A stretch of 42,116 bases of DNA, taken from the sequence record MN850623.1. The stretch is one strand, 5' to 3'. The translations under genes were made by a program, and so were the position numbers. This document shows positions 1 to 42,116 of this stretch, in pieces. This DNA is from Escherichia phage sortsyn. The notes beneath the pieces were generated by a model that searched no databases, had not been told where the DNA came from, and worked only from the letters and a program-made list of their open reading frames with translations. Every line of letters starts with the position of its first letter. Position 1 is the first letter of the stretch.

Positions 1-22
1 CACGCCGATCTCCCTGGCGAAC

Positions 23-2125
23 ATGATCTCCCAAGCCGTGACCGATGCCGGGAAGGGCGTCGGGCTGGTGGATGAAAGCACCCAAGCGCCAACCATCACG
101 CCTGGGGGGATCCCTGGTCTGGCCCCTACTGACAAATACGCGCAGATCGGGACCCTGATCGGCGATATGCTCGCGCCGCTACCTGGCCCGCGTAAGGCTC
201 AGGCGGCGACCGAACTCCTCGGACTGGTTCGTGAAGCGCCGGACGCGACCAGCTTCGCGACCCGTCTCGCCGATATGACCCAGAACTGGATCGCGGCTCC
301 GGCGGCTCGTGCTGTGCCTGGCGCGATCGCCGCTGGTCGTGGGGACCCGGAGGAGACGCTGACGAATATCGCACTAGCGCCCGCTGGCGAGGCTGTGGGC
401 CGCGCTGTTATCGGTGGCGCTGGTAGGCTGTGGAATGCGCTCAGGGGCGGCGAGGGGGCCGCAGGTGGCGCAGCAGACGCAGCAGCGGACGCAACCCGAT
501 CCACCCAGGCGACCGAGGCGGGAATCTCCGACGCTGTGGCTCGTGATGCGAGCAAGTTCCGACTGACCCCCGATCAGAATGTGCAAGGCGCGAACGGTGA
601 AACCCTCCGCGCTTCTGACGAGATGATCGACCTCGCGAACATGGCGGACGTGGACAAAAAGCTGATGAAAACCGCCCGCGATCTGGGGATGGAGGATCAA
701 CTGACCCCGGCGGCTTATGCGCGTGATACGCAGTTTAGGACCACGCTCCAGCAGCTTGTAAGCCGGAAAAGTTCCAACCTGGAAACTCAGCAGATTAACG
801 GGATCTCTCGCTTAGGTGAGAAGGCCGACGAGCTGATCGACAGCATGAGCAGCATGAACGCGAACACGCTCGATCAGGCATTCAGCCAGCGCACGAAGGC
901 AGTGATCGACGACCTCGCGGCCCAGGCTGACGACGTTTACACGAAGATCGGGCAGAAGCTACCGAAGAACGCCCAGATCGACGCAAACAACACGCTTAAC
1001 CACCTGTGGGCGAAAGCGGACGTAGACGGGCTGGGAACGCTGGACCCTGTGGAGCGTAAGGCGCTGGACTGGCTCCAGCCTGTAAACGACCAGATGGGGC
1101 CACCGACTTATTCCCGTCTGGATAAACTCCGCCAGCAGGTCGGCGCGGCGATCAGCAAGAAAGAGGGGCCGTTTAAGGACTCCGACCGGGCGGCGCTTAA
1201 ACAGCTTTACGCACGACTGACCGAGGACCAGGAAGCGGTCGCGGCTCGCTACGGGGCGGCGGACGACTGGGCCGTGGGTAAACAGCTTGTTAAGCGTCGT
1301 AAGGACCTGGAGACGCTGGCGCGTGATGCGCTGGGGAAAGATCTCGACGGCTCGATCTCCGGCAAGGTCCAGAACGCGATCTTAAACCTGGGCAAAAAAG
1401 GCGGCAGCGCTCGCGACTGGGACAAGCTGATGGCGGCAACCCCGGAGAGCATCAAACAGGATGTAGTCGCTAATGCGCTGGAGCGTACCCTGGGCGCACG
1501 TAGCGCCCGCGATACCTTCGCGATCCCCGGCTTCGTGGACTGGTACAAGACCGCCCAGGCTAACGGGACGTTAGGAAACGTCATGCAGCACCTACCGCGC
1601 CAGCAGCGCCAGCGCCTCATGCAGATCTACCGCGTGGCGAACGGGATCGACCGGGCGAAACGCTTTACCACGACGACGGGATCGATCTCCGACTTCGTGA
1701 AGCGATTCGACGATCCGGGCGCTGGTGGCGTGTTGTCCAAGCTGTACGGGGCGGCGGGATGGTTAGGGAAACACGTCGCAGCATACGCGGCAGCAGGTCC
1801 GGCAGGTAACGCAGCAGTAGCCGCAGCGTCGGCAGCGGCCCGATCTCGTGTTCCGCGATCTGTTCTTGCGGACAACGTGCTTTCTGGTGAAAACTTCAAT
1901 AAACTGTTACAAGCCGCAGCCGCGCAGAGTTCCGGGAAGCTGACCCCAGCGGGCCGGACGTTCGTCCGAGAGGCCGAGGAAGCGGCGGCAAACTCGCCGG
2001 AGTGGAAAGCCTTGATCGAGGCCATGACCCCGGAGGAGAAAGCAGCCGTTAACCGCGCCGGGATCGTCGGATTCCTTTCCGGTACTGGCGGGCAAGCGGC
2101 AGCAAGCGACCAGCAGCAACAATAA
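23..2125 (+). CDS. Virion ejection/DNA-transfer protein, C-terminal portion (gp16-like position); 5'-partial, frame open back to base 2
   Basis: Long Ala/Gly/Gln-rich ORF directly upstream of the tailspike; reading frame is open from window base 2 with first ATG at 23; continues in frame from the ORF that runs off the 3' end of the window. Confidence 0.55.
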   Translation: MISQAVTDAGKGVGLVDESTQAPTITPGGIPGLAPTDKYAQIGTLIGDMLAPLPGPRKAQAATELLGLVREAPDATSFATRLADMTQNWIAAPAARAVPGAIAAGRGDPEETLTNIALAPAGEAVGRAVIGGAGRLWNALRGGEGAAGGAADAAADATRSTQATEAGISDAVARDASKFRLTPDQNVQGANGETLRASDEMIDLANMADVDKKLMKTARDLGMEDQLTPAAYARDTQFRTTLQQLVSRKSSNLETQQINGISRLGEKADELIDSMSSMNANTLDQAFSQRTKAVIDDLAAQADDVYTKIGQKLPKNAQIDANNTLNHLWAKADVDGLGTLDPVERKALDWLQPVNDQMGPPTYSRLDKLRQQVGAAISKKEGPFKDSDRAALKQLYARLTEDQEAVAARYGAADDWAVGKQLVKRRKDLETLARDALGKDLDGSISGKVQNAILNLGKKGGSARDWDKLMAATPESIKQDVVANALERTLGARSARDTFAIPGFVDWYKTAQANGTLGNVMQHLPRQQRQRLMQIYRVANGIDRAKRFTTTTGSISDFVKRFDDPGAGGVLSKLYGAAGWLGKHVAAYAAAGPAGNAAVAAASAAARSRVPRSVLADNVLSGENFNKLLQAAAAQSSGKLTPAGRTFVREAEEAAANSPEWKALIEAMTPEEKAAVNRAGIVGFLSGTGGQAAASDQQQQ

Positions 2126-2129
2126 CAAC

Positions 2130-2152
2130 GGGGGCGATAAGCCCCCTTTCTC
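2130..2152 (+). terminator. Terminator-like hairpin between ejection gene and tailspike
   Basis: Stem GGGGGC/GCCCCC then TTTCTC; abuts the tailspike ATG. Confidence 0.4.
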
Positions 2153-4405
2153 ATGGAGAACACAATGGCCCGCGACGTATACGCTGATATTGGTATGCCT
2201 TCGACGCCTTTCCTACGTCTGGACCGCTTCGCGGCGCTGGTCAACGGGAAGATCTATGTAGGCGTGAAAGATACCGACCCGCTGAACCCAGCGAACCAGA
2301 CCCAGGTCTTTGTCGAGGACGAGGACGGAACGCTGACGCCAATCCCGCAGCCAGTACGGACCAACGTCTCCGGCTATCCGGTCTGGAACGGTCAAGTAGT
2401 CAAACTGATCACCAAGATCGAATCATCCATGAAGGTGATGGACGCGAACGACGTCCAGCAATTCTATTTCGGGAACCTGTTCAAATATGATCCGGTCCAG
2501 ATGTGGAACCTTCTCACCTCGCCGACTGGCTGGGAGTACGTGGGGACGAATTACGGCGTTTTGAAAGAGTCGATTCAGGGCTGGATCACTCCTTTTCAGT
2601 TCGTCGGGAAAGCGCCATTCACCAGCGTGTCCGCAGCCATCCAAACCATGTTTGACACGGCTCAGGCCCAAAAGCTGGCAGTCTGGGCCATTGGCTGGGA
2701 GGGAACGCTGGACGGCAACGTGACCGCGACGGATATCCTCATCATGGGGGGAACGTGGAAAGGTACGCCGGACTTTTTCATGGACAATTCCACGCTGAAA
2801 GGCGCGACCATCAAAAACGCCCGTATTCGCGTATGGGGCGGCGACGTAAGGATCCGCGATTGCCTGTTTGACGGCAAGCCGACCACGAGCAAGGTCGCAA
2901 GCGTAATGATGCAAGCCCTACCGAAAAACGCGACTGTGGAAGTCACGGAGAGCGAGTTCCGCAATGGCCTTTACGGCATCTTGCAGCAGGGGACCGGGGA
3001 ACTCGTCACGCGTGGCCTGTATCGTAACTTGTCGTTTTACGACATGGGCGGCGACGGGATCGAGCTTAACGTGGTCCAGCGCCACTACGACGACGGATGC
3101 GTGATCGAAAATATCTACCTGGAGAACATCGACTCCACCGGACAGGCTCCGATCAACCCGTCCAACTGGGGGATCGGGATCGGCGTCGCTGGTCAATCTC
3201 CGTATGGTATCGACACGCCGGACGAGAACTTCGCGAAGAACATCACGATCCGCAACGTGACGGGCGTCGGCGTCCGCCAGCTTGTTCACTTCGAAATGGT
3301 CCGCGACTCCGTGATCGAGAACATCAACGGCGACCCGGATCAGAACGTGTCTAACGGCTCCGGCCTGACGCTGGCGACGGTCCTCTGTTATGGCTCGCGC
3401 CGCGTGTCGATCGATGGAGTTCGCGGGGAGCCGATCGTCCAGTCCGGGACCCTGGCCTCCGACGTCCGCGTGGTTATGCTGGAGTGGGGGACTAACGCCG
3501 GAGTGGGCGCTCGTGGTCCTTGCCAGGACATGACCGTGAGGAACGTCTATTCCAAGACCGGGCGCTTTTACGCTGGCGTGGGTACGGAAAAGGCCGGGGC
3601 AACCAACCGTTGCCGATTCAGTAACATCAACGTGGCTAAATTCTCCGTTTTCGGCGTGGCTACCGAACTGGATTTAAACGATATCTCCGGCGATATCTTC
3701 GACGCGATCGGGGATGATTCCAGCGGCGGGACGCCTTCGAATGGTTATATCGCTGGCGGTCGCACCGTGTTACGCATGAATAATGTGAACTTCGGCGCGT
3801 ACCCGGATCAGGGCTGGAGCCGTTGCGCATACAGCCAGATTGATTGCGTTAATTCGAACGTGTTCGCCCGTCCGTACCCTCGTTCGGGGACTAACGGCGG
3901 CGTAGGCGCTGAAATGCAGCCCTCTAACCACACTTACCTGATCCCTACTCCTGACCAGATGGACGGCGTAGGGATCTGGGATGGTAACGCGTTCCCGACC
4001 GGGCGCGAGTTCATGGAGGGCGATCTCCTGGTCCGCAACGATGGCAAGATCTTTGCCGTCGAGACGTCCGGCGCATACCTCCCGGCGGTCGCAGAATTGC
4101 AGATTAAAGCGACGGCAGCGGGCCAGACCTACCTCGCGCAAAATTACGCGATGGCTGGCAACAAGTCGGATCAGGTCTGGTTTTATAAGACCCCACTGAC
4201 GCAGGGGACCCGCATCACGATCCCCGGAGCCGGGGCTGGCGGCGCGGCGCTTAACACGGTGATCACTCGCGCACCGTACAGCACCAACCCAAGCAACCCG
4301 ACCGCAGAGATCAGGATCGACATTGCGGACGCTATCGTGACTGGAACCGTGGCGGGCGTTCAACTGGCGGCAACGAAGCCGATCTCCTTCCGAACTCCGG
4401 TATAA
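2153..4405 (+). CDS. Tailspike protein: P22-type head-binding N-terminal domain plus parallel beta-helix receptor-binding/depolymerase domain
   Basis: N-terminus (VNGKIYVGVKDTDPLNPANQTQVFVEDEDG...YPVWNGQVVKLIT) matches the P22 gp9 head-binding domain pattern as recalled; central region has beta-helix-like repeats (NITIRNVTGVGV, VIENINGDP, MTVRNVYSKTG). Confidence 0.9.
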   Translation: MENTMARDVYADIGMPSTPFLRLDRFAALVNGKIYVGVKDTDPLNPANQTQVFVEDEDGTLTPIPQPVRTNVSGYPVWNGQVVKLITKIESSMKVMDANDVQQFYFGNLFKYDPVQMWNLLTSPTGWEYVGTNYGVLKESIQGWITPFQFVGKAPFTSVSAAIQTMFDTAQAQKLAVWAIGWEGTLDGNVTATDILIMGGTWKGTPDFFMDNSTLKGATIKNARIRVWGGDVRIRDCLFDGKPTTSKVASVMMQALPKNATVEVTESEFRNGLYGILQQGTGELVTRGLYRNLSFYDMGGDGIELNVVQRHYDDGCVIENIYLENIDSTGQAPINPSNWGIGIGVAGQSPYGIDTPDENFAKNITIRNVTGVGVRQLVHFEMVRDSVIENINGDPDQNVSNGSGLTLATVLCYGSRRVSIDGVRGEPIVQSGTLASDVRVVMLEWGTNAGVGARGPCQDMTVRNVYSKTGRFYAGVGTEKAGATNRCRFSNINVAKFSVFGVATELDLNDISGDIFDAIGDDSSGGTPSNGYIAGGRTVLRMNNVNFGAYPDQGWSRCAYSQIDCVNSNVFARPYPRSGTNGGVGAEMQPSNHTYLIPTPDQMDGVGIWDGNAFPTGREFMEGDLLVRNDGKIFAVETSGAYLPAVAELQIKATAAGQTYLAQNYAMAGNKSDQVWFYKTPLTQGTRITIPGAGAGGAALNTVITRAPYSTNPSNPTAEIRIDIADAIVTGTVAGVQLAATKPISFRTPV

Positions 4406-4440
4406 AAAAAAGGGGCCTTAATTGGCCCCTTCTTCTTCTC
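4406..4440. terminator. Bidirectional rho-independent terminator between tailspike (+) and DUF2829 gene (-)
   Basis: A8 run, stem AGGGGCC/GGCCCCT, T-rich tail. Confidence 0.7.
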
Positions 4441-4458
4441 TCGATTCCGCGTTAACAA

Positions 4459-4743
4459 TCAGCGTAAGATCGTCCAGTCATTGGCGAACAGGTCGCCCTG
4501 TGATGGGACCCAACCCGGTTGCATTACGCCTTGCGCATTTTTAAGATCAAGATGCGGGGCGATCGTAAATTCGCCAGTGATCCCGGCCTTTGCATAATCA
4601 CTACCCGGTCGCGGCTCGTTTACGGTATACCCGCCAGCCTTGATCACGAATTGATTAGCGCCATTCCATCCAGCGCGGGCAATTTTATAACCTTCCTTCA
4701 CTGCGATCAGAGCTTCGCTAAAGCTAAGGCCGGACTTAATCAT
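4459..4743 (-). CDS. DUF2829-like small phage protein
   Basis: 94 aa with GWNG...WVPSQGDLFANDW signature recalled for DUF2829; overlaps the upstream HTH gene by 8 nt. Confidence 0.5.
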   Translation of the reverse strand: MIKSGLSFSEALIAVKEGYKIARAGWNGANQFVIKAGGYTVNEPRPGSDYAKAGITGEFTIAPHLDLKNAQGVMQPGWVPSQGDLFANDWTILR

Positions 4744-4954
4744 GATTCACTCCATACTCGATCAGGTCTGCGATCGACACGTCCAGGGCGGCAGCGAGTC
4801 GGCAGAGGTTAGTAATATGTGGCAACTCGTGCCCGTTCTCGTATCGGCTCAACTGGTGGGCGATCATGCCTACGCGTTCCGCCAGATCTTTTTGCTGGAT
4901 GCCTTTCGCCTCTCGGACCTGCTTCACGAGGCAAACGGGCTTTAATGTTGCCAT
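4736..4954 (-). CDS. XRE/Cro-type helix-turn-helix transcriptional regulator
   Basis: HTH pattern QKDLAERVGMIAHQLSRYENG; AAGGAG Shine-Dalgarno 7 nt before the second ATG (4954); ORF track start 4969 is the alternative. Confidence 0.75.
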   Translation of the reverse strand: MATLKPVCLVKQVREAKGIQQKDLAERVGMIAHQLSRYENGHELPHITNLCRLAAALDVSIADLIEYGVNHD

Positions 4955-4986
4955 GATCGGCTCCTTCATTGGTTAACGTCTCCGTG

Positions 4987-5015
4987 ATTATTCATTAAAC
5001 CGTTATCTAAATCAA
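4987..5015 (-). promoter_or_regulatory. Putative sigma70 promoter for the HTH-DUF2829 pair
   Basis: Minus-strand -35 TTGATT, 17-bp spacer, -10 AATAAT; overlaps the 3' end of the HNH gene. Confidence 0.4.
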
Positions 5016-5452
5016 TCTGGGTTAAGCGCTTCACCGTTAACCAGATGCCACTCTTTATGATGCCTCTCGCAGAGCCAGCGGACCTCTAACGGGCGATCGT
5101 AGTCGTCATGGTGTCCCACTACCTTCTCCGCTCCGCAGACCTCACACGGCCCCCTCGTTAGCTCTCCGCGCCTTAACGCGTTATAGACCAGATTGTGGGC
5201 CTTTCGCTTCTTTGGGTGTTTTGTGTGGTAGGAGGATTTTGTGGCGTTCGCCTTCTCCCTACCCGGTCCGGCCTGGTACTCCTTCACCTGTTCGATGATC
5301 CGCTCCTTCCTGACCGGATCGGCGTGATAGTACGCCCGGTAATTGTTGTTCTTGCACTGGCGACAGCGCGAGTCCCTTCCGTCCTTCTTGCTCTTGTTCC
5401 TGTGGAACTCCTCCAGCGGCTTCGATTCGTGACAGATGGCGCATTGTTTCAT
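5012..5452 (-). CDS. HNH endonuclease
   Basis: CxxC...CxxC zinc ligands and HNH core VVGHHDDYDRPLEVRWLCERHHKEWH; very basic; AGG/AGA-rich codon usage unlike neighbours. Confidence 0.7.
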   Translation of the reverse strand: MKQCAICHESKPLEEFHRNKSKKDGRDSRCRQCKNNNYRAYYHADPVRKERIIEQVKEYQAGPGREKANATKSSYHTKHPKKRKAHNLVYNALRRGELTRGPCEVCGAEKVVGHHDDYDRPLEVRWLCERHHKEWHLVNGEALNPD

Positions 5453-5495
5453 CTCGTCGGCTCCTGGGAGGATCGGCCCCGAAGGGCCTCACCCG

Positions 5496-6047
5496 TTAAA
5501 ACGGAATGTCATCATCGAAATCAAGCGGAGGCTCCCCGCCATTAGACGCTCCAGAAGCGCCTCCAGACGACGCAGGACCCGACCCGCTACCCTTGCCCGG
5601 ATTTTGCGAATTAGACGCGCCACGGCCCGGAGAATTGCGAGAATTGCCACCGCCGCCGGAGTGGGTAGGTCCATTCCCCCCAGACTGGCCTCCCTCTTTC
5701 TTCCCGCCGAGCATTTGCATAGTGCCGCCGACGTTCACGACGACCTCAGTCGTGTACTTCTCGACGCCCTGCTGGTCCGTCCACTTGCGCGTCCTAAGCT
5801 GGCCCTCAATGTAAACCTGTGAACCCTTGCGCAGATACTCCCCGGCGACCTCCGCCAGCTTCCCGAACAATACGACGCGATGCCATTCCGTTTGCTCTTT
5901 CATTTCGCCCGTTTGCTTATCGCGCCAGGATTCAGAGGTGGCGATCGTAATGTTCGCCACCGCTCCACCTGACGGCATGTAACGCACTTCGGGATCCTGG
6001 CCCAGATTGCCGACCAGAATCACCTTGTTAACGCCGCGTGATGCCAT
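5496..6047 (-). CDS. ssb: Single-stranded DNA-binding protein
   Basis: OB-fold N-terminus ([42 protein letters not shown]), Gly-rich linker, acidic C-terminal tail DDDIPF. Confidence 0.95.
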
Positions 6048-6049
6048 GT

Positions 6050-6769
6050 TTAGAAGTCCTCAATATTCGGTTTATCTTCCGCCGCTGGCGCTTCCTGCTG
6101 TGGCTCTACCGGGGCGGCGGGCTGTTCTTGTGCCGGGGCATTATCGGCGGCTTTTTTCTTCTGGACAACCGAGGCCGGATTAAATCCTTTCGACTCGCTG
6201 GCGCGGAGAGCCGCCTTGCGGGTAATGTGCCAGTCACGGACAACCTTCACGGAGGCTTGATCGTCTGCCAGGGCGTGGACAACTTTCCCCACGGCTTCGT
6301 CCAGCTTTTGCACGTCCTCGATCCCTTCCAGATCTGCGATCCACTGGCGGGCGGTTTTCTTCGTCGCGTTCCCGTCGTCGTCTGCCTGGGTGATGCCGAA
6401 CAGCGCCGCCAGGTGATAGCGTCGGGCATAGGTGATCGCCGAGCCGACAGAGTGAGCCGCCGCGCCCTTACCGAACGAGAGAGGCATTTCCATAATCGCC
6501 GTCATGTACTCGCCGGACTCGTGGAGGACCATCGTCTCCAGCGGTAACACGAGCATGTTATTTTTTTCGGTGCAGGGCATAGGCGTCTGAACGACGATCA
6601 GACCGTTCGACTCAAGCGCCGGGCGAATGGTGGCGATGAAGGATCCCAAGTCCGCATACCAGTTATGCAGGTGATTATTTTCCGTGTTCTTTTTGGCTTC
6701 CGACATCATAGCGATACGGGCCTTTACCATTGCCGGGACGATCGCGGCGCGTGATTCTGAAAATTCCAT
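6050..6769 (-). CDS. erf: ERF-family single-strand annealing recombinase
   Basis: Motif [18 protein letters not shown] matches the Erf core (P22 Erf: TSSYARKYCLNGLFGI as recalled). Confidence 0.8.
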
Positions 6770-6771
6770 AA

Positions 6772-7812
6772 TTACACCTCTTTAAAATATTCTTTGTAAC
6801 GTTGTTGTAAGTAAATCGGAGTGGACAGCGCGATCTCCTCTTGCCCGTTCGCATAGGCGGGCCACACATCACGCTCGCGGCAGTGTTTGAGGACCTGGAG
6901 CGCCGTCTTGTACTGACCGCGACCGACGAGCAACTGTTCCGGCGTTAAGCGATTCATGAGGGCCAGCCACGGCTCGTCTTTTTCCTGTACGAGTAACTTC
7001 GTACCGTTCGGATCCTGCTGGTAGGCCAGCTTGAAACAATCATGTTGTAAAGCCATTTTGCACCAGTAGCCGAGATCGTGGGCCAGTCGCCCGAACTTCT
7101 CCGGCTCCGCGCTTTGCGTCGTCTTAAAGTCGATAATCTCCCCGACGTCCGTCACGCGGTCGAGCCGGACCTTAACGGGAACGCCGTCGATAATACAGAA
7201 CAGCGACAACTCCGGGACCCCCGTCTCAATGATCCGGCGGTAATTGTGGTTAGCCAGCAGAACGTCGCGCATTGAGTGAACGCGGTCCCAGTCCTTCGCC
7301 GGGACGATCTCGCGACCGTTCGCCTCTTTGATGGCGTTCGCCTCGATCTCGTGCCAGATGTGGAGCACTTCGTCCGGGGCCTGGACAGCGCGACACATCG
7401 CGATCAGTTCTTCGGCGGTTTTGTTGGAGTAGCCCTTCTGACCGCGATCCTTTAACCAGCTTTGCATTTTCGCTACAGAGGTGATCAGGTCCGGGAAGTC
7501 GTCCGGGTTAGGCAGACGGAAGAACTCACGAGCGAAGCGATCCGGCTCAAGTAACATCGTGTGGGAAGTGGTCCCGAACGTGAGCGGCTTCTGGGCGGAA
7601 TTGAGTTTTTTTGTTGCGGCTTCCTGTGCCTTCTGGAAACGCCAGGCGGCGGGGCATTTGCTGTAAATGGTCCAGAGGCTCGACCCGGTAATGTAGATCT
7701 CGTCCTCGTGGTATTGCTCATTGGTTAACTGGTCGGCGCTCCGGGCATCGACAAACATCGAAGCGGCTACGTCGTAGGCCGGGAGCGCTGGGATCAATCC
7801 GTTCGTTTGCAT
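6772..7812 (-). CDS. PD-(D/E)XK family exonuclease (RecE/exonuclease VIII-like, DUF3799-type)
   Basis: Nuclease core VRLDRVTDVGEIIDFKT with downstream Y..K; 4-nt ATGA overlap with erf start suggests translational coupling. Confidence 0.6.
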   Translation of the reverse strand: MQTNGLIPALPAYDVAASMFVDARSADQLTNEQYHEDEIYITGSSLWTIYSKCPAAWRFQKAQEAATKKLNSAQKPLTFGTTSHTMLLEPDRFAREFFRLPNPDDFPDLITSVAKMQSWLKDRGQKGYSNKTAEELIAMCRAVQAPDEVLHIWHEIEANAIKEANGREIVPAKDWDRVHSMRDVLLANHNYRRIIETGVPELSLFCIIDGVPVKVRLDRVTDVGEIIDFKTTQSAEPEKFGRLAHDLGYWCKMALQHDCFKLAYQQDPNGTKLLVQEKDEPWLALMNRLTPEQLLVGRGQYKTALQVLKHCRERDVWPAYANGQEEIALSTPIYLQQRYKEYFKEV

Positions 7813-7851
7813 TGTTGGGACCTCTCACTGGTGAATGTGAGAGGCATTAAA

Positions 7852-8319
7852 TCATTCTTTCGTGATGTTTGCAACGGGTAATTTAAGATAATATTCGAGA
7901 GCAGCCAGGCCAGCCTCGCAGCCCCACGCGACGGCAGTCCAGCCACCACGCGCCCGCGCCCGTTCGAGGATCTCCTTTTGCTCCGGCTTGAGCCGTGATT
8001 TGCTCCGGCTGTTCCGCTTCAACTCGATCAGCGCGAAGCCATAGCCCCCGCGAGGCTCAAGGATCACCCAGTCCGAGATCCCAGCCAGTCGTCCGAGCGC
8101 GTTCAACTTCGCCCCGTAGCGGGGATCGCTGGAGCCGCCGCTCTCGTTTACTGGGTGGAACGCCAGCAGCGCGTCGGGATCAGTGAGGGGATCGCCGTAG
8201 ATCTCCCGGATATTGCTCGCCATGTTTTGCTGTTCGACGTCCTCGTGTGGCGAGTAGGTCGGGATGTGGTCCAGATAGAACTCGCGCCAGAACTCAGTCT
8301 TTTTATTCAGTACGGACAT
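7852..8319 (-). CDS. VRR-NUC domain nuclease
   Basis: GISDWVILEPRGGYGFALIELKRNSRSKSRLKPEQKEIL fits the VRR-NUC D..E.K core pattern. Confidence 0.65.
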   Translation of the reverse strand: MSVLNKKTEFWREFYLDHIPTYSPHEDVEQQNMASNIREIYGDPLTDPDALLAFHPVNESGGSSDPRYGAKLNALGRLAGISDWVILEPRGGYGFALIELKRNSRSKSRLKPEQKEILERARARGGWTAVAWGCEAGLAALEYYLKLPVANITKE

Positions 8320-10362
8320 TTAAAACTCCTCATTCATGAAAATTTTGTTAGTGATAACGTCTTTACCCTTGCCGATCTTCCGGTGGCTGACCTTAAGCGG
8401 GGCCATGAAGTACGGGGCGAACTCTAATACCTGCTGGGGCGTCCGGCATTTCTTGATCGTGGCCCTCATTTTGCCGTCCAGGACGTGCTTAAGGATGCCA
8501 TTATGGACCCATTCCTTTTTCGCCGCTGGCGAGTCGCTACCGGGCCAAAATACTTGCCATGCCACAAACTGGTCCCCGTCCTTCTCCAGTTCGTACCGGA
8601 AGGCGATCCCCCCAGTCCCTCGCGCTAATTCAATTCTGAACCCTCTTACGGTCGCGTAGTCGTCGCGGCTGTACGTGGTCCGGCTTAAGTTCTTGTTAGG
8701 ATCTACGAGCGAGTTCCCGCAGCAGCGGCAGATCCTGGCTACTATGTCGTTTTGCGCCCCGCATCCCTTTTGGACCACTTTCCGCCCGCTGGCGTCCTTC
8801 CAGTCGTCGCAGGTGATGAACTGGAAAAAGTGTTCGCAGCGATCGCCGTTCTCGTCCACGTAGCGGCAGCGTCGGGCGTGTTTGCCGTTGAGCGTAGGAT
8901 GGCCCGCCTTGCGACACTTCGGACAGTCTAACTCTAATTCGCCTTTGCTCTCGTCGGCGCTGTGCTGATATGCCTCCAGCAGCGGGGAGAAGTACAGGGA
9001 TCCGAGTTCGTCCAGCGTCCCGGCGTAGTCGAGAACCAGGTGATCCTCTTTCGTCACCCCGGCGGCGATGTGGAACGGCTTAAGGATTCGCATCCCACGG
9101 CCTAAAAGCTGGGTTAGGAGCGTGAGGGAGCCGATCTTCCGCAGGATCACGGACGTGTCCCAGAACGGGACGTTAACGCCAGTCGTTAGGGCGTTAACCT
9201 GGAAAATGAACTTGATCTCCCCGGTATTGGCGCGGCGCAAAATGTCCATGCGCTTCTTGCCCGTCGTGTCGTCCGTGATGATGGCGTAAGGCGTACCAGG
9301 GGGAAGGGCCTCCGCCGCCTGTTTGCAGTGTCTCACGCCCGCACACGTCACTAACACGCCGTTCCTGTGCTGGGCGATGGCGTAGACCTCCGCCATGATC
9401 TCATGAGTGAGCTTTTTCTCTTTCAGGATCGCCTTTTGCATGGCGTCCATATCGGAGTCCGTGAACTCCTTAATGCCGTCCTCACCCGTCGATCGCCACT
9501 GGTCGAGGTTGTAGTGGAGATTGGAGATCCCGAAGTGAGTCGGAACGACCGCGCCGACGCTCACGAGGTACTCCGTCGAGATCTCGCAGACCTTTTCACG
9601 CCAGAATCCGGGCTGTTCGAGGTCGGGCTGGATGATGGACTCCACGCCCCTGTAAGGCGTCCCAGTGTAGCCGATAATGCGGAGTTCCTTCCCGTACACT
9701 GACCGGGCGCGGGCCTGTAACGTTCGGATGATGATCGTATAACTGGAGCGACCCGCCTCGATCATCTCCTCGTATGTCTCGCCCTTATGCTCGCCGATAA
9801 TGGTCGGATCCCCGAAGCCGTCGAGGATAACGGTCCCGTTATCGTCCCGCAGGTACTCCGGGACCACGCGCTCCTCCGAGCGGATCAGGTCCTCTATGTT
9901 GACGTGATGGCATTCATCGATCAGCAGGAACAACGGCGCGTAATGGGCGAGGGGCTGGCCTGGGCGGATCCCTCCGATCACTGTACCCTCGGAGCCGACG
10001 ACGATCGGGAAGTGTGCAGACTTGCGGCCTAAGCTGGCGCAGTAGATCGAGGAGTTTACGCCGAAGTTCCGCAACTCCTCAAAGTCCTGATCGATGATCT
10101 CACCCTGGCGGGACAGGATCATGGCGGGGAATCCCATATCCCTGATCCGGCGGGCCAGCATGGAGATCATGATGGTTTTCCCGGCGCTCACGGCGGCGTC
10201 CACAATGACCGGGCCGGGATATTTACGGATAGCCTTCGCGCAAGCCTCATATGCGACGAACTGGTGATCGTATGGCGTTACGGGCATATCACCGAGGGCG
10301 CGGAGAATGGCGTCGCGATCGAGGGCCGCGATCTGCCTTTCTAATGTCTCGACCATTTCCAT
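8320..10362 (-). CDS. Superfamily 2 DNA helicase (DEAH-type) with C-terminal Cys-rich zinc-binding extension
   Basis: Walker A AAVSAGKT, motif II LLIDECHH, Cys clusters CPKCRK...CRCCGNS. Confidence 0.85.
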   Translation of the reverse strand: MEMVETLERQIAALDRDAILRALGDMPVTPYDHQFVAYEACAKAIRKYPGPVIVDAAVSAGKTIMISMLARRIRDMGFPAMILSRQGEIIDQDFEELRNFGVNSSIYCASLGRKSAHFPIVVGSEGTVIGGIRPGQPLAHYAPLFLLIDECHHVNIEDLIRSEERVVPEYLRDDNGTVILDGFGDPTIIGEHKGETYEEMIEAGRSSYTIIIRTLQARARSVYGKELRIIGYTGTPYRGVESIIQPDLEQPGFWREKVCEISTEYLVSVGAVVPTHFGISNLHYNLDQWRSTGEDGIKEFTDSDMDAMQKAILKEKKLTHEIMAEVYAIAQHRNGVLVTCAGVRHCKQAAEALPPGTPYAIITDDTTGKKRMDILRRANTGEIKFIFQVNALTTGVNVPFWDTSVILRKIGSLTLLTQLLGRGMRILKPFHIAAGVTKEDHLVLDYAGTLDELGSLYFSPLLEAYQHSADESKGELELDCPKCRKAGHPTLNGKHARRCRYVDENGDRCEHFFQFITCDDWKDASGRKVVQKGCGAQNDIVARICRCCGNSLVDPNKNLSRTTYSRDDYATVRGFRIELARGTGGIAFRYELEKDGDQFVAWQVFWPGSDSPAAKKEWVHNGILKHVLDGKMRATIKKCRTPQQVLEFAPYFMAPLKVSHRKIGKGKDVITNKIFMNEEF

Positions 10363-10369
10363 TTATTCC

Positions 10370-10399
10370 TTGTAATATCATTAAAGCGTGATTTATAGT
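10370..10399 (+). promoter_or_regulatory. Putative sigma70 promoter in the divergent helicase/primase control region
   Basis: -35 TTGTAA, 18-bp spacer, -10 TATAGT, 25 nt before the AGGAGG SD of the primase-like gene. Confidence 0.4.
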
Positions 10400-10424
10400 A
10401 ACCGGGAAAACTCAGGAGGGCAAG

Positions 10425-11243
10425 ATGGCAATTTATAAAAAAGAGGACGTTCTCGCCGCAATGCCCGGCAAGTGGGAACAGGCGCTCCTCGATCTGTGCG
10501 GCTGGGACCGCAAGGCGTTTAACGGCAATCACCAGCCTTGCCCGATATGCGGCGGGACGGACCGCTTTCGATGGGGCCACAAACAGGCCACGAAGAAGGC
10601 CGAGGGCTTCGGCTACTGTTCCGGCTCCTGTGGTGGCGCTCGTGATGGCATGTTTTGGTTTATGACCAGCAGATCGCAGCCATTCAACGAGGCGATCAAC
10701 GACCTGGGCGACTGGATAGGCGGACTTACCCCGGAGAAGCGGGAAACGATCGTCAAAGAGGCCCGCAAGTATGCCCGCCAGCAGGACAAGCCCGCGCAGG
10801 ACTGGGAGCTGACCCCGGAGGACGTGGAAAAGGTCATGAGCAAAGGCGAAATGCGCGACGGCTTCCTGTATGTTCCATGCGCTCGTCCACTGGGGGGATC
10901 GCTGGGGCCGTGGTGCAACGTGGCGAAGATCGGCTCCGACAGGTCTGTGGTGTTTGCCGCTGGTGGCCCGACGTGGGGCGCGGTAGGGCTGATCCACCCA
11001 GCGCCGGACGCTCCGGTGTATCTGGTGGCGGATCCGGTCCATGCCGTGAACGTGGCGGCGAGAGGGGAGGCGGAGGTCTGGCTGACGTTCCGGCCTATGA
11101 ACGCGATCCAGGCGTCGGCGATCTACGATGGCGATCGGGAGATCCGGTTCGTCTACACTGACCCGGACGAGGTTTTCCTGTACGGCTACGAGAGGACGGG
11201 GAGGCCATGCGTCGGCGGACATCTTGCGGGGGCGTTCGGGTAA
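10425..11243 (+). CDS. Putative DNA primase (primase-helicase type zinc ribbon, Toprim-like remainder uncertain)
   Basis: HQPCPICGGTDRFRW...YCSGSCGG resembles the zinc-binding domain of P4/T7-type primases; AGGAGG SD 6 nt upstream of ATG. Confidence 0.5.
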   Translation: MAIYKKEDVLAAMPGKWEQALLDLCGWDRKAFNGNHQPCPICGGTDRFRWGHKQATKKAEGFGYCSGSCGGARDGMFWFMTSRSQPFNEAINDLGDWIGGLTPEKRETIVKEARKYARQQDKPAQDWELTPEDVEKVMSKGEMRDGFLYVPCARPLGGSLGPWCNVAKIGSDRSVVFAAGGPTWGAVGLIHPAPDAPVYLVADPVHAVNVAARGEAEVWLTFRPMNAIQASAIYDGDREIRFVYTDPDEVFLYGYERTGRPCVGGHLAGAFG

Positions 11244-11248
11244 AAAAA

Positions 11249-11270
11249 AGCCCCGGCGAGGGGCTTAATG
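11249..11270. terminator. Hairpin with A8 run upstream; strongest as a minus-strand terminator
   Basis: Stem GCCCC/GGGGC preceded by AAAAAAAA, followed only by TTAATG on the plus strand. Confidence 0.35.
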
Positions 11271-11323
11271 CGTCGATACCAGCGGCGCTAATGTTGCTAC
11301 AGGGAAACGTGAGAAGCCATAAA

Positions 11324-11366
11324 TAGCACTTTTTGCTAAAACACAAAACAGTTAATCAATTATCGT
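11324..11366 (+). promoter_or_regulatory. Promoter cassette copy A: palindrome TAGCACTTTTTGCTA plus -10-like region (weakest copy, no TG)
   Basis: Palindrome 11324-11338; upstream of dam. Confidence 0.4.
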
Positions 11367-11396
11367 TAGTCACCACCAACCAAAAAAGGGCAGCAG

Positions 11397-12038
11397 ATGA
11401 AAGACGAGAAAGACACCACCACGATCGACCATGTGGACGGCATGACCGAAGCGGAACGCGCAGCGGCAGACGTGACCACTGTTAGCGGTCGCCGCTTCAA
11501 CAAGTCCAAGACGCCGGACGCTATCCGCCAGAAGTGGCAGACCCCGCGCTGGCTGTTCGACTGGGCTGTGAAGCGCTTCGGGCAGTTCGGGATCGACGTC
11601 GCAGCGGAGAAAGCGAACGCGCTTTGTGACGTCTATCTGGACGAGAAAACGGACGCCCTCAAGGACGGCGTAGACTGGGGCGCGGAGGGCGGGCTGGCCT
11701 GGTGCAATCCTCCTTACGCCGAGCCGCTTCCGTGGATCGTGAAGGCTATCCAGCAAGCGAAGGATCGCGACGTTACGACCGTTTTCCTCCTGAACTCCGA
11801 CGCGTCCACGGCGTGGTTTAAGAAGGCGCTGGACGCCGGGAGCCTGGTTATTCACATCACCAGCGACGGCGAGAACTCCGGGCGCGTGGCGTTCGTGAAG
11901 GCAGGGACCGAAGTCGCGGGCAAGAAGAACAGCAAGCCGTCCGTGATGTTCGTTATCAAGCCGAAGAAGCGCGGACCGATCAAGACTGAATATCTGACCC
12001 AGGCGGAAATGATGTTCGAAGGCAAAACGATGATTTAA
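11397..12038 (+). CDS. dam: Phage Dam-family DNA N6-adenine methyltransferase
   Basis: WQTPRWLFDWAVKRFGQFGIDVAA...AWCNPPYAEP...TAWFKK: NPPY catalytic motif and the phage Dam (N6_N4 MTase) signature. Confidence 0.9.
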   Translation: MKDEKDTTTIDHVDGMTEAERAAADVTTVSGRRFNKSKTPDAIRQKWQTPRWLFDWAVKRFGQFGIDVAAEKANALCDVYLDEKTDALKDGVDWGAEGGLAWCNPPYAEPLPWIVKAIQQAKDRDVTTVFLLNSDASTAWFKKALDAGSLVIHITSDGENSGRVAFVKAGTEVAGKKNSKPSVMFVIKPKKRGPIKTEYLTQAEMMFEGKTMI

Positions 12039-12054
12039 CCGAGAGGACCCAGAG

Positions 12055-12636
12055 ATGATTATTTATGCACCAGTAAGCGCCTTACGCGCTCACCAACTCA
12101 CCAAAGGCCAGCAGGACGTCCGCTACTACCTGAACGCGCTCCACTTCATCGGGAACCGGATCCGCACGTCTAACGGTCATGTTTGCATGGAAAGCACTCA
12201 TAAGCTGGTAAACGCGCCGGAGGAGGGGATTATTCTCTCAATCTCCACGCCACCGACTGGGCGGATCTTCTCCGCCGTGATCGATACCGAAGCGGGGATC
12301 GTGTACTGGCTGGACATTCCGGCAGACAAGCCGAAGGACCTCGAAGAAGTGGACCACAAAAAGGCCCGCGTCGCTGTGGGGACCGTGGACATTGTGGAGG
12401 CTAATTATCCGAACGTGGACGCGTTACTGAACAAGGCCCGCGAGAACTCGAAGGCCGTCCACGAGATCGGCGTGGCGACGCCTTACCTCGGAATGGTCGA
12501 GAGGCTGGCGAAGAAGTTCGGGATCAAGATGCCTTTTGCGAAACTGAACTTTAACGGCGCAGCGGAGCCGATCCGCGTGAACCTGACCACGCCGGACGGC
12601 GAGGCAACCCTGATCATTATGCCCGCGAGAGTGTAA
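12055..12636 (+). CDS. Hypothetical protein
   Basis: 193-aa ORF, coding-like composition, same strand block, 16 nt after dam. Confidence 0.5.
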   Translation: MIIYAPVSALRAHQLTKGQQDVRYYLNALHFIGNRIRTSNGHVCMESTHKLVNAPEEGIILSISTPPTGRIFSAVIDTEAGIVYWLDIPADKPKDLEEVDHKKARVAVGTVDIVEANYPNVDALLNKARENSKAVHEIGVATPYLGMVERLAKKFGIKMPFAKLNFNGAAEPIRVNLTTPDGEATLIIMPARV

Positions 12637-12639
12637 GCA

Positions 12640-12873
12640 ATGAAATATAACGACGGTCACACTAATAGCCGCTGGGCCATCTTCCAGGAGAAGGTCGCGG
12701 ACGAGTTAATGGCGCGTAAGCTGGTGGCCTCCCGTGAGGAGGCCGAGCACTTCGCCGAGGCGCTCGATCTCTCTTTCGAGCAGGACTATAACCCGGTACA
12801 TATGGACCAGTGGGACGCGCTGATCAAGCGTGACGCCGACGAGTACGAGAAGGATCAGAACCGTGAAGCATAA
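12640..12873 (+). CDS. Hypothetical small acidic protein
   Basis: 77-aa ORF, D/E-rich, tightly packed in operon. Confidence 0.45.
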   Translation: MKYNDGHTNSRWAIFQEKVADELMARKLVASREEAEHFAEALDLSFEQDYNPVHMDQWDALIKRDADEYEKDQNREA

Positions 12874-13603
12874 GGCGATTTTCCTGTTTAACCTGACCCG
12901 GATCATGGTGGACAAGTGGCTGGAGGCTGGCGTGGAATGCTGGATGTATGACGGGCAGCACGAGCCAGGGATCCACCCAGACGCCGACGAGCCGAACCTG
13001 ATCCGTGTGGGCCGGATGTTCGACGCAGACAACACGGAAGTAGAAGCGCTCAGAATCGCCGATGAAGTCGGGCCGGGCGTGATCTTCGTGGCCTCCTTTG
13101 CTGAATGCACCGATCTAACCTGTACCGGGGCCAGATGGTGGGAAGCGAAGCGCAAGAAGGATCCGCGCTTCCAGGAGAAGGCCGTCGCGCTGGCGAAGAT
13201 GGTCGAGCAGGTGGCTACGTTTGCCGGGTACGAAAACGGCGACTATGAGGACAAAACGCTGGTCCCCTGGATGCTGGAGAATCCGAAGATCTCCCGGCTC
13301 TCGACCATGTGGCGACCTTGCGATCACTGGTTCCACCCCTACAACTTCGGCGGCTACTTGCCGGAGGATCACCAGCATAGCCTCTACCCGGAGATCTACC
13401 CAGCGCGGGACGCGTACCCGAAGCAGACGGGGATCTGGTGCGGTGGCGGCTTCCGCTTCCCGGCATTCCAGAGCGTCCAGGCTGTTAAGGATAATCCGGG
13501 CTGGTCGAAGCTGGGCGGATCCAGCACACGAACGAAGAACATCCGAAGCGCCACGCCCGAAGGCTTCGCCGTCGCGGTCTACATCGAAAACGCTCCATTC
13601 TGA
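12863..13603 (+). CDS. Hypothetical protein with conserved Cys/His/Trp-rich segments
   Basis: GTG at 12863 preceded by AAGGA, overlapping the upstream stop (ORF track start 12830 is the alternative); no family motif recognised. Confidence 0.55.
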   Translation: MKHKAIFLFNLTRIMVDKWLEAGVECWMYDGQHEPGIHPDADEPNLIRVGRMFDADNTEVEALRIADEVGPGVIFVASFAECTDLTCTGARWWEAKRKKDPRFQEKAVALAKMVEQVATFAGYENGDYEDKTLVPWMLENPKISRLSTMWRPCDHWFHPYNFGGYLPEDHQHSLYPEIYPARDAYPKQTGIWCGGGFRFPAFQSVQAVKDNPGWSKLGGSSTRTKNIRSATPEGFAVAVYIENAPF

Positions 13604-13606
13604 CAC

Positions 13607-13630
13607 AAGGCCCTCCGGGGCCTTTTTTGC
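13607..13630 (+). terminator. Rho-independent terminator
   Basis: Stem AAGGCCC/GGGCCTT then TTTTGC. Confidence 0.7.
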
Positions 13631-13633
13631 GTA

Positions 13634-13677
13634 TAGCACTTTTTGCTAAAGCAATGCCGATTATCCTTTGTTATTAT
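13634..13677 (+). promoter_or_regulatory. Promoter cassette copy B: palindrome TAGCACTTTTTGCTA plus TGtTATTAT extended -10
   Basis: Palindrome 13634-13648; TG 13669-13670; hexamer 13672-13677. Confidence 0.5.
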
Positions 13678-13705
13678 TCTTTCACACCAACACGAGGACG
13701 ACGAA

Positions 13706-13933
13706 ATGAAACAGACATTACTCCACACCAAAACAAACAAGGCTCAGATCGTGAACCCGCTGTTACTGAAACAGGCGCACATCCTGATCGAGACAGCGAT
13801 GATCCTCCGTAACCGCCTCAAGATGTACGCGGCGGGGCCACTGGCAAAGGCAGCGCTGACCCGCGAAGCGGTCCAGGCGGAGAACGACGCCCGCGAACTT
13901 ATCCGGGGGGCGTATGGCTACCCGGCCCACTAA
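13706..13933 (+). CDS. Hypothetical protein
   Basis: ATG at 13706 downstream of promoter cassette copy B (ORF track lists 13643). Confidence 0.4.
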   Translation: MKQTLLHTKTNKAQIVNPLLLKQAHILIETAMILRNRLKMYAAGPLAKAALTREAVQAENDARELIRGAYGYPAH

Positions 13934-14192
13934 GGCCACGCGCCGGGAGATCTGGGAGGCGGCTCAGGCCGCTAACCTGGACGAGATGATCAGTAAAGTG
14001 TCCGCCGTGTTTGGCAAAGACGCGATCGCCGACATCTCGATCGAGACTCCAGACGGCGAGATGTACCTGAACAACCCGGACCCGCATCACTACCGCGTCA
14101 CGCCGGGAACCAAAAGCGAGAAGGGCGACCTTAAGCGGGCGCTGGACTCAACGAAAAACCGGAAGCACCTCAAAGGAGGATCTCGTGGGTAA
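13914..14192 (+). CDS. Hypothetical protein
   Basis: 92-aa ORF overlapping the upstream gene by 20 nt. Confidence 0.4.
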   Translation: MATRPTKATRREIWEAAQAANLDEMISKVSAVFGKDAIADISIETPDGEMYLNNPDPHHYRVTPGTKSEKGDLKRALDSTKNRKHLKGGSRG

Positions 14193-14577
14193 AGTAACAG
14201 CGCAGATTATCGGATGGACTGACGAGCAGGACGCGGAACTGACCCGCCTCGCCGGGACCATGCCGCCGCACGAACTGGCGAAGCGCATCGGTCGCAACTT
14301 CCGCCAGATGCAGGTCCGGGCCTCTAAGCTGGGCCTCTCCCTGGCGTATAACCGGACGTACACGCAATGGACGACGGAGGAGGACCGGAAGCTGGTCCGC
14401 TTCTGGGAGGGACTTCTGACCGATGAGGATCTGGACGAACTGGTGATCGCCACTGGTCGCCGGGTGATAGTACCGACTGAACTCACCCACGCGCATGTCG
14501 CGAACTGGCTCAACAAATCGCGTCCGTCAATTCGCGGACGCCTGGCAAAATTCAAGAAAGAGGGGAAAATCGCATGA
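14185..14577 (+). CDS. GcrA-like DNA-binding transcriptional regulator (two WT[DT]E[QE]D repeats)
   Basis: WTDEQDAELTRLAG...HELAKRIGRNFRQMQVRASKLGLS resembles the GcrA N-terminal domain as recalled; second repeat WTTEEDRKLVRFWEG; GTG start with AGGAGG SD. Confidence 0.5.
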   Translation: MGKVTAQIIGWTDEQDAELTRLAGTMPPHELAKRIGRNFRQMQVRASKLGLSLAYNRTYTQWTTEEDRKLVRFWEGLLTDEDLDELVIATGRRVIVPTELTHAHVANWLNKSRPSIRGRLAKFKKEGKIA

Positions 14578-14675
14578 ACAACTTACGCGGACACAAATAC
14601 GTTATATGGGGCGTAATCGCAGCAAGCGCCGCGCTGTGGGCTTTAATCGGTTTCGGCGTGTCGATGGTACTATAA
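14574..14675 (+). CDS. Small hydrophobic (single transmembrane helix) peptide, 33 aa
   Basis: ATGA start/stop overlap with upstream gene; MNNLRGHKYVIWGVIAASAALWALIGFGVSMVL; ends right before a terminator. Confidence 0.35.
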   Translation: MNNLRGHKYVIWGVIAASAALWALIGFGVSMVL

Positions 14676-14712
14676 AAAAAGGGCCGCTTAAAAAGCGGCT
14701 CCTTTCGTTTTA
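14676..14712. terminator. Rho-independent terminator, bidirectional
   Basis: A-run, stem GGGCCGCT/AGCGGCTCC, then TTTCGTTTT. Confidence 0.7.
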
Positions 14713-14773
14713 ACGCCAGAGATGATCTACAATGCCGGGGCAGTATACCGCACAATTTCACGAGGACAAAATT

Positions 14774-15538
14774 ATGGCTTTTTGGCATCGGCAATACCGC
14801 GCTGATCTTTTCGGATGGAAGGTATCGCGCATCCTTGATCCCTCCGCTCCTGGTGTACATCAAAAAGATGTTATCTGGCTGGCGTCTGAACCTGCAAACC
14901 TCGATCCTACTGGGATGTTTTATTTCCAGCCTGATCCGAAGTCAGACCAGCCTCTCCAGTTTTTGGTAAACCTTAGCGGCAACAACGGCAGCGACGTCAC
15001 GGGATCATACGTGCCTAACGGCTCCTTAAAATCATTCTCCGTACAAGTAGCCGGGGGCGTTCCTCCGTATACCTTCGCATGGTTCCGGCGTTCCGGCGGC
15101 GTGGACAACTCCGTGGGGACTAACTCCAGCACCTACTCGATCCCCGCCTACTCCTCCAGCAATAACGGGGATTATTTTTGTCGCGTGACCGATGCGCAGG
15201 GCGTCATGATCGAATCGCTACGCGAGCGCACCAAAGTATTGATCAGGCTGACGACTAACCTCCCGTTAACTGATGCGTGGGCCGTGGGCGTGTCTGACAG
15301 CCTTGCGATCGTTGTCTCTGATGGCCTTACCCCGTATACCTACCAATGGCAGAAGTCCACGGACGGCGGGGCAACCTGGAGCAACGTCGCTAACGGTGGG
15401 ACCGTCTCCGGGGCCACTACTGCAACGCTGACCAACTCCGCCCCCGCGCTGGGTGATGCCGGAATGTACCGCTGTATTATCACCGACTCAGCGGGCTATA
15501 AAGTCCAGTCCGTACAATGCGCCGTAACGGTGGCATAA
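14774..15538 (+). CDS. Moron-like protein with two immunoglobulin-like domains
   Basis: Two Ig-type repeats (PPYTFAWFRRSGG...GDYFCRVTDAQG and TPYTYQWQKSTDGG...GMYRCIITDSAG); GAGGA SD before ATG 14774 (ORF track start 14732); flanked by terminators; first 60 nt about 52 percent GC. Confidence 0.7.
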   Translation: MAFWHRQYRADLFGWKVSRILDPSAPGVHQKDVIWLASEPANLDPTGMFYFQPDPKSDQPLQFLVNLSGNNGSDVTGSYVPNGSLKSFSVQVAGGVPPYTFAWFRRSGGVDNSVGTNSSTYSIPAYSSSNNGDYFCRVTDAQGVMIESLRERTKVLIRLTTNLPLTDAWAVGVSDSLAIVVSDGLTPYTYQWQKSTDGGATWSNVANGGTVSGATTATLTNSAPALGDAGMYRCIITDSAGYKVQSVQCAVTVA

Positions 15539-15568
15539 AAAAAGGGGGCCAACTGGCCCCCGATTTAT
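15539..15568. terminator. Rho-independent terminator, bidirectional, between convergent blocks
   Basis: A-run, stem GGGGGCC/GGCCCCC, then GATTTATT. Confidence 0.7.
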
Positions 15569-16086
15569 TGCTGACGCTCCACGGCGTCGTAATTCCTTTC
15601 GCATACCTCCCCGGCGGTGATCGCCTTCTCCGCTATATCAGCATACCGTCCAGCGACTTCGCCAGTCCGTCGTAACAGGTCGGCGTACATTCTGGCGGTC
15701 TTTTCCCCTGACGCCCTTCCGAGGGCAGCGGTCTGATCAGCGGCTTCGCGTCGGGTGGCTTCCTTGCTGGCTCGTTCGAGCAACCGATCAAGGGCAGCGC
15801 CAGCAGTAGCAGCAGCGGCGCGAGCTTTTGCGGCTTGTTCATTCGCATATTTTACGGACTCCTCGCGGGCAATGGCCCGGCCTTGTTCAATGATACGGGC
15901 GGCGGCTTGTGCGTTCGCTTCCTGGGTGGATTCCTTCGCGATCCTGGCATTGTCGCGAGCGGTCCAGCCCCGGTCCGTCCAGGCCGAGCCAGCCCAGAAA
16001 GATCCCCCCAGCGCCAGCAGCACGACAACGACGAGCAGCAGCGATCGCCAGTGAGTCGAGAGGAACAACCGGAGGGCGGCGATCAT
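15565..16086 (-). CDS. Rz-type inner-membrane spanin
   Basis: N-terminal TM helix (SLLLVVVVLLALGG), Ala/Arg-rich coiled-coil periplasmic domain, ATGA overlap with endolysin stop. Confidence 0.8.
   Translation of the reverse strand: MIAALRLFLSTHWRSLLLVVVVLLALGGSFWAGSAWTDRGWTARDNARIAKESTQEANAQAAARIIEQGRAIAREESVKYANEQAAKARAAAATAGAALDRLLERASKEATRREAADQTAALGRASGEKTARMYADLLRRTGEVAGRYADIAEKAITAGEVCERNYDAVERQQ
15633..15848 (-). CDS. Rz1-type outer-membrane lipoprotein spanin, embedded out of frame in Rz
   Basis: Lipoprotein signal with lipobox LIGC, Pro-rich mature part, entirely inside the Rz gene in another frame. Confidence 0.75.
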   Translation of the reverse strand: MRMNKPQKLAPLLLLLALPLIGCSNEPARKPPDAKPLIRPLPSEGRQGKRPPECTPTCYDGLAKSLDGMLI

Positions 16087-16562
16087 TCTCCGGCTACCTT
16101 ACCGCCAGCAGCGCGGAAATATTTCAGGAAGTCGTCGATCGTCTCCGTCCGTTGTCCATACTTCGAACCCGGCAGGGAGGCCCAGATGTTATTGACCTTT
16201 GCCACGGCTTCGCGGATCCGGCCCGCGTCAATATCCGCCAGCGCTTTACGCTCGCTGATCTGCTGGAGGGCGATCTGGTCCTGTGACGCCGGGGAGAAGT
16301 CGGGGAGGTTTAGCTGGTCGATGTAATGCTCCGCATACTTCTTAAGCACCTGATAGCGGCCCGCCGCCGTGGAGTTAATGCCGAGCTTCGGCAGCTTCAC
16401 CAGTCGGCCCGGATGCTTCGAATAGTCGGAGAACAGGGAGCCGCCCACGATCACGTCGTAGCCGTGATTTTTGGTCTGCTGGCGACCGTTGTCCGTACCT
16501 TCGCCCACGGCGATCGCGTCCAGAAACGCCTTGCGCTGTGGCGTAACTTCAAATTTTGCCAT
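16083..16562 (-). CDS. Endolysin, lambda R-type lytic transglycosylase
   Basis: RKAFLDAIAVGEGTDNGRQQTKNHGYDVIVGG...AAGRYQ...NIWASLPG is near-colinear with lambda R as recalled. Confidence 0.95.
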   Translation of the reverse strand: MAKFEVTPQRKAFLDAIAVGEGTDNGRQQTKNHGYDVIVGGSLFSDYSKHPGRLVKLPKLGINSTAAGRYQVLKKYAEHYIDQLNLPDFSPASQDQIALQQISERKALADIDAGRIREAVAKVNNIWASLPGSKYGQRTETIDDFLKYFRAAGGKVAGE

Positions 16563-16902
16563 CGGTCTGATCCTCTTTGCTGGTATGCGCTGGAGTGGCG
16601 CGGATTTTTCTCAGGAATGGGATCTTTTCGCTGGCCCAGTCGAGCGCAGTCTCCACGCCGACGTAACCCAGGAACACGGAAGCGAGATAACCCCACGTAC
16701 CATGATCGACCCCGAAGAATGATAAAATATTATTCATCCCGAACGCGACGGCAGCGCAGATCGCCCCGCCGCTGACGATATCGCGGAACGGGTGGCGCAA
16801 TTGCCAGTGACGGAACACCGCCACCGATGCCGCGATGAATGAATAACCTAACTCAACGCGGTATAGCTGAAACAATTGCCATAGCGTCGTATGCTCAGAC
16901 AT
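16549..16902 (-). CDS. Holin, lambda S-like
   Basis: LASVFLGYVGVETALDWASEKIPFLRKI parallels lambda S ITSVFIGYIGTDSIGSLIKRF; start moved to Met at 16902 because the ORF-track N-terminal extension contains the upstream terminator hairpin. Confidence 0.8.
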   Translation of the reverse strand: MSEHTTLWQLFQLYRVELGYSFIAASVAVFRHWQLRHPFRDIVSGGAICAAVAFGMNNILSFFGVDHGTWGYLASVFLGYVGVETALDWASEKIPFLRKIRATPAHTSKEDQTDGKI

Positions 16903-16947
16903 TGGAGGGATCCCTTTTAACAAGTGAGTGAACGCTAAAAGGGTAAA

Positions 16948-16976
16948 TGAAAAAAGAAAGGGCCGCAAAGGCCCTT
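16948..16976 (-). terminator. Rho-independent terminator immediately upstream of the lysis cassette
   Basis: Minus-strand stem GGGCC-TTTGC-GGCCC followed by TTTCTTTTTTC. Confidence 0.6.
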
Positions 16977-17000
16977 TTATGATTGATTGTTAAGTTATTG

Positions 17001-17312
17001 TTATTTTCCAGAAAGAAGGCGTAAGGCGTCCATAGGCGATTCCGCGCCTTCTAACTGTTTGGCGAAGCCCTCCGCAGCCTTGCGCAGCGTGTCCACGTCC
17101 AGGAATGCACGATCGCGGGCCGCTTCCGCTTTCTCGTAGGAGAACTCTCGATCCTCCTCCTGATCGTCCGGGTGGAACACCAGGTTAAACGACAACTCCG
17201 CGCCCTGGATCTCCGTTATCAGGTTGATCGCCGGATTCTCGTCCGAGTCAACGCCACGGCGGACCAGAACCTGGCGATCGTGTGCTTCAAAAACATGTGC
17301 GAAACGTTCCAT
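17001..17312 (-). CDS. Hypothetical protein
   Basis: Start at internal Met with GAGGT SD (ORF track 17417). Confidence 0.45.
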   Translation of the reverse strand: MERFAHVFEAHDRQVLVRRGVDSDENPAINLITEIQGAELSFNLVFHPDDQEEDREFSYEKAEAARDRAFLDVDTLRKAAEGFAKQLEGAESPMDALRLLSGK

Positions 17313-17317
17313 AATAT

Positions 17318-17554
17318 TTACCTCTTGCCTTTGACCTGGAGCCGCTGACGACGGCCCCGCGTTTTGTTGTTGTACTCCTCGTGGGATAACAGATCCCACG
17401 TCTCCCCCTCGTCCCACGTCACGAGCCGCCAGCTATAGCCCACGTTGAACGCTGATACCTTGCCGAACCCCTTCAACCGCTTAGGCGCGATCTCCTTCGC
17501 GTAGTAGCGGGCCAGAATCTCGTCGGCCTTCCGCTGGACCTTCTCCGGGATCAT
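17318..17554 (-). CDS. Hypothetical small basic protein
   Basis: Start ATG overlaps the stop of the upstream gene (ATGA), so coupling rather than a frameshift. Confidence 0.45.
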   Translation of the reverse strand: MIPEKVQRKADEILARYYAKEIAPKRLKGFGKVSAFNVGYSWRLVTWDEGETWDLLSHEEYNNKTRGRRQRLQVKGKR

Positions 17555-17928
17555 CCCGCAGGACCGGACAGGACAGCCAGCGCGAGGCGGGCGTGTTTGA
17601 TCCGGCTCTCCAGAAATTCCCGCATCTCCTCGATCGCAGCTTCCGCCGTGACCGCTTCGAACTCGTCGCGATGGTTCCCGCGTGGACCTTCCGGCAGCGA
17701 ATAACAAGCCGTGTAACGTGTGATGCTACGGCAGACGATCGAGACTGGACCGCATTCCAGCACGTAGCCGAACCCGCCGCCCAGCTTCTCCTCGCGCTCG
17801 TATGTGTTAACGCGGATCGGCATGGACTGGACGCTGGACTGTGCGCGAATGAGTGAGGCCACGCGCTCCGCGTCCTGCTGTGCGTCGGCTACTGTGGGCC
17901 AACGTGTTACTACTGTGACTTTCGACAT
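17551..17928 (-). CDS. Hypothetical protein
   Basis: 125-aa ORF, coding-like. Confidence 0.5.
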   Translation of the reverse strand: MSKVTVVTRWPTVADAQQDAERVASLIRAQSSVQSMPIRVNTYEREEKLGGGFGYVLECGPVSIVCRSITRYTACYSLPEGPRGNHRDEFEAVTAEAAIEEMREFLESRIKHARLALAVLSGPAG

Positions 17929-17969
17929 CTTCGACTCCTGGGTGGATGGCCCCCGAAGGGGCCGGGCTG

Positions 17970-18218
17970 TTAATACTCGTCGGCGCGGATCTTGTTACGG
18001 TGGATCAGGCGATTCAGTTCGAACTCGCCGCGAGTCATGAACTCGTCCACGCGTTCCTCCTGTTCCGGCTCCTCGCCTGTTAATTCCGGCGCTTTCCATG
18101 AGAGATAGCGCTTAACTGTGCCAGTTTTCACGAACGCCGGGAGCAGGTTTTTAAAGTTACGTGACCACTGACGCCCGCGCTCTTGATCGCCTTTTACCAT
18201 GATTGTTAAGTTTGCCAT
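17970..18218 (-). CDS. Hypothetical protein, first gene downstream of promoter cassette copy C
   Basis: 82-aa ORF beginning 47 nt after the cassette -10. Confidence 0.45.
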   Translation of the reverse strand: MANLTIMVKGDQERGRQWSRNFKNLLPAFVKTGTVKRYLSWKAPELTGEEPEQEERVDEFMTRGEFELNRLIHRNKIRADEY

Positions 18219-18264
18219 CGTTATCTCTCCGGTAGTGGGCGACCCATTGCCGCCCGGTGAAAGA

Positions 18265-18307
18265 ACTATAACAACATTTGATAAATCGCTTTTAGCAATT
18301 CGTGCTA
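18265..18307 (-). promoter_or_regulatory. Promoter cassette copy C (minus strand): palindrome TAGCACGAATTGCTA plus TGtTATAGT extended -10
   Basis: Palindrome 18293-18307; hexamer 18265-18270 on the minus strand. Confidence 0.5.
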
Positions 18308-18900
18308 TCCGGGTAAAGATATTCGCTCAACCGGGCCACCAGGTCCGAGTCCGGCCCGATCGGGTACAGCCCGCCGTCGTTGTTTACCGCGTGATGGATC
18401 TCAGCCAGCAATTGCTCCGCCCGCTGGAGCTTGTTCGTCGCCGCGTTATCATGCCCGATCAGCTTCGTGATCTCAGTCTCCAGGCGTCCGCCGAGTTCGG
18501 TCGTCGTGCAGTGTTCGGCCCACTCGCGAGACTCCAGCAGTTTGACCACGGCCCACACGTCCGAGTCGAGGCCGACAGTAGGGCCAGGCTGGAGCCGTGG
18601 CTGGAGTTCGTCGAGCGTCTGCTGGGTGGCGTTTAACGTCCGGCGGATCTTGTCCTGTTCGGACTTGCTCAGATCCAGGATAAGCGGATCAGGCGGCAGA
18701 CCCAGCAGCAGAGGGCGAACCTTTTCGAACGGCTCCACGCTCAGACAATCCTCCATCGTTCCCTCCTCCGTGTCGGGGAGCGTGTAGTGGAGCCGGGCGC
18801 GTCCGGTCTTTTCGTCCAGGCTGAACGAATTGATCGCGGCGATACTCAGGAACCACTCGCAATTAAATTCCGGCTCACCTACTGCGATATATCTGATCAT
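18292..18900 (-). CDS. Hypothetical protein
   Basis: 202-aa ORF; last five codons plus stop are encoded by promoter cassette copy C. Confidence 0.5.
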   Translation of the reverse strand: MIRYIAVGEPEFNCEWFLSIAAINSFSLDEKTGRARLHYTLPDTEEGTMEDCLSVEPFEKVRPLLLGLPPDPLILDLSKSEQDKIRRTLNATQQTLDELQPRLQPGPTVGLDSDVWAVVKLLESREWAEHCTTTELGGRLETEITKLIGHDNAATNKLQRAEQLLAEIHHAVNNDGGLYPIGPDSDLVARLSEYLYPDSTNC

Positions 18901-19340
18901 CTCTCTTTCCTCATGGCTTGTTTACATTGTAAGGCAGCGAGGGCCAACTCCGGGCCAATCTCGACGCCTGGGGGGAACTCCATCGGATCCGACACTGGCG
19001 GGGCCAGCTTCGAACGGTCAACGCGCAGATCACGCAGCAGTCCGGCGCGTTCCATCTTTGCCGTGTGACGGCAGAGCGCGGAGAGCTTCCGCTGGTCAAC
19101 GCCGGGGCATTCGAAGAACGCGGCGAACAATTGCTCCGACGGCTTAAGCATGGAGAACGCTTTCCGAGTCTCGTCCGTAGGTACGAACGGATCGATCAGC
19201 CCCTTGTCGATAGCGTCCAGCACCGACAGATCAGTGGGCGCTATCTTGTCGAGTATCTCCTGGCGCTTCTCCGCCGCCGTCTTGCGCGGCGCTCCGGCGG
19301 TAGCCGGGGCCGTAGTTCGCTTCTGTTTGAATAAGTCCAC
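18897..19340 (-). CDS. Hypothetical protein, first gene of the minus-strand block
   Basis: GTG start with GGAGG SD; ATGA-type overlap with next gene. Confidence 0.5.
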   Translation of the reverse strand: MDLFKQKRTTAPATAGAPRKTAAEKRQEILDKIAPTDLSVLDAIDKGLIDPFVPTDETRKAFSMLKPSEQLFAAFFECPGVDQRKLSALCRHTAKMERAGLLRDLRVDRSKLAPPVSDPMEFPPGVEIGPELALAALQCKQAMRKER

Positions 19341-19367
19341 GTTCGCCTCCGTTGTTGTTCGTCTTTA

Positions 19368-19395
19368 AGCATACATGACGTAACAGTGATGTAAA
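19368..19395 (-). promoter_or_regulatory. Putative sigma70 promoter for the minus-strand block 19340 to 15565
   Basis: Minus-strand -35 TTTACA, 16-bp spacer, -10 TATGCT in the AT-rich divergent intergenic region. Confidence 0.4.
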
Positions 19396-19480
19396 GAGTT
19401 TTCTTTACTGGTGCGGATTGACGGCGTTATGAATCACTGTTAAGTTATGAACACTTTATTAACGCAGCAGGGAAAAGACA

Positions 19481-21169
19481 ATGACTGATTATGATGAAGT
19501 AATGCCGACACCAGAGCGCAGCGAGGAGGAGCTGATCGAGATGGTCCGGGGCGAGTTCTCCGGCCCGGTAACGCCTCCACCTGCTGACGACGTGCCAGAG
19601 GCTCCTATGGAGTTCTACGAGGAACAGGCCAGCCTGTACGCGGCGAGAGAAGCAGAATCCGCCCAGGATGCCGGGGCGTTCTTCGACTTCGACGAGCACG
19701 AGGCCGCAGAGTGGACGGCAACCGTCCGCAACGACAAGCCGACGATCGTCAAGACGTCCGACCTCACCGACGAGGAGAAGGACGAAGCACGTCGCCAGGA
19801 ACTCCTCGCGAAGCAGCGCGAGAAGCAGCGCAAGAAGATCGACGAGGCGCTGGCGGTCGAGGCAATGGACGACCCGCTGATCGCCAGCCTGAACAAGTCG
19901 AACGAGATCAAGCCCGTTAACTATGTGATCCAGTCGCTGATCCCGGAGCGCTCCGTGGGCTTCCTGGTCGGCGAGTCCGGCGCAAAGAAAACGTTCGCAG
20001 CGTTACAAATGGCGATTTGTGTCGCCACCGGGATCGACTTCGGCGGCTTGCCAGTCCGACAGGGATCCGTGATGTACTTCGCGCCGGAGGATGCGAGCGG
20101 CGTCCGTGAACGTTACGCGGGATGGAAGTACACGCAGAACAAGAACGAGCCGTTACCCAACTTTTGGGTATTGTCCCAGCAGGTCCCACTACACCGCGAG
20201 AGCGAACTCCAGACGTTCGCGGCAACCATCAAGGCGTCCCCGTTCTTCGGCCTGAACCCGCTTTCCCTGATCGTGATCGATACCTACAGCGCCAACAGCG
20301 CGGGCCAGAAAGTGGGCGAGCGCATGATCCCAGGCAAGGGCGACGAGCCGGACCGCTGGGAGGGCGGGACCGACTTCAACGAGAACGACAACAACGTGGC
20401 GGCGATCCTGATGCGTAACGCGGCGTTACTGGCTGAATGGCTTAACTGTGCCGTGATGATCATCCACCACACCGGGAAGGACACCGAGCGAGGCGCTCGT
20501 GGCGCGTCAACCCTCCGCGCTAACGCCGGATTCGAGATCATGGTGAAGAAGTGCAGGGACAAGGAGCTTTTTGTGATTGAGCACACGAAGGCCAAAGGCT
20601 GTGCGCTTCTCCCGGCGCGAGCCATGCGCACGAAGTCCGCGAAGTTACCGCCTGACCTGGTGAAGATGAAGCGCGAGGCGCTGGCGAGGATGCAGCCTGT
20701 ACGCCCGGAGGCGAAGGCCAACCCGGCGGCGTGGGAGATCGGCGACAACCTGGGGACGCTGGTCGTCATTAACGCGCTGGAGGCAGTGCCAGCCGAGAAG
20801 GACGAGGGCGAGAAGCCGGAGGACACGCGCAAGCGCAGCAAGAAGGAGGAACAGGCGATCCGACTGCTGGCCTACGTCGTGGAATACTCGCAGCAGCGCA
20901 AGGACAAGGGCTACCGCTTGCCGAAGCTGACCAAAGGCATGTTATCCGATCACTTCCGCAACTTCGCAGAGCCGCCGATTAAGCGGACGGACTTTTTCCA
21001 CGCCTTCGAACATGCGACCAAAAAAATGATGATCATCAAAATGGCAGGGGACGAAACGCTGACCGCCTCAACCGAAGCGGCTCCGCTCCTGGGTGGAATC
21101 CGGGATCAGAAGCCACTCCCGACCGACTGGAAACCGACCGAAGGATCCGACGATCTGAGTGACTTTTAA
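19481..21169 (+). CDS. RepA-like AAA_25/RecA-fold ATPase, putative replication initiator-helicase
   Basis: GFLVGESGAKKTFAALQMA (deviant Walker A), Walker B LIVIDTYS, IIHHTGKD motif typical of RepA/DnaB-like ATPases; acidic N-terminal region. Confidence 0.65.
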   Translation: MTDYDEVMPTPERSEEELIEMVRGEFSGPVTPPPADDVPEAPMEFYEEQASLYAAREAESAQDAGAFFDFDEHEAAEWTATVRNDKPTIVKTSDLTDEEKDEARRQELLAKQREKQRKKIDEALAVEAMDDPLIASLNKSNEIKPVNYVIQSLIPERSVGFLVGESGAKKTFAALQMAICVATGIDFGGLPVRQGSVMYFAPEDASGVRERYAGWKYTQNKNEPLPNFWVLSQQVPLHRESELQTFAATIKASPFFGLNPLSLIVIDTYSANSAGQKVGERMIPGKGDEPDRWEGGTDFNENDNNVAAILMRNAALLAEWLNCAVMIIHHTGKDTERGARGASTLRANAGFEIMVKKCRDKELFVIEHTKAKGCALLPARAMRTKSAKLPPDLVKMKREALARMQPVRPEAKANPAAWEIGDNLGTLVVINALEAVPAEKDEGEKPEDTRKRSKKEEQAIRLLAYVVEYSQQRKDKGYRLPKLTKGMLSDHFRNFAEPPIKRTDFFHAFEHATKKMMIIKMAGDETLTASTEAAPLLGGIRDQKPLPTDWKPTEGSDDLSDF

Positions 21170-21422
21170 CGGGGCGTTGTGTTCCGTTAACGTTATCCCC
21201 TCTCTTATAGAGAGAGGGATAAACGCGTAACGTTAACAACATATGCCGGAAAGTCTAAACAACGTTAACTATGAACTGAAAATTAACATAACAGATTCAT
21301 GAAGTTACAAGAGAAGTGTTAACAGGTTTATGGCAAATCGTTAATGCGGAAATCAGGGGGTAAAAATCGGGGGCCACCCCCGAAAAATCCCCGCTTAAAT
21401 AATCATTGATAAGTGATGCGAA
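21170..21422. other. Candidate replication origin: AT-rich non-coding region with GTTAAC-containing iterons and a ~28-bp imperfect palindrome
   Basis: 253-bp gap after the RepA-like gene; GTTAAC at 21186, 21232, 21254, 21318; AACGTTAAC repeated; palindrome TATCCCCTCTCTTATAGAGAGAGGGATA at 21195-21222; GC hairpin GGGGGCCACCCCC. Confidence 0.45.
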
Positions 21423-21611
21423 ATGAGCGACGATAACAACGTGATTTTATTCCCCCGACGGACAGCAGTCGGACAGGTTGAACCAGCACGATCGAACCAC
21501 TGGATCGAACGGTTCGGATTGTGGAATTACTTCCTGATGGTGGCGACAACCATCGGCGCGATCGTGGTCGGACTGGCGGCGATCGTGTTTAACATGCTGG
21601 GCCTGATGTGA
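21423..21611 (+). CDS. Small membrane protein
   Basis: 62 aa with C-terminal hydrophobic helix. Confidence 0.4.
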   Translation: MSDDNNVILFPRRTAVGQVEPARSNHWIERFGLWNYFLMVATTIGAIVVGLAAIVFNMLGLM

Positions 21612-21641
21612 GGCCCGTCACGACGACGAGGAAACGAGGAG

Positions 21642-21938
21642 ATGATGATGAAAGACAATGCAGGGCAGAAATCAGGCGTCGCGGATATCTCGCGCATGTA
21701 TGTAGGCCCACACCAGCGCCAGACGTTGCTCGATAACGCTTACGCCCAGTTTAAGCGCAAGGGCTACACCCACAACCAGGCGACGGCGCTCGCACACCAG
21801 GCCGTCGAGAGCTTCCTCCACGACCACCGCAAGAAGCAACTGGAGGCCATCCAGAACGCGAACGCAGAGGACGCCGACCAGATGGCCCAGGACTTTATCG
21901 ACCAGGAACTGGGACCGAAAGGGGGCGCTGATGCGTAA
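21642..21938 (+). CDS. Hypothetical protein
   Basis: 98-aa ORF; GAGGAG directly abuts the first of three ATGs, so the true start may be 21645 or 21648. Confidence 0.45.
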   Translation: MMMKDNAGQKSGVADISRMYVGPHQRQTLLDNAYAQFKRKGYTHNQATALAHQAVESFLHDHRKKQLEAIQNANAEDADQMAQDFIDQELGPKGGADA

Positions 21939-22164
21939 GCCAATGACCACCGAGGAGATCAAGCTGATGGCGGAGGGACACCCGCCAGGCAAGATCGACC
22001 GCGACGCCGAGGAGGTGATTATGGACTTGTCCGGGCGCTGGGCCGCGCTGGAAGTCCTGGAGCGTGGTCTGGTCGAACTCCGGGAGAGCAGCGTCTCACC
22101 CCGGCAGCGCGACGCCTACGACACCGCAGCGACGATCGTCCGCAAGGTGAGGCTGGGGAAATGA
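21931..22164 (+). CDS. Hypothetical protein
   Basis: 77-aa ORF, overlapping neighbours. Confidence 0.4.
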   Translation: MRKPMTTEEIKLMAEGHPPGKIDRDAEEVIMDLSGRWAALEVLERGLVELRESSVSPRQRDAYDTAATIVRKVRLGK

Positions 22165-22343
22165 TCTGGCTCGCCTTCGCTTACGAGGTCCTGGTGATCG
22201 CCTGGATCGGCATGACCAGAGGGACCGACGCTATCCTGACCAACTGGGAAAAGCTGGCGGTCCTCGCGCCGTTCCTGCTGGCGTCTGGCTGGGCCGTCGT
22301 CGATCTGGTCCGTTCCATCCGTCGAATGAGAAAGGATAAATAG
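22161..22343 (+). CDS. Small membrane protein
   Basis: 60 aa, two hydrophobic segments; stop codon TAG is the first triplet of promoter cassette copy D. Confidence 0.4.
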   Translation: MIWLAFAYEVLVIAWIGMTRGTDAILTNWEKLAVLAPFLLASGWAVVDLVRSIRRMRKDK

Positions 22344-22383
22344 CACGAATTGCTAAAACGTCCCCGGTGATAATTGATAATAT
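22341..22383 (+). promoter_or_regulatory. Promoter cassette copy D: palindrome TAGCACGAATTGCTA plus TGaTAATAT extended -10
   Basis: Palindrome 22341-22355; TG 22375-22376; hexamer 22378-22383. Confidence 0.5.
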
Positions 22384-22431
22384 GTTTTCACCGGGCGACG
22401 AGACGCCCACCACGAACCAGAGGGCAAGACC

Positions 22432-22710
22432 ATGACAGCAGTCAACGCAACCACCAAAAAATATGCAGTTAAGCGCGGCCTGGACGTTACGATGGAAGAT
22501 ATCAACGACGACGGAAAGATCCTGCTGTGCGTGTGGGAAGCTGACAATGATTGTGAGTGGATGTTCTCCTATCTGGTCAACCCTAACGGCTCTTATACAT
22601 GGAATGGCAATATCTACCTCGACAGCAGCGTGAAAGAGGAATTGCCAGCCACTATCCGCGACGAGAAGCACCTCCGCGAAGTCCTGGCCTTCATCGCCGC
22701 GAACATCTAA
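22432..22710 (+). CDS. Hypothetical protein
   Basis: 92-aa ORF downstream of cassette copy D. Confidence 0.45.
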   Translation: MTAVNATTKKYAVKRGLDVTMEDINDDGKILLCVWEADNDCEWMFSYLVNPNGSYTWNGNIYLDSSVKEELPATIRDEKHLREVLAFIAANI

Positions 22711-22755
22711 CCACCACCGCCCGGTCGAGAGCCGGGCATCCTGGGAGGATCTACC

Positions 22756-23115
22756 ATGCACCCGATGCACCCGCACCACCCGAACCACCAGCCGCCAGCC
22801 ATCCCGGAGATGATGCTGGCCCTACTGATCGGCGGTCCATTCGATGGCGATCGCCTGACCGTTTCCCGCGACGTCGATCACATACAGCGCATTGAGGCTA
22901 AGGAGGTGGACGTGATGCCAGCGCCTTATGACCAGGGCGTGACCAGTTTCAAGTCGTCGATCCATACATACTGGCGGCAACACTGGAACCTCTCCGACGG
23001 CGTGAGCCGTGGCGACTTTGCGCTGTACATCCACGAGACGATCAGGCCGGACGTGTTCGACGTCGTGCAAGCGCTGATCATGGGCTACCGTCAACCGAAG
23101 GAGGCCACGCGATGA
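22756..23115 (+). CDS. Hypothetical protein with His-rich N-terminus
   Basis: 119-aa ORF, GGGAGGA SD. Confidence 0.45.
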   Translation: MHPMHPHHPNHQPPAIPEMMLALLIGGPFDGDRLTVSRDVDHIQRIEAKEVDVMPAPYDQGVTSFKSSIHTYWRQHWNLSDGVSRGDFALYIHETIRPDVFDVVQALIMGYRQPKEATR

Positions 23116-23465
23116 TCTTCGGCTACTGCAAGCGATGCCACACCATGATCCCGAACCCGCAGCCGGGCCAACTGTGCGAACGTTGCGCCCAGCAGGAGGC
23201 GGAGGAGATGGTCGAACGCGCCCAGCGTAACCACCTCCACGACCTCACCCAGCTATACGGCGGCGCTCCGGTGTTCTGCCTTATCGTGGACCCGAAGGGG
23301 ACGCAGACCGGGCGACAGCTTCGTGGCTTCCGGGACCGCAATCGCCTTTATTGCCGGGGCGCTAACGGCATGATGTACCGCGTCCCCGGTGGCTGGGGAT
23401 CCTCGCAGATGGTCCGCTCCATGCGGAACCGTCGTTTATACTTACTAACTAATGGGATGTACTGA
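23112..23465 (+). CDS. Hypothetical zinc-ribbon protein
   Basis: CKRCH...CERC Cys pairs; ATGA overlap. Confidence 0.45.
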   Translation: MIFGYCKRCHTMIPNPQPGQLCERCAQQEAEEMVERAQRNHLHDLTQLYGGAPVFCLIVDPKGTQTGRQLRGFRDRNRLYCRGANGMMYRVPGGWGSSQMVRSMRNRRLYLLTNGMY

Positions 23466-23738
23466 ATGATCTACGAACTGATCGCCTCTTTCCTGATGCT
23501 GGGCGTCGCTTATATCTTCATGGAGTGCAGGGCGGGCGCAGCGGCCTACCTGGGCCGCAAGATGGCGGAGGAGGTGAGGGCCATCCCTCACTCCCTGATC
23601 CCTCTCGTCGCCTTCATCGTGGCATTGCTGGCGGTCCTCGTGCTGGCTGTTACGCTGGTGATCTGGCCCTACTTCGCGTGGAACGACTGGCGAAACGGGA
23701 CACTGTTCAAGGCCGGGCGTTATGACGGCATCGAATAG
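23466..23738 (+). CDS. Membrane protein
   Basis: Two predicted TM helices; stop TAG is the first triplet of cassette copy E. Confidence 0.45.
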   Translation: MIYELIASFLMLGVAYIFMECRAGAAAYLGRKMAEEVRAIPHSLIPLVAFIVALLAVLVLAVTLVIWPYFAWNDWRNGTLFKAGRYDGIE

Positions 23739-23778
23739 CACGAATTGCTAAAACGCACTTATCAAATGTTGTTATAGT
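23736..23778 (+). promoter_or_regulatory. Promoter cassette copy E: palindrome TAGCACGAATTGCTA plus TGtTATAGT extended -10
   Basis: Palindrome 23736-23750; hexamer 23773-23778. Confidence 0.55.
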
Positions 23779-23825
23779 TCTTCTCGACGGCGGGAAATGG
23801 TCCCGCCACTGACCGGGAGAACATC

Positions 23826-24026
23826 ATGAAATCATTAGCTGATACACTCGCAGACATTCAGGCCGAGATCGACCGCCAGAAGGCGAGCGGCGACGTCTCC
23901 CCGCTGGTGGCTGGTATCATCGCCCACGAGATGGCAGAGGCGGCAGACATTGAGCCGACCGAGTGGGACCTGATCGACGACGAAGCGGCTCTCCGCGCAC
24001 TGCCTGGCTACTACGACGGCTTTTAA
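23826..24026 (+). CDS. Small acidic protein
   Basis: 66 aa, strongly acidic; first gene after cassette copy E. Confidence 0.45.
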   Translation: MKSLADTLADIQAEIDRQKASGDVSPLVAGIIAHEMAEAADIEPTEWDLIDDEAALRALPGYYDGF

Positions 24027-24072
24027 CTCCACCAGCCCCGGCAACGGGGCAACCAACCAGAGGATCTACAGC

Positions 24073-25014
24073 ATGAACTCACACGACAAGGGCGTGGCCT
24101 ACGCGCTCAACTCCACCGAAGCCCGCCAGCGCATCCAGTACCGGGCCAACTGGATCGCCGACGTTACGGACGCCATTCATAACGGATTCAAGGCCGAGCC
24201 GGACCTGGCTCCGTGTCACCTTCCGCTCCTCTCCGACGACGCGCTGGAACGCGTGTTCAAGGAGTCCGAGAAGTGGCGCGACAAGTCCCACGAGCGGGCG
24301 CTGGAAGCAAGGATCCAGACGCTGATCGACGCGGACGAGAAGCTGAACGGGTATTACGTGAACCTTCGCGGCATCCTGGACGCGCTGGACGTCCCGAGCC
24401 ACTTCCGCCCGATCGATGGCAACCCGAAACACATCGCATGGACCGAGCAGAAGGCCCGCGAACTGGTCAAGAAGGCAGACGACAGCGATCGCAACCGTCG
24501 CGCCGCAGTGGACGCAGAGCAGCGGGTGGAACTGCTGGAGCGCTACGTGAAGGAGTGCGACGACAAGCGCCTCCCGTATAACTGGAACGTATTCAGGATG
24601 GGGACCGGAGCACTCCGCGATCTGGTCTGGTGGCATAGCCAGCAGGAGAAGATCACCAACTGCGAGACGGACCACGAGCGGATCGTGTGGTCGGAGAACC
24701 GCAGCAAGCAGGACACGGAGCAGAGCCTCCGCTGGCACGCTCGCAACGCCGAGAAAGTCCGCAGGGTGATCGAGTCGTTCACCGGGACGCGCTTCGGGAC
24801 TAACACGGCGGACGCACTGCTGGACGCCTTGCTGGACCGTCCGCAGACTGGCGACCAGACTCCGGCCTGGACGACGTGGGAATGGGGCTACGCGCCGAAG
24901 GATATCAACCGCGACACTAAGCTGGAGCTACGGCTCAAGAGCGGCGACGTCGTGATCCTGGACTCGTCCGTGGTCGAATGGTCCGAAGTGGAGGCATACC
25001 GCCCGGCAAAGTGA
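24073..25014 (+). CDS. Hypothetical protein
   Basis: 313-aa ORF, coding-like, followed by a terminator. Confidence 0.55.
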   Translation: MNSHDKGVAYALNSTEARQRIQYRANWIADVTDAIHNGFKAEPDLAPCHLPLLSDDALERVFKESEKWRDKSHERALEARIQTLIDADEKLNGYYVNLRGILDALDVPSHFRPIDGNPKHIAWTEQKARELVKKADDSDRNRRAAVDAEQRVELLERYVKECDDKRLPYNWNVFRMGTGALRDLVWWHSQQEKITNCETDHERIVWSENRSKQDTEQSLRWHARNAEKVRRVIESFTGTRFGTNTADALLDALLDRPQTGDQTPAWTTWEWGYAPKDINRDTKLELRLKSGDVVILDSSVVEWSEVEAYRPAK

Positions 25015-25023
25015 GGGCCAGCG

Positions 25024-25035
25024 ACTGGGGGGATC
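25024..25035 (+). repeat. 12-mer ACTGGGGGGATC, copy 1 of 3
   Basis: Exact 12-mer shared with 33090-33101 and 38095-38106. Confidence 0.5.
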
Positions 25036-25052
25036 GTAACGCCCCCTTTTTC
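25027..25052 (+). terminator. Rho-independent terminator
   Basis: Stem GGGGGG/GCCCCC then TTTTT; contains the ACTGGGGGGATC 12-mer. Confidence 0.65.
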
Positions 25053-25055
25053 GTC

Positions 25056-25238
25056 ATGCGTCCCCCGGTAACGCTGGCACAATTCGAAGCAACGAAGCGC
25101 GAGATCGCGGCGGGCTGGGTAGCAGTACCAGCCGATCCTGACACCTCGATCGACTGGGGCAACGTCGCGGCTCATGCCGTGGTGATCTTCCTGTGCGTCT
25201 GTGGTCTGCTGTGGCTGGCCTCGACCTTTATCAGATAA
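25056..25238 (+). CDS. Small membrane protein
   Basis: Start at ATG 25056 (the ORF-track extension runs through the terminator); C-terminal TM helix. Confidence 0.35.
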   Translation: MRPPVTLAQFEATKREIAAGWVAVPADPDTSIDWGNVAAHAVVIFLCVCGLLWLASTFIR

Positions 25239-25303
25239 CGCTTGCATGATGTACGCCCCGGCGATATGCTGGGGCCTTTCCACCCAACGAGAGAGATCGA
25301 ACA

Positions 25304-25774
25304 ATGTCAATCACCAGAACGAAAGAATGCCGCACCTGTGGCGCGACGGAGCCGAGAGGCTGGACCGAGGAGAAAGAGTTTATCTGTAGCGTGTGCCGTA
25401 ACAAGACCGTAGGCGAGGTCCTGGGTTATCGCACACTGACCGCACCGCGCAGCATGGCGAACAAGAGCCACGCCGCAGCAATGGCCCGCGCTATGGCGCA
25501 GGACAAACGCCCGGCGGCTCGCGGTACGCAGCAGGATCCGACGTCGGACCCGATGCACATCCTCAACCCGTTAAACCCGCTCTCCCCAGTGTCTCCGCTT
25601 AACCCGCTGAACGACTGGGACAGCAGCAGCCACCGCCAGTATGAAGCGAGCAGCGTCTCCAGCGTGTGCGACGACAGCAGCCGCCACACCAGCCACTCCT
25701 CCAGCCATGACTCCAGCAGCAGCTACGACAGCGGGAGCGACTCCTCCAGCTACTCGTCCGGGGGCTGTGACTGA
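25304..25774 (+). CDS. Zinc-ribbon protein with Ser-rich low-complexity C-terminus
   Basis: CRTCG...CSVCR at the N-terminus; NPLNPLSPVSPLNPLN repeats; Ser/Asp-rich tail. Confidence 0.5.
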   Translation: MSITRTKECRTCGATEPRGWTEEKEFICSVCRNKTVGEVLGYRTLTAPRSMANKSHAAAMARAMAQDKRPAARGTQQDPTSDPMHILNPLNPLSPVSPLNPLNDWDSSSHRQYEASSVSSVCDDSSRHTSHSSSHDSSSSYDSGSDSSSYSSGGCD

Positions 25775-26064
25775 TGGCGGTCGATAAGGGGCGCACCGTC
25801 GCCCGCAGCAAGGCGGAGGCAAGGCTGATAAAGGCTAAACTGTATCGCGGCCCGGAGTGCAAGATCCACGCGGGCAACTTCACCCGGTACACGTCAAACG
25901 GCGCTTGCATCATGTGCGCCAGCCTGACGGAGCCGAAGGGCAAGAGCCGGGGCTACATCGCCAAAAAGCGCGACGTCCAGGCGTTTAACCATCCCGTAAG
26001 CCCCTGGCCTATCACCGCCGAGAATATGCACCTTTGCCCGGATCTCTCGTTTAAGCGGACTTGA
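25774..26064 (+). CDS. Hypothetical Cys-containing basic protein
   Basis: TGATG overlap with upstream stop; RGPECKIHAGNF...GACIMCA. Confidence 0.45.
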   Translation: MAVDKGRTVARSKAEARLIKAKLYRGPECKIHAGNFTRYTSNGACIMCASLTEPKGKSRGYIAKKRDVQAFNHPVSPWPITAENMHLCPDLSFKRT

Positions 26065-26137
26065 TCACGCTTCCGTAACCGCCGATAATCCTCCGCGTAA
26101 CCCTGTGACACTCAGGCGATAACCGGAGGATTTTTTT

Positions 26138-26692
26138 GTGGCTAACGAGCAGAATTTAAAAAAGGGGAACAAGTTCTCCAAAGACAACCAGCCAGAGCGA
26201 CGCGGGAGGGCCAAGCAGAACCGGACCTTACTCCTCGAAGCCCTCCGAAAAGTACGCGTTAAGGAAGCGACCGGGCGCAGGATTGAGGATATCGATCCCG
26301 ACACTGGCGAGGTGAAGCTGAACAGCGAAACGGGCGAGCCGATCATGGTGGACGAATATGTGGAGGTCCCGCTCACGGAGGACATGTTCATCCAGCGGGC
26401 GATCCAGATGGCACTCGTAGACGGCGGCATGATGCGCGATATCATGAGCCGACTCATTCCCTACACGAAGCCCACCAGCCCGACCTATTGCTTTGAACTG
26501 ACCGGATCCACCCCGTCCGAGCGCATCACCGAGATCGAGGACCTGGTGGCGAATGGGGAGCTACCGTTCGACGCGGCGGAGGCAATGGTGAAGATGATCC
26601 GCCACGGCGCGGAAGTGTTCGAAATGTCCGAGATGGTCAAACGTCTGGACGCACTGGAGGCCCGACTGAATGGCGACAAAGAAGGCGAATAA
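26138..26692 (+). CDS. Terminase small subunit (putative)
   Basis: GTG start with GGAGG SD; N-terminus KKGNKFSKDNQPERRGRAKQNRT typical of small-terminase DNA-binding regions; sits just upstream of terL. Confidence 0.55.
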   Translation: MANEQNLKKGNKFSKDNQPERRGRAKQNRTLLLEALRKVRVKEATGRRIEDIDPDTGEVKLNSETGEPIMVDEYVEVPLTEDMFIQRAIQMALVDGGMMRDIMSRLIPYTKPTSPTYCFELTGSTPSERITEIEDLVANGELPFDAAEAMVKMIRHGAEVFEMSEMVKRLDALEARLNGDKEGE

Positions 26693-27104
26693 ACTCCCGC
26701 CGGACACTTACGGCAAGCTGGAGGCGCAGGGCCTGAAATGGTTCACGGCGTCCCCTTACCCTTATTTCATCGTGTGCTTTGACCCGCAGGACGAGGAGAT
26801 GGTGGCGAAGCTGGCGGAATGCTTCCCGGACTGGAACCGCGAGAAGGAGATCCAGCAGGGCGTCGCCATTGAGTACCACGCCGCCGACGTTAAGCTGGTG
26901 TTCGTGGGCGTCCGCCGGGGCCAATACTGGCGGACCACGATCGCACACGAGATCGTCCACGTTAAGAACTACATCGGCGACACGCTGGGGATCGAGTGGG
27001 ACCCGAACAACGACGAGCCGGAGGCGTACTTCGTGGGCTGGCTGTTTAACATGATGGAGCAGACCTTCGGGGATCTGGGCTATGGCAAAAAATCGAAAGG
27101 ATAA
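26670..27104 (+). CDS. HExxH motif protein (putative Zn-metallopeptidase-like) nested between terS and terL
   Basis: TIAHEIVHV HExxH motif; fills the 390-nt terS-terL interval with 23-nt overlaps on both sides; GGAGG SD. Confidence 0.5.
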   Translation: MATKKANKLPPDTYGKLEAQGLKWFTASPYPYFIVCFDPQDEEMVAKLAECFPDWNREKEIQQGVAIEYHAADVKLVFVGVRRGQYWRTTIAHEIVHVKNYIGDTLGIEWDPNNDEPEAYFVGWLFNMMEQTFGDLGYGKKSKG

Positions 27105-28704
27105 CCTCGATCGACTGGCTCGCCTGGAGGGGCGGGCCGCTTACGTCGCACGAGACGGCGGGCTGGTCTATGGCGTCTATGAGCCGGACGGGACCAGCGC
27201 CAAGCACTGCTACAACATGAAGAAGGTTAACGGAGAGTGGATCTACACCTCCGAGCCGCACGACATTACGATCGCGGAGTGTCTGACCCCGATCCTCCTC
27301 CGTCCGAAGCGCTTTATTATCCTGGTCGGGGGCCGTGGCTCCGGGAAGTCCCTCACCGTCGGCGGGATCATCGACGCGGACGCCCACGACGAGGCAGCGA
27401 GCGCGATGTGTCTCCGTGAGTACCAGGCATCGATCAAGGATTCAGTCCACCCGCTCCTCGTCAACCGGATCGAGGCTTACGGGCTGGACGGCTTCGAGGT
27501 ACTGGAGAAGGAGATCCGCCACTCCAACGGCGCGATCATCCGATTTAAGGGGATGGCCAGGGACCCGGCGGGCGTTAAGTCCGCGTTCGGCTTCCGTCGC
27601 TTCTGGGGCGAGGAGGCGCAGACCTTTTCCGCCGAGTCTCTCCGCCAGCTTACGCCGACCATGCGCGAAACGGGCGGCATGATGCTGTTCACCGCGAACC
27701 CCGGCTCCTCGGAGGATGCGTTCTCTCAGCGTTTTCTCATTCCATTCTGGGAGGATCTCCAGCGTGACGGCATCTACGAGGACGATCTCCACCTGATTAT
27801 CCGCGTGAACTGGGAAGATAATCCCTGGTTCCCCCCAGAGCTTCGATCGGAGATGGAGTTCGACCGCGTAACCCTCTCGAAAGCGCTGTTTGATCACGTA
27901 TGGGGCGGGATGTTTAACGACTCCGTACCGGATGCGATTATCCCGGCGGAATGGTTCGACGCGGCGATCGACGCCCACAAGAAACTCGGATTCAAGCCGT
28001 CCGGCATGAGGATCGGCGCACTCGACCCGGCGGACGTCGGGGCGGATAACAAGGCATACGGCGAGCGCTTCGGCTCCGTCGTCACCCATATGGAGGAATG
28101 GTTCGAAGGGGACGCGAACGACTCCGTAGACAAGGCGATCAACACGGCGAAGGACCACGGGATCGAGGCGTTCGTGTGGGACCGCGCCGGACTGGGCGCT
28201 GGCCTCCGTCGCCAGGTTACGGACTCATACGCCGGGACGAACGTCCTCGTAGACGGCTACAACGCCGGGGACGGCGTGAAGTTCCCGGACAACCCTGTGG
28301 AGCTGGATCACTGGCTCAACAACAAGGCGAAGGGCGACAACATTCAGAAGAATATCGACGCTTTCGCGAACCGTGGCTCCCAGGATATCTACCTGTTACG
28401 GAAGCGCTTCGAAAGGACTTACGAGGCCGTGGTGAAGGGCGTCTATCACAACCCGGACGACCTTATCAGCCTGGACAGCGAGGGGATCGGGGAGCATATG
28501 ACCAAACTCAGGGCCGAAGTGTGCCGCATCCCGCGCATTTACAACACGAACGGGAAGTTTGCCAGGATGCCAAAACCCCAAATGAGAACAAAACTCAAAA
28601 TGAAATCCCCAGGGATGGCGGACGTTCTTTGCATGTTAATGCAGCCACCGGAAGCGAAAAAAGAGGATGATTACAGCTATTATCAAGTGCCTAGCAACTC
28701 GTAA
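27082..28704 (+). CDS. Terminase large subunit
   Basis: Walker A VGGRGSGKS, ATPase plus nuclease domain layout, upstream of portal. Confidence 0.9.
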   Translation: MAKNRKDNLDRLARLEGRAAYVARDGGLVYGVYEPDGTSAKHCYNMKKVNGEWIYTSEPHDITIAECLTPILLRPKRFIILVGGRGSGKSLTVGGIIDADAHDEAASAMCLREYQASIKDSVHPLLVNRIEAYGLDGFEVLEKEIRHSNGAIIRFKGMARDPAGVKSAFGFRRFWGEEAQTFSAESLRQLTPTMRETGGMMLFTANPGSSEDAFSQRFLIPFWEDLQRDGIYEDDLHLIIRVNWEDNPWFPPELRSEMEFDRVTLSKALFDHVWGGMFNDSVPDAIIPAEWFDAAIDAHKKLGFKPSGMRIGALDPADVGADNKAYGERFGSVVTHMEEWFEGDANDSVDKAINTAKDHGIEAFVWDRAGLGAGLRRQVTDSYAGTNVLVDGYNAGDGVKFPDNPVELDHWLNNKAKGDNIQKNIDAFANRGSQDIYLLRKRFERTYEAVVKGVYHNPDDLISLDSEGIGEHMTKLRAEVCRIPRIYNTNGKFARMPKPQMRTKLKMKSPGMADVLCMLMQPPEAKKEDDYSYYQVPSNS

Positions 28705-28743
28705 TAGTTTGCGTGTATAATGCCGATGATATGACAAACGGAG

Positions 28744-29295
28744 ATGATTATGATCGGCATTGTGGACTATGACGGCGAGATGGTGGCTTGTAAGCATTGC
28801 GGAGAAGTTAAGGCAAGGACGCCGGATAACTTCGCTACTACGTCCGGCTATAAGGGGCGTAAATATGTTATGAAGGTATGCCGCAAATGCAAGAACAGCA
28901 GACACGCAGACAGGCAGCGGAAGAAGCGCGAGGCGGAGCCGGAGGTGGATCAGGCTATGCGTGAGGCAGTGAGGCGACACCGGGCAACCGGGCGAGGCTA
29001 TGCGGTATGCAAGATCAACACGTACCGAAGCCGTGACCGAAAGAAGGGCATGGAGTGCGATCTGGATCCAGACTGGTATCTGGAGAACATCACCGCCAAG
29101 CCCTGCTACTCATGCGGAGAGACGTCCGACACTATGGGCGCGGACCGCATAGACAACGACCTGGGACACATCAAGGGCAACGTTTTACCCTGCTGTGCTG
29201 ATTGCAATAGAATAAGGGCGCACCGTTTTACGATGGAAGATATGCGCGACCTAATCGGGCCAGCTATCGCAAAAGTGAAGGCAAGGCGGCTATAA
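28744..29295 (+). CDS. HNH endonuclease (free-standing, between terL and portal)
   Basis: GADRIDNDLGHIKGNVLPCCADCNRIRA HNH core plus Cys4 zinc ligands; AGA/AGG/ATA codon usage unlike neighbours. Confidence 0.8.
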   Translation: MIMIGIVDYDGEMVACKHCGEVKARTPDNFATTSGYKGRKYVMKVCRKCKNSRHADRQRKKREAEPEVDQAMREAVRRHRATGRGYAVCKINTYRSRDRKKGMECDLDPDWYLENITAKPCYSCGETSDTMGADRIDNDLGHIKGNVLPCCADCNRIRAHRFTMEDMRDLIGPAIAKVKARRL

Positions 29296-29325
29296 TCACG
29301 CCACTAACGACGAATACCGGAGATT

Positions 29326-31563
29326 ATGATGGCACGAGCAACGAAGAAGGCGCAGAACTGGCAGGAATGCGCACGTAATAAGTTAAGCGCCGCGATCGGG
29401 AGCGAGGAGTCCAGTCGTAAGAAGATGATCGAAACGGCCCGTTTCGTCCGCATTCCGGGCGCACAATGGGAAGGATCGACGAACTCCGGCTTTGCGATGG
29501 ATGATGAACGATTCCAGAAATACCCTCGATTCGAGCTTAACAAGGTCGGGCGCGAGGTGGATCGCATTATCACCGACTACCGCCTGAACCGCATCAATGT
29601 TACTTTCCGCCCGAAGGACACCCAGGCCTCCGAAGAACTGGCGGACAAGTTAAACGGCAAGTTCCGCGCAGACTTCCAGGAGTCGAACGGGCCGGAGTCC
29701 GTGGACAATACCTACGACGACGGCGTGACGGGCGGAATGGGCGCTTTTCGCATGGACACCGAACTGGAGGACGAGTTCGACCCGGACAACGAGGCCCGGC
29801 ATATTGTTTTCTATCCGATCTATGATCCGGCCTCGTGCCTGTTTATCGATCAGGACTCCAAAATGTACGATCGTTCGGATGCCATGTGGATGGCGGAGCT
29901 ATTCAGCATGACCCCAGACAAGTACGAGGAGAAATATCCCGACGCGCTCGCCCCGGAGGACCTGCTGGCGATGGACACCGGGAAGCAATTCGACTGGGCC
30001 ACGAAGGACGCGATCTATCTGGCGCGTTACTACGAGGTGAAGATCGAGGACACCACCGTGATCTCCTATAAGAACCCACTCACCGGGGACGTGGAGGTAT
30101 ACGACGAGGACGAGATCGAGCAGATCGAGGACGAGCTTAAGGCCGGAGGCTGGGAGCGCCAGAAGGACCGCAAGGTGAAACGCCGTAAGGTCTATTGCGG
30201 CCTAATGTCCGGCGGTGAATGGATCGAGGAGCCGAAGCTGATCCCGTTCGAATGGATCCCGATCTTCGTGTTCAACGCCCGCCGCTCGTTTATCGACAAC
30301 ATGGAGCGCGTAAGCGGTCACGCGACCCAGGCCCTCGACGCGCAACGTCTGGAAAACCTGATCGTGTCCATGATGGCGGACCAGGCCGCGCAGTCTGGCG
30401 GCGATAACATCCCGATCATGGATATCGACATGATTCCCGGCAAGCTGGCGGACGCCTGGGGGGAACGTAACACGAAGCGCCCGGCATACTTGCCCGCGAA
30501 ATCGCTCCGTAATGCCGCTGGTGAGGTCGTGCAGCAAGCCGGGCCACTGGGTTACACGCCATCGACTCCGCTCTCTCCAGCGCTGGCGGCGGTCCTCCAG
30601 TACACCGGGAGCACTATCCAGCAGATCGTCGGATCCTCCCAGGTCGAGGCCCTTCCGTCGAACCTTGCGACCGAAACCGTGGAGGCTATTTTCGCCCGCA
30701 TGGACGGCCAGGGCGCTCTCTACATGGACAACCTGGGGAAAACCCTCCGCCATTGCGGGCGTGTTTACCTCAGCGCGGCCCGCAAGGTCTACGGCTCGGA
30801 AAACTACGTCCGAATCAAGAACGAGGACGGGACCGACGATCTCGTGTTAATGACCGGGAAAGTGATCGACCGCGACACGGACGAGGCGATCGCGATTAAC
30901 GACCTCAAGCGCGGAAAATATGAGGTCGAGGCCGACGTGGGCGAGTCCAGCAGCACCAAACGGACTGCAACCGTCCGCAGCCTGACGACGCTCCTCCAGT
31001 CGATGGCACCAGGCGACCCGAACGCCGCCGTAGTCATGGGCCTGATCATCATGAACATGGACGGCGAAGGCTTGCAGGACTTCAAAGAGTACAGCCGCCG
31101 CCAGCTTCTCCTTAACGGCATTATCAAGCCGCAGACGGACGAAGAAAAAGCCCTTGTTCAACAGGCCCAGCAAGCGGCCCAGCAGCAGGAAAACCCGGAG
31201 ATGGTAGCCGCTCAGGGCGTAGCGCAGCAGGGACAGGCCGCAGTGATGGAGCAGGAGAACAAGCGCTTAGAATTGCAACTCAAGGCGCAGAGCACCGCGT
31301 CCGACGGCAATCTGAAACAGGCGCAGACGGTCAAGACGATGGCAGAGGCGGCAGCAATCCCGCAGGATCAGCTATTGAGCGCGATCGCCGTCCTCCAGAA
31401 GTACGTGAGCCAGCAGAACAGCGACGCCCACAAACAGGCGGATCTGTTCCTCAAGGCGCAGGGGCAAGGCCACAACCAGCAGGAGGATCGGAACGCTCGC
31501 GAGATGGCAGAACGCCAGGCGCAGCAGTCCGCCGATCGCCAGTTAGGACTCGCTGGCCTGTAA
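29326..31563 (+). CDS. Portal protein (P22 gp1-like)
   Basis: Colinear similarity to P22 portal as recalled (FYEV...EDT, KRRKVY, IPIFVF segments) and a Gln/Ala-rich C-terminal barrel region (LVQQAQQAAQQQENPEMVAAQGVAQQGQAAV). Confidence 0.92.
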   Translation: MMARATKKAQNWQECARNKLSAAIGSEESSRKKMIETARFVRIPGAQWEGSTNSGFAMDDERFQKYPRFELNKVGREVDRIITDYRLNRINVTFRPKDTQASEELADKLNGKFRADFQESNGPESVDNTYDDGVTGGMGAFRMDTELEDEFDPDNEARHIVFYPIYDPASCLFIDQDSKMYDRSDAMWMAELFSMTPDKYEEKYPDALAPEDLLAMDTGKQFDWATKDAIYLARYYEVKIEDTTVISYKNPLTGDVEVYDEDEIEQIEDELKAGGWERQKDRKVKRRKVYCGLMSGGEWIEEPKLIPFEWIPIFVFNARRSFIDNMERVSGHATQALDAQRLENLIVSMMADQAAQSGGDNIPIMDIDMIPGKLADAWGERNTKRPAYLPAKSLRNAAGEVVQQAGPLGYTPSTPLSPALAAVLQYTGSTIQQIVGSSQVEALPSNLATETVEAIFARMDGQGALYMDNLGKTLRHCGRVYLSAARKVYGSENYVRIKNEDGTDDLVLMTGKVIDRDTDEAIAINDLKRGKYEVEADVGESSSTKRTATVRSLTTLLQSMAPGDPNAAVVMGLIIMNMDGEGLQDFKEYSRRQLLLNGIIKPQTDEEKALVQQAQQAAQQQENPEMVAAQGVAQQGQAAVMEQENKRLELQLKAQSTASDGNLKQAQTVKTMAEAAAIPQDQLLSAIAVLQKYVSQQNSDAHKQADLFLKAQGQGHNQQEDRNAREMAERQAQQSADRQLGLAGL

Positions 31564-31594
31564 CTGGTCGGACCGCACGAAAAGCTAAAGACAA

Positions 31595-31620
31595 GCCCGG
31601 CAAGTCCGGGCTATTCTTTG
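31595..31620 (+). terminator. Terminator-like hairpin after portal
   Basis: Stem GCCCGG/CCGGGC then TATTCTTTG. Confidence 0.5.
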
Positions 31621-31658
31621 CCTCGACACATCACTAAACCATTACAAAGGAGTTTTGA

Positions 31659-31880
31659 ATGGCCCGATCACTGATAGCAGTCAAAGACGCCGCCGGGGAA
31701 AAGTATCTCCTCCCGGTCCGTAACATCGTGAGCGTGACGGAGTTCCCGGACAACGAGCGCCGCGTGGAGGTCAAAGTCCGCGAGCCGATCAACGGCCCAG
31801 ACGGGCGGATCTGTGGGTACGAGTTAAATCTGTATTACTCGCCAATGTCGATCGCACAATTCGAAGGGGCTTACGCATGA
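31659..31880 (+). CDS. Hypothetical protein
   Basis: 73-aa ORF. Confidence 0.45.
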   Translation: MARSLIAVKDAAGEKYLLPVRNIVSVTEFPDNERRVEVKVREPINGPDGRICGYELNLYYSPMSIAQFEGAYA

Positions 31881-32290
31881 ACCAGGAAAAAGTAATCCGC
31901 GCCGTTCTTCTGGCTCAGGCCGACGAGATGGGGATCCTCGACAAAGTGAAGGCGCACGAGGCCCGCCTGGCGGCTCGCTTCATCCAGCAGCCGACCGAGG
32001 AGGATCTGGCGGCGTATGGCCTGGCGCTGGCGCTGGTCGGCGCTCGCGCTTCGGAACTCATGACCAACGCGGAGCCGCAGGTGAAGGCGGGCGAGGTGGA
32101 ACCCGCTCCGATCGAGGTGGACCTGATGCCGACGGCGGAGCAGGTGGAGGCGGGCATTAAATCCCTGTGGGACGTCATACCGGGCGCGATGGATCAAGTC
32201 GTGCAGGACGACCCGGACGGCTCGGACGCGGTATTTTCTGACGCGGTGACGTTCGTCTGGCAAGGCATGATCGGCGCTCGCGCCAAATAG
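31877..32290 (+). CDS. Hypothetical protein
   Basis: 137-aa ORF; stop TAG is the first triplet of cassette copy F. Confidence 0.45.
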   Translation: MNQEKVIRAVLLAQADEMGILDKVKAHEARLAARFIQQPTEEDLAAYGLALALVGARASELMTNAEPQVKAGEVEPAPIEVDLMPTAEQVEAGIKSLWDVIPGAMDQVVQDDPDGSDAVFSDAVTFVWQGMIGARAK

Positions 32291-32330
32291 CACGAATTGC
32301 TAAAACAGCCTGATTATCAAATGTTATATT
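32288..32330 (+). promoter_or_regulatory. Promoter cassette copy F: palindrome TAGCACGAATTGCTA plus TGtTATATT extended -10
   Basis: Palindrome 32288-32302; hexamer 32325-32330. Confidence 0.55.
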
Positions 32331-32380
32331 GATTGTGTCGGCGGGGAATGGTCCCCGCCACTGACCAGAGAGACTACAAA

Positions 32381-32818
32381 ATGACTACTAAAACTTACAT
32401 CAAAAAACAATTCATTTGCCTGTGCGTCGCGGACGGTACACGCTCCAGCTTCTACAAACGCGGGGAGACTTACGTCTCCGACCACGACCTGGGCGACCTG
32501 TACAGCGTGGAGAAGCACACGAAGGACAACTCCGACCCGGCGCTGGTCCTGCTGGAGACTCGCGAGATCGAGATCGTCTACGAGGAGCCGACCGCCGAGC
32601 GCATCGCGGAACTTGCTCTCCCACTGCTGGAGAATGGCCTCCAGACCCTCCGCGCTTCGTTCTACATGGCGGAACAGAAGTTCCTCGCCGACATTGCCAG
32701 CATTCGCCAGCTTACCTACAAAGGCCCAATCGAAGGCGACTACGTGGCAGCAGCCGACAGCGCTCGCGACGTAACCCCTCGCAAGGACGACGACGTGGAG
32801 GACGCCGAGATCGTATGA
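32381..32818 (+). CDS. Hypothetical protein, first gene after promoter cassette copy F
   Basis: Start at ATG 32381 downstream of the cassette 5'UTR hairpin (ORF track 32333). Confidence 0.5.
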   Translation: MTTKTYIKKQFICLCVADGTRSSFYKRGETYVSDHDLGDLYSVEKHTKDNSDPALVLLETREIEIVYEEPTAERIAELALPLLENGLQTLRASFYMAEQKFLADIASIRQLTYKGPIEGDYVAAADSARDVTPRKDDDVEDAEIV

Positions 32819-33081
32819 AACATCACTATTTAGCCTTTCCGAGCGGGGGAGTCGCATCCCTCGCGAAGCTGGCCCAGGTGGAGACGGAACTCCACGACCT
32901 GGACGGCTTCCTGACCGGGCCAGAGGGGAACCGCTGGCGCATCGTAGCCAGTGAGAGGATCCACGGCTTCGAGAAGGACGGGGGAGACGTCGCGCCGTAC
33001 TACGTGATCCCCGCTTCGGTTCCACCGCATCACGAGGCGCTCTACCTATCCCAGCAGGTCGTAAGAGCCGCCACGAAATAA
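32815..33081 (+). CDS. Hypothetical protein
   Basis: ATGA overlap with upstream stop; 88 aa. Confidence 0.45.
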   Translation: MKHHYLAFPSGGVASLAKLAQVETELHDLDGFLTGPEGNRWRIVASERIHGFEKDGGDVAPYYVIPASVPPHHEALYLSQQVVRAATK

Positions 33082-33089
33082 CCCGCCAC

Positions 33090-33101
33090 ACTGGGGGGAT
33101 C
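33090..33101 (+). repeat. 12-mer ACTGGGGGGATC, copy 2 of 3
   Basis: Exact repeat, immediately after a stop codon. Confidence 0.5.
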
Positions 33102-33131
33102 GTTAATCGCGATCTCCCCTGTTTGCATTTT
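33093..33131 (+). terminator. Terminator-like hairpin
   Basis: Stem GGGGGGATCG/CGATCTCCCC (one G-U wobble) then U-rich tail; contains the ACTGGGGGGATC 12-mer. Confidence 0.5.
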
Positions 33132-33207
33132 CCCGCCGTCCTCGCTTAAACTTACACCCGCCACCGATGGGCGAAAACATCGCGTATGCAACAAACGAGG
33201 ATCTACA

Positions 33208-34203
33208 ATGAAATTCCGAAATATGTTTTTGAAATATTACGCAGAGCACGACGACGGATCTCAGGGAGGCGGCGACGGCGGCGCAGCGGCGTATGAGGCT
33301 CAACAAGGGCAGCAGGGCGAAAACGCCGACGACAATCCAGACACCGACCCGGACGAGAAGGATCCCGGCAACGCGGACACCGACCCGGACGAGCAGGACC
33401 TGGACGAAAACGGCGAGCCTAAGACGAAGGAAGGCGAGAACGGCGAGGACGACGATCAGGAGGAGGAGTTCCTGTTCGATGGTAAAGCCGTGACCGTTGA
33501 ACCGACCGACGAGGACGACCAGGAAGGCGACACCGAACTGGTGAAACGTCTCCGCGCTCAACTTCGCGAGCAGAAAAAACAGATTAAGGGATCCACCCAG
33601 AAGAAGGATCCGCAGGAAATCCCCGCCGATATGCCGCGTAAGCCGGAAATGGGCGACGAGGGGATCGACTGGGACCCGGAGAAGTACGCCGAAGCGCTGG
33701 ACAAGTGGACCGAGGATAAGGCAGCTTTCCAGCAGCACCAGGCGGCGCAGGAAGCGAAGCGCGAAGCGTTCGGGAAGAAATTCCAGGAAGGCCAGACGCG
33801 CTACCAGACGGAACGCGCAAAGGCGATCAAGAAGTACGCAGGATTTGAGAAGGCCGAAGCGGCGATCGCAGAACTGCCGGAGCCACTCCAGGCGGGCCTG
33901 ATGATCACCAGCCAGAACCCGACGGCGCTCGTGATGGCACTGGGACGCAATGCTGATTTGCGTAAACAGGTCGAGGACGCTTACAATAACGATCACATTG
34001 CGCTGGGCTATCTTATCCGCGATATTGAAAGCCGAGCGGGATCCGCACCGAAGGCGAAGCAGCAGCTTAACAAAACGCCGGACGTTAAGGGCCAGAATGG
34101 AGTCGCTAACGTGGGCCAACTCGAAGCCCTTCGCAAGAAGGCCGAAGAAACCGGGGATTATACGGCATACTTCGCGGCGAAAGAGAAGCGGGAAAAGAAG
34201 TAA
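33208..34203 (+). CDS. Scaffolding protein
   Basis: Acidic, helical, Lys/Glu-rich 331-aa protein between portal and coat. Confidence 0.7.
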   Translation: MKFRNMFLKYYAEHDDGSQGGGDGGAAAYEAQQGQQGENADDNPDTDPDEKDPGNADTDPDEQDLDENGEPKTKEGENGEDDDQEEEFLFDGKAVTVEPTDEDDQEGDTELVKRLRAQLREQKKQIKGSTQKKDPQEIPADMPRKPEMGDEGIDWDPEKYAEALDKWTEDKAAFQQHQAAQEAKREAFGKKFQEGQTRYQTERAKAIKKYAGFEKAEAAIAELPEPLQAGLMITSQNPTALVMALGRNADLRKQVEDAYNNDHIALGYLIRDIESRAGSAPKAKQQLNKTPDVKGQNGVANVGQLEALRKKAEETGDYTAYFAAKEKREKK

Positions 34204-34237
34204 ACTAAATTAATCACTCATCGGTGGAGATAGGATA

Positions 34238-35497
34238 ATGGCTAACCAGTTAGCGAAGGATCTCGAAATTGCTTTCGAGGAATATGTGGAGAGCTTCGAG
34301 GCGTCTTGCGTCGTGTCGAAGAACGCGGCGAAGTTCCGCCCCGGTGATCAGACGATGCAACGCGCCGGGGACGTGATCCACCGTCCGCAGCGTTACCACG
34401 CTGATATCATCGAAGGTCTGGATCTGACCGGACAAGCCGGGACCGATATCGTCCAGCGCCTCGTCCCTTCCGTGTTCAAAGAACCTCAGAACGTTCTCTT
34501 TAAGCTGGACGCTCGCGAAATGCGCGACCCAGAGCAGCGTAAAGAGATGGGCCGAGCAGCGGGCCAGCGCGTAGCCGCGAAGATCGACTCCGATCTGATC
34601 GCTACCGCAGCGCGTTACGCGACCCACGTCGCCACCACTGGCGACAACAGCACCGGAACGCTAGGCGGCGACCTGTGGGACGCAGCAGCGCAGATCGGCG
34701 CACAAATGACCGCGATCGGCATCCCGCAGGGTACGAATAAAAAAGCCTTCTGGAACTCGTTCTCAAACAAGTTCCTGGCGAAAGAACTCGGATCCCGCGC
34801 ATATGCTCAGGGCGCAACCCTGACCGCATACGAAAAGGCGCAGATCCCGGACGTGGCTCGCTTCATGTCCTTTGAGACGGATATTTCCGCACGTCTGGGC
34901 GCTGGCTCCGCAGCAGCGATCACCCTGGCAGCGGCTCCGGCTCACAAAGTCGAAGCGAAAGACGCGAACGATCTCCCGGTCGATAACCGCCAGGGCGTGA
35001 TCACCGTGTCCGCAGCCCACGGCCTGGTCGCTGGTGATGCCTTCACCATCGCGGGCGTGAACATGGTCCATATGATCAGCAAGGACACCACGGACACCCC
35101 TCAAGTGTTCCGCGTCCTGGGCGTGTCTGGTAACAACATCACGATCACCCCTCAGATCCTGCCGCCGGACAACGCCGATCTGCCGTCTCGCCCTTACGCG
35201 AACGTGGACGCGAACGCCGCCAACGGCGCGGAACTGACCGTTATCAACAACACGGCATCTAATGCTAACATCCTGTGGGCCGACGGCTCCGTGGAACTGA
35301 TGTTCGGTAATCTGGCGTTCCCTACTGGTCAAGGTCCGCAAGTAATGCGAGCCACCACCAAACAGGGCGCGACTCTGATCATGTCCTACGCGTTCGATCA
35401 CATCGCGGGCGTGACCACCTGCCGTTACACCACGCTTTACGGTTGTTCCGTCCTCGTGCCGGAATACGTGGGCCTGGTACTGCCTAACCAGCAGTAA
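34238..35497 (+). CDS. Major capsid (coat) protein, P22 gp5-like
   Basis: Position after scaffold, size 419 aa, local similarity to P22 coat as recalled (FTIAGVNMV, ILWADGSVELMFGNLAFPTGQ). Confidence 0.9.
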   Translation: MANQLAKDLEIAFEEYVESFEASCVVSKNAAKFRPGDQTMQRAGDVIHRPQRYHADIIEGLDLTGQAGTDIVQRLVPSVFKEPQNVLFKLDAREMRDPEQRKEMGRAAGQRVAAKIDSDLIATAARYATHVATTGDNSTGTLGGDLWDAAAQIGAQMTAIGIPQGTNKKAFWNSFSNKFLAKELGSRAYAQGATLTAYEKAQIPDVARFMSFETDISARLGAGSAAAITLAAAPAHKVEAKDANDLPVDNRQGVITVSAAHGLVAGDAFTIAGVNMVHMISKDTTDTPQVFRVLGVSGNNITITPQILPPDNADLPSRPYANVDANAANGAELTVINNTASNANILWADGSVELMFGNLAFPTGQGPQVMRATTKQGATLIMSYAFDHIAGVTTCRYTTLYGCSVLVPEYVGLVLPNQQ

Positions 35498-35513
35498 GAC
35501 GCGCAGCAATACA

Positions 35514-35543
35514 AAAGGGGAGCCATTGGCTCCTCTTTTTTTA
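35514..35543 (+). terminator. Rho-independent terminator after the coat gene
   Basis: Stem GGGGAGCC/GGCTCCTC then TTTTTTT. Confidence 0.8.
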
Positions 35544-35554
35544 TGGCATATACT
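35526..35554 (+). promoter_or_regulatory. Putative promoter overlapping the coat terminator
   Basis: -35 TTGGCT, 17-bp spacer, -10 TATACT. Confidence 0.3.
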
Positions 35555-35586
35555 AGCCGGGAAACATCACACAAAGAGGATTTACA

Positions 35587-36117
35587 ATGAACCAGCGTTC
35601 CTATTCAAAAACCGCCATCGCCGCAGTTTTAACCGTAATGCTTTACTCCCGCCCCGCTATTCTGGGACGCGAACGCATCACCGGGCTGGAAACCATGCGC
35701 CGCCCGCACACTGACGGCCCCTACGTCCGCGCCATCTTCCCGGAGCAAGAAGCCGCCGAGCGTCTGGAGTCTGGCTTCTGGGTGGATCATCCGAACAAAC
35801 TCCCGGCGCTGGATGCCGCGATCGCCGAGGCAGCGGAGAAGGAGGCCAAAAAGGACAAGCAGGAGGCCGACGACGAAGAAGCCGCCCGCCTGAAAGAGAA
35901 GCAGGACGCAGAGGCCCAAAATAAGGCCCCAGAATCGACCGCTACGGCCTCCGAGCAAAAAGACGCACCGAAGGCCGACGAAGTGAAGAACGAGCCAGAG
36001 AGCGGCGCAGAGGCTCAGGAATCCACCCAGGAAGCGAAGGCCGACGAATCCAAGCCGAAAGACGGCGAGAAGGTAGACGGCGCGAAAGTTCCGACCGACA
36101 AGAAGGCTAAGAAATAA
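35587..36117 (+). CDS. Hypothetical protein with Lys/Glu/Ala-rich C-terminal tail
   Basis: 176-aa ORF between coat and gp4-like gene, GAGGA SD. Confidence 0.5.
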   Translation: MNQRSYSKTAIAAVLTVMLYSRPAILGRERITGLETMRRPHTDGPYVRAIFPEQEAAERLESGFWVDHPNKLPALDAAIAEAAEKEAKKDKQEADDEEAARLKEKQDAEAQNKAPESTATASEQKDAPKADEVKNEPESGAEAQESTQEAKADESKPKDGEKVDGAKVPTDKKAKK

Positions 36118-36119
36118 TT

Positions 36120-36575
36120 ATGGCGACTTTGCAGAAGATCCAGATCGTTAACCTGGCGTTACGCCGTGGCGGGCTGGCGTCGTCTGCTGTTCTCATGATG
36201 CCAGATCCCCAGCAGTTAGCCGACGCGCTGGAGGATCTGGAGGGCTTAATGGCTACGGTGATTCAGGACGGCGTGGCCTTACCCTACATCTTCACGACCA
36301 ACGCCGACGGCGTACCGGACGGGAACGAGGACTCCGGGCTGGACCTGTGGACCAAAGAGGGGATCGCCCTCAAGCTGGCCCAGCGGATCCTCCTGGATAT
36401 GCAGCGCGATTTAACGCCTGAAATGAACGCAGTTTTAAAGGAGCAATGGGACATTATTAAGATCCAGTTCTACACGGTCCCAAGCCTGAAACAGCGTAAC
36501 GATATGCCTACGGGGGCGGGTAATCGTCCGTTCTTCCCGGAGGACCGTTTCTACTATGACGGGAGCGACAAATGA
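36120..36575 (+). CDS. Head-to-tail adaptor / tail accessory factor (P22 gp4-like)
   Basis: LEDLEGLMATVIQDG and RNDMPTGAGNRPF parallel P22 gp4 DDLEAMMAEWYQDG and SRMPTGSGNSF as recalled. Confidence 0.85.
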   Translation: MATLQKIQIVNLALRRGGLASSAVLMMPDPQQLADALEDLEGLMATVIQDGVALPYIFTTNADGVPDGNEDSGLDLWTKEGIALKLAQRILLDMQRDLTPEMNAVLKEQWDIIKIQFYTVPSLKQRNDMPTGAGNRPFFPEDRFYYDGSDK

Positions 36576-36652
36576 AACCGACCAAAGGCAAAAAGAAGCC
36601 GCAGGGCAGCAAGAAGCCGAAGAAACCAGCTAAGGCTAAAGGGGGCTACTGA
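36572..36652 (+). CDS. Possible 26-aa lysine-rich micro-ORF (MKPTKGKKKPQGSKKPKKPAKAKGGY)
   Basis: Start overlaps the gp4-like stop (ATGA) and its stop overlaps the gp10-like start (TGATG). Confidence 0.3.
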   Translation: MKPTKGKKKPQGSKKPKKPAKAKGGY

Positions 36653-38091
36653 TGCGCAACCCAGAACGCGGGCAGGAGATCACGATCCCGCTGTTATATG
36701 GCGATGGTCGCCGATCGACGACGCTCGACTGGTCAACCCGGCTACCGGAGAACATGCTGGCGGTCGCCCGCACCATTAAGGGCGGTAACGGCTATATGCG
36801 CATGATGCCGGGGATCGTGAAGGACAAGGACGTGGCGGGCGTCTCTCGCGGCGCAGACTGGAACACGGTCAAAAATGCGACTTACCGCGTGATGGGTGAT
36901 CAGCTGTACCTCTCCGGGGAGTCCGTGGCGACCATCTCCGGCGTGGACCGTACTCCTATGGCACATAGCCGGAACCGCGTCGCCATCGTGTCCCAGAACT
37001 CCATGATCATGATCGGCTACGACGGGAGCCGGAACAGCTTCTCCAACTGGACCGGGGAAGATGATCCGACGTATGACTGGGGCGACATTAACGACGTGTG
37101 CCACCTCCGCCAGCGCTTTATCTTCTCCACGAAGAACTCGGACACCTTCTGGATCTCCGACCTGCTGGACGAGACGAAGCCAGACAAGACCGCCCCGGCG
37201 TACCGCGCCGAAACCATGCCGGACGGCATCGTGGCGATCAGGGCGTGGCGTGATTATGTCGTTTGTTTTGGGACCGCCTCGATCGAGTTCTTCGGCCTGA
37301 CCGGGGACGATCAGAACGTCTACGCCAGCCAGCCGTCCTACACCGTCGAAGCCGGGACGATCGGGCGTGAAAGTGTCTGCGAGTATATGGAGACTTTCGC
37401 CTTTCTTACGTCGCCATTCTCCGGCGATTTGACGATCGCCATGATGAACCCCGGCGGCGGTACGTGGAGCGAGATCGCCAGCGCGGAGATCAAGAAGATT
37501 CTGGCGGACTATGACGTGGCAGACCTCGCCGACGTCCGTCTGGAGTCGCTCAGTTTTGAGACTCACAAACTTCTGATCGTCCACTTGCCGGACAAAACGC
37601 TGGTTTACGATCACCCAGTAAGCCAGGCGCAGGGCGTCCCGGTCTGGTCGTACATTAAGACGGGCATCAACGGGATCGGACCTTACCGCGCCGTGGACTT
37701 CGTGAACGAGGGCCGCGTGATCACCTGTGGCGACAAGCTGGATCCGTATCTGGGGAAAATGGATAACACCACGTCGGCCCAGTATGGCGAGGACCAGGAG
37801 ATCGTCCTGTATACGCCGCTATTGTGGGCCGAGAATGCGATCCTTGCAGACTTCCGCATGGATGCCAGCACCGGGGGCGACTCCGTAGCGAGCCGGATCT
37901 GGCTCTCCGCGACCGAGGACGGGATCGTGTACGGGCAGGAGAAAAGCATCGCCTACAATACCCCGTATCAGTGGCTACAGAACGTTATCTTACGCGTAGT
38001 AGGCCGAGTCCGTTCCGCTATCGGCTTTAAAATCCGCACCGTAGGCGCAACCCCGGCGACTCTCTCGCGGGCGCGTGTCCGTGTGACCTAA
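36652..38091 (+). CDS. Tail hub protein (P22 gp10-like)
   Basis: GVSRG...NA.YRV, AWRDYVVCFGTASIEFFGLTG, ITCGDK, WLSATEDGIVYG, IGFKIR segments colinear with P22 gp10 as recalled. Confidence 0.9.
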   Translation: MRNPERGQEITIPLLYGDGRRSTTLDWSTRLPENMLAVARTIKGGNGYMRMMPGIVKDKDVAGVSRGADWNTVKNATYRVMGDQLYLSGESVATISGVDRTPMAHSRNRVAIVSQNSMIMIGYDGSRNSFSNWTGEDDPTYDWGDINDVCHLRQRFIFSTKNSDTFWISDLLDETKPDKTAPAYRAETMPDGIVAIRAWRDYVVCFGTASIEFFGLTGDDQNVYASQPSYTVEAGTIGRESVCEYMETFAFLTSPFSGDLTIAMMNPGGGTWSEIASAEIKKILADYDVADLADVRLESLSFETHKLLIVHLPDKTLVYDHPVSQAQGVPVWSYIKTGINGIGPYRAVDFVNEGRVITCGDKLDPYLGKMDNTTSAQYGEDQEIVLYTPLLWAENAILADFRMDASTGGDSVASRIWLSATEDGIVYGQEKSIAYNTPYQWLQNVILRVVGRVRSAIGFKIRTVGATPATLSRARVRVT

Positions 38092-38094
38092 TCC

Positions 38095-38106
38095 ACTGGG
38101 GGGATC
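38095..38106 (+). repeat. 12-mer ACTGGGGGGATC, copy 3 of 3, directly abutting the tail-needle ATG
   Basis: Exact repeat, here in the ribosome-binding position. Confidence 0.5.
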
Positions 38107-38877
38107 ATGCCAGTTAAACAGAAGATTCAGCAGCTAAACACCAGCAGCCTACCGCCGGGAACGTCGATCGCTTTCCGGGACTGGCTGGTGAGGCTGAACG
38201 GAGTCACGAAGGAGACGGGGGACGTCGCAGACGGAGCGGAGTCCACCGCAGACGAGGCGAAGGAGATCGCCGAGGCCCAGCGCATCCGAAACGACCAGCA
38301 GGACGTGACGCTGGCCCTCCACGATCAGCGACTCGACAGCGCAGAGAACCGCCTCACGCTGTTAGAGGACGATGTGGACTACCTGCTGGACAAGGTGATC
38401 GATCTGGAGACGCGGATCGAGGATCTGGAGGACTGGCGCGTGTACATGACCCGCCAGAAATCCGAGGTCGTCTACAGCGGGATCTCGCTTAACATCCCCA
38501 CGACGCCCTCCAACCTCCTGACGCTCCTCGCCGCCCTCACCCCGACGTCCGGCAGTCTGGCCCCGTTCTTCAACACGGCGACCGGGCGACTCGTGGCGCT
38601 GAACAAGAACAAGGATCTTAAACTCAAGATCAGCGTGGTGGGGGCGTTCGCGGGCGGGACCACTAACAGGTCGATGGAGATCACTTTCGGGACCGTCGTC
38701 CCCGACACTCTCGTGGTGAGCCGCAACCCGGCAACCCCTACGGATAACTTATTGTTCAACACCTTTTTCTCCGTGGAGGAGGGGGACGACATTACCAGCC
38801 CAGGGATCAACATGACGATCCAGTCCAACGGCTCCGCGTTCACGGCAACCCAGATCAAACTAATCGCGACGCAGTAA
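38107..38877 (+). CDS. Tail needle protein (P22 gp26-like) with C-terminal knob domain
   Basis: N-terminal coiled coil EAQRIRNDQQDVTLALHDQRLDSAENR similar to gp26; longer C-terminal region. Confidence 0.8.
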   Translation: MPVKQKIQQLNTSSLPPGTSIAFRDWLVRLNGVTKETGDVADGAESTADEAKEIAEAQRIRNDQQDVTLALHDQRLDSAENRLTLLEDDVDYLLDKVIDLETRIEDLEDWRVYMTRQKSEVVYSGISLNIPTTPSNLLTLLAALTPTSGSLAPFFNTATGRLVALNKNKDLKLKISVVGAFAGGTTNRSMEITFGTVVPDTLVVSRNPATPTDNLLFNTFFSVEEGDDITSPGINMTIQSNGSAFTATQIKLIATQ

Positions 38878-38886
38878 GGGGACCGC

Positions 38887-39288
38887 ATGGAACAAAAAGA
38901 GATGATCGAACTCGTGCCAGACTCCGGCGTGGACCTCCTCCACGCCTGGGGCTTGCCGGAGTGGCCTCGCAATGCCGAGGCTAAATATTTTCTGTGGGAT
39001 CGTTGTTGCGTGTTTGCCATCATGGCGAACGATGAAGGCGGGATCGATGGTCATATGGCGATGGATCCCCCCAGACGCAGACGGTCACGCGAGGCTTGTC
39101 TGGCTTTTCTGTACCACTGGGGCCACTATGCGATCCGCGTTCCGGTCCTTATGAGTCACAAACACGCCCGGAACGTGGTCCGAAAAGTCGGATTTGTTGA
39201 AAGCCCTCCCCAGCTTGTACAATTGGTGGACGGCAGAGAGGCGGAAATTATTTTCTTGAGGAGAGGACCAAATGGGCGGAGCAATTAG
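38887..39288 (+). CDS. gp14-like virion assembly/ejection-associated protein (assignment by position)
   Basis: 133-aa ORF between tail needle and gp7-like gene, where gene 14 sits in P22-like phages. Confidence 0.45.
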   Translation: MEQKEMIELVPDSGVDLLHAWGLPEWPRNAEAKYFLWDRCCVFAIMANDEGGIDGHMAMDPPRRRRSREACLAFLYHWGHYAIRVPVLMSHKHARNVVRKVGFVESPPQLVQLVDGREAEIIFLRRGPNGRSN

Positions 39289-39934
39289 CGGGATCGGTGG
39301 GGCCGTCTCGTCCGTTTTAGGCGGTATCGGTACGAGGAAGGCGCTCAAGCAGCAGCAGAAAGCGACCGATAAACAGATGGACTACCAGCGCGAACTCCAG
39401 GCGCAACAGGCGGAATGGTTAAGCCCGTTCCGTGAGGCGGGGACGAACGCTATCCCTCAACTGACTGCGATCGCGGGCCAGCCTATCGATCGAGAGCAGC
39501 TACTTTCCGACTACTACGGCGGGCAGGAGTTCGCCATGAACGAGGAAGCGGCTCGACGTTCCCAGCTTGCCAGCGCAGAAGCGACGGGCGGACTCGGATC
39601 CACGGCTACGTCGAACAGCCTCGCGGCGATCGCGCCTACGCTGGGCCAGAACTACCTGAACGCGATGCAAGCGCAGCAGCAAGACATGTTTAACCAGCTT
39701 TTGGGCCTGACTAACGTCGGCTTATCTGGCGCTGGCGCTCAGTCCGCAGCGGCTACCGGGACCACCAACGCACTGACCGCACTCGCGGGCCAGAAGGGCC
39801 AGATCCTGGGACAAAAAGCGGCCTTGCCGTGGAATACCGCAGCAACGGCTAACAATCAAATGGCACAAGGCGCAGCGCAGGACGCTAACACGTTTACGTC
39901 CATGTTCGGCGGCATGTTCGGGAGCATGATCTAA
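39272..39934 (+). CDS. Ejection protein (P22 gp7-like)
   Basis: Gly/Ala/Gln-rich 220-aa protein in the conserved gp14-gp7-gp20-gp16 position. Confidence 0.65.
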   Translation: MGGAISGIGGAVSSVLGGIGTRKALKQQQKATDKQMDYQRELQAQQAEWLSPFREAGTNAIPQLTAIAGQPIDREQLLSDYYGGQEFAMNEEAARRSQLASAEATGGLGSTATSNSLAAIAPTLGQNYLNAMQAQQQDMFNQLLGLTNVGLSGAGAQSAAATGTTNALTALAGQKGQILGQKAALPWNTAATANNQMAQGAAQDANTFTSMFGGMFGSMI

Positions 39935-41259
39935 TGGCGCAATTACTAGGCGGTGGCGGTGGCGCAGATCCGGGCGATCTGTGGAACAACCTCCAGAACA
40001 TCCAGGCGGCGGGGACTAACACCCTCGCCAATATCGGGCAGATCCAGGCCAACACGGCGCAGCAGATCCAGAACCGACAGCAGGGCATGGCGACCCAGGC
40101 GGCGCAAGCTAATCAGGCGCAAATGGCCCAGTTCAATAAGGACTGGCAAGCAGCAGCGGGCGACCCGTCGAAGATCTCCGAACTGGCCTATAAATACCCG
40201 ACCCAGATCGAAGCACTCCAGAAGCGCCTCGGACTGGTGGATGATATTCGACGCCAGCAGGGATCCCAGCTTGCAAGCCAGGCCGACGTCGCGATCTCGC
40301 AGGGGCCGCAGATGGCCCAGCAATTCGTCCAGCAGAACGCCCCGGCGCTCCAGGCGCTGGGAATCGATCCGCAGGTGGCCTACCAGTCGGCAGCGCAGGA
40401 CCCGGAAGCGTTCAAGCGCTCAGTCCAGGCGCTCCACCTGGCGAGCAATACCAGCAAGGACCAACTGGACTACGCGAAAGAGTACATGAAGAACCAGACC
40501 GTAATCAGGGGGCAGGACGTCACCGCAGCGAGCAACGCGGCAGACCGAAATCTGAAATATATCGGACTCCAGACCGAGCGACTCAACACGAGGATCGCGC
40601 AGGAAAAGAACGATATTGAGCGACAGAAGTACGTGCAGCAGCAGCAAAAAATGCAAGCCGACAGCCTCAACACGAAGCGCGATTTTCTCCAGACCTACGA
40701 GACGCAACTCGCCCCGATCACCACGGCGATCGATCAGGCCCAGCGACTCCTCCAGCGTAAGGATCTGGCCTACGTGACGGGCAACCTGGGCGCGATTAAC
40801 AGGGGCGCGTCGTGGGTTACTGGTGGCGGCGATGCCACGGCGGAGATCATGAACCAGTTTAACCAGCTTAAAGACCAGGCCCGCGTCGCGGGTATTCAGT
40901 CTTTGCGTGGTACTGGTCCAGTGACCGAGCAGGAGGGCCGCGCAGCCGCTCAGGCGCTGATCAACGCAGACCCTCGCACCATGAGCGAGCAGCAGCTTAA
41001 GGACGTCATGACGCGCTACGTGACCGCACTCAGCAAGGGCAAGGACGCGATCGAGAAGTCGCAGGGCGGGCGCGTGGAGTCCTACCGTCGCGAGATCAAG
41101 CAGGACGACGCGAAACAGGAAGCCGTCGGACGCCTCAGCGCTGGGGGGATCCCGCAGCAGAACGCGCAAGCCGCGATTAATTACCTGATGCAGAACCCTA
41201 CCCCTAGCGTTAAGGCTCAATTTCAGGAAAAATACGGTTTTCTACCGGAGGGGCTATAA
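39934..41259 (+). CDS. Ejection protein (P22 gp20-like)
   Basis: Gln/Ala-rich 441-aa protein in the conserved position; TAATG overlap. Confidence 0.7.
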   Translation: MAQLLGGGGGADPGDLWNNLQNIQAAGTNTLANIGQIQANTAQQIQNRQQGMATQAAQANQAQMAQFNKDWQAAAGDPSKISELAYKYPTQIEALQKRLGLVDDIRRQQGSQLASQADVAISQGPQMAQQFVQQNAPALQALGIDPQVAYQSAAQDPEAFKRSVQALHLASNTSKDQLDYAKEYMKNQTVIRGQDVTAASNAADRNLKYIGLQTERLNTRIAQEKNDIERQKYVQQQQKMQADSLNTKRDFLQTYETQLAPITTAIDQAQRLLQRKDLAYVTGNLGAINRGASWVTGGGDATAEIMNQFNQLKDQARVAGIQSLRGTGPVTEQEGRAAAQALINADPRTMSEQQLKDVMTRYVTALSKGKDAIEKSQGGRVESYRREIKQDDAKQEAVGRLSAGGIPQQNAQAAINYLMQNPTPSVKAQFQEKYGFLPEGL

Positions 41260-42116
41260 ATGGCGAACATCTTCGACCAGTTTGATCAGAATATGCCGGA
41301 AAGTGCGGAAGCGCTCCCAAATCAGATCCCGCAGCAAGCGGGATCCACTGGCGGAGGTTATGCTGATCTGGTGGAGAGCGCCGGGGCCAAGTGGGGGATC
41401 CCTGCTGGCCTCATGACTCAGTTAATGGGTAAAGAATCCAGCGGCGATCCCACTGCGACCTCCAGCAAGGGCGCAATGGGGCTTACTCAGGTGATGCCGG
41501 GAACGGCCCGCGATATGGGCTACGACCCGGCGCAACTGGCGCAGGATCCGGCAATGCAAGCGGACGCGGGGGCGCAGTATCTTTCCCGCATGTATCAGCG
41601 CTACGGAGATTGGGGGACGGCTCTCCAGGCTTACCACGACGGCCCCGGCAACGTAGACAAACAACTGGCGGGCCAGGCAACCCCAGGCCCGGAGGGGCGT
41701 CAATATGTGGATGATCGGTTTAATCAATGGACTGGGCGAGGCGCTGGCAGCGATGGCAGCGGCGAACCTACTCAATACGCAACCAGCGCACGATCTCCGA
41801 GCGCTGGCGGTAATGTTTTCGACCAGTTCGGAGACTACCAGGCACCAGCAGCCGCAGACGGAGCCGGAGCACCCGGAGCCGATCAACAAGTCCCAGCCGT
41901 CGCCGCTGGCAATGCACTTAATCAAACGGGATCTGATGGCGCACAAGGGGCGGCAGCGCCGAACGGTAACGGAGAGCAGGGCGGAGCTAATCAGCCCGGA
42001 CAAACCGATCCAAACGAAGAAGCCGCCCGAAACTGGGAAAAGTTAGGCCAGACCGTCCTCCACTCGCTGGATCAGGGCGCTCGCGGCGTGGCTCAGACGG
42101 GGATCGACCTGCTGAA
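41260..42116 (+). CDS. Ejection protein with N-terminal soluble lytic transglycosylase (SLT) domain; 3'-partial, no stop before window end
   Basis: GKESSGDPTATSSKGAMGLTQVMPGTA and ALQAYHDGPGNV match SLT catalytic Glu and AYNxG-like motifs; frame open to the last base and in phase with the ORF at the window start. Confidence 0.7.
   Translation, partial: MANIFDQFDQNMPESAEALPNQIPQQAGSTGGGYADLVESAGAKWGIPAGLMTQLMGKESSGDPTATSSKGAMGLTQVMPGTARDMGYDPAQLAQDPAMQADAGAQYLSRMYQRYGDWGTALQAYHDGPGNVDKQLAGQATPGPEGRQYVDDRFNQWTGRGAGSDGSGEPTQYATSARSPSAGGNVFDQFGDYQAPAAADGAGAPGADQQVPAVAAGNALNQTGSDGAQGAAAPNGNGEQGGANQPGQTDPNEEAARNWEKLGQTVLHSLDQGARGVAQTGIDLL

What the first reader, a model, noticed from the sequence alone, without database searches (positions are those of the whole stretch)
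31659..33081. Four-gene insertion with its own promoter cassette between portal and scaffold
In P22-like modules the scaffold gene follows the portal gene directly. Here four unknown ORFs and cassette copy F lie between them, bounded by terminator-like hairpins at 31595 and 33093. This is an accessory island inside the morphogenesis operon under the phage-specific promoter.
Basis: partly seen in the sequence, partly recalled or inferred. Interest (0 to 1): 0.5.

Follow-up and report, generated by a model that had tools for sequence, protein, structure and literature searches.

The report
Variable accessory-gene slot between portal and scaffold
The four small genes between the portal and scaffold genes of this P22-like coliphage are real, but they are this phage's version of an old, swappable accessory-gene slot found in all its relatives, not a fresh insertion, and what their proteins do is unknown.

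Summary
The window is almost certainly Escherichia phage sortsyn (Murrayvirus). It has four same-strand ORFs between a P22-type portal and the scaffold gene: A 31659-31880, B 31877-32290, C 32381-32818, D 32815-33081. Promoter-cassette copy F lies between B and C, and stable hairpins sit at 31594-31612 and 33093-33119. In P22 itself, portal and scaffold are 13 nt apart.

Every relative examined, across at least four named genera plus unclassified phages and metagenomic contigs, has 2-4 small genes in this slot. The C-D pair recurs in the most distant relatives and looks ancestral; A and B are confined to narrower sub-lineages. Base composition matches the rest of the genome and dN/dS is 0.12-0.53, so this is not a recent import. 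Cassette F can drive only C-D. A-B sit behind a seventh, decayed cassette that carries the post-portal hairpin in its spacer. Each of the four genes is missing from at least one close relative, and B and C are the only divergent patches against 97.7%-identical IME_EC2. That fits accessory cargo, not core assembly genes.

No sequence family or solved fold assigns a function. One lead: most C homologues end in a copy of the SSB C-terminal tip (…D-I-P-F), and remote homologues sit in replication/recombination-gene neighbourhoods. The sortsyn copy has lost that tip.

The parts
29326..31563 (+). Portal gene (745 aa), upstream boundary of the slot
   Evidence: Pfam P22_portal E 3.5e-156 and phrog_156.
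31573..31617 (+). Diverged seventh cassette copy. The operator remnant is CCGCA-N5-AGCTA (31573-31587), the terminator-like hairpin (31594-31612) lies in the spacer, and the -10-like TATTCT is at 31612-31617.
   Evidence: It aligns in register with cassette F and with the intact post-portal cassettes of C130_2, Skarpretter and STP9. The hairpin folds at -17.5 kcal/mol, z -3.7, and is flagged as terminator-like on both strands.
31659..31880 (+). ORF A: 73 aa, 8.2 kDa, pI 5.3. It has a strong Shine-Dalgarno sequence (AAGGAG).
   Evidence: dN/dS 0.12-0.21. Homologues occur only in Murrayvirus and Kc237. No Pfam, PHROG or NCBIfam hit. It is not homologous to the 145-aa gene that occupies the same position in Sortsnevirus (hhalign probability 0.1%).
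31877..32290 (+). ORF B: 137 aa, pI 4.3. Its start overlaps the stop of A (ATGA). It has two modules: a conserved N-module and a mosaic C-module.
   Evidence: It matches phrog_35278 (unknown function) at E 1e-67. 45 cluster representatives were found, nearly all from phage-sized or shorter contigs; two are filed under Enterobacter bugandensis on a 42.7-kb contig. dN/dS 0.34-0.52. The C-module is only 67-83% identical to IME_EC2 in otherwise 99-100% identical DNA. The C-module also occurs as a stand-alone 53-aa ORF in the early region of Kagunavirus fFiEco03.
32287..32359 (+). Cassette copy F. It comprises the operator palindrome TAGCA-N5-TGCTA (32288-32302), the extended -10 TGtTATATT (32322-32330), and a 5' stem-loop (32339-32359) with an AATGG loop.
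   Evidence: 6 copies in the window against 0.04 expected. The stem-loop folds at -20 kcal/mol, z -3.0. Within Murrayvirus the cassette is present only where gene C is present (window, IME_EC2, KMB41) and absent from Lumpael and ST231.
32381..32818 (+). ORF C: 145 aa, pI 4.6. The predicted structure is a beta-hairpin domain, a 40-residue helix and a disordered acidic tail. This is the tip-less variant of a family that normally ends in …D-(I/V/F)-P-F.
32815..33081 (+). ORF D: 88 aa, pI 6.3. Its start overlaps the stop of C (ATGA). It is the minimal member of the D/X family, which always sits last before the scaffold.
33093..33119 (+). Terminator-like hairpin that closes the slot, followed by TGTTTGCATTTT
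   Evidence: -22.3 kcal/mol, z -4.0. A hairpin occupies the same position in all relatives. In C130_2 and Skarpretter it carries a clean T-run (…GGATTTTTTCG).
33120..33207 (+). Conserved leader of the scaffold gene. It contains a CTTACAC box (33151-33157) and a small hairpin, CGATG-N8-CATCG (33165-33182).
   Evidence: The sequence is conserved across genera. Kc166B has CGTTG…CAACG, a compensatory change. The hairpin alone is not thermodynamically unusual (z -0.6).
33208..34203 (+). Scaffold gene (331 aa), downstream boundary
   Evidence: phrog_648 'head scaffolding protein' E 1.5e-75.

Best explanation
The interval 31564-33207 is the sortsyn version of a hypervariable accessory-gene slot. This slot lies between the portal and scaffold genes in the whole clade of high-GC, roughly 41-kb, P22-like podophages: Murrayvirus, Sortsnevirus, Hungariovirus, Skarprettervirus, Kc166B, Kc237 and STP9.

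Layout. The slot holds two translationally coupled gene pairs. A-B follows a decayed copy of the phage's operator-plus-extended -10 promoter cassette, whose spacer contains the post-portal terminator hairpin. C-D follows the intact cassette F. A conserved terminator hairpin then closes the unit, ahead of the scaffold gene's own conserved leader.

History. C-D is the ancestral pair, and A and B were added within sub-lineages.

Products. The four proteins are small (8-16 kDa), soluble and mostly acidic. They are restricted to this clade, have no catalytic signature, and are individually dispensable.

Likely role. I infer that they are not capsid building blocks. I think they are late-expressed accessory factors acting through protein-protein contacts on DNA metabolism or host interaction. 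C is the best lead. Its family normally carries a mimic of the SSB C-terminal tip, and its remote relatives sit in replication/recombination-gene neighbourhoods beside nucleases and annealing proteins. The copy here has lost the tip and may be a weakened or re-purposed form.

Shown versus inferred. Shown: the anatomy, synteny, conservation pattern, composition, predicted folds and lack of known homologues. Inferred: promoter and terminator activity, timing, dispensability and any function.
For: Synteny:
- P22 has a 13-nt gap between portal and scaffold.
- All 12 relatives' loci and the metagenomic contigs hold 2-4 genes there.

Presence/absence:
- C is absent from Lumpael, ST231, Kc237 and Sortsne.
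- D is absent from IME279.
- B is absent from KMB41 and the C130_2-type phages.
- A is absent from Sortsnevirus.

Ancestry of C-D:
- The pair is found in C130_2, Skarpretter, Kc166B and remote contig L015.

Resident, not imported:
- GC3 of A-D is 0.72-0.81, against 0.78 for portal and terminase. The inserted HNH gene has 0.66.
- dN/dS is 0.12-0.53, against 0.13-0.18 for the portal.

Mosaic hot spot:
- Against IME_EC2, only B's C-module (67-83%) and C (81-89%) diverge in 6 kb of otherwise roughly 99-100% identity.

Transcription signals:
- In Murrayvirus the cassette occurs only where gene C occurs.

No structural-protein signal:
- No Pfam, PHROG-with-function or NCBIfam hit for any slot gene of any relative.

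Outside relatives lie in early or DNA-metabolism modules, not head modules:
- C core = phrog_2479, beside Lar/Erf/YqaJ/NinB, and in a helicase/exonuclease VIII/Sak4-like neighbourhood in phage Amjad_SA.
- B's C-module occurs in the Kagunavirus early region.

SSB-tip mimicry in C homologues:
- C130_2 ends ADFDPDIPF; the phage's own SSB ends LDFDDDIPF.
- DDDIPF is the SSB-Ct motif (PMC5872125).
Against: - No expression, proteomic or genetic data exist for any of these genes in any relative.
- The slot is never empty, and C and D/X keep their position over deep divergence. That would also fit a non-essential but useful assembly role.
- Dispensability is inferred from presence/absence among different phages, not from knock-outs. 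Non-homologous replacements could supply the same function.
- The link to DNA metabolism rests on neighbourhood of remote homologues and on a tail motif that the window's own C lacks.
Confidence: 0.6

Rival explanations
1. The small proteins are packaged internal or ejection proteins. On this view they are made late, loaded into the procapsid, and injected with the DNA to protect it or to manipulate the host at the start of infection. This would resemble the T4 internal proteins or P1 Dar proteins (named from background knowledge).
For: - The genes lie in the late head operon, next to portal and scaffold.
- The proteins are small and acidic, and gene content is hypervariable among close relatives. 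By my recollection this resembles the T4 internal-protein loci.
- The GenBank record of Kc237 labels the A and B homologues 'internal virion protein'.
- An SSB-tip-bearing protein delivered with the genome could plausibly recruit host replication-restart factors. This is inference only.
Against: - The Kc237 paper reports no proteomics and never mentions internal virion proteins, so the label has no stated experimental basis.
- The clade already has P22-type ejection-protein genes downstream of the tail genes.
- No capsid-targeting motif or protease site could be tested.
Confidence: 0.2
2. They are lineage-specific morphogenesis factors, such as chaperones for portal incorporation, scaffold partners or minor head proteins. 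On this view they belong to the core assembly programme of this clade, and apparent losses are covered by non-homologous substitutes.
For: - The slot is always occupied.
- C and D/X are fixed in position and order from Murrayvirus out to remote metagenomic relatives.
- All four genes are under purifying selection.
- They are co-oriented with, and embedded in, the morphogenesis operon.
Against: - Each family is missing from at least one close relative that keeps an almost identical portal, scaffold and coat.
- sortkaff and IME279 share about 90% identity but differ by the presence of D.
- IME_EC2 carries a 1-nt shorter A-run near the start of C.
- The slot is insulated from its neighbours by terminator-like hairpins.
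- The only outside homologues of B and C lie in early or recombination modules.
- P22, with the same portal, scaffold and coat families, needs no such genes.
Confidence: 0.15
3. This is the first reader's version: a recently acquired four-gene island (moron), inserted as one unit with its promoter into an originally contiguous portal-scaffold junction of this phage.
For: - P22 lacks the genes.
- Promoter-like and terminator-like elements flank or lie within the interval.
Against: - The slot is filled in every relative.
- Composition is native.
- The four genes have different phylogenetic distributions, and cassette F splits them 2+2.
- IME_EC2 has the same four genes in the same order at 97.7% identity.
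Confidence: 0.05

Closest known systems
Morons: extra gene(s) with their own promoter and terminator between conserved late genes of lambdoid or HK97-type phages (concept recalled from the literature, not tested here)
   Same: Extra small genes sit between two head genes that are adjacent in the reference phage P22. There is a promoter-like element in front and a hairpin terminator behind. Content varies among relatives and function is unknown.
   Different: Base composition is not deviant. The slot is ancient and always occupied. No integrase is annotated in the IME_EC2 record, so the phage is probably virulent and there would be no prophage expression. The promoter is the phage's own repeated operator cassette, which also heads other operons of this genome, not an independent constitutive promoter.
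P22 morphogenesis module (Lederbergvirus): genes 2-1-8-5-4-10-26
   Same: The portal is P22_portal. The scaffold matches phrog_648. P22-type coat, Tail-4 adaptor and gp10-type head-closure genes appear in the same order in the relatives.
   Different: P22 has 13 nt between portal and scaffold. This clade has 1.1-1.9 kb with 2-4 genes there.
Bacterial and phage SSB C-terminal tail (SSB-Ct, DDDIPF)
   Same: Most members of the C family end in an acidic linker plus …D-(I/V/F)-P-F at the very C-terminus. C130_2 ends ADFDPDIPF, and the phage's own SSB ends LDFDDDIPF.
   Different: There is no SSB/OB-fold Pfam match and the predicted fold is different. The window's own C stops at …DAEIV and lacks the tip.
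T4 internal-protein genes and other hyperplastic head-region loci (recalled from background knowledge)
   Same: These are small, variable proteins encoded among head genes, and their content differs between close relatives.
   Different: No evidence of packaging, no prohead protease in P22-type assembly, and no sequence or fold similarity was tested or found.

Membership tests
Moron (own promoter + gene + terminator between conserved late genes) | Extra genes lie between neighbours that are adjacent in related phages | tested here: inconclusive
   Met against P22 (13-nt gap). Not met against any relative within the clade, all of which have the slot filled.
Moron (own promoter + gene + terminator between conserved late genes) | Own promoter upstream and own terminator downstream | tested here: inconclusive
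   At the sequence level, cassette F with an extended -10 and the hairpin at 33093-33119 are present. Activity cannot be tested with these tools.
Moron (own promoter + gene + terminator between conserved late genes) | Base composition differs from the surrounding genome | tested here: not met
   GC of A-D is 0.58-0.65 and GC3 is 0.72-0.81, against genome GC 0.59 and portal GC3 0.78. The neighbouring HNH gene does deviate (GC3 0.66).
P22-like head module | P22-type portal, scaffold, coat, gp4 and gp10 in that order | tested here: met
   P22_portal E 3.5e-156 and phrog_648 scaffold. Orthologous loci in relatives carry P22_CoatProtein, P22_Tail-4 and Phage_stabilise.
SSB family / SSB-Ct-bearing proteins | OB-fold ssDNA-binding domain (Pfam SSB) | tested here: not met
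   No Pfam or NCBIfam hit for C or its full-length homologue P0001. The AF2 fold is a beta-hairpin domain plus a long helix.
SSB family / SSB-Ct-bearing proteins | C-terminal acidic tip ending in I-P-F | tested here: not met
   The window's C ends …VEDAEIV. 21 of 25 aligned homologues carry the tip, as do three of the five further homologues from the exhaustive search: P0099, P0101 and P0102. The feature therefore holds for the family but not for this gene.
phrog_2479 (unknown function; small proteins found in replication/recombination-gene neighbourhoods) | Profile match to the beta-domain plus helix core | tested here: inconclusive
   The window's C has no PHROG hit at E<=0.01. The C-family profile matches the phrog_2479 member P0103 at hhalign probability 97.5%, E 6.9e-12.
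Gam-type host-nuclease inhibitors | Structural similarity to a solved Gam protein | tested here: not met
Packaged internal / ejection proteins | Presence in purified virions | not testable with these tools
   The only hint is the unreferenced product name in the Kc237 record. The paper reports no proteomics.

The most novel reading that the evidence does not exclude
The C family would be a previously undescribed class of small phage proteins: a beta-hairpin domain, a long helix (a coiled-coil dimer is my guess), an acidic linker and an SSB C-terminal-tip mimic. On this reading it derives from a gene that elsewhere sits in replication/recombination modules beside Erf/YqaJ or exonuclease VIII genes. 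In this clade it moved, with its partner D and its own operator-controlled promoter, into the head operon. There it would act late, or be packaged, and use the fake SSB tail to capture or block host SSB-partner enzymes such as ExoI, RecQ, RecJ, PriA or the chi subunit. This could occur during concatemer processing and packaging, or on the incoming genome. The sortsyn/IME_EC2 lineage would be a natural tip-deletion variant.
Probability: 0.3. Interest if true: 0.6.

Novelty: new member of a known kind. Interest (0 to 1): 0.35.

Why it matters
For genome annotation, it shows that the portal-scaffold junction of this podophage clade is a defined, insulated cargo slot. The four 'hypothetical proteins' should not be labelled as structural or 'internal virion' proteins without data. 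Such slots are convenient places to look for host-interaction or counter-defence genes, and to insert payloads when engineering phages.

The more interesting by-product is the C family. Non-SSB proteins carrying an SSB-tail copy would be a compact natural tool for hijacking the host SSB interaction network. The clade offers matched natural variants with and without the tip. As it stands, none of this is demonstrated, and the locus itself is an ordinary kind of phage genome plasticity.

Tried and rejected
1. Family searches. Pfam, PHROGs and NCBIfam were run on A-D and on the non-homologous slot genes of relatives. The only hit was B = phrog_35278, of unknown function. PADLOC was not run.

2. 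PDB sequence-profile searches for C and D found nothing below E 0.1.

4. The exhaustive profile search for C found only 6 representatives, so there is no large hidden family.

5. A possible homology between A and the 145-aa gene that replaces it in Sortsnevirus was rejected (hhalign probability 0.1%).

6. Antisense ORFs (31871-32293, 32324-33091 on the minus strand) were rejected as high-GC artefacts. The plus-strand frames are the ones conserved with dN/dS<1, and the antisense frames span indels among relatives.

7. The 156-aa start of C at 32348 was rejected in favour of 32381.

8. Rfam found no known RNA family anywhere in the window.

9. A plain sigma-70 reading with TTGCTA as the -35 was rejected. 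The spacing to the best -10 is 22-23 nt in five of six copies, and 20 nt in the copy at 22341.

10. Literature searches found no functional data on these genes or on SSB-tail mimics in non-SSB phage proteins in the held library. The IME_EC2 paper is not held.
Full report
**Identity of the window.** The window is 42,116 bp. A homologue search returned 'hypothetical protein sortsyn_51 [Escherichia phage sortsyn]' and 'sortsyn_50' on a 42,116-bp contig. The Danish wastewater coliphage paper lists sortsyn (MN850623) as a 42,116-bp Murrayvirus with 59% GC (PMC7552041). The closest record in the phage collection is Enterobacteria phage IME_EC2, 97.7% identical over the portal-to-capsid region.

**Checking the observation.**
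- On the + strand, a 745-aa portal (29326-31563; Pfam P22_portal, E 3.5e-156) and a 331-aa scaffold (33208-34203; phrog_648, E 1.5e-75) are separated by 1,644 bp.
- That interval holds four ORFs: A 31659-31880 (73 aa), B 31877-32290 (137 aa), C 32381-32818 (145 aa) and D 32815-33081 (88 aa).
- A/B and C/D each overlap by ATGA, which suggests translational coupling.
- In P22 the portal gene ends at 3879 and the scaffold gene starts at 3893, so the contrast with P22 is correct.
- The repeated motif ATAGCACnnnTTGCTAAAAC occurs six times in the window against 0.04 expected. One copy lies at 32287-32306, in the 90-nt gap between B and C.
- The hairpins at 31594-31612 and 33093-33119 were picked up by the terminator scan. 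They fold at -17.5 and -22.3 kcal/mol, with z -3.7 and -4.0.
- All four ORFs are under purifying selection against relatives (dN/dS: A 0.12-0.21, B 0.34-0.52, C 0.16-0.53, D 0.25-0.53; portal 0.13-0.18).
Homologues of C all begin at the position of ATG 32381. The longer annotated start at 32348 lies in the loop of a conserved 5' stem-loop.

**Synteny.** I fetched the portal-scaffold region from these sources:
- Murrayvirus: IME_EC2, ST231, KMB41 and Lumpael.
- Sortsnevirus: Sortsne, IME279 and sortkaff.
- Other isolates: Kc237, Kc166B, C130_2 (Hungariovirus), Skarpretter and STP9.
- Two metagenomic contigs carrying a remote C homologue.

Every one has 2-4 small genes between a P22-type portal and the scaffold. 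Clustering the products gives the following arrangements, where [cas] marks the promoter cassette:

| Phage(s) | Slot content |
|---|---|
| sortsyn, IME_EC2 | A-B-[cas]-C-D |
| KMB41 | A-x-[cas]-C-D |
| Lumpael | A-x-B'-D |
| ST231, Kc237 | A-B-D |
| Sortsne | E-B-D |
| sortkaff | E-B-C-D |
| IME279 | E-x-B-C |
| C130_2, STP9, Skarpretter | [cas]-C-X |
| Kc166B, contigs L015/L016 | y-C-X |

- X is a longer, distant member of the D family. The families share the RY..GG and YY.IPA..PP motifs, and the X-type gene in L015 scores hhalign 83%, E 8.6e-6.
- C-D/X is therefore the deepest-conserved pair, and A and B have narrower distributions.
- Each of the four genes is missing from at least one close relative.
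- Composition argues against recent import. GC3 of A-D is 0.72-0.81, like portal and terminase at 0.78. The HNH gene at 28744-29295 is absent from IME_EC2 and the others, and it has GC3 0.66.
- Against IME_EC2, the whole 6-kb region is about 96-100% identical per 100 bp, with two exceptions. The C-terminal module of B is 67-83% identical and the body of C is 81-89%. The slot is thus a local mosaic hot spot.

**Regulatory anatomy.**
- The cassette is an inverted repeat, TAGCA-N5-TGCTA. In five of six copies a -10-like hexamer follows 22-23 nt later, and in four of those five it has an upstream TG, i.e. an extended -10. The copy at 22341 has 20-nt spacing.
- With the hexamer at -12 to -7, the palindrome centre falls near -42. 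The hexamer at the -35 position is poor (AAAACA).
- I read this as a host-RNA-polymerase promoter that depends on, or is controlled by, a dimeric phage regulator. This is an inference from geometry. No RNA polymerase is annotated in the IME_EC2 record.
- By position against the IME_EC2 annotation, copies of the cassette also precede the methylase/RusA genes, the lysis genes and the packaging genes.
- The cassette is conserved in C130_2, Skarpretter and STP9. There, a perfect copy sits directly after the portal stop and in front of the C homologue, with a GC hairpin inside its spacer.
- The sortsyn post-portal region aligns in register with those copies and with cassette F. Its half-sites have decayed to CCGCA…AGCTA. 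The 'terminator' hairpin at 31594-31612 occupies the spacer, and TATTCT is the -10.
- The slot therefore has two cassette-type elements, a decayed one before A-B and an intact one before C-D. Cassette F cannot serve A-B.
- Within Murrayvirus, cassette F is present exactly where gene C is present, so cassette and C behave as a unit.
- Downstream of D, the hairpin is conserved in position in all relatives. In C130_2 and Skarpretter it has a clean T-run.
- The 90 nt that follow form the scaffold leader and are among the most conserved non-coding sequences in the region.

**What the proteins are.**
- None of A-D, and none of the non-homologous slot genes of relatives, matches Pfam or NCBIfam. The only PHROG hit is B to phrog_35278, of unknown function.
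- All four are soluble, have no hydrophobic segment, and have pI 4.3-6.3.
- The families are small and essentially clade-restricted. C has 23 clusters, and 6 representatives among 1.84 billion proteins. D/X has 30 proteins and B has 45.

**Leads on function.**
- Twenty-one of 25 aligned C homologues end in an acidic stretch followed by …D-(I/V/F)-P-F, and so do three of the five further homologues from the exhaustive search (P0099, P0101, P0102). Examples are KPLDIPF in KMB41 and ADFDPDIPF in C130_2.
- The phage's own SSB (5496-6047, minus strand) ends [11 protein letters not shown]. DDDIPF is the SSB-Ct motif through which SSB binds its partner enzymes (PMC5872125).
- The sortsyn, IME_EC2 and a few metagenomic copies stop at …DAEIV and have lost the tip. 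In them the D start is fused onto the truncated end.
- The most remote homologue, P0103, scores hhalign 97.5%, E 6.9e-12, and belongs to phrog_2479. It lies immediately upstream of Lar, Erf, a YqaJ exonuclease and NinB/Orf genes.
- A further phrog_2479 member, in Pseudomonas phage Amjad_SA, lies in a replication/recombination neighbourhood. A helicase gene lies two genes upstream, an exonuclease VIII gene two genes downstream, and a weakly Sak4-like gene further on.
- B's variable C-terminal module occurs as a stand-alone 53-aa ORF in the early region of Kagunavirus fFiEco03. Its neighbours there are a DicA-like repressor gene and a helicase-primase gene.
- So the only relatives of slot genes outside the clade lie in early or DNA-metabolism modules, never in head modules.

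**Conclusion and rivals.**
- The best-supported reading is an ancient, insulated and hypervariable accessory-gene slot, moron-like in layout but native in composition. Its cargo is individually dispensable and more likely concerns DNA metabolism or host interaction than capsid construction (confidence about 0.6).
- The main rival is that these are packaged internal proteins (0.2). The Kc237 record calls the A and B homologues 'internal virion protein', but the paper contains no proteomics and no such statement.
- A role as clade-specific assembly factors (0.15) is not excluded, because the slot is never empty and C-D/X are fixed in position.
- No expression, proteomic or genetic data exist for any of these genes. 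All statements about function are inference.

**Novelty and score.** Variable accessory genes with their own signals inside late operons are a known kind of phage genome plasticity, and this is a new, well-delimited example. The potentially new element is the C family as a non-SSB carrier of an SSB-tail mimic. That applies to relatives and not to the gene in this window, and it is untested. Interest is 0.35.

Noticed in passing
window 28744-29295 (+): An HNH / endonuclease VII-like gene (183 aa; phrog_1035, E 1.6e-19) sits between the large terminase and the portal. It is absent from IME_EC2, Lumpael, KMB41, ST231 and Sortsne, where terminase and portal are 15-20 nt apart. Its GC3 is lower (0.66 against 0.78). 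This, not the four-gene slot, is the real recent insertion in the region. In C130_2 and Skarpretter the same junction holds 2-3 small minus-strand genes and a cassette copy.
   Followed up: partly
window 33120-33207 (+): The scaffold-gene leader is strongly conserved across genera. It has a CTTACAC box (33151-33157) lying 17 nt after a TTGC-type hexamer in several relatives, and a small hairpin CGATG-N8-CATCG (33165-33182). Kc166B has CGTTG…CAACG at the hairpin, a compensatory change. It could be the scaffold gene's own promoter and a site for translational autoregulation, which I recall has been described for the P22 scaffold. The hairpin alone is not thermodynamically unusual (z -0.6).
   Followed up: partly
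window 11324, 13634, 18293-18307(-), 22341, 23736, 32288; decayed copy 31573: The operator palindrome TAGCA-N5-TGCTA is followed 22-23 nt later (20 nt in the copy at 22341) by a -10-like hexamer, which has an upstream TG (TGnTAxxxT) in four of the six copies. The palindrome centre lies near -42, which resembles class II activator geometry. The same palindrome is conserved in C130_2, Skarpretter and STP9. The regulator that binds it was not identified.
   Followed up: partly
window 32339-32359, 23786-23805, and ~18245-18263 (-): Transcripts from three cassettes would begin with a GC stem-loop whose stems differ (GGCGGGG/CCCCGCC, GGCGGG/CCCGCC, GGGCGGC/GTCGCCC) but whose loop keeps AATGG, followed by ACTGACC or ACTACC and a GAGAG-type ribosome-binding site. 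This may be an RNA-stability, processing or antitermination signal. The ATG in the loop was taken as the start of sortsyn_51 in GenBank.
   Followed up: no
L001 (IME_EC2) 4570-4700, equivalent to window 32381-32510: IME_EC2 has AAAAA where sortsyn has AAAAAA near codon 8 of gene C. That shifts the frame, so GenBank annotates only a 103-aa GTG-started remnant (gp38). It is either a homopolymer sequencing error or a real inactivation of C in that phage.
   Followed up: partly
window 5496-6047 (-): The phage's own SSB ends …[14 protein letters not shown], which carries the DDDIPF SSB-Ct motif. No DNA polymerase is annotated in the IME_EC2 record, so the phage probably relies on the host replisome and on SSB-partner proteins.
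   Followed up: partly
L018 1403-1726; L019 (Pseudomonas phage Amjad_SA) 3992-4282: Short, tail-less remote homologues of C (phrog_2479) lie in replication/recombination modules. In L018 the gene is followed directly by Lar, Erf, YqaJ and NinB/Orf genes. In Amjad_SA a helicase gene lies two genes upstream, and exonuclease VIII and a weakly Sak4-like gene lie downstream. This suggests phrog_2479 is a recombination-associated family worth characterising.
   Followed up: partly
L013 (Kagunavirus fFiEco03) 4489-4650: A 53-aa ORF next to a DicA-like repressor gene is homologous to the C-terminal module of B. The shared motifs are PT.E…AG and F.WQAMI, with 48% identity over 52 aa. The module is therefore mobile between unrelated phages.
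   Followed up: no
L002 (Kosakonia phage Kc237) 3825-4510: The GenBank products 'internal virion protein' for the A and B homologues have no support in the paper describing the phage. It reports no proteomics and never uses the term. These names risk being propagated by annotation transfer.
   Followed up: yes

Follow-up and report, generated by a model that had tools for sequence, protein, structure and literature searches.

What lies between the gp4-like and gp10-like tail genes of Escherichia phage sortsyn, and is it a gene at all? The window, by which we mean the whole 42,116-nucleotide stretch of DNA analysed here, carries at this point a reading frame of 26 codons, with the product MKPTKGKKKPQGSKKPKKPAKAKGGY. 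The initial annotation had placed this micro-ORF exactly between the two tail genes with an overlap at either end, and both its position and the two overlaps are exact in the sequence (Table 1). The micro-ORF begins with the ATG at 36572, which lies on the gp4 stop codon TGA (36573-75) in an ATGA overlap (36572-36575), and it ends with a TGA at 36650-36652, whose A is shared with the gp10 ATG (36652-54) in a TGATG overlap (36650-36654). The gp4 gene, the micro-ORF and gp10 occupy three different reading frames. From the comparisons described below, we favour with moderate confidence the reading that the micro-ORF is a translated, dispensable relay micro-cistron at the Murrayvirus-type gp4/gp10 boundary, and that it represents a short form of a phrog_2423-type protein.

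The identity of the flanking genes, which had been called gp4-like and gp10-like from the letters of the window, is confirmed by Pfam matches on both sides (Table 1). The N-terminus of gp10, MRNPERGQ, agrees with that of relatives, and coat, scaffold, needle and ejection genes surround the gp4/gp10 pair in P22 order. Phage IME_EC2 (Murrayvirus EC2) is 99.6% identical to the window over an 801-nt query across the site and 99.0% identical over ~6.4 kb around it. Its counterpart of the gp4-like gene is annotated as ‘head-tail adaptor Ad3’, and its RefSeq record has no CDS annotated in the 76-nt gap between gp4 and gp10. By their titles and abstracts, publications on IME_EC2 and Murrayvirus are reports of isolation and genome surveys. 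Between the coat gene and gp4, the window also holds a 176-aa ORF (35587..36117, + strand) without a Pfam match; its C-terminal half is E/K/A/D-rich low-complexity sequence that ends in KKAKK before the stop, and it is listed as ‘hypothetical’ in IME_EC2.

Table 1. Features at the gp4/gp10 junction of the window.
Feature	Position	Strand	Basis
gp4-like head-tail adaptor gene, 151 aa	36120..36575	+	PF11650 P22_Tail-4, E 8e-23
SD-like GGGAG, 6 nt 5' of the micro-ORF ATG	36561..36565	+	Duplex with the 16S 3' end, -6.6 kcal/mol
Micro-ORF, 26 codons	36572..36652	+	Colinear similarity to the 33-aa ORF of L033 (z 6.2) and the 54-aa ORF of L036 (z 5.3)
80-nt segment in place of ‘GG’ of the ORF-less allele	36575..36654	+	Alignments with ST231, KMB41 and L021
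SD site for gp10, AAAGGGGG, 6 nt before the gp10 ATG	36637..36645	+	-10.7 kcal/mol
gp10-like tail hub / head closure gene, 479 aa	36652..38091	+	PF11134 Phage_stabilise, E 2.7e-132

The peptide encoded by the micro-ORF has a mass of 2.8 kDa, a charge of about +10.5 and a pI of 10.7, with 11 lysines and 4 prolines. It is devoid of acidic residues, and its hydrophobic residues are confined to the start methionine, two alanines and the C-terminal tyrosine. The open frame is unsurprising in itself, since the insert that contains it is T-poor (only 5 T per 80 nt); at this composition, we estimate the chance of meeting no stop over 25 codons at ~50%. This estimate lends some weight to the reading of the micro-ORF as a chance ORF or an artefact, that is a non-coding insertion or a sequencing or assembly error that stays open by luck. 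What makes the micro-ORF more than chance is comparative, namely the colinear ORFs, the same junction architecture and the frame-specific similarity found in two diverged relatives.

Carriers of the insert and a non-carrier were sought among contigs that encode exactly the window’s gp4 protein. The insert is identical in five genomes, the window, IME_EC2 and the contigs L017, L019 and L020, whose flanks are 96.9%, 95.7% and 98.1% identical to the window, respectively. The carriers are 1-4% different from the window over the flanking DNA that was compared. An assembly artefact can be dismissed, since the micro-ORF is present in five assemblies that are not the same elsewhere. Within the insert, no site varies among the five carriers, compared with 9 variable sites in the 456 nt of gp4; about 1.6 variable sites would be expected in the insert (P ~0.2 for zero, by our estimate), and since local diversity is only ~2%, the identity of the insert says nothing on constraint. 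Two of the carriers contain divergent tracts elsewhere. L019 has a strongly divergent tract inside gp10 (window-equivalent 36804..37090) and is otherwise 96-99% identical, and L017 has a similar tract at 35479..35513. The two tracts suggest that the structural genes of this clade have undergone mosaic recombination.

The contig L021 is a near-identical sibling that does not carry the micro-ORF. Its gp4 protein is identical to that of the window and its flanks are 98.3-99.0% identical, and its junction has the ORF-less form AAATGAGGAAC, which we call ancestral. In ST231 and KMB41, gp4 and gp10 likewise overlap directly, AAATGAGGAACCCAGAA, whereas the window has 78 extra nt. The exchange of ‘GG’ for the 80-nt segment, a net gain of 78 nt, thus represents a presence/absence polymorphism. 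The micro-ORF is absent from the Murrayvirus genomes ST231, KMB41, Lumpael and sortregn in GenBank, from Sortsnevirus and Skarpretter (Sortsne, IME279, sortkaff and Skarpretter, L027) and from the metagenomic relatives L010, L012/L028, L026, L029, L032, L037 and L038. In most relatives, gp4 and gp10 are directly coupled through ATGA, TAATG or a 9-nt spacer. Beyond the five identical carriers, just two of the examined relatives, L033 and L036, have an ORF at the junction. Carriers can be paired with close non-carriers (the window with L021, L033 with L032, and L036 with ST231/L010), as would be expected if gain, loss or exchange of an accessory gene took place at a module boundary. As close siblings and most relatives live without it, the micro-ORF is dispensable, and since it is often absent from siblings, its role can be accessory at most.

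We searched several collections for a source of the 78 nt. Apart from IME_EC2, no match was obtained in GenBank phages (blastn and tblastn), in complete E. coli genomes (blastn), in IMG/VR (peptide-degenerate DNA patterns) or in one genome per GTDB species (peptide-degenerate DNA pattern). This negative outcome is in line with the insert being non-coding DNA that is open by luck. An intragenomic duplication was rejected as the source, as the best match within the window is at chance level and is reached by 40 of 100 shuffles. A metagenome scan with gp4 retrieved only an already known contig, and exact look-ups of the window’s gp10, orf176 and gp14 gave no match.

Comparison with the ORF-less junctions reveals how the insert affects the start of gp10. 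The ORF-less P22-like junctions of ST231, KMB41, Lumpael, Sortsne, Skarpretter and L021 share the flanking genes, the ATG and the SD site with the window. There, gp10 begins directly at the ATG (ATGAGG AAC CCA, MRNP). In the window, the micro-ORF begins at this codon, and gp10 begins at another ATG located 80 nt downstream. The micro-ORF ATG is thus the very codon that serves as the gp10 start in ST231, KMB41 and L021. The 20 nt upstream of it are identical in the window and L021, with a predicted duplex of -6.6 kcal/mol in both. In the window, the SD site for gp10 is formed by the last codons of the micro-ORF, AAA GGG GGC (Lys-Gly-Gly). It reaches -10.7 kcal/mol, compared with -6.6 at the ORF-less (ancestral) gp10 site, and is similar to the TAAGGGGG site ahead of gp10 in Sortsne.

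Based on this arrangement, ribosomes that finish gp4, or that bind at GGGAG, would translate the 26 codons and terminate at the TGA inside TGATG. Next, gp10 would be initiated either by re-initiation or by fresh ribosome binding. The micro-ORF could thus act as a translational relay from gp4 to gp10 that resets gp10 initiation onto a stronger SD site. Translational coupling via overlapping stop and start codons is well known from the junctions of the E. coli trp operon. The junction described here is similar in that stop/start overlaps occur at both ends of the micro-ORF and that the downstream SD site lies within the last codons of the ORF. It differs in that a whole 26-codon cistron is interposed between two structural genes. 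A change of the micro-ORF ATG to ATA (AAATGAAA to AAATAAAA) would remove the start of the micro-ORF and retain a gp4 stop.

Other explanations for the junction were considered and rejected. The gp10 frame contains in-frame TAA stops at 36631-33 and 36637-39, which exclude both an N-terminal extension of gp10 and a -1 frameshift at GGCAAAAAG into the gp10 frame. An RNA element at the micro-ORF was discarded (fold z +0.64, no Rfam match, no tRNA). Matches to promoters and terminators in the region are at chance level, with four terminator-like sites found and 2.7±1.8 expected. Antisense to the micro-ORF, a terminator-like hairpin, GCTGCCCTGCGGC, followed by a T-run is located at 36598..36610 on the - strand.

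The relatives L033 and L036 were found via a search for gp10 homologues, followed by inspection of contigs of the closest cluster representatives. In L033, gp4 and gp10 are 48% and 80% identical to those of the window, and the junction ORF encodes 33 aa, MKTPAKKKCPTNDPKKPDGIRGKKKPTKSKGGY. As in the window, it overlaps the gp4 stop through ATGA and the gp10 start through TGATG. In L036, gp4 and gp10 are 93% and 79% identical to the window, and the junction ORF encodes 54 aa (P0103). This longer ORF has its own SD site 3' of the gp4 stop, TAAGGGGGACAAGATG, and only the 3' overlap is present (TAATG with the gp10 ATG). The equivalents of the SD site ahead of gp10 are AAAGGTGGG in L033 and AAAGGGGG in L036. 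Neither the 26-aa nor the 33-aa ORF is called in any record examined.

The 54-aa gene of L036 starts behind a TAAGGGGG-N5-6-ATG site (1324..1339), the same as that which starts gp10 in L037 (site at 1489..1503) and Sortsne, and AAAGGGGG-N6-ATG recurs at the 3' end of the gene. Two similar translation start sites therefore flank the cassette, and its gain or loss could be mediated by them. A further lysine-rich ORF was observed in an unrelated AT-rich phage (IMGVR_UViG_3300025832_000042, L035 5061..5156, - strand). It encodes 31 aa, MKYGGKTRKGGLCSGKKKPTKTKKTKGKGGY, and a TGATG overlap links its stop to the start of a phrog_6437 gene of 91 aa, ahead of the large terminase. Its pattern GKKKPTK.K...KGGY, followed by the stop, resembles the micro-ORF of L033. 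We did not retain it as a homologue, since it originates from a pattern scan, has a different gene context and gives no match to the phrog_2423-type profile; the resemblance is possibly due to chance.

The peptides encoded at the three junctions are more similar than their composition would predict. Global protein alignment of the window with L033 scores 78, compared with 40.4±7.1 for shuffled sequences (0 of 2000 reach 78), and alignment with L036 scores 69, compared with 38.6±6.7 (1 of 2000 reaches 69). L033 and L036 align with a score of 54.5, which is reached by 14 of 2000 shuffles. On the nucleotide level, the local alignment of the window with L036 scores 33, compared with 18.5±3.4 for shuffled sequences (6 of 1000 reach 33). 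When the window, L033 and L036 are compared frame by frame, the ORF frame yields z values of 6.2, 5.3 and 3.5, and the other two frames yield 1.1-3.4.

Because the sequence is of low complexity, alignments of the junction ORFs are ambiguous, and some co-optimal nucleotide alignments of the window with L033 contain out-of-phase stretches. A protein-guided dN/dS comparison (pS 0.89 vs pN 0.27) was set aside, as the nucleotide-guided alignment places the gaps differently; the frame control is the sounder test. In nucleotide-guided alignments of the window with L036, all gaps are in frame, and mismatches at codon positions 1, 2 and 3 number 4, 3 and 7. The in-phase optimal alignments of the window with L033 contain 4, 3 and 8. 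Together, the frame control, the in-frame gaps and the lean towards third positions speak for coding constraint at these ORFs. Conservation of the K-G-G-Y codons could reflect the gp10 SD site and its spacing instead of the peptide.

These comparisons also bear on the possibility of a chance ORF or an artefact. Five independent assemblies that are 1-4% different elsewhere carry the insert, and L033 and L036 possess positional homologues with frame-specific similarity and with the overlaps of the window (the 5' one not in L036). A chance origin, to which we assign a very small probability, is thus essentially excluded. The proposal of the initial annotation that the micro-ORF is a translated gene missed by gene callers probably holds, given the reuse of the start site seen in L021, the positional homologues and the frame-specific similarity. 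The conservation in relatives that it had named as a check is found in part: L033 and L036 have positional homologues whose similarity is strongest in the ORF frame, but conservation is not broad, with the ORF absent from L021, ST231, KMB41 and most others.

The 54-aa ORF of L036 may connect the micro-ORF to a protein family. It matches phrog_2423 over its full length (E 1.7e-20) and has no match in Pfam or NCBIfam. The phrog_2423-type family is large, with 2068 protein clusters at E ≤ 0.001 in a large public protein collection, and it occurs in 58 diverse records of GenBank phages, for example in Enterobacter phage phiEap-2 (YP_009191432.1) and as gp21 of Pseudomonas phage O4. Its members are 42-59 aa long; a core of 38 residues is strongly conserved, and the poly-lysine tail that follows it is variable. 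The genes are often found in head-morphogenesis modules. In Burkholderia phage BcepB1A, a conserved 35-residue core forms the N-terminus of the annotated head maturation protease gp26 (L040 3001..4737), and the same fusion is present in Acinetobacter phage P919 (L041 3001..4338). These fusions hint that the phrog_2423-type domain may act inside the procapsid.

Alphafold predicts a two-helix hairpin for the phrog_2423-type protein (residues 9-21 and 26-36 of the 54-aa member), followed by a disordered tail, with a mean pLDDT of 77; the model has no significant fold match in the PDB. A profile search of PDB sequences gave TAL-effector repeats (QVVAIASNGGGK) with E-values to 3e-4 for the whole sequence. 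No single stretch passes, and we consider this match probably spurious. Eight family members of 42-47 aa (P0115, P0120, P0125, P0140, P0186, P0197, P0207 and P0212) bear JGI names such as ‘preprotein translocase subunit SecD’ and ‘ribonucleotide monophosphatase NagD’, which are inapplicable because these proteins are only 42-47 aa long.

Aligned with the L036 protein, the window peptide is colinear, with a basic N-terminus (MKPTKGKKK), a KPQG turn, an SK and the tail KKPAK.KGGY. The L036 member occupies the very same position between gp4 and gp10, and its stop overlaps the gp10 ATG. The poly-lysine tail is common to both forms; that of the window reads KKPKKPAKAKGGY, and other members end in KKKKPVKKKGY or KKKKPKKKGY. 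The two forms differ in length (26 aa in the window, 42-59 in the family), and in the colinear alignment the window peptide has gaps where the two conserved helices lie. A profile of 120 family members gives -3.2 bits for the window’s 26-aa peptide, compared with 95 bits for L036, and no match for the 33-aa peptide. Moreover, neither short peptide matches PHROGs at E up to 10. Lacking both a PHROGs and a profile match, the two peptides are not filed as phrog_2423 members. The micro-ORF is not an orphan novelty and resembles a short phrog_2423-family protein without the helices. We infer that the window ORF descends from the long form, a descent that is not proven because the window peptide fails the phrog_2423 profile. 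The ancestor would have been a phrog_2423-type two-helix protein, both helices of which were removed by in-frame deletions.

The loss of the core raises the main rival to a maintained relay cistron, namely that the micro-ORF is a decaying phrog_2423-type remnant whose two-helix core has been deleted and which is open only to bring ribosomes to gp10 in register. Its peptide would then be a functionless by-product on the way to full deletion, as in L021 and ST231. Such decay would account for the missing core and the failure to match the family profile, as well as for the lack of the ORF in most relatives, a near-identical sibling among them. In agreement with decay, conservation is highest at the K-G-G-Y codons, where the gp10 SD site and its spacing lie, and a T-poor sequence easily stays open. 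However, the window and L033 have the same short architecture even though their gp4 and gp10 proteins are only 48% and 80% identical. The short form has thus been kept through a long divergence and not deleted. The much stronger similarity in the ORF frame is, in addition, not predicted by a pure nucleotide or SD constraint. We therefore regard decay as rather unlikely, and continue to favour a translated relay micro-cistron.

Whether the peptide itself has an activity is a separate matter. Judged from composition only, the product would be a disordered 2.8-kDa polycation, and the most plausible activity, if any, would be non-specific electrostatic binding of nucleic acids. The initial annotation had suggested a small DNA-binding or virion peptide, an idea that takes only the charge into account. 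In a stronger version of this idea, the peptide itself would be selected as a virion-associated or DNA/RNA-binding polycation that acts near the portal-gp4-gp10 channel or on packaged DNA, in the manner of microvirus protein J. The charge of about +10.5, the lack of acidic residues and the C-terminal aromatic residue fit such a role, and the basic blocks are conserved in a frame-specific manner across three lineages. Genes of the parent family usually belong to head-morphogenesis modules, in some cases as a fusion with the head maturation protease, and poly-lysine followed by GY is also the C-terminus of some long-form members from unrelated contexts. On the other hand, the ORF is dispensable in siblings, and the peptide has no Pfam match at E up to 10, which also covers any microvirus J family contained in that library. 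In our assessment, selection on the peptide as a polycation is improbable.

Protein J of microviruses, for example phiX174, is a small basic DNA-binding protein. Both peptides are very small and strongly basic, lack acidic residues and have an aromatic residue near the C-terminus, and a Pfam scan (E up to 10) finds no sequence relationship between them. Protein J comes from a ssDNA phage with a different capsid. As a working model for a polycation accompanying the packaged DNA, protein J is plausible. As a long shot, the lysine-rich segments alone could be the working part of phrog_2423, and the 26-aa peptide a minimised yet functional polycation, the tailed-phage counterpart of protein J. If true, a polycation would be made in step with the tail-hub proteins and enter the head or the portal-gp4-gp10 channel, where the minimised form would hold in place, or neutralise, the DNA end that is packaged last.

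Flanking genes, coupling motifs and parent family all belong to known kinds. New are the unannotated short form between gp4 and gp10 of P22-like phages, which lacks the conserved domain of its family, and the takeover of the gp10 start site by the micro-ORF. The micro-ORF adds an unannotated gene to the IME_EC2-type phages, and gene-caller length cut-offs hide ORFs of this size. It represents a case in which an accessory gene at a module boundary takes the start of an essential downstream gene and supplies a replacement at its own 3' end. Natural comparisons are available in the window and IME_EC2 vs L021, in L033 vs L032 and in L036 vs ST231, and such carrier pairs could show whether the widespread phrog_2423 family has an effect, be it through the whole protein or through the poly-lysine tail only. 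As siblings live without the ORF, its effect on phage biology is probably small. With a function that is so far inferred, the micro-ORF may serve to illustrate how micro-genes stay hidden and how genes turn over at module boundaries.

What the first reader, a model, noticed from the sequence alone, without database searches (positions are those of the whole stretch)
41260..42116. Window ends join in frame: probable circular or circularly permuted genome with one ~993-aa SLT-domain ejection protein across the junction
The ORF starting at 41260 (SLT domain with catalytic-Glu region GKESSGD and AYHDGPGN) has no stop before the window end. The frame of the 5'-partial ORF at the window start is open from base 2. 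Joining base 42116 to base 1 keeps the frame (…GIDLL-N-TPISLANMISQAV…), giving one protein ending at 2125. This fits a headful-packaging genome deposited as an arbitrary linearisation, and an ejection protein carrying its own peptidoglycan-degrading domain.
Basis: partly seen in the sequence, partly recalled or inferred. Interest (0 to 1): 0.6.

Follow-up and report, generated by a model that had tools for sequence, protein, structure and literature searches.

The report
Split phage ejection gene, hidden overlapping gene
The window is the complete circular map of a published coliphage (sortsyn) cut inside one gene for a cell-wall-cutting DNA-ejection protein, which is ordinary, but the flexible linker of that gene also carries a second, out-of-frame gene that evolution has clearly been protecting.

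Summary
Observation confirmed. The ORF from 41260 runs off the end. Bases 42115-42116 plus base 1 make AAC (Asn), and the frame continues to the stop at 2123-2125, giving 993 aa.

The join is real. Thirteen related phage genomes carry the junction as one uninterrupted stretch. IME_EC2 is gapless and identical around it, and the window in turn bridges IME_EC2's own record ends. The window is Escherichia phage sortsyn (MN850623, 42,116 bp, Murrayvirus). Its record annotates only the C-terminal 700 aa as sortsyn_1.

The protein has an N-terminal SLT lytic transglycosylase domain (catalytic Glu59, invariant in 118 homologues), a Gly/Ala/Gln linker, and a P22 gp16-type "DNA transfer" part. It sits after gp7- and gp20-like genes and before the tailspike. 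Relatives are already annotated this way, and E. coli P22-like prophages carry SLT+Phage_P22_gp16 fusions, so this part is known. Headful packaging is inferred only from an Sf6-type large terminase.

New here: a 113-aa ORF in the +1 frame (41705-42046, sortsyn_62) lies inside the linker. Main-frame synonymous change nearly vanishes there (0.03 against 0.32). Substitutions are synonymous in the alternative frame (14 of 22 variable codons) and almost never in the main frame (1 of 23). It is probably a real embedded gene of unknown function.

The parts
41260..42116 (+). 5' part of the split gene: aa 1-285 plus the first two bases of codon 286
   Evidence: ORF and frame arithmetic. The start is the same as the annotated start of IME_EC2 gp26.
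1..2125 (+). 3' part of the split gene: last base of codon 286 (Asn), aa 287-993, and the stop at 2123-2125. The deposited record annotates only 23-2125 as sortsyn_1 (700 aa, hypothetical protein).
   Evidence: P0027 is sortsyn_1, 100% identical, on a contig of 42116 bases.
41368..41676 (+). SLT (GH23 family-1 lytic transglycosylase) domain, aa 37-139. Catalytic Glu59 codon GAA at 41434-41436. Motifs ES, GLTQV and AYHDGPGN.
   Evidence: Pfam PF01464, E 8e-23. Slt70 1QSA alignment. K58-E59 invariant in 118/118 homologues.
41740..42045 (+). Gly/Ala/Gln/Pro-rich linker of the main protein (aa 161-262), dual-coding with the embedded ORF
   Evidence: Composition. Main-frame pN/pS is 1.27 in aa 207-250 against 0.25-0.31 elsewhere.
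41705..42046 (+). Embedded +1-frame ORF of 113 aa (sortsyn_62). GGAGGGG at 41691-41697 lies 7 nt upstream of the ATG. The N-terminus is a hydrophobic helix and the C-terminal part a conserved basic block.
   Evidence: P0121. Present in all 13 genomes examined. Selection signature. AF2 helices 3-24 and 67-80.
41879..42007 (+). Block where selection acts on the +1 frame (alt peptide KSQPSPLAMHLIKRDLMAHKGRQRRTVTESRAELISPDKP)
   Evidence: Main-frame synonymous difference is 0.031 against 0.320±0.055, z = -5.2. Alt frame has 14 synonymous-only and 8 aa-changing codon columns; main frame has 1 and 22; Fisher p = 2.3e-5.
1..1975 (+). Most of the P22-gp16-type 'DNA transfer' part (PHROG 770 match covers aa 139-944, which begins before the window end). 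A confidently modelled all-helical domain lies at 647-1771 (aa 502-876).
   Evidence: phrog_770, E 1e-108. P22 gp16 hits the same PHROG at 2e-266. AF2 pLDDT 80-90.
39272..41259 (+). The two preceding ejection-protein genes: gp7-like (39272-39934) and gp20-like (39934-41259)
   Evidence: Pfam P22_gp7 E 6e-21 and Inj_translocase E 3e-12. PHROGs 598 and 2534.
2153..4405 (+). Tailspike directly downstream: P22 head-binding domain plus a colanic-acid-degrading body
   Evidence: Pfam Head_binding E 5e-34 and phrog_6117 E 2.5e-246.
27082..28704 (+). Large terminase of the Sf6/P22 type; the basis for the packaging inference
   Evidence: PDB 4IDH (Sf6 gp2), E 3.8e-85. Pfam Terminase_3.

Best explanation
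The window is the whole 42,116-bp genome of Escherichia phage sortsyn (Murrayvirus), written as a linear record of a circular map. The cut falls inside one gene.

**The gene product.** Rejoined, the gene encodes a 993-aa virion ejection protein with three parts:
- an N-terminal SLT lytic transglycosylase domain;
- a roughly 100-aa low-complexity linker;
- a helical P22-gp16-type part of about 730 aa.

**Likely mechanism (inferred by analogy with P22 and T7).**
1. The colanidase tailspike clears capsule, the needle is released, and the gp7-like, gp20-like and this protein leave the head through the tail.
2. The SLT domain cuts glycan strands locally to open the peptidoglycan.
3. The gp16-like part helps form or extend the trans-envelope conduit to and through the inner membrane for the DNA.

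**Packaging.** DNA is most likely packaged by the headful mechanism, because the terminase is Sf6-like. Virion DNA would then be circularly permuted, and any linear record has an arbitrary or annotator-chosen start.

**The embedded gene.** Nested in the linker, in the +1 frame, is a second gene (41705-42046, 113 aa) with its own Shine-Dalgarno sequence and ATG. Its product has a hydrophobic N-terminal helix and a strictly conserved basic helical block. It is probably a small membrane-associated late protein. Its role is unknown; my guess is a partner or regulator of entry or exclusion.

**Shown versus inferred.** Shown: the join, the circular map, the domain identities, the gene order, and the selection pattern in both frames. 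Inferred: virion location, enzymatic activity, packaging mode, and expression and role of the embedded protein.
For: **Join and circular map.**

**Identity with sortsyn.** Length, genus and nearest relative match the table in PMC7552041. sortsyn_1 and sortsyn_62 are 100% identical to window ORFs and sit on a 42116-base contig.

**SLT domain.**

**gp16 relationship.**
- phrog_770 at E 1e-108, and P22 gp16 is in the same PHROG.
- BLASTP of aa 263-345 against P22 gp16 aa 65-134 gives E 2e-4.
- The same slot in E. coli P22-like prophages holds a protein with SLT plus PF26808 (Phage_P22_gp16) domains.

**P22-type virion module.** Portal, coat, gp10, needle knob, gp7 and gp20 are all present.

**Terminase.** Matches Sf6 gp2. 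Sf6 packages by the headful mechanism (PMC4678813).

**The full-length main frame is coding.**
- The ORF is intact at 993-1047 aa in all 13 genomes.
- pN/pS is 0.29 just upstream of Met294.

**Embedded gene.**
- Synonymous-rate trough, z = -5.2.
- 14 of 22 variable codons are synonymous-only in the alternative frame against 1 of 23 in the main frame, p = 2e-5. This includes AGC<->TCC Ser switches and AGG/AGA/CGG Arg switches.
- pN/pS is 0.38 in the alternative frame against 1.72 in the main frame.
- The SD and ATG are invariant and built from minority codons: GGG 26%, CAA 19%, TAT 30%.
- T at main-frame third positions is 0.42-0.50 in the first 24 alternative codons against 0.14-0.19 elsewhere. 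This is what makes the alternative N-terminus hydrophobic.
Against: - No reads, end mapping, proteomics or expression data were available.
- Close homologues carry no precomputed PF26808 hit, only PF01464. Direct similarity to P22 gp16 is weak.
- The helical domain has no solved-structure match. No clear transmembrane helix is present (maximum Kyte-Doolittle score 1.07).
- The embedded protein has no homologue outside this clade and no family match.
- Alternative-frame constraint is demonstrable only in the C-terminal half of the embedded ORF.
- The 13 genomes are related, so substitution counts are not fully independent.
- The AF2 model of the embedded protein is of low confidence (mean pLDDT 58).
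Confidence: 0.85

Rival explanations
1. The two ends are not contiguous in nature. The window would be an incomplete contig or an excised or integrated element, with two unrelated partial genes at its ends that happen to share a frame.
For: A frame match alone has a 1-in-3 chance. The ends share no overlap that would prove circular assembly.
Against: Thirteen independent genomes carry the junction sequence uninterrupted. Adjacent bases correspond exactly, and closure with IME_EC2 is reciprocal. All homologues are single ORFs of about 1000 aa. The window contains no host genes and no integrase, and IME_EC2 has none either.
Confidence: 0.01
2. The map is circular only because an assembler collapsed short direct terminal repeats or cohesive ends. 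Virion DNA would then have fixed ends elsewhere in the genome and would not be headful-permuted.
For: No end data exist for this genus in the papers held. Illumina Nextera assemblies cannot distinguish the cases without a coverage analysis.
Against: The large terminase is close to Sf6 gp2 over both domains (E 3.8e-85). Portal and coat are P22-type. Sf6 and P22 are headful packagers. A 42.1-kb genome fits a P22-size T=7 head with a few per cent redundancy; this last point rests on established knowledge of P22 (41.7-kb genome, about 43.5 kb packaged).
Confidence: 0.12
3. The +1 ORF is not a gene. The near-invariant block at 41879-42007 would be a nucleic-acid element (a recombination linker between modules, an internal promoter, or an RNA structure), and gene callers pick the ORF only because the linker has odd codon statistics.
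For: Long alternative-frame ORFs are common in 60%-GC DNA. The ORF has no homologues outside the clade. Distant relatives lack the conserved peptide. The depression of synonymous change begins about 30 codons before the ATG.
Against: The changes that do occur in the block are overwhelmingly silent in the +1 frame and amino-acid-changing in the main frame (14:8 against 1:22, p = 2e-5). They include multi-base Ser and Arg codon-family switches. A sequence element would not produce that pattern. Folding energy is unremarkable on both strands (z = +0.2 and -0.3). Rfam gives no match.
Confidence: 0.15
4. The +1-frame block is read by programmed +1 (or -2) ribosomal frameshifting from the main frame. 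This would give a short SLT protein of about 260 aa with an alternative basic C-terminus alongside the full-length product. The +1 frame would not be initiated independently.
For: Alternative-frame purifying selection is demonstrable only in the C-terminal half of the ORF. The N-terminal third shows pN/pS of 1.19 in the alternative frame.
Against: No conserved slippery or stop-adjacent shift motif lies upstream of the block; that region is variable and carries indels. The SD and ATG are invariant and made of minority codons. T at third positions is enriched 2.5-fold, which keeps the alternative N-terminus hydrophobic in every lineage.
Confidence: 0.08

Closest known systems
IME_EC2 gp26 (YP_009784225, 'DNA transfer protein' / 'transglycosylase') and its orthologues in Lumpael, KMB41, ST231, IME279, sortkaff and sortregn
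   Same: Orthologous, at 89% aa identity for IME_EC2. Same start, same architecture and same neighbours. Most of these records annotate the gene at full length, 1007-1047 aa.
   Different: In the sortsyn record the gene is cut by the linearisation and only aa 294-993 are annotated. A 220-nt patch (window 882-1103) is replaced relative to IME_EC2.
P22 gp16 (609 aa), the third ejection protein of P22
   Same: Same PHROG (770). Same position after gp7 and gp20. A weak direct match to gp16 residues 65-134. Presumed role in carrying DNA across the inner membrane.
   Different: P22 gp16 has no peptidoglycan hydrolase domain. [quoted passage not shown] Here, and in many P22-like prophages, an SLT domain and a linker precede the gp16-like part.
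SLT+Phage_P22_gp16 (PF01464+PF26808) proteins of E. coli, Klebsiella, Cronobacter and Shigella (Sf101) P22-like prophages, about 790 aa
   Same: Same two-part design and the same gene slot between Inj_translocase and the tailspike. The SLT domains are 60-70% identical.
   Different: The C-terminal part is much more diverged: close homologues of the window protein lack a PF26808 hit. The linker is different (Gln/Pro/Ser-rich), and no +1 ORF lies in it.
T7 gp16 internal core protein
   Same: It works alike. An N-terminal lytic transglycosylase on the largest ejection protein opens the peptidoglycan, and the C-terminal part reaches the inner membrane and cytoplasm (PMC8954989).
   Different: Outside the SLT domain there is no detectable sequence or fold relationship. 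The window protein is about 325 aa shorter. [quoted passage not shown]
Rz1 embedded in Rz (lambda, P22), the classic out-of-frame gene within a gene in phage late operons
   Same: A complete small ORF in the +1 frame inside a larger late gene, with its own ribosome-binding site.
   Different: The embedded protein has no Cys and no lipobox, so it is not an o-spanin. The host gene is a virion ejection protein, not a lysis gene. The phage has a separate Rz-like spanin (IME_EC2 gp07).

Membership tests
SLT / GH23 family-1 lytic transglycosylase domain (Pfam PF01464) | Profile match above the curated threshold | tested here: met
   80.6 bits against a cut-off of 21.3, aa 37-139, covering profile positions 2-108 of 117.
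SLT / GH23 family-1 lytic transglycosylase domain (Pfam PF01464) | Catalytic Glu followed by Ser (ES motif), aligned to Slt70 Glu478 | tested here: met
   GKE59S aligns to RQE478S of 1QSA. K58-E59 is invariant in 118/118 homologues.
SLT / GH23 family-1 lytic transglycosylase domain (Pfam PF01464) | Downstream motifs GLMQ-like and AYNxG-like | tested here: met
   G74-L-T-Q77-V78 and A124-Y-H-D-G128-P-G-N are at least 95% conserved.
SLT / GH23 family-1 lytic transglycosylase domain (Pfam PF01464) | Muralytic activity yielding 1,6-anhydro-MurNAc products | not testable with these tools
   Needs a zymogram or HPLC of the digestion products.
P22 gp16-type ejection ('DNA transfer') protein | Sequence-profile relationship to P22 gp16 | tested here: met
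   phrog_770 at E 1e-108 over aa 139-944. P22 gp16 hits phrog_770 at 2e-266. Direct BLASTP is only E 2e-4.
P22 gp16-type ejection ('DNA transfer') protein | Match to Pfam PF26808 (Phage_P22_gp16) | tested here: inconclusive
   The model is absent from the local Pfam copy. Precomputed hits list PF26808 for the prophage homologues, but only PF01464 for the close homologues P0001-P0056.
P22 gp16-type ejection ('DNA transfer') protein | Third gene of the gp7-gp20-gp16 cluster, downstream of the needle and gp14-like genes and upstream of the tailspike | tested here: met
P22 gp16-type ejection ('DNA transfer') protein | Packaged in the virion and released into the cell at infection | not testable with these tools
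   Needs virion proteomics or ejection assays.
Headful (pac) packaging phage with circularly permuted, terminally redundant DNA (P22/Sf6 type) | Circular genetic map | tested here: met
   Reciprocal closure with IME_EC2. Adjacent-base correspondence in three genomes.
Headful (pac) packaging phage with circularly permuted, terminally redundant DNA (P22/Sf6 type) | Large terminase of a known headful clade | tested here: met
   Sf6 gp2 (4IDH), E 3.8e-85, over aa 67-538. Sf6 packages by the headful mechanism.
Headful (pac) packaging phage with circularly permuted, terminally redundant DNA (P22/Sf6 type) | Permuted ends and terminal redundancy in virion DNA | not testable with these tools
   Needs read-start analysis or restriction mapping. 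The papers held give no end data.
T7 gp16 family (internal core protein) | Homology of the non-enzymatic body to T7 gp16 | tested here: not met
   No PDB sequence hit beyond SLT domains. No fold match for aa 287-993 (best E 0.13). It works like T7 gp16 but is not a member of that family.
Embedded out-of-frame phage gene (Rz1-in-Rz type) | Complete ORF inside another gene, with a conserved start signal and purifying selection in its own frame | tested here: met
   Alternative-frame selection is shown for the C-terminal half only.
Embedded out-of-frame phage gene (Rz1-in-Rz type) | o-spanin features (lipobox Cys, Pro-rich periplasmic part) | tested here: not met
   None of the 13 alternative-frame proteins has a Cys in the N-terminal region forming a lipobox; the window protein has no Cys at all.
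Embedded out-of-frame phage gene (Rz1-in-Rz type) | Translation of the embedded frame | not testable with these tools
   Needs ribosome profiling or mass spectrometry.

The most novel reading that the evidence does not exclude
The linker of a phage ejection protein is a dual-coding region. A 113-aa protein arose by overprinting in the common ancestor of Murrayvirus and Sortsnevirus and is now under stronger selection than the linker it overlaps. It has a hydrophobic N-terminal helix and an invariant basic helix, and is made from the same late mRNA as the SLT-gp16 protein. It could be a dedicated partner of the entry machinery: for example an inner-membrane factor that controls or guards against the SLT/ejection complex (superinfection exclusion or self-protection), or an extra ejected protein. 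The probability given is that the ORF is a real, expressed, selected gene. A specific link to entry or exclusion is much less certain, at about 0.2.
Probability: 0.7. Interest if true: 0.55.

Novelty: new member of a known kind. Interest (0 to 1): 0.38.

Why it matters
**The record.** MN850623 splits and under-annotates its largest ejection gene. The SLT part is unannotated, and the rest is labelled "hypothetical protein sortsyn_1". The Sortsne and Kc237 records make a related error: the label "lytic transglycosylase" sits on a truncated CDS that lacks the SLT domain. Anyone mining these phages, which are candidates for therapy cocktails, for lysins or virion enzymes would miss or mislabel the domain.

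**The biology.** P22-type virions can carry their peptidoglycan cutter on the gp16 homologue, as T7 does. This qualifies a general statement in a recent review. It also fits the idea that the hydrolase domain moves between ejection proteins.

**The embedded gene.** It is a clean, testable case of overprinting inside a structural gene. It explains why gene callers repeatedly break this gene. A single base change that is silent in the main frame would knock it out.

Tried and rejected
- **Terminal overlap between the window ends.** None found.
- **Fetching MN850623 from the phage collection.** Not held. An exact look-up of sortsyn_1 contigs also found nothing on record.
- **End or packaging data in the papers.** Nothing on termini in the Danish wastewater, KMB41 or Kc237 papers. 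The IME_EC2 paper is not held.
- **Fold search of the gp16-like part against the PDB.** No significant match (best E 0.13, TM below 0.15). Weak alpha-pore-forming-toxin hits were ignored as noise.
- **Transmembrane helices in the main protein.** None are convincing.
- **Three database proteins starting at the same internal Met (P0027, P0031, P0032).** I first suspected a shared physical genome end. This was rejected: in the Logan contigs the gene is internal and intact, and only the gene call is truncated.
- **RNA structure or a known RNA family as the cause of the conserved block.** Folding z-scores are near 0 and Rfam is empty.
- **Pfam and PHROG searches of the embedded protein.** Nothing found.
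- **The embedded ORF in distant relatives.**
  - L019 and the prophage L005 lack it.
  - L018 and L020 have +1 ORFs from the same ATG but with unrelated sequence, so they neither support nor refute it.
- **Literature search for an embedded gene in ejection-protein genes.** Nothing specific.
Full report
**1. The observation**

The ATG at 41260 directly follows the TAA (41257-41259) of the preceding gene and has GGAGG a few bases upstream. The frame then runs to the last base of the window. That span is 857 nt, or 285 codons plus AA. With base 1 (C) it reads AAC (Asn). The frame starting at base 2 is open to TAA at 2123-2125 and is the frame of the listed ORF 23..2125. The rejoined ORF is 2982 nt, or 993 aa, and reads ...QTGIDLL-N-TPISLANMISQ... 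across the join. The ends share no overlapping sequence.

**2. Is the join real?**

A 1200-nt probe centred on the artificial junction hits 13 phage records, each as one uninterrupted piece. The best is Enterobacteria phage IME_EC2 (Murrayvirus EC2, 41,510 bp, circular record) at 99.2%. The alignment there has no gap and is identical for more than 180 nt to the left and 300 nt to the right of the junction.

Whole-genome comparison gives these correspondences:
- Window 1..18366 matches IME_EC2 18439..1.
- Window 18367..42116 matches IME_EC2 41510..18440.
- 97% of the window aligns.

So the window's ends are adjacent bases in IME_EC2, and IME_EC2's ends are adjacent bases in the window. This reciprocal closure shows one circular map. 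Lumpael (27367|27366) and sortregn (31327|31328) show the same adjacency.

**3. What the window is**

A table in Olsen et al. 2020 (PMC7552041) lists Escherichia phage sortsyn as MN850623, 42,116 bp, 59% GC, Murrayvirus, nearest relative IME_EC2. The protein database holds two matching entries, each 100% identical to a window ORF and each on a 42116-base contig:
- "hypothetical protein sortsyn_1", 700 aa, equal to ORF 23..2125.
- "hypothetical protein sortsyn_62", 113 aa, equal to ORF 41705..42046.

The window is therefore that deposited genome. Its record annotates only aa 294-993 of the split gene, starting at an internal Met. The genomes in that study were Illumina assemblies, and no end determination is described.

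**4. The protein**

*SLT domain.* Residues 37-139 match the Pfam SLT domain at 80.6 bits against a cut-off of 21.3. They align to the catalytic region of E. coli Slt70, with E59-S60 opposite E478-S479. Among 118 homologues, K58-E59, G74/L75/Q77/V78, A124-Y125...G128-P-G-N131 and Y149 are invariant or nearly so.

*Linker.* Residues 161-262 are a Gly/Ala/Gln/Pro-rich linker.

*gp16-like part.*
- Residues 139-944 match PHROG 770 ("DNA transfer protein") at E 1e-108. P22 gp16 matches the same PHROG at 2e-266.
- Direct BLASTP to P22 gp16 is weak but sensibly placed: aa 263-345 against gp16 65-134, E 2e-4. It includes the motif that the junction cuts.
- An AlphaFold model of aa 287-993 gives a confident all-helical domain at aa 502-876 (pLDDT 80-90). 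The first 215 residues are poorly ordered.
- The model has no significant PDB fold match.
- No convincing transmembrane helix is present.

**5. Context**

The upstream genes are P22-type: portal, coat, gp4-like, gp10-like, needle with Sf6-type knob, a gp14-position ORF, gp7-like (PF25688) and gp20-like (PF16928). Directly downstream is a tailspike with the P22 head-binding domain and a colanic-acid-degrading body. This is the gp7-gp20-gp16 ejection cluster.

In E. coli P22-like prophages the same slot holds a 797-aa protein with SLT plus PF26808 (Phage_P22_gp16). Dozens of such proteins are named "lytic transglycosylase domain-containing protein" in Klebsiella, Cronobacter, Shigella and E. coli. 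Sf101 has one too. [quoted passage not shown] That holds for P22 and Sf6 themselves but not for the wider group.

**6. Mechanism**

This is inferred by analogy with P22 and T7, as reviewed in PMC8954989. After the tailspike digests capsule and the needle leaves, the three ejection proteins exit through the tail. The SLT domain makes a local opening in the murein. The gp16-like part completes the conduit at the inner membrane. In T7 the equivalent domain is needed only when the peptidoglycan is highly cross-linked. Activity, virion location and stoichiometry were not testable here.

**7. Packaging**

The large terminase (27082-28704) matches Sf6 gp2 (PDB 4IDH) at E 3.8e-85 over both domains. 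Sf6 and P22 package by the headful mechanism (PMC4678813). Headful packaging with permuted ends is therefore the most likely state. It remains an inference, and fixed ends collapsed by the assembler cannot be excluded without reads.

**8. Why the record is cut there**

In two Logan contig families the gene is internal and intact, at 1007 and 1044 aa. Even so, the automatic gene calls start at the same internal Met (MISNAVTDAGK...), and a 119-aa ORF in another frame is called over the linker. The Sortsne and Kc237 GenBank records show the same pattern. There the truncated CDS is even labelled "lytic transglycosylase", although the SLT domain lies upstream of it.

In sortsyn the cut lies in the 92-nt gap between the called sortsyn_62 (ends 42046) and sortsyn_1 (starts 23). 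The cut may therefore have been placed in what looked like intergenic DNA. Alternatively it fell there by chance. I cannot tell which.

Main-frame pN/pS between the end of the alternative ORF and Met294 is 0.29, like the rest of the gene. Translation therefore does not start at Met294.

**9. The embedded ORF**

To learn why callers prefer the other frame, I codon-aligned the gene from 11, then 13, genomes: sortsyn, IME_EC2, sortregn, Lumpael, KMB41, ST231, Sortsne, Kc237, IME279, sortkaff and three Logan contigs.

*Synonymous-rate trough.* The pairwise synonymous difference rate averages 0.32 along the gene. It falls to 0.01-0.09 around aa 196-269, while amino-acid divergence there stays normal or high. 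For the block 41879-42007 the rate is 0.031, against 0.320±0.055 in 803 other windows of equal size (minimum 0.189). That gives z = -5.2.

*Direction of selection in the block.* Codon columns in the two frames split as follows:

| Frame | Invariant | Synonymous-only | Amino-acid-changing |
|---|---|---|---|
| +1 (alternative) | 21 | 14 | 8 |
| Main | 19 | 1 | 22 |

Fisher's exact test gives p = 2.3e-5. Examples:
- AGC<->TCC keeps Ser, and AGG/AGA/CGG keeps Arg, in the alternative peptide TESRAEL.
- At the same sites the main frame changes E->V, Q->P and G->S.
- Nei-Gojobori pN/pS for the C-terminal part of the alternative ORF is 0.38 in the alternative frame and 1.72 in the main frame.
- In the N-terminal third, which overlaps the conserved end of the SLT domain, the main frame dominates at 0.37 against 1.19.

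*Start signals.* The alternative ORF starts at the same ATG in all 13 genomes. That ATG is formed by main-frame TAT-GTG of the invariant QYVD. GGAGGGG lies 7 nt upstream. These bases are invariant and use minority codons: GGG 26%, CAA 19%, TAT 30%.

*Hydrophobic N-terminus.* T at main-frame third positions, which are alternative-frame second positions, is 0.42-0.50 in the first 24 alternative codons. Elsewhere in the gene it is 0.14-0.19. This keeps the alternative N-terminus hydrophobic in every lineage.

*The product.* It is 113-122 aa long and has:
- a hydrophobic helix at aa 3-24;
- an acidic, Pro-rich middle;
- an invariant basic block, SPLAMHLIKRDLMAHKGRQRRTVTESRAELISPDKP, modelled as helices at moderate confidence.

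It has no Pfam or PHROG family and only five database clusters, all from this clade. It is absent from a distant relative and from the prophage version.

*Alternatives.* RNA structure and known RNA families are not supported. A +1 frameshift product remains possible but less likely.

*Conclusion.* The linker is probably dual-coding. The embedded gene is real but of unknown function, and it is the cause of the recurrent mis-annotation.

**10. Verdict**

The split gene, its SLT domain and the circular map are ordinary. They are already represented by annotated orthologues, so the direct value is a correction to one GenBank record (and to two others with truncated calls). The embedded +1-frame gene is the only new element. 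It is a variant of a known phenomenon (gene within a gene), and it has a strong comparative signature and a simple decisive experiment.

Noticed in passing
window 41705-42046 (+), strongest at 41879-42007: A +1-frame ORF of 113 aa (sortsyn_62) lies inside the linker of the SLT-gp16 gene. It has a conserved SD and ATG. Main-frame synonymous change nearly vanishes there, and substitutions are silent in the alternative frame. It is probably a real overprinted gene of unknown function.
   Followed up: yes
window 40646 (inside gp20-like gene 39934-41259); IME_EC2 gp27/gp28: IME_EC2 lacks one base here relative to the window. Its gp20-like gene is therefore annotated as two CDSs, while the window has a single 441-aa ORF. 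This is either a sequencing error or a genuine frameshift in IME_EC2.
   Followed up: partly
window 4459-4743 (-): A 94-aa protein with a Tad2-like (Thoeris anti-defence 2, PF11195) domain, E 2e-22. In relatives the same slot just downstream of the tailspike holds different small genes: RyR domain in L008/L009, Sequestin PF21825 in L010, and Phage_gp49_66 in L007. It looks like a variable anti-defence slot.
   Followed up: no
window 882-1103: This is the only stretch of the SLT-gp16 gene that fails to align to IME_EC2 at the DNA level (220 nt here against 260 nt there). It looks like a small mosaic replacement inside the helical part.
   Followed up: no
L011 (Sortsne MK651787) 3143-5736; L012 (Kc237 MW258710) 3161-5841: These records annotate the alternative-frame ORF plus a 5'-truncated CDS labelled '(putative) lytic transglycosylase'. 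That CDS begins downstream of the SLT domain. The intact ORFs of 1015 and 1044 aa are present in the DNA.
   Followed up: yes
window 41703-41709: The alternative-frame start sits in AUAUGUGG, where the AUG overlaps the main-frame GUG (Val150). It is an AUGUG-type site, as described for dual-frame initiation in E. coli (PMC9841429; title and abstract only). It could also allow an SLT-less main-frame product.
   Followed up: no
L018 3001-5922 and L020 3001-6069 (distant homologues): Both have +1-frame ORFs (90 and 137 aa) starting at the homologous ATG within YVD, but their sequences are unrelated to the sortsyn_62 family. L018's ORF again has a hydrophobic start and a basic tail. This may be independent overprinting or chance.
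   Followed up: partly
window 647-1771 (aa 502-876 of the joined protein): A confidently modelled all-helical domain (pLDDT 80-90) has no significant match in the PDB (best Foldseek E 0.13). The P22-gp16-type body remains structurally uncharacterised.
   Followed up: partly
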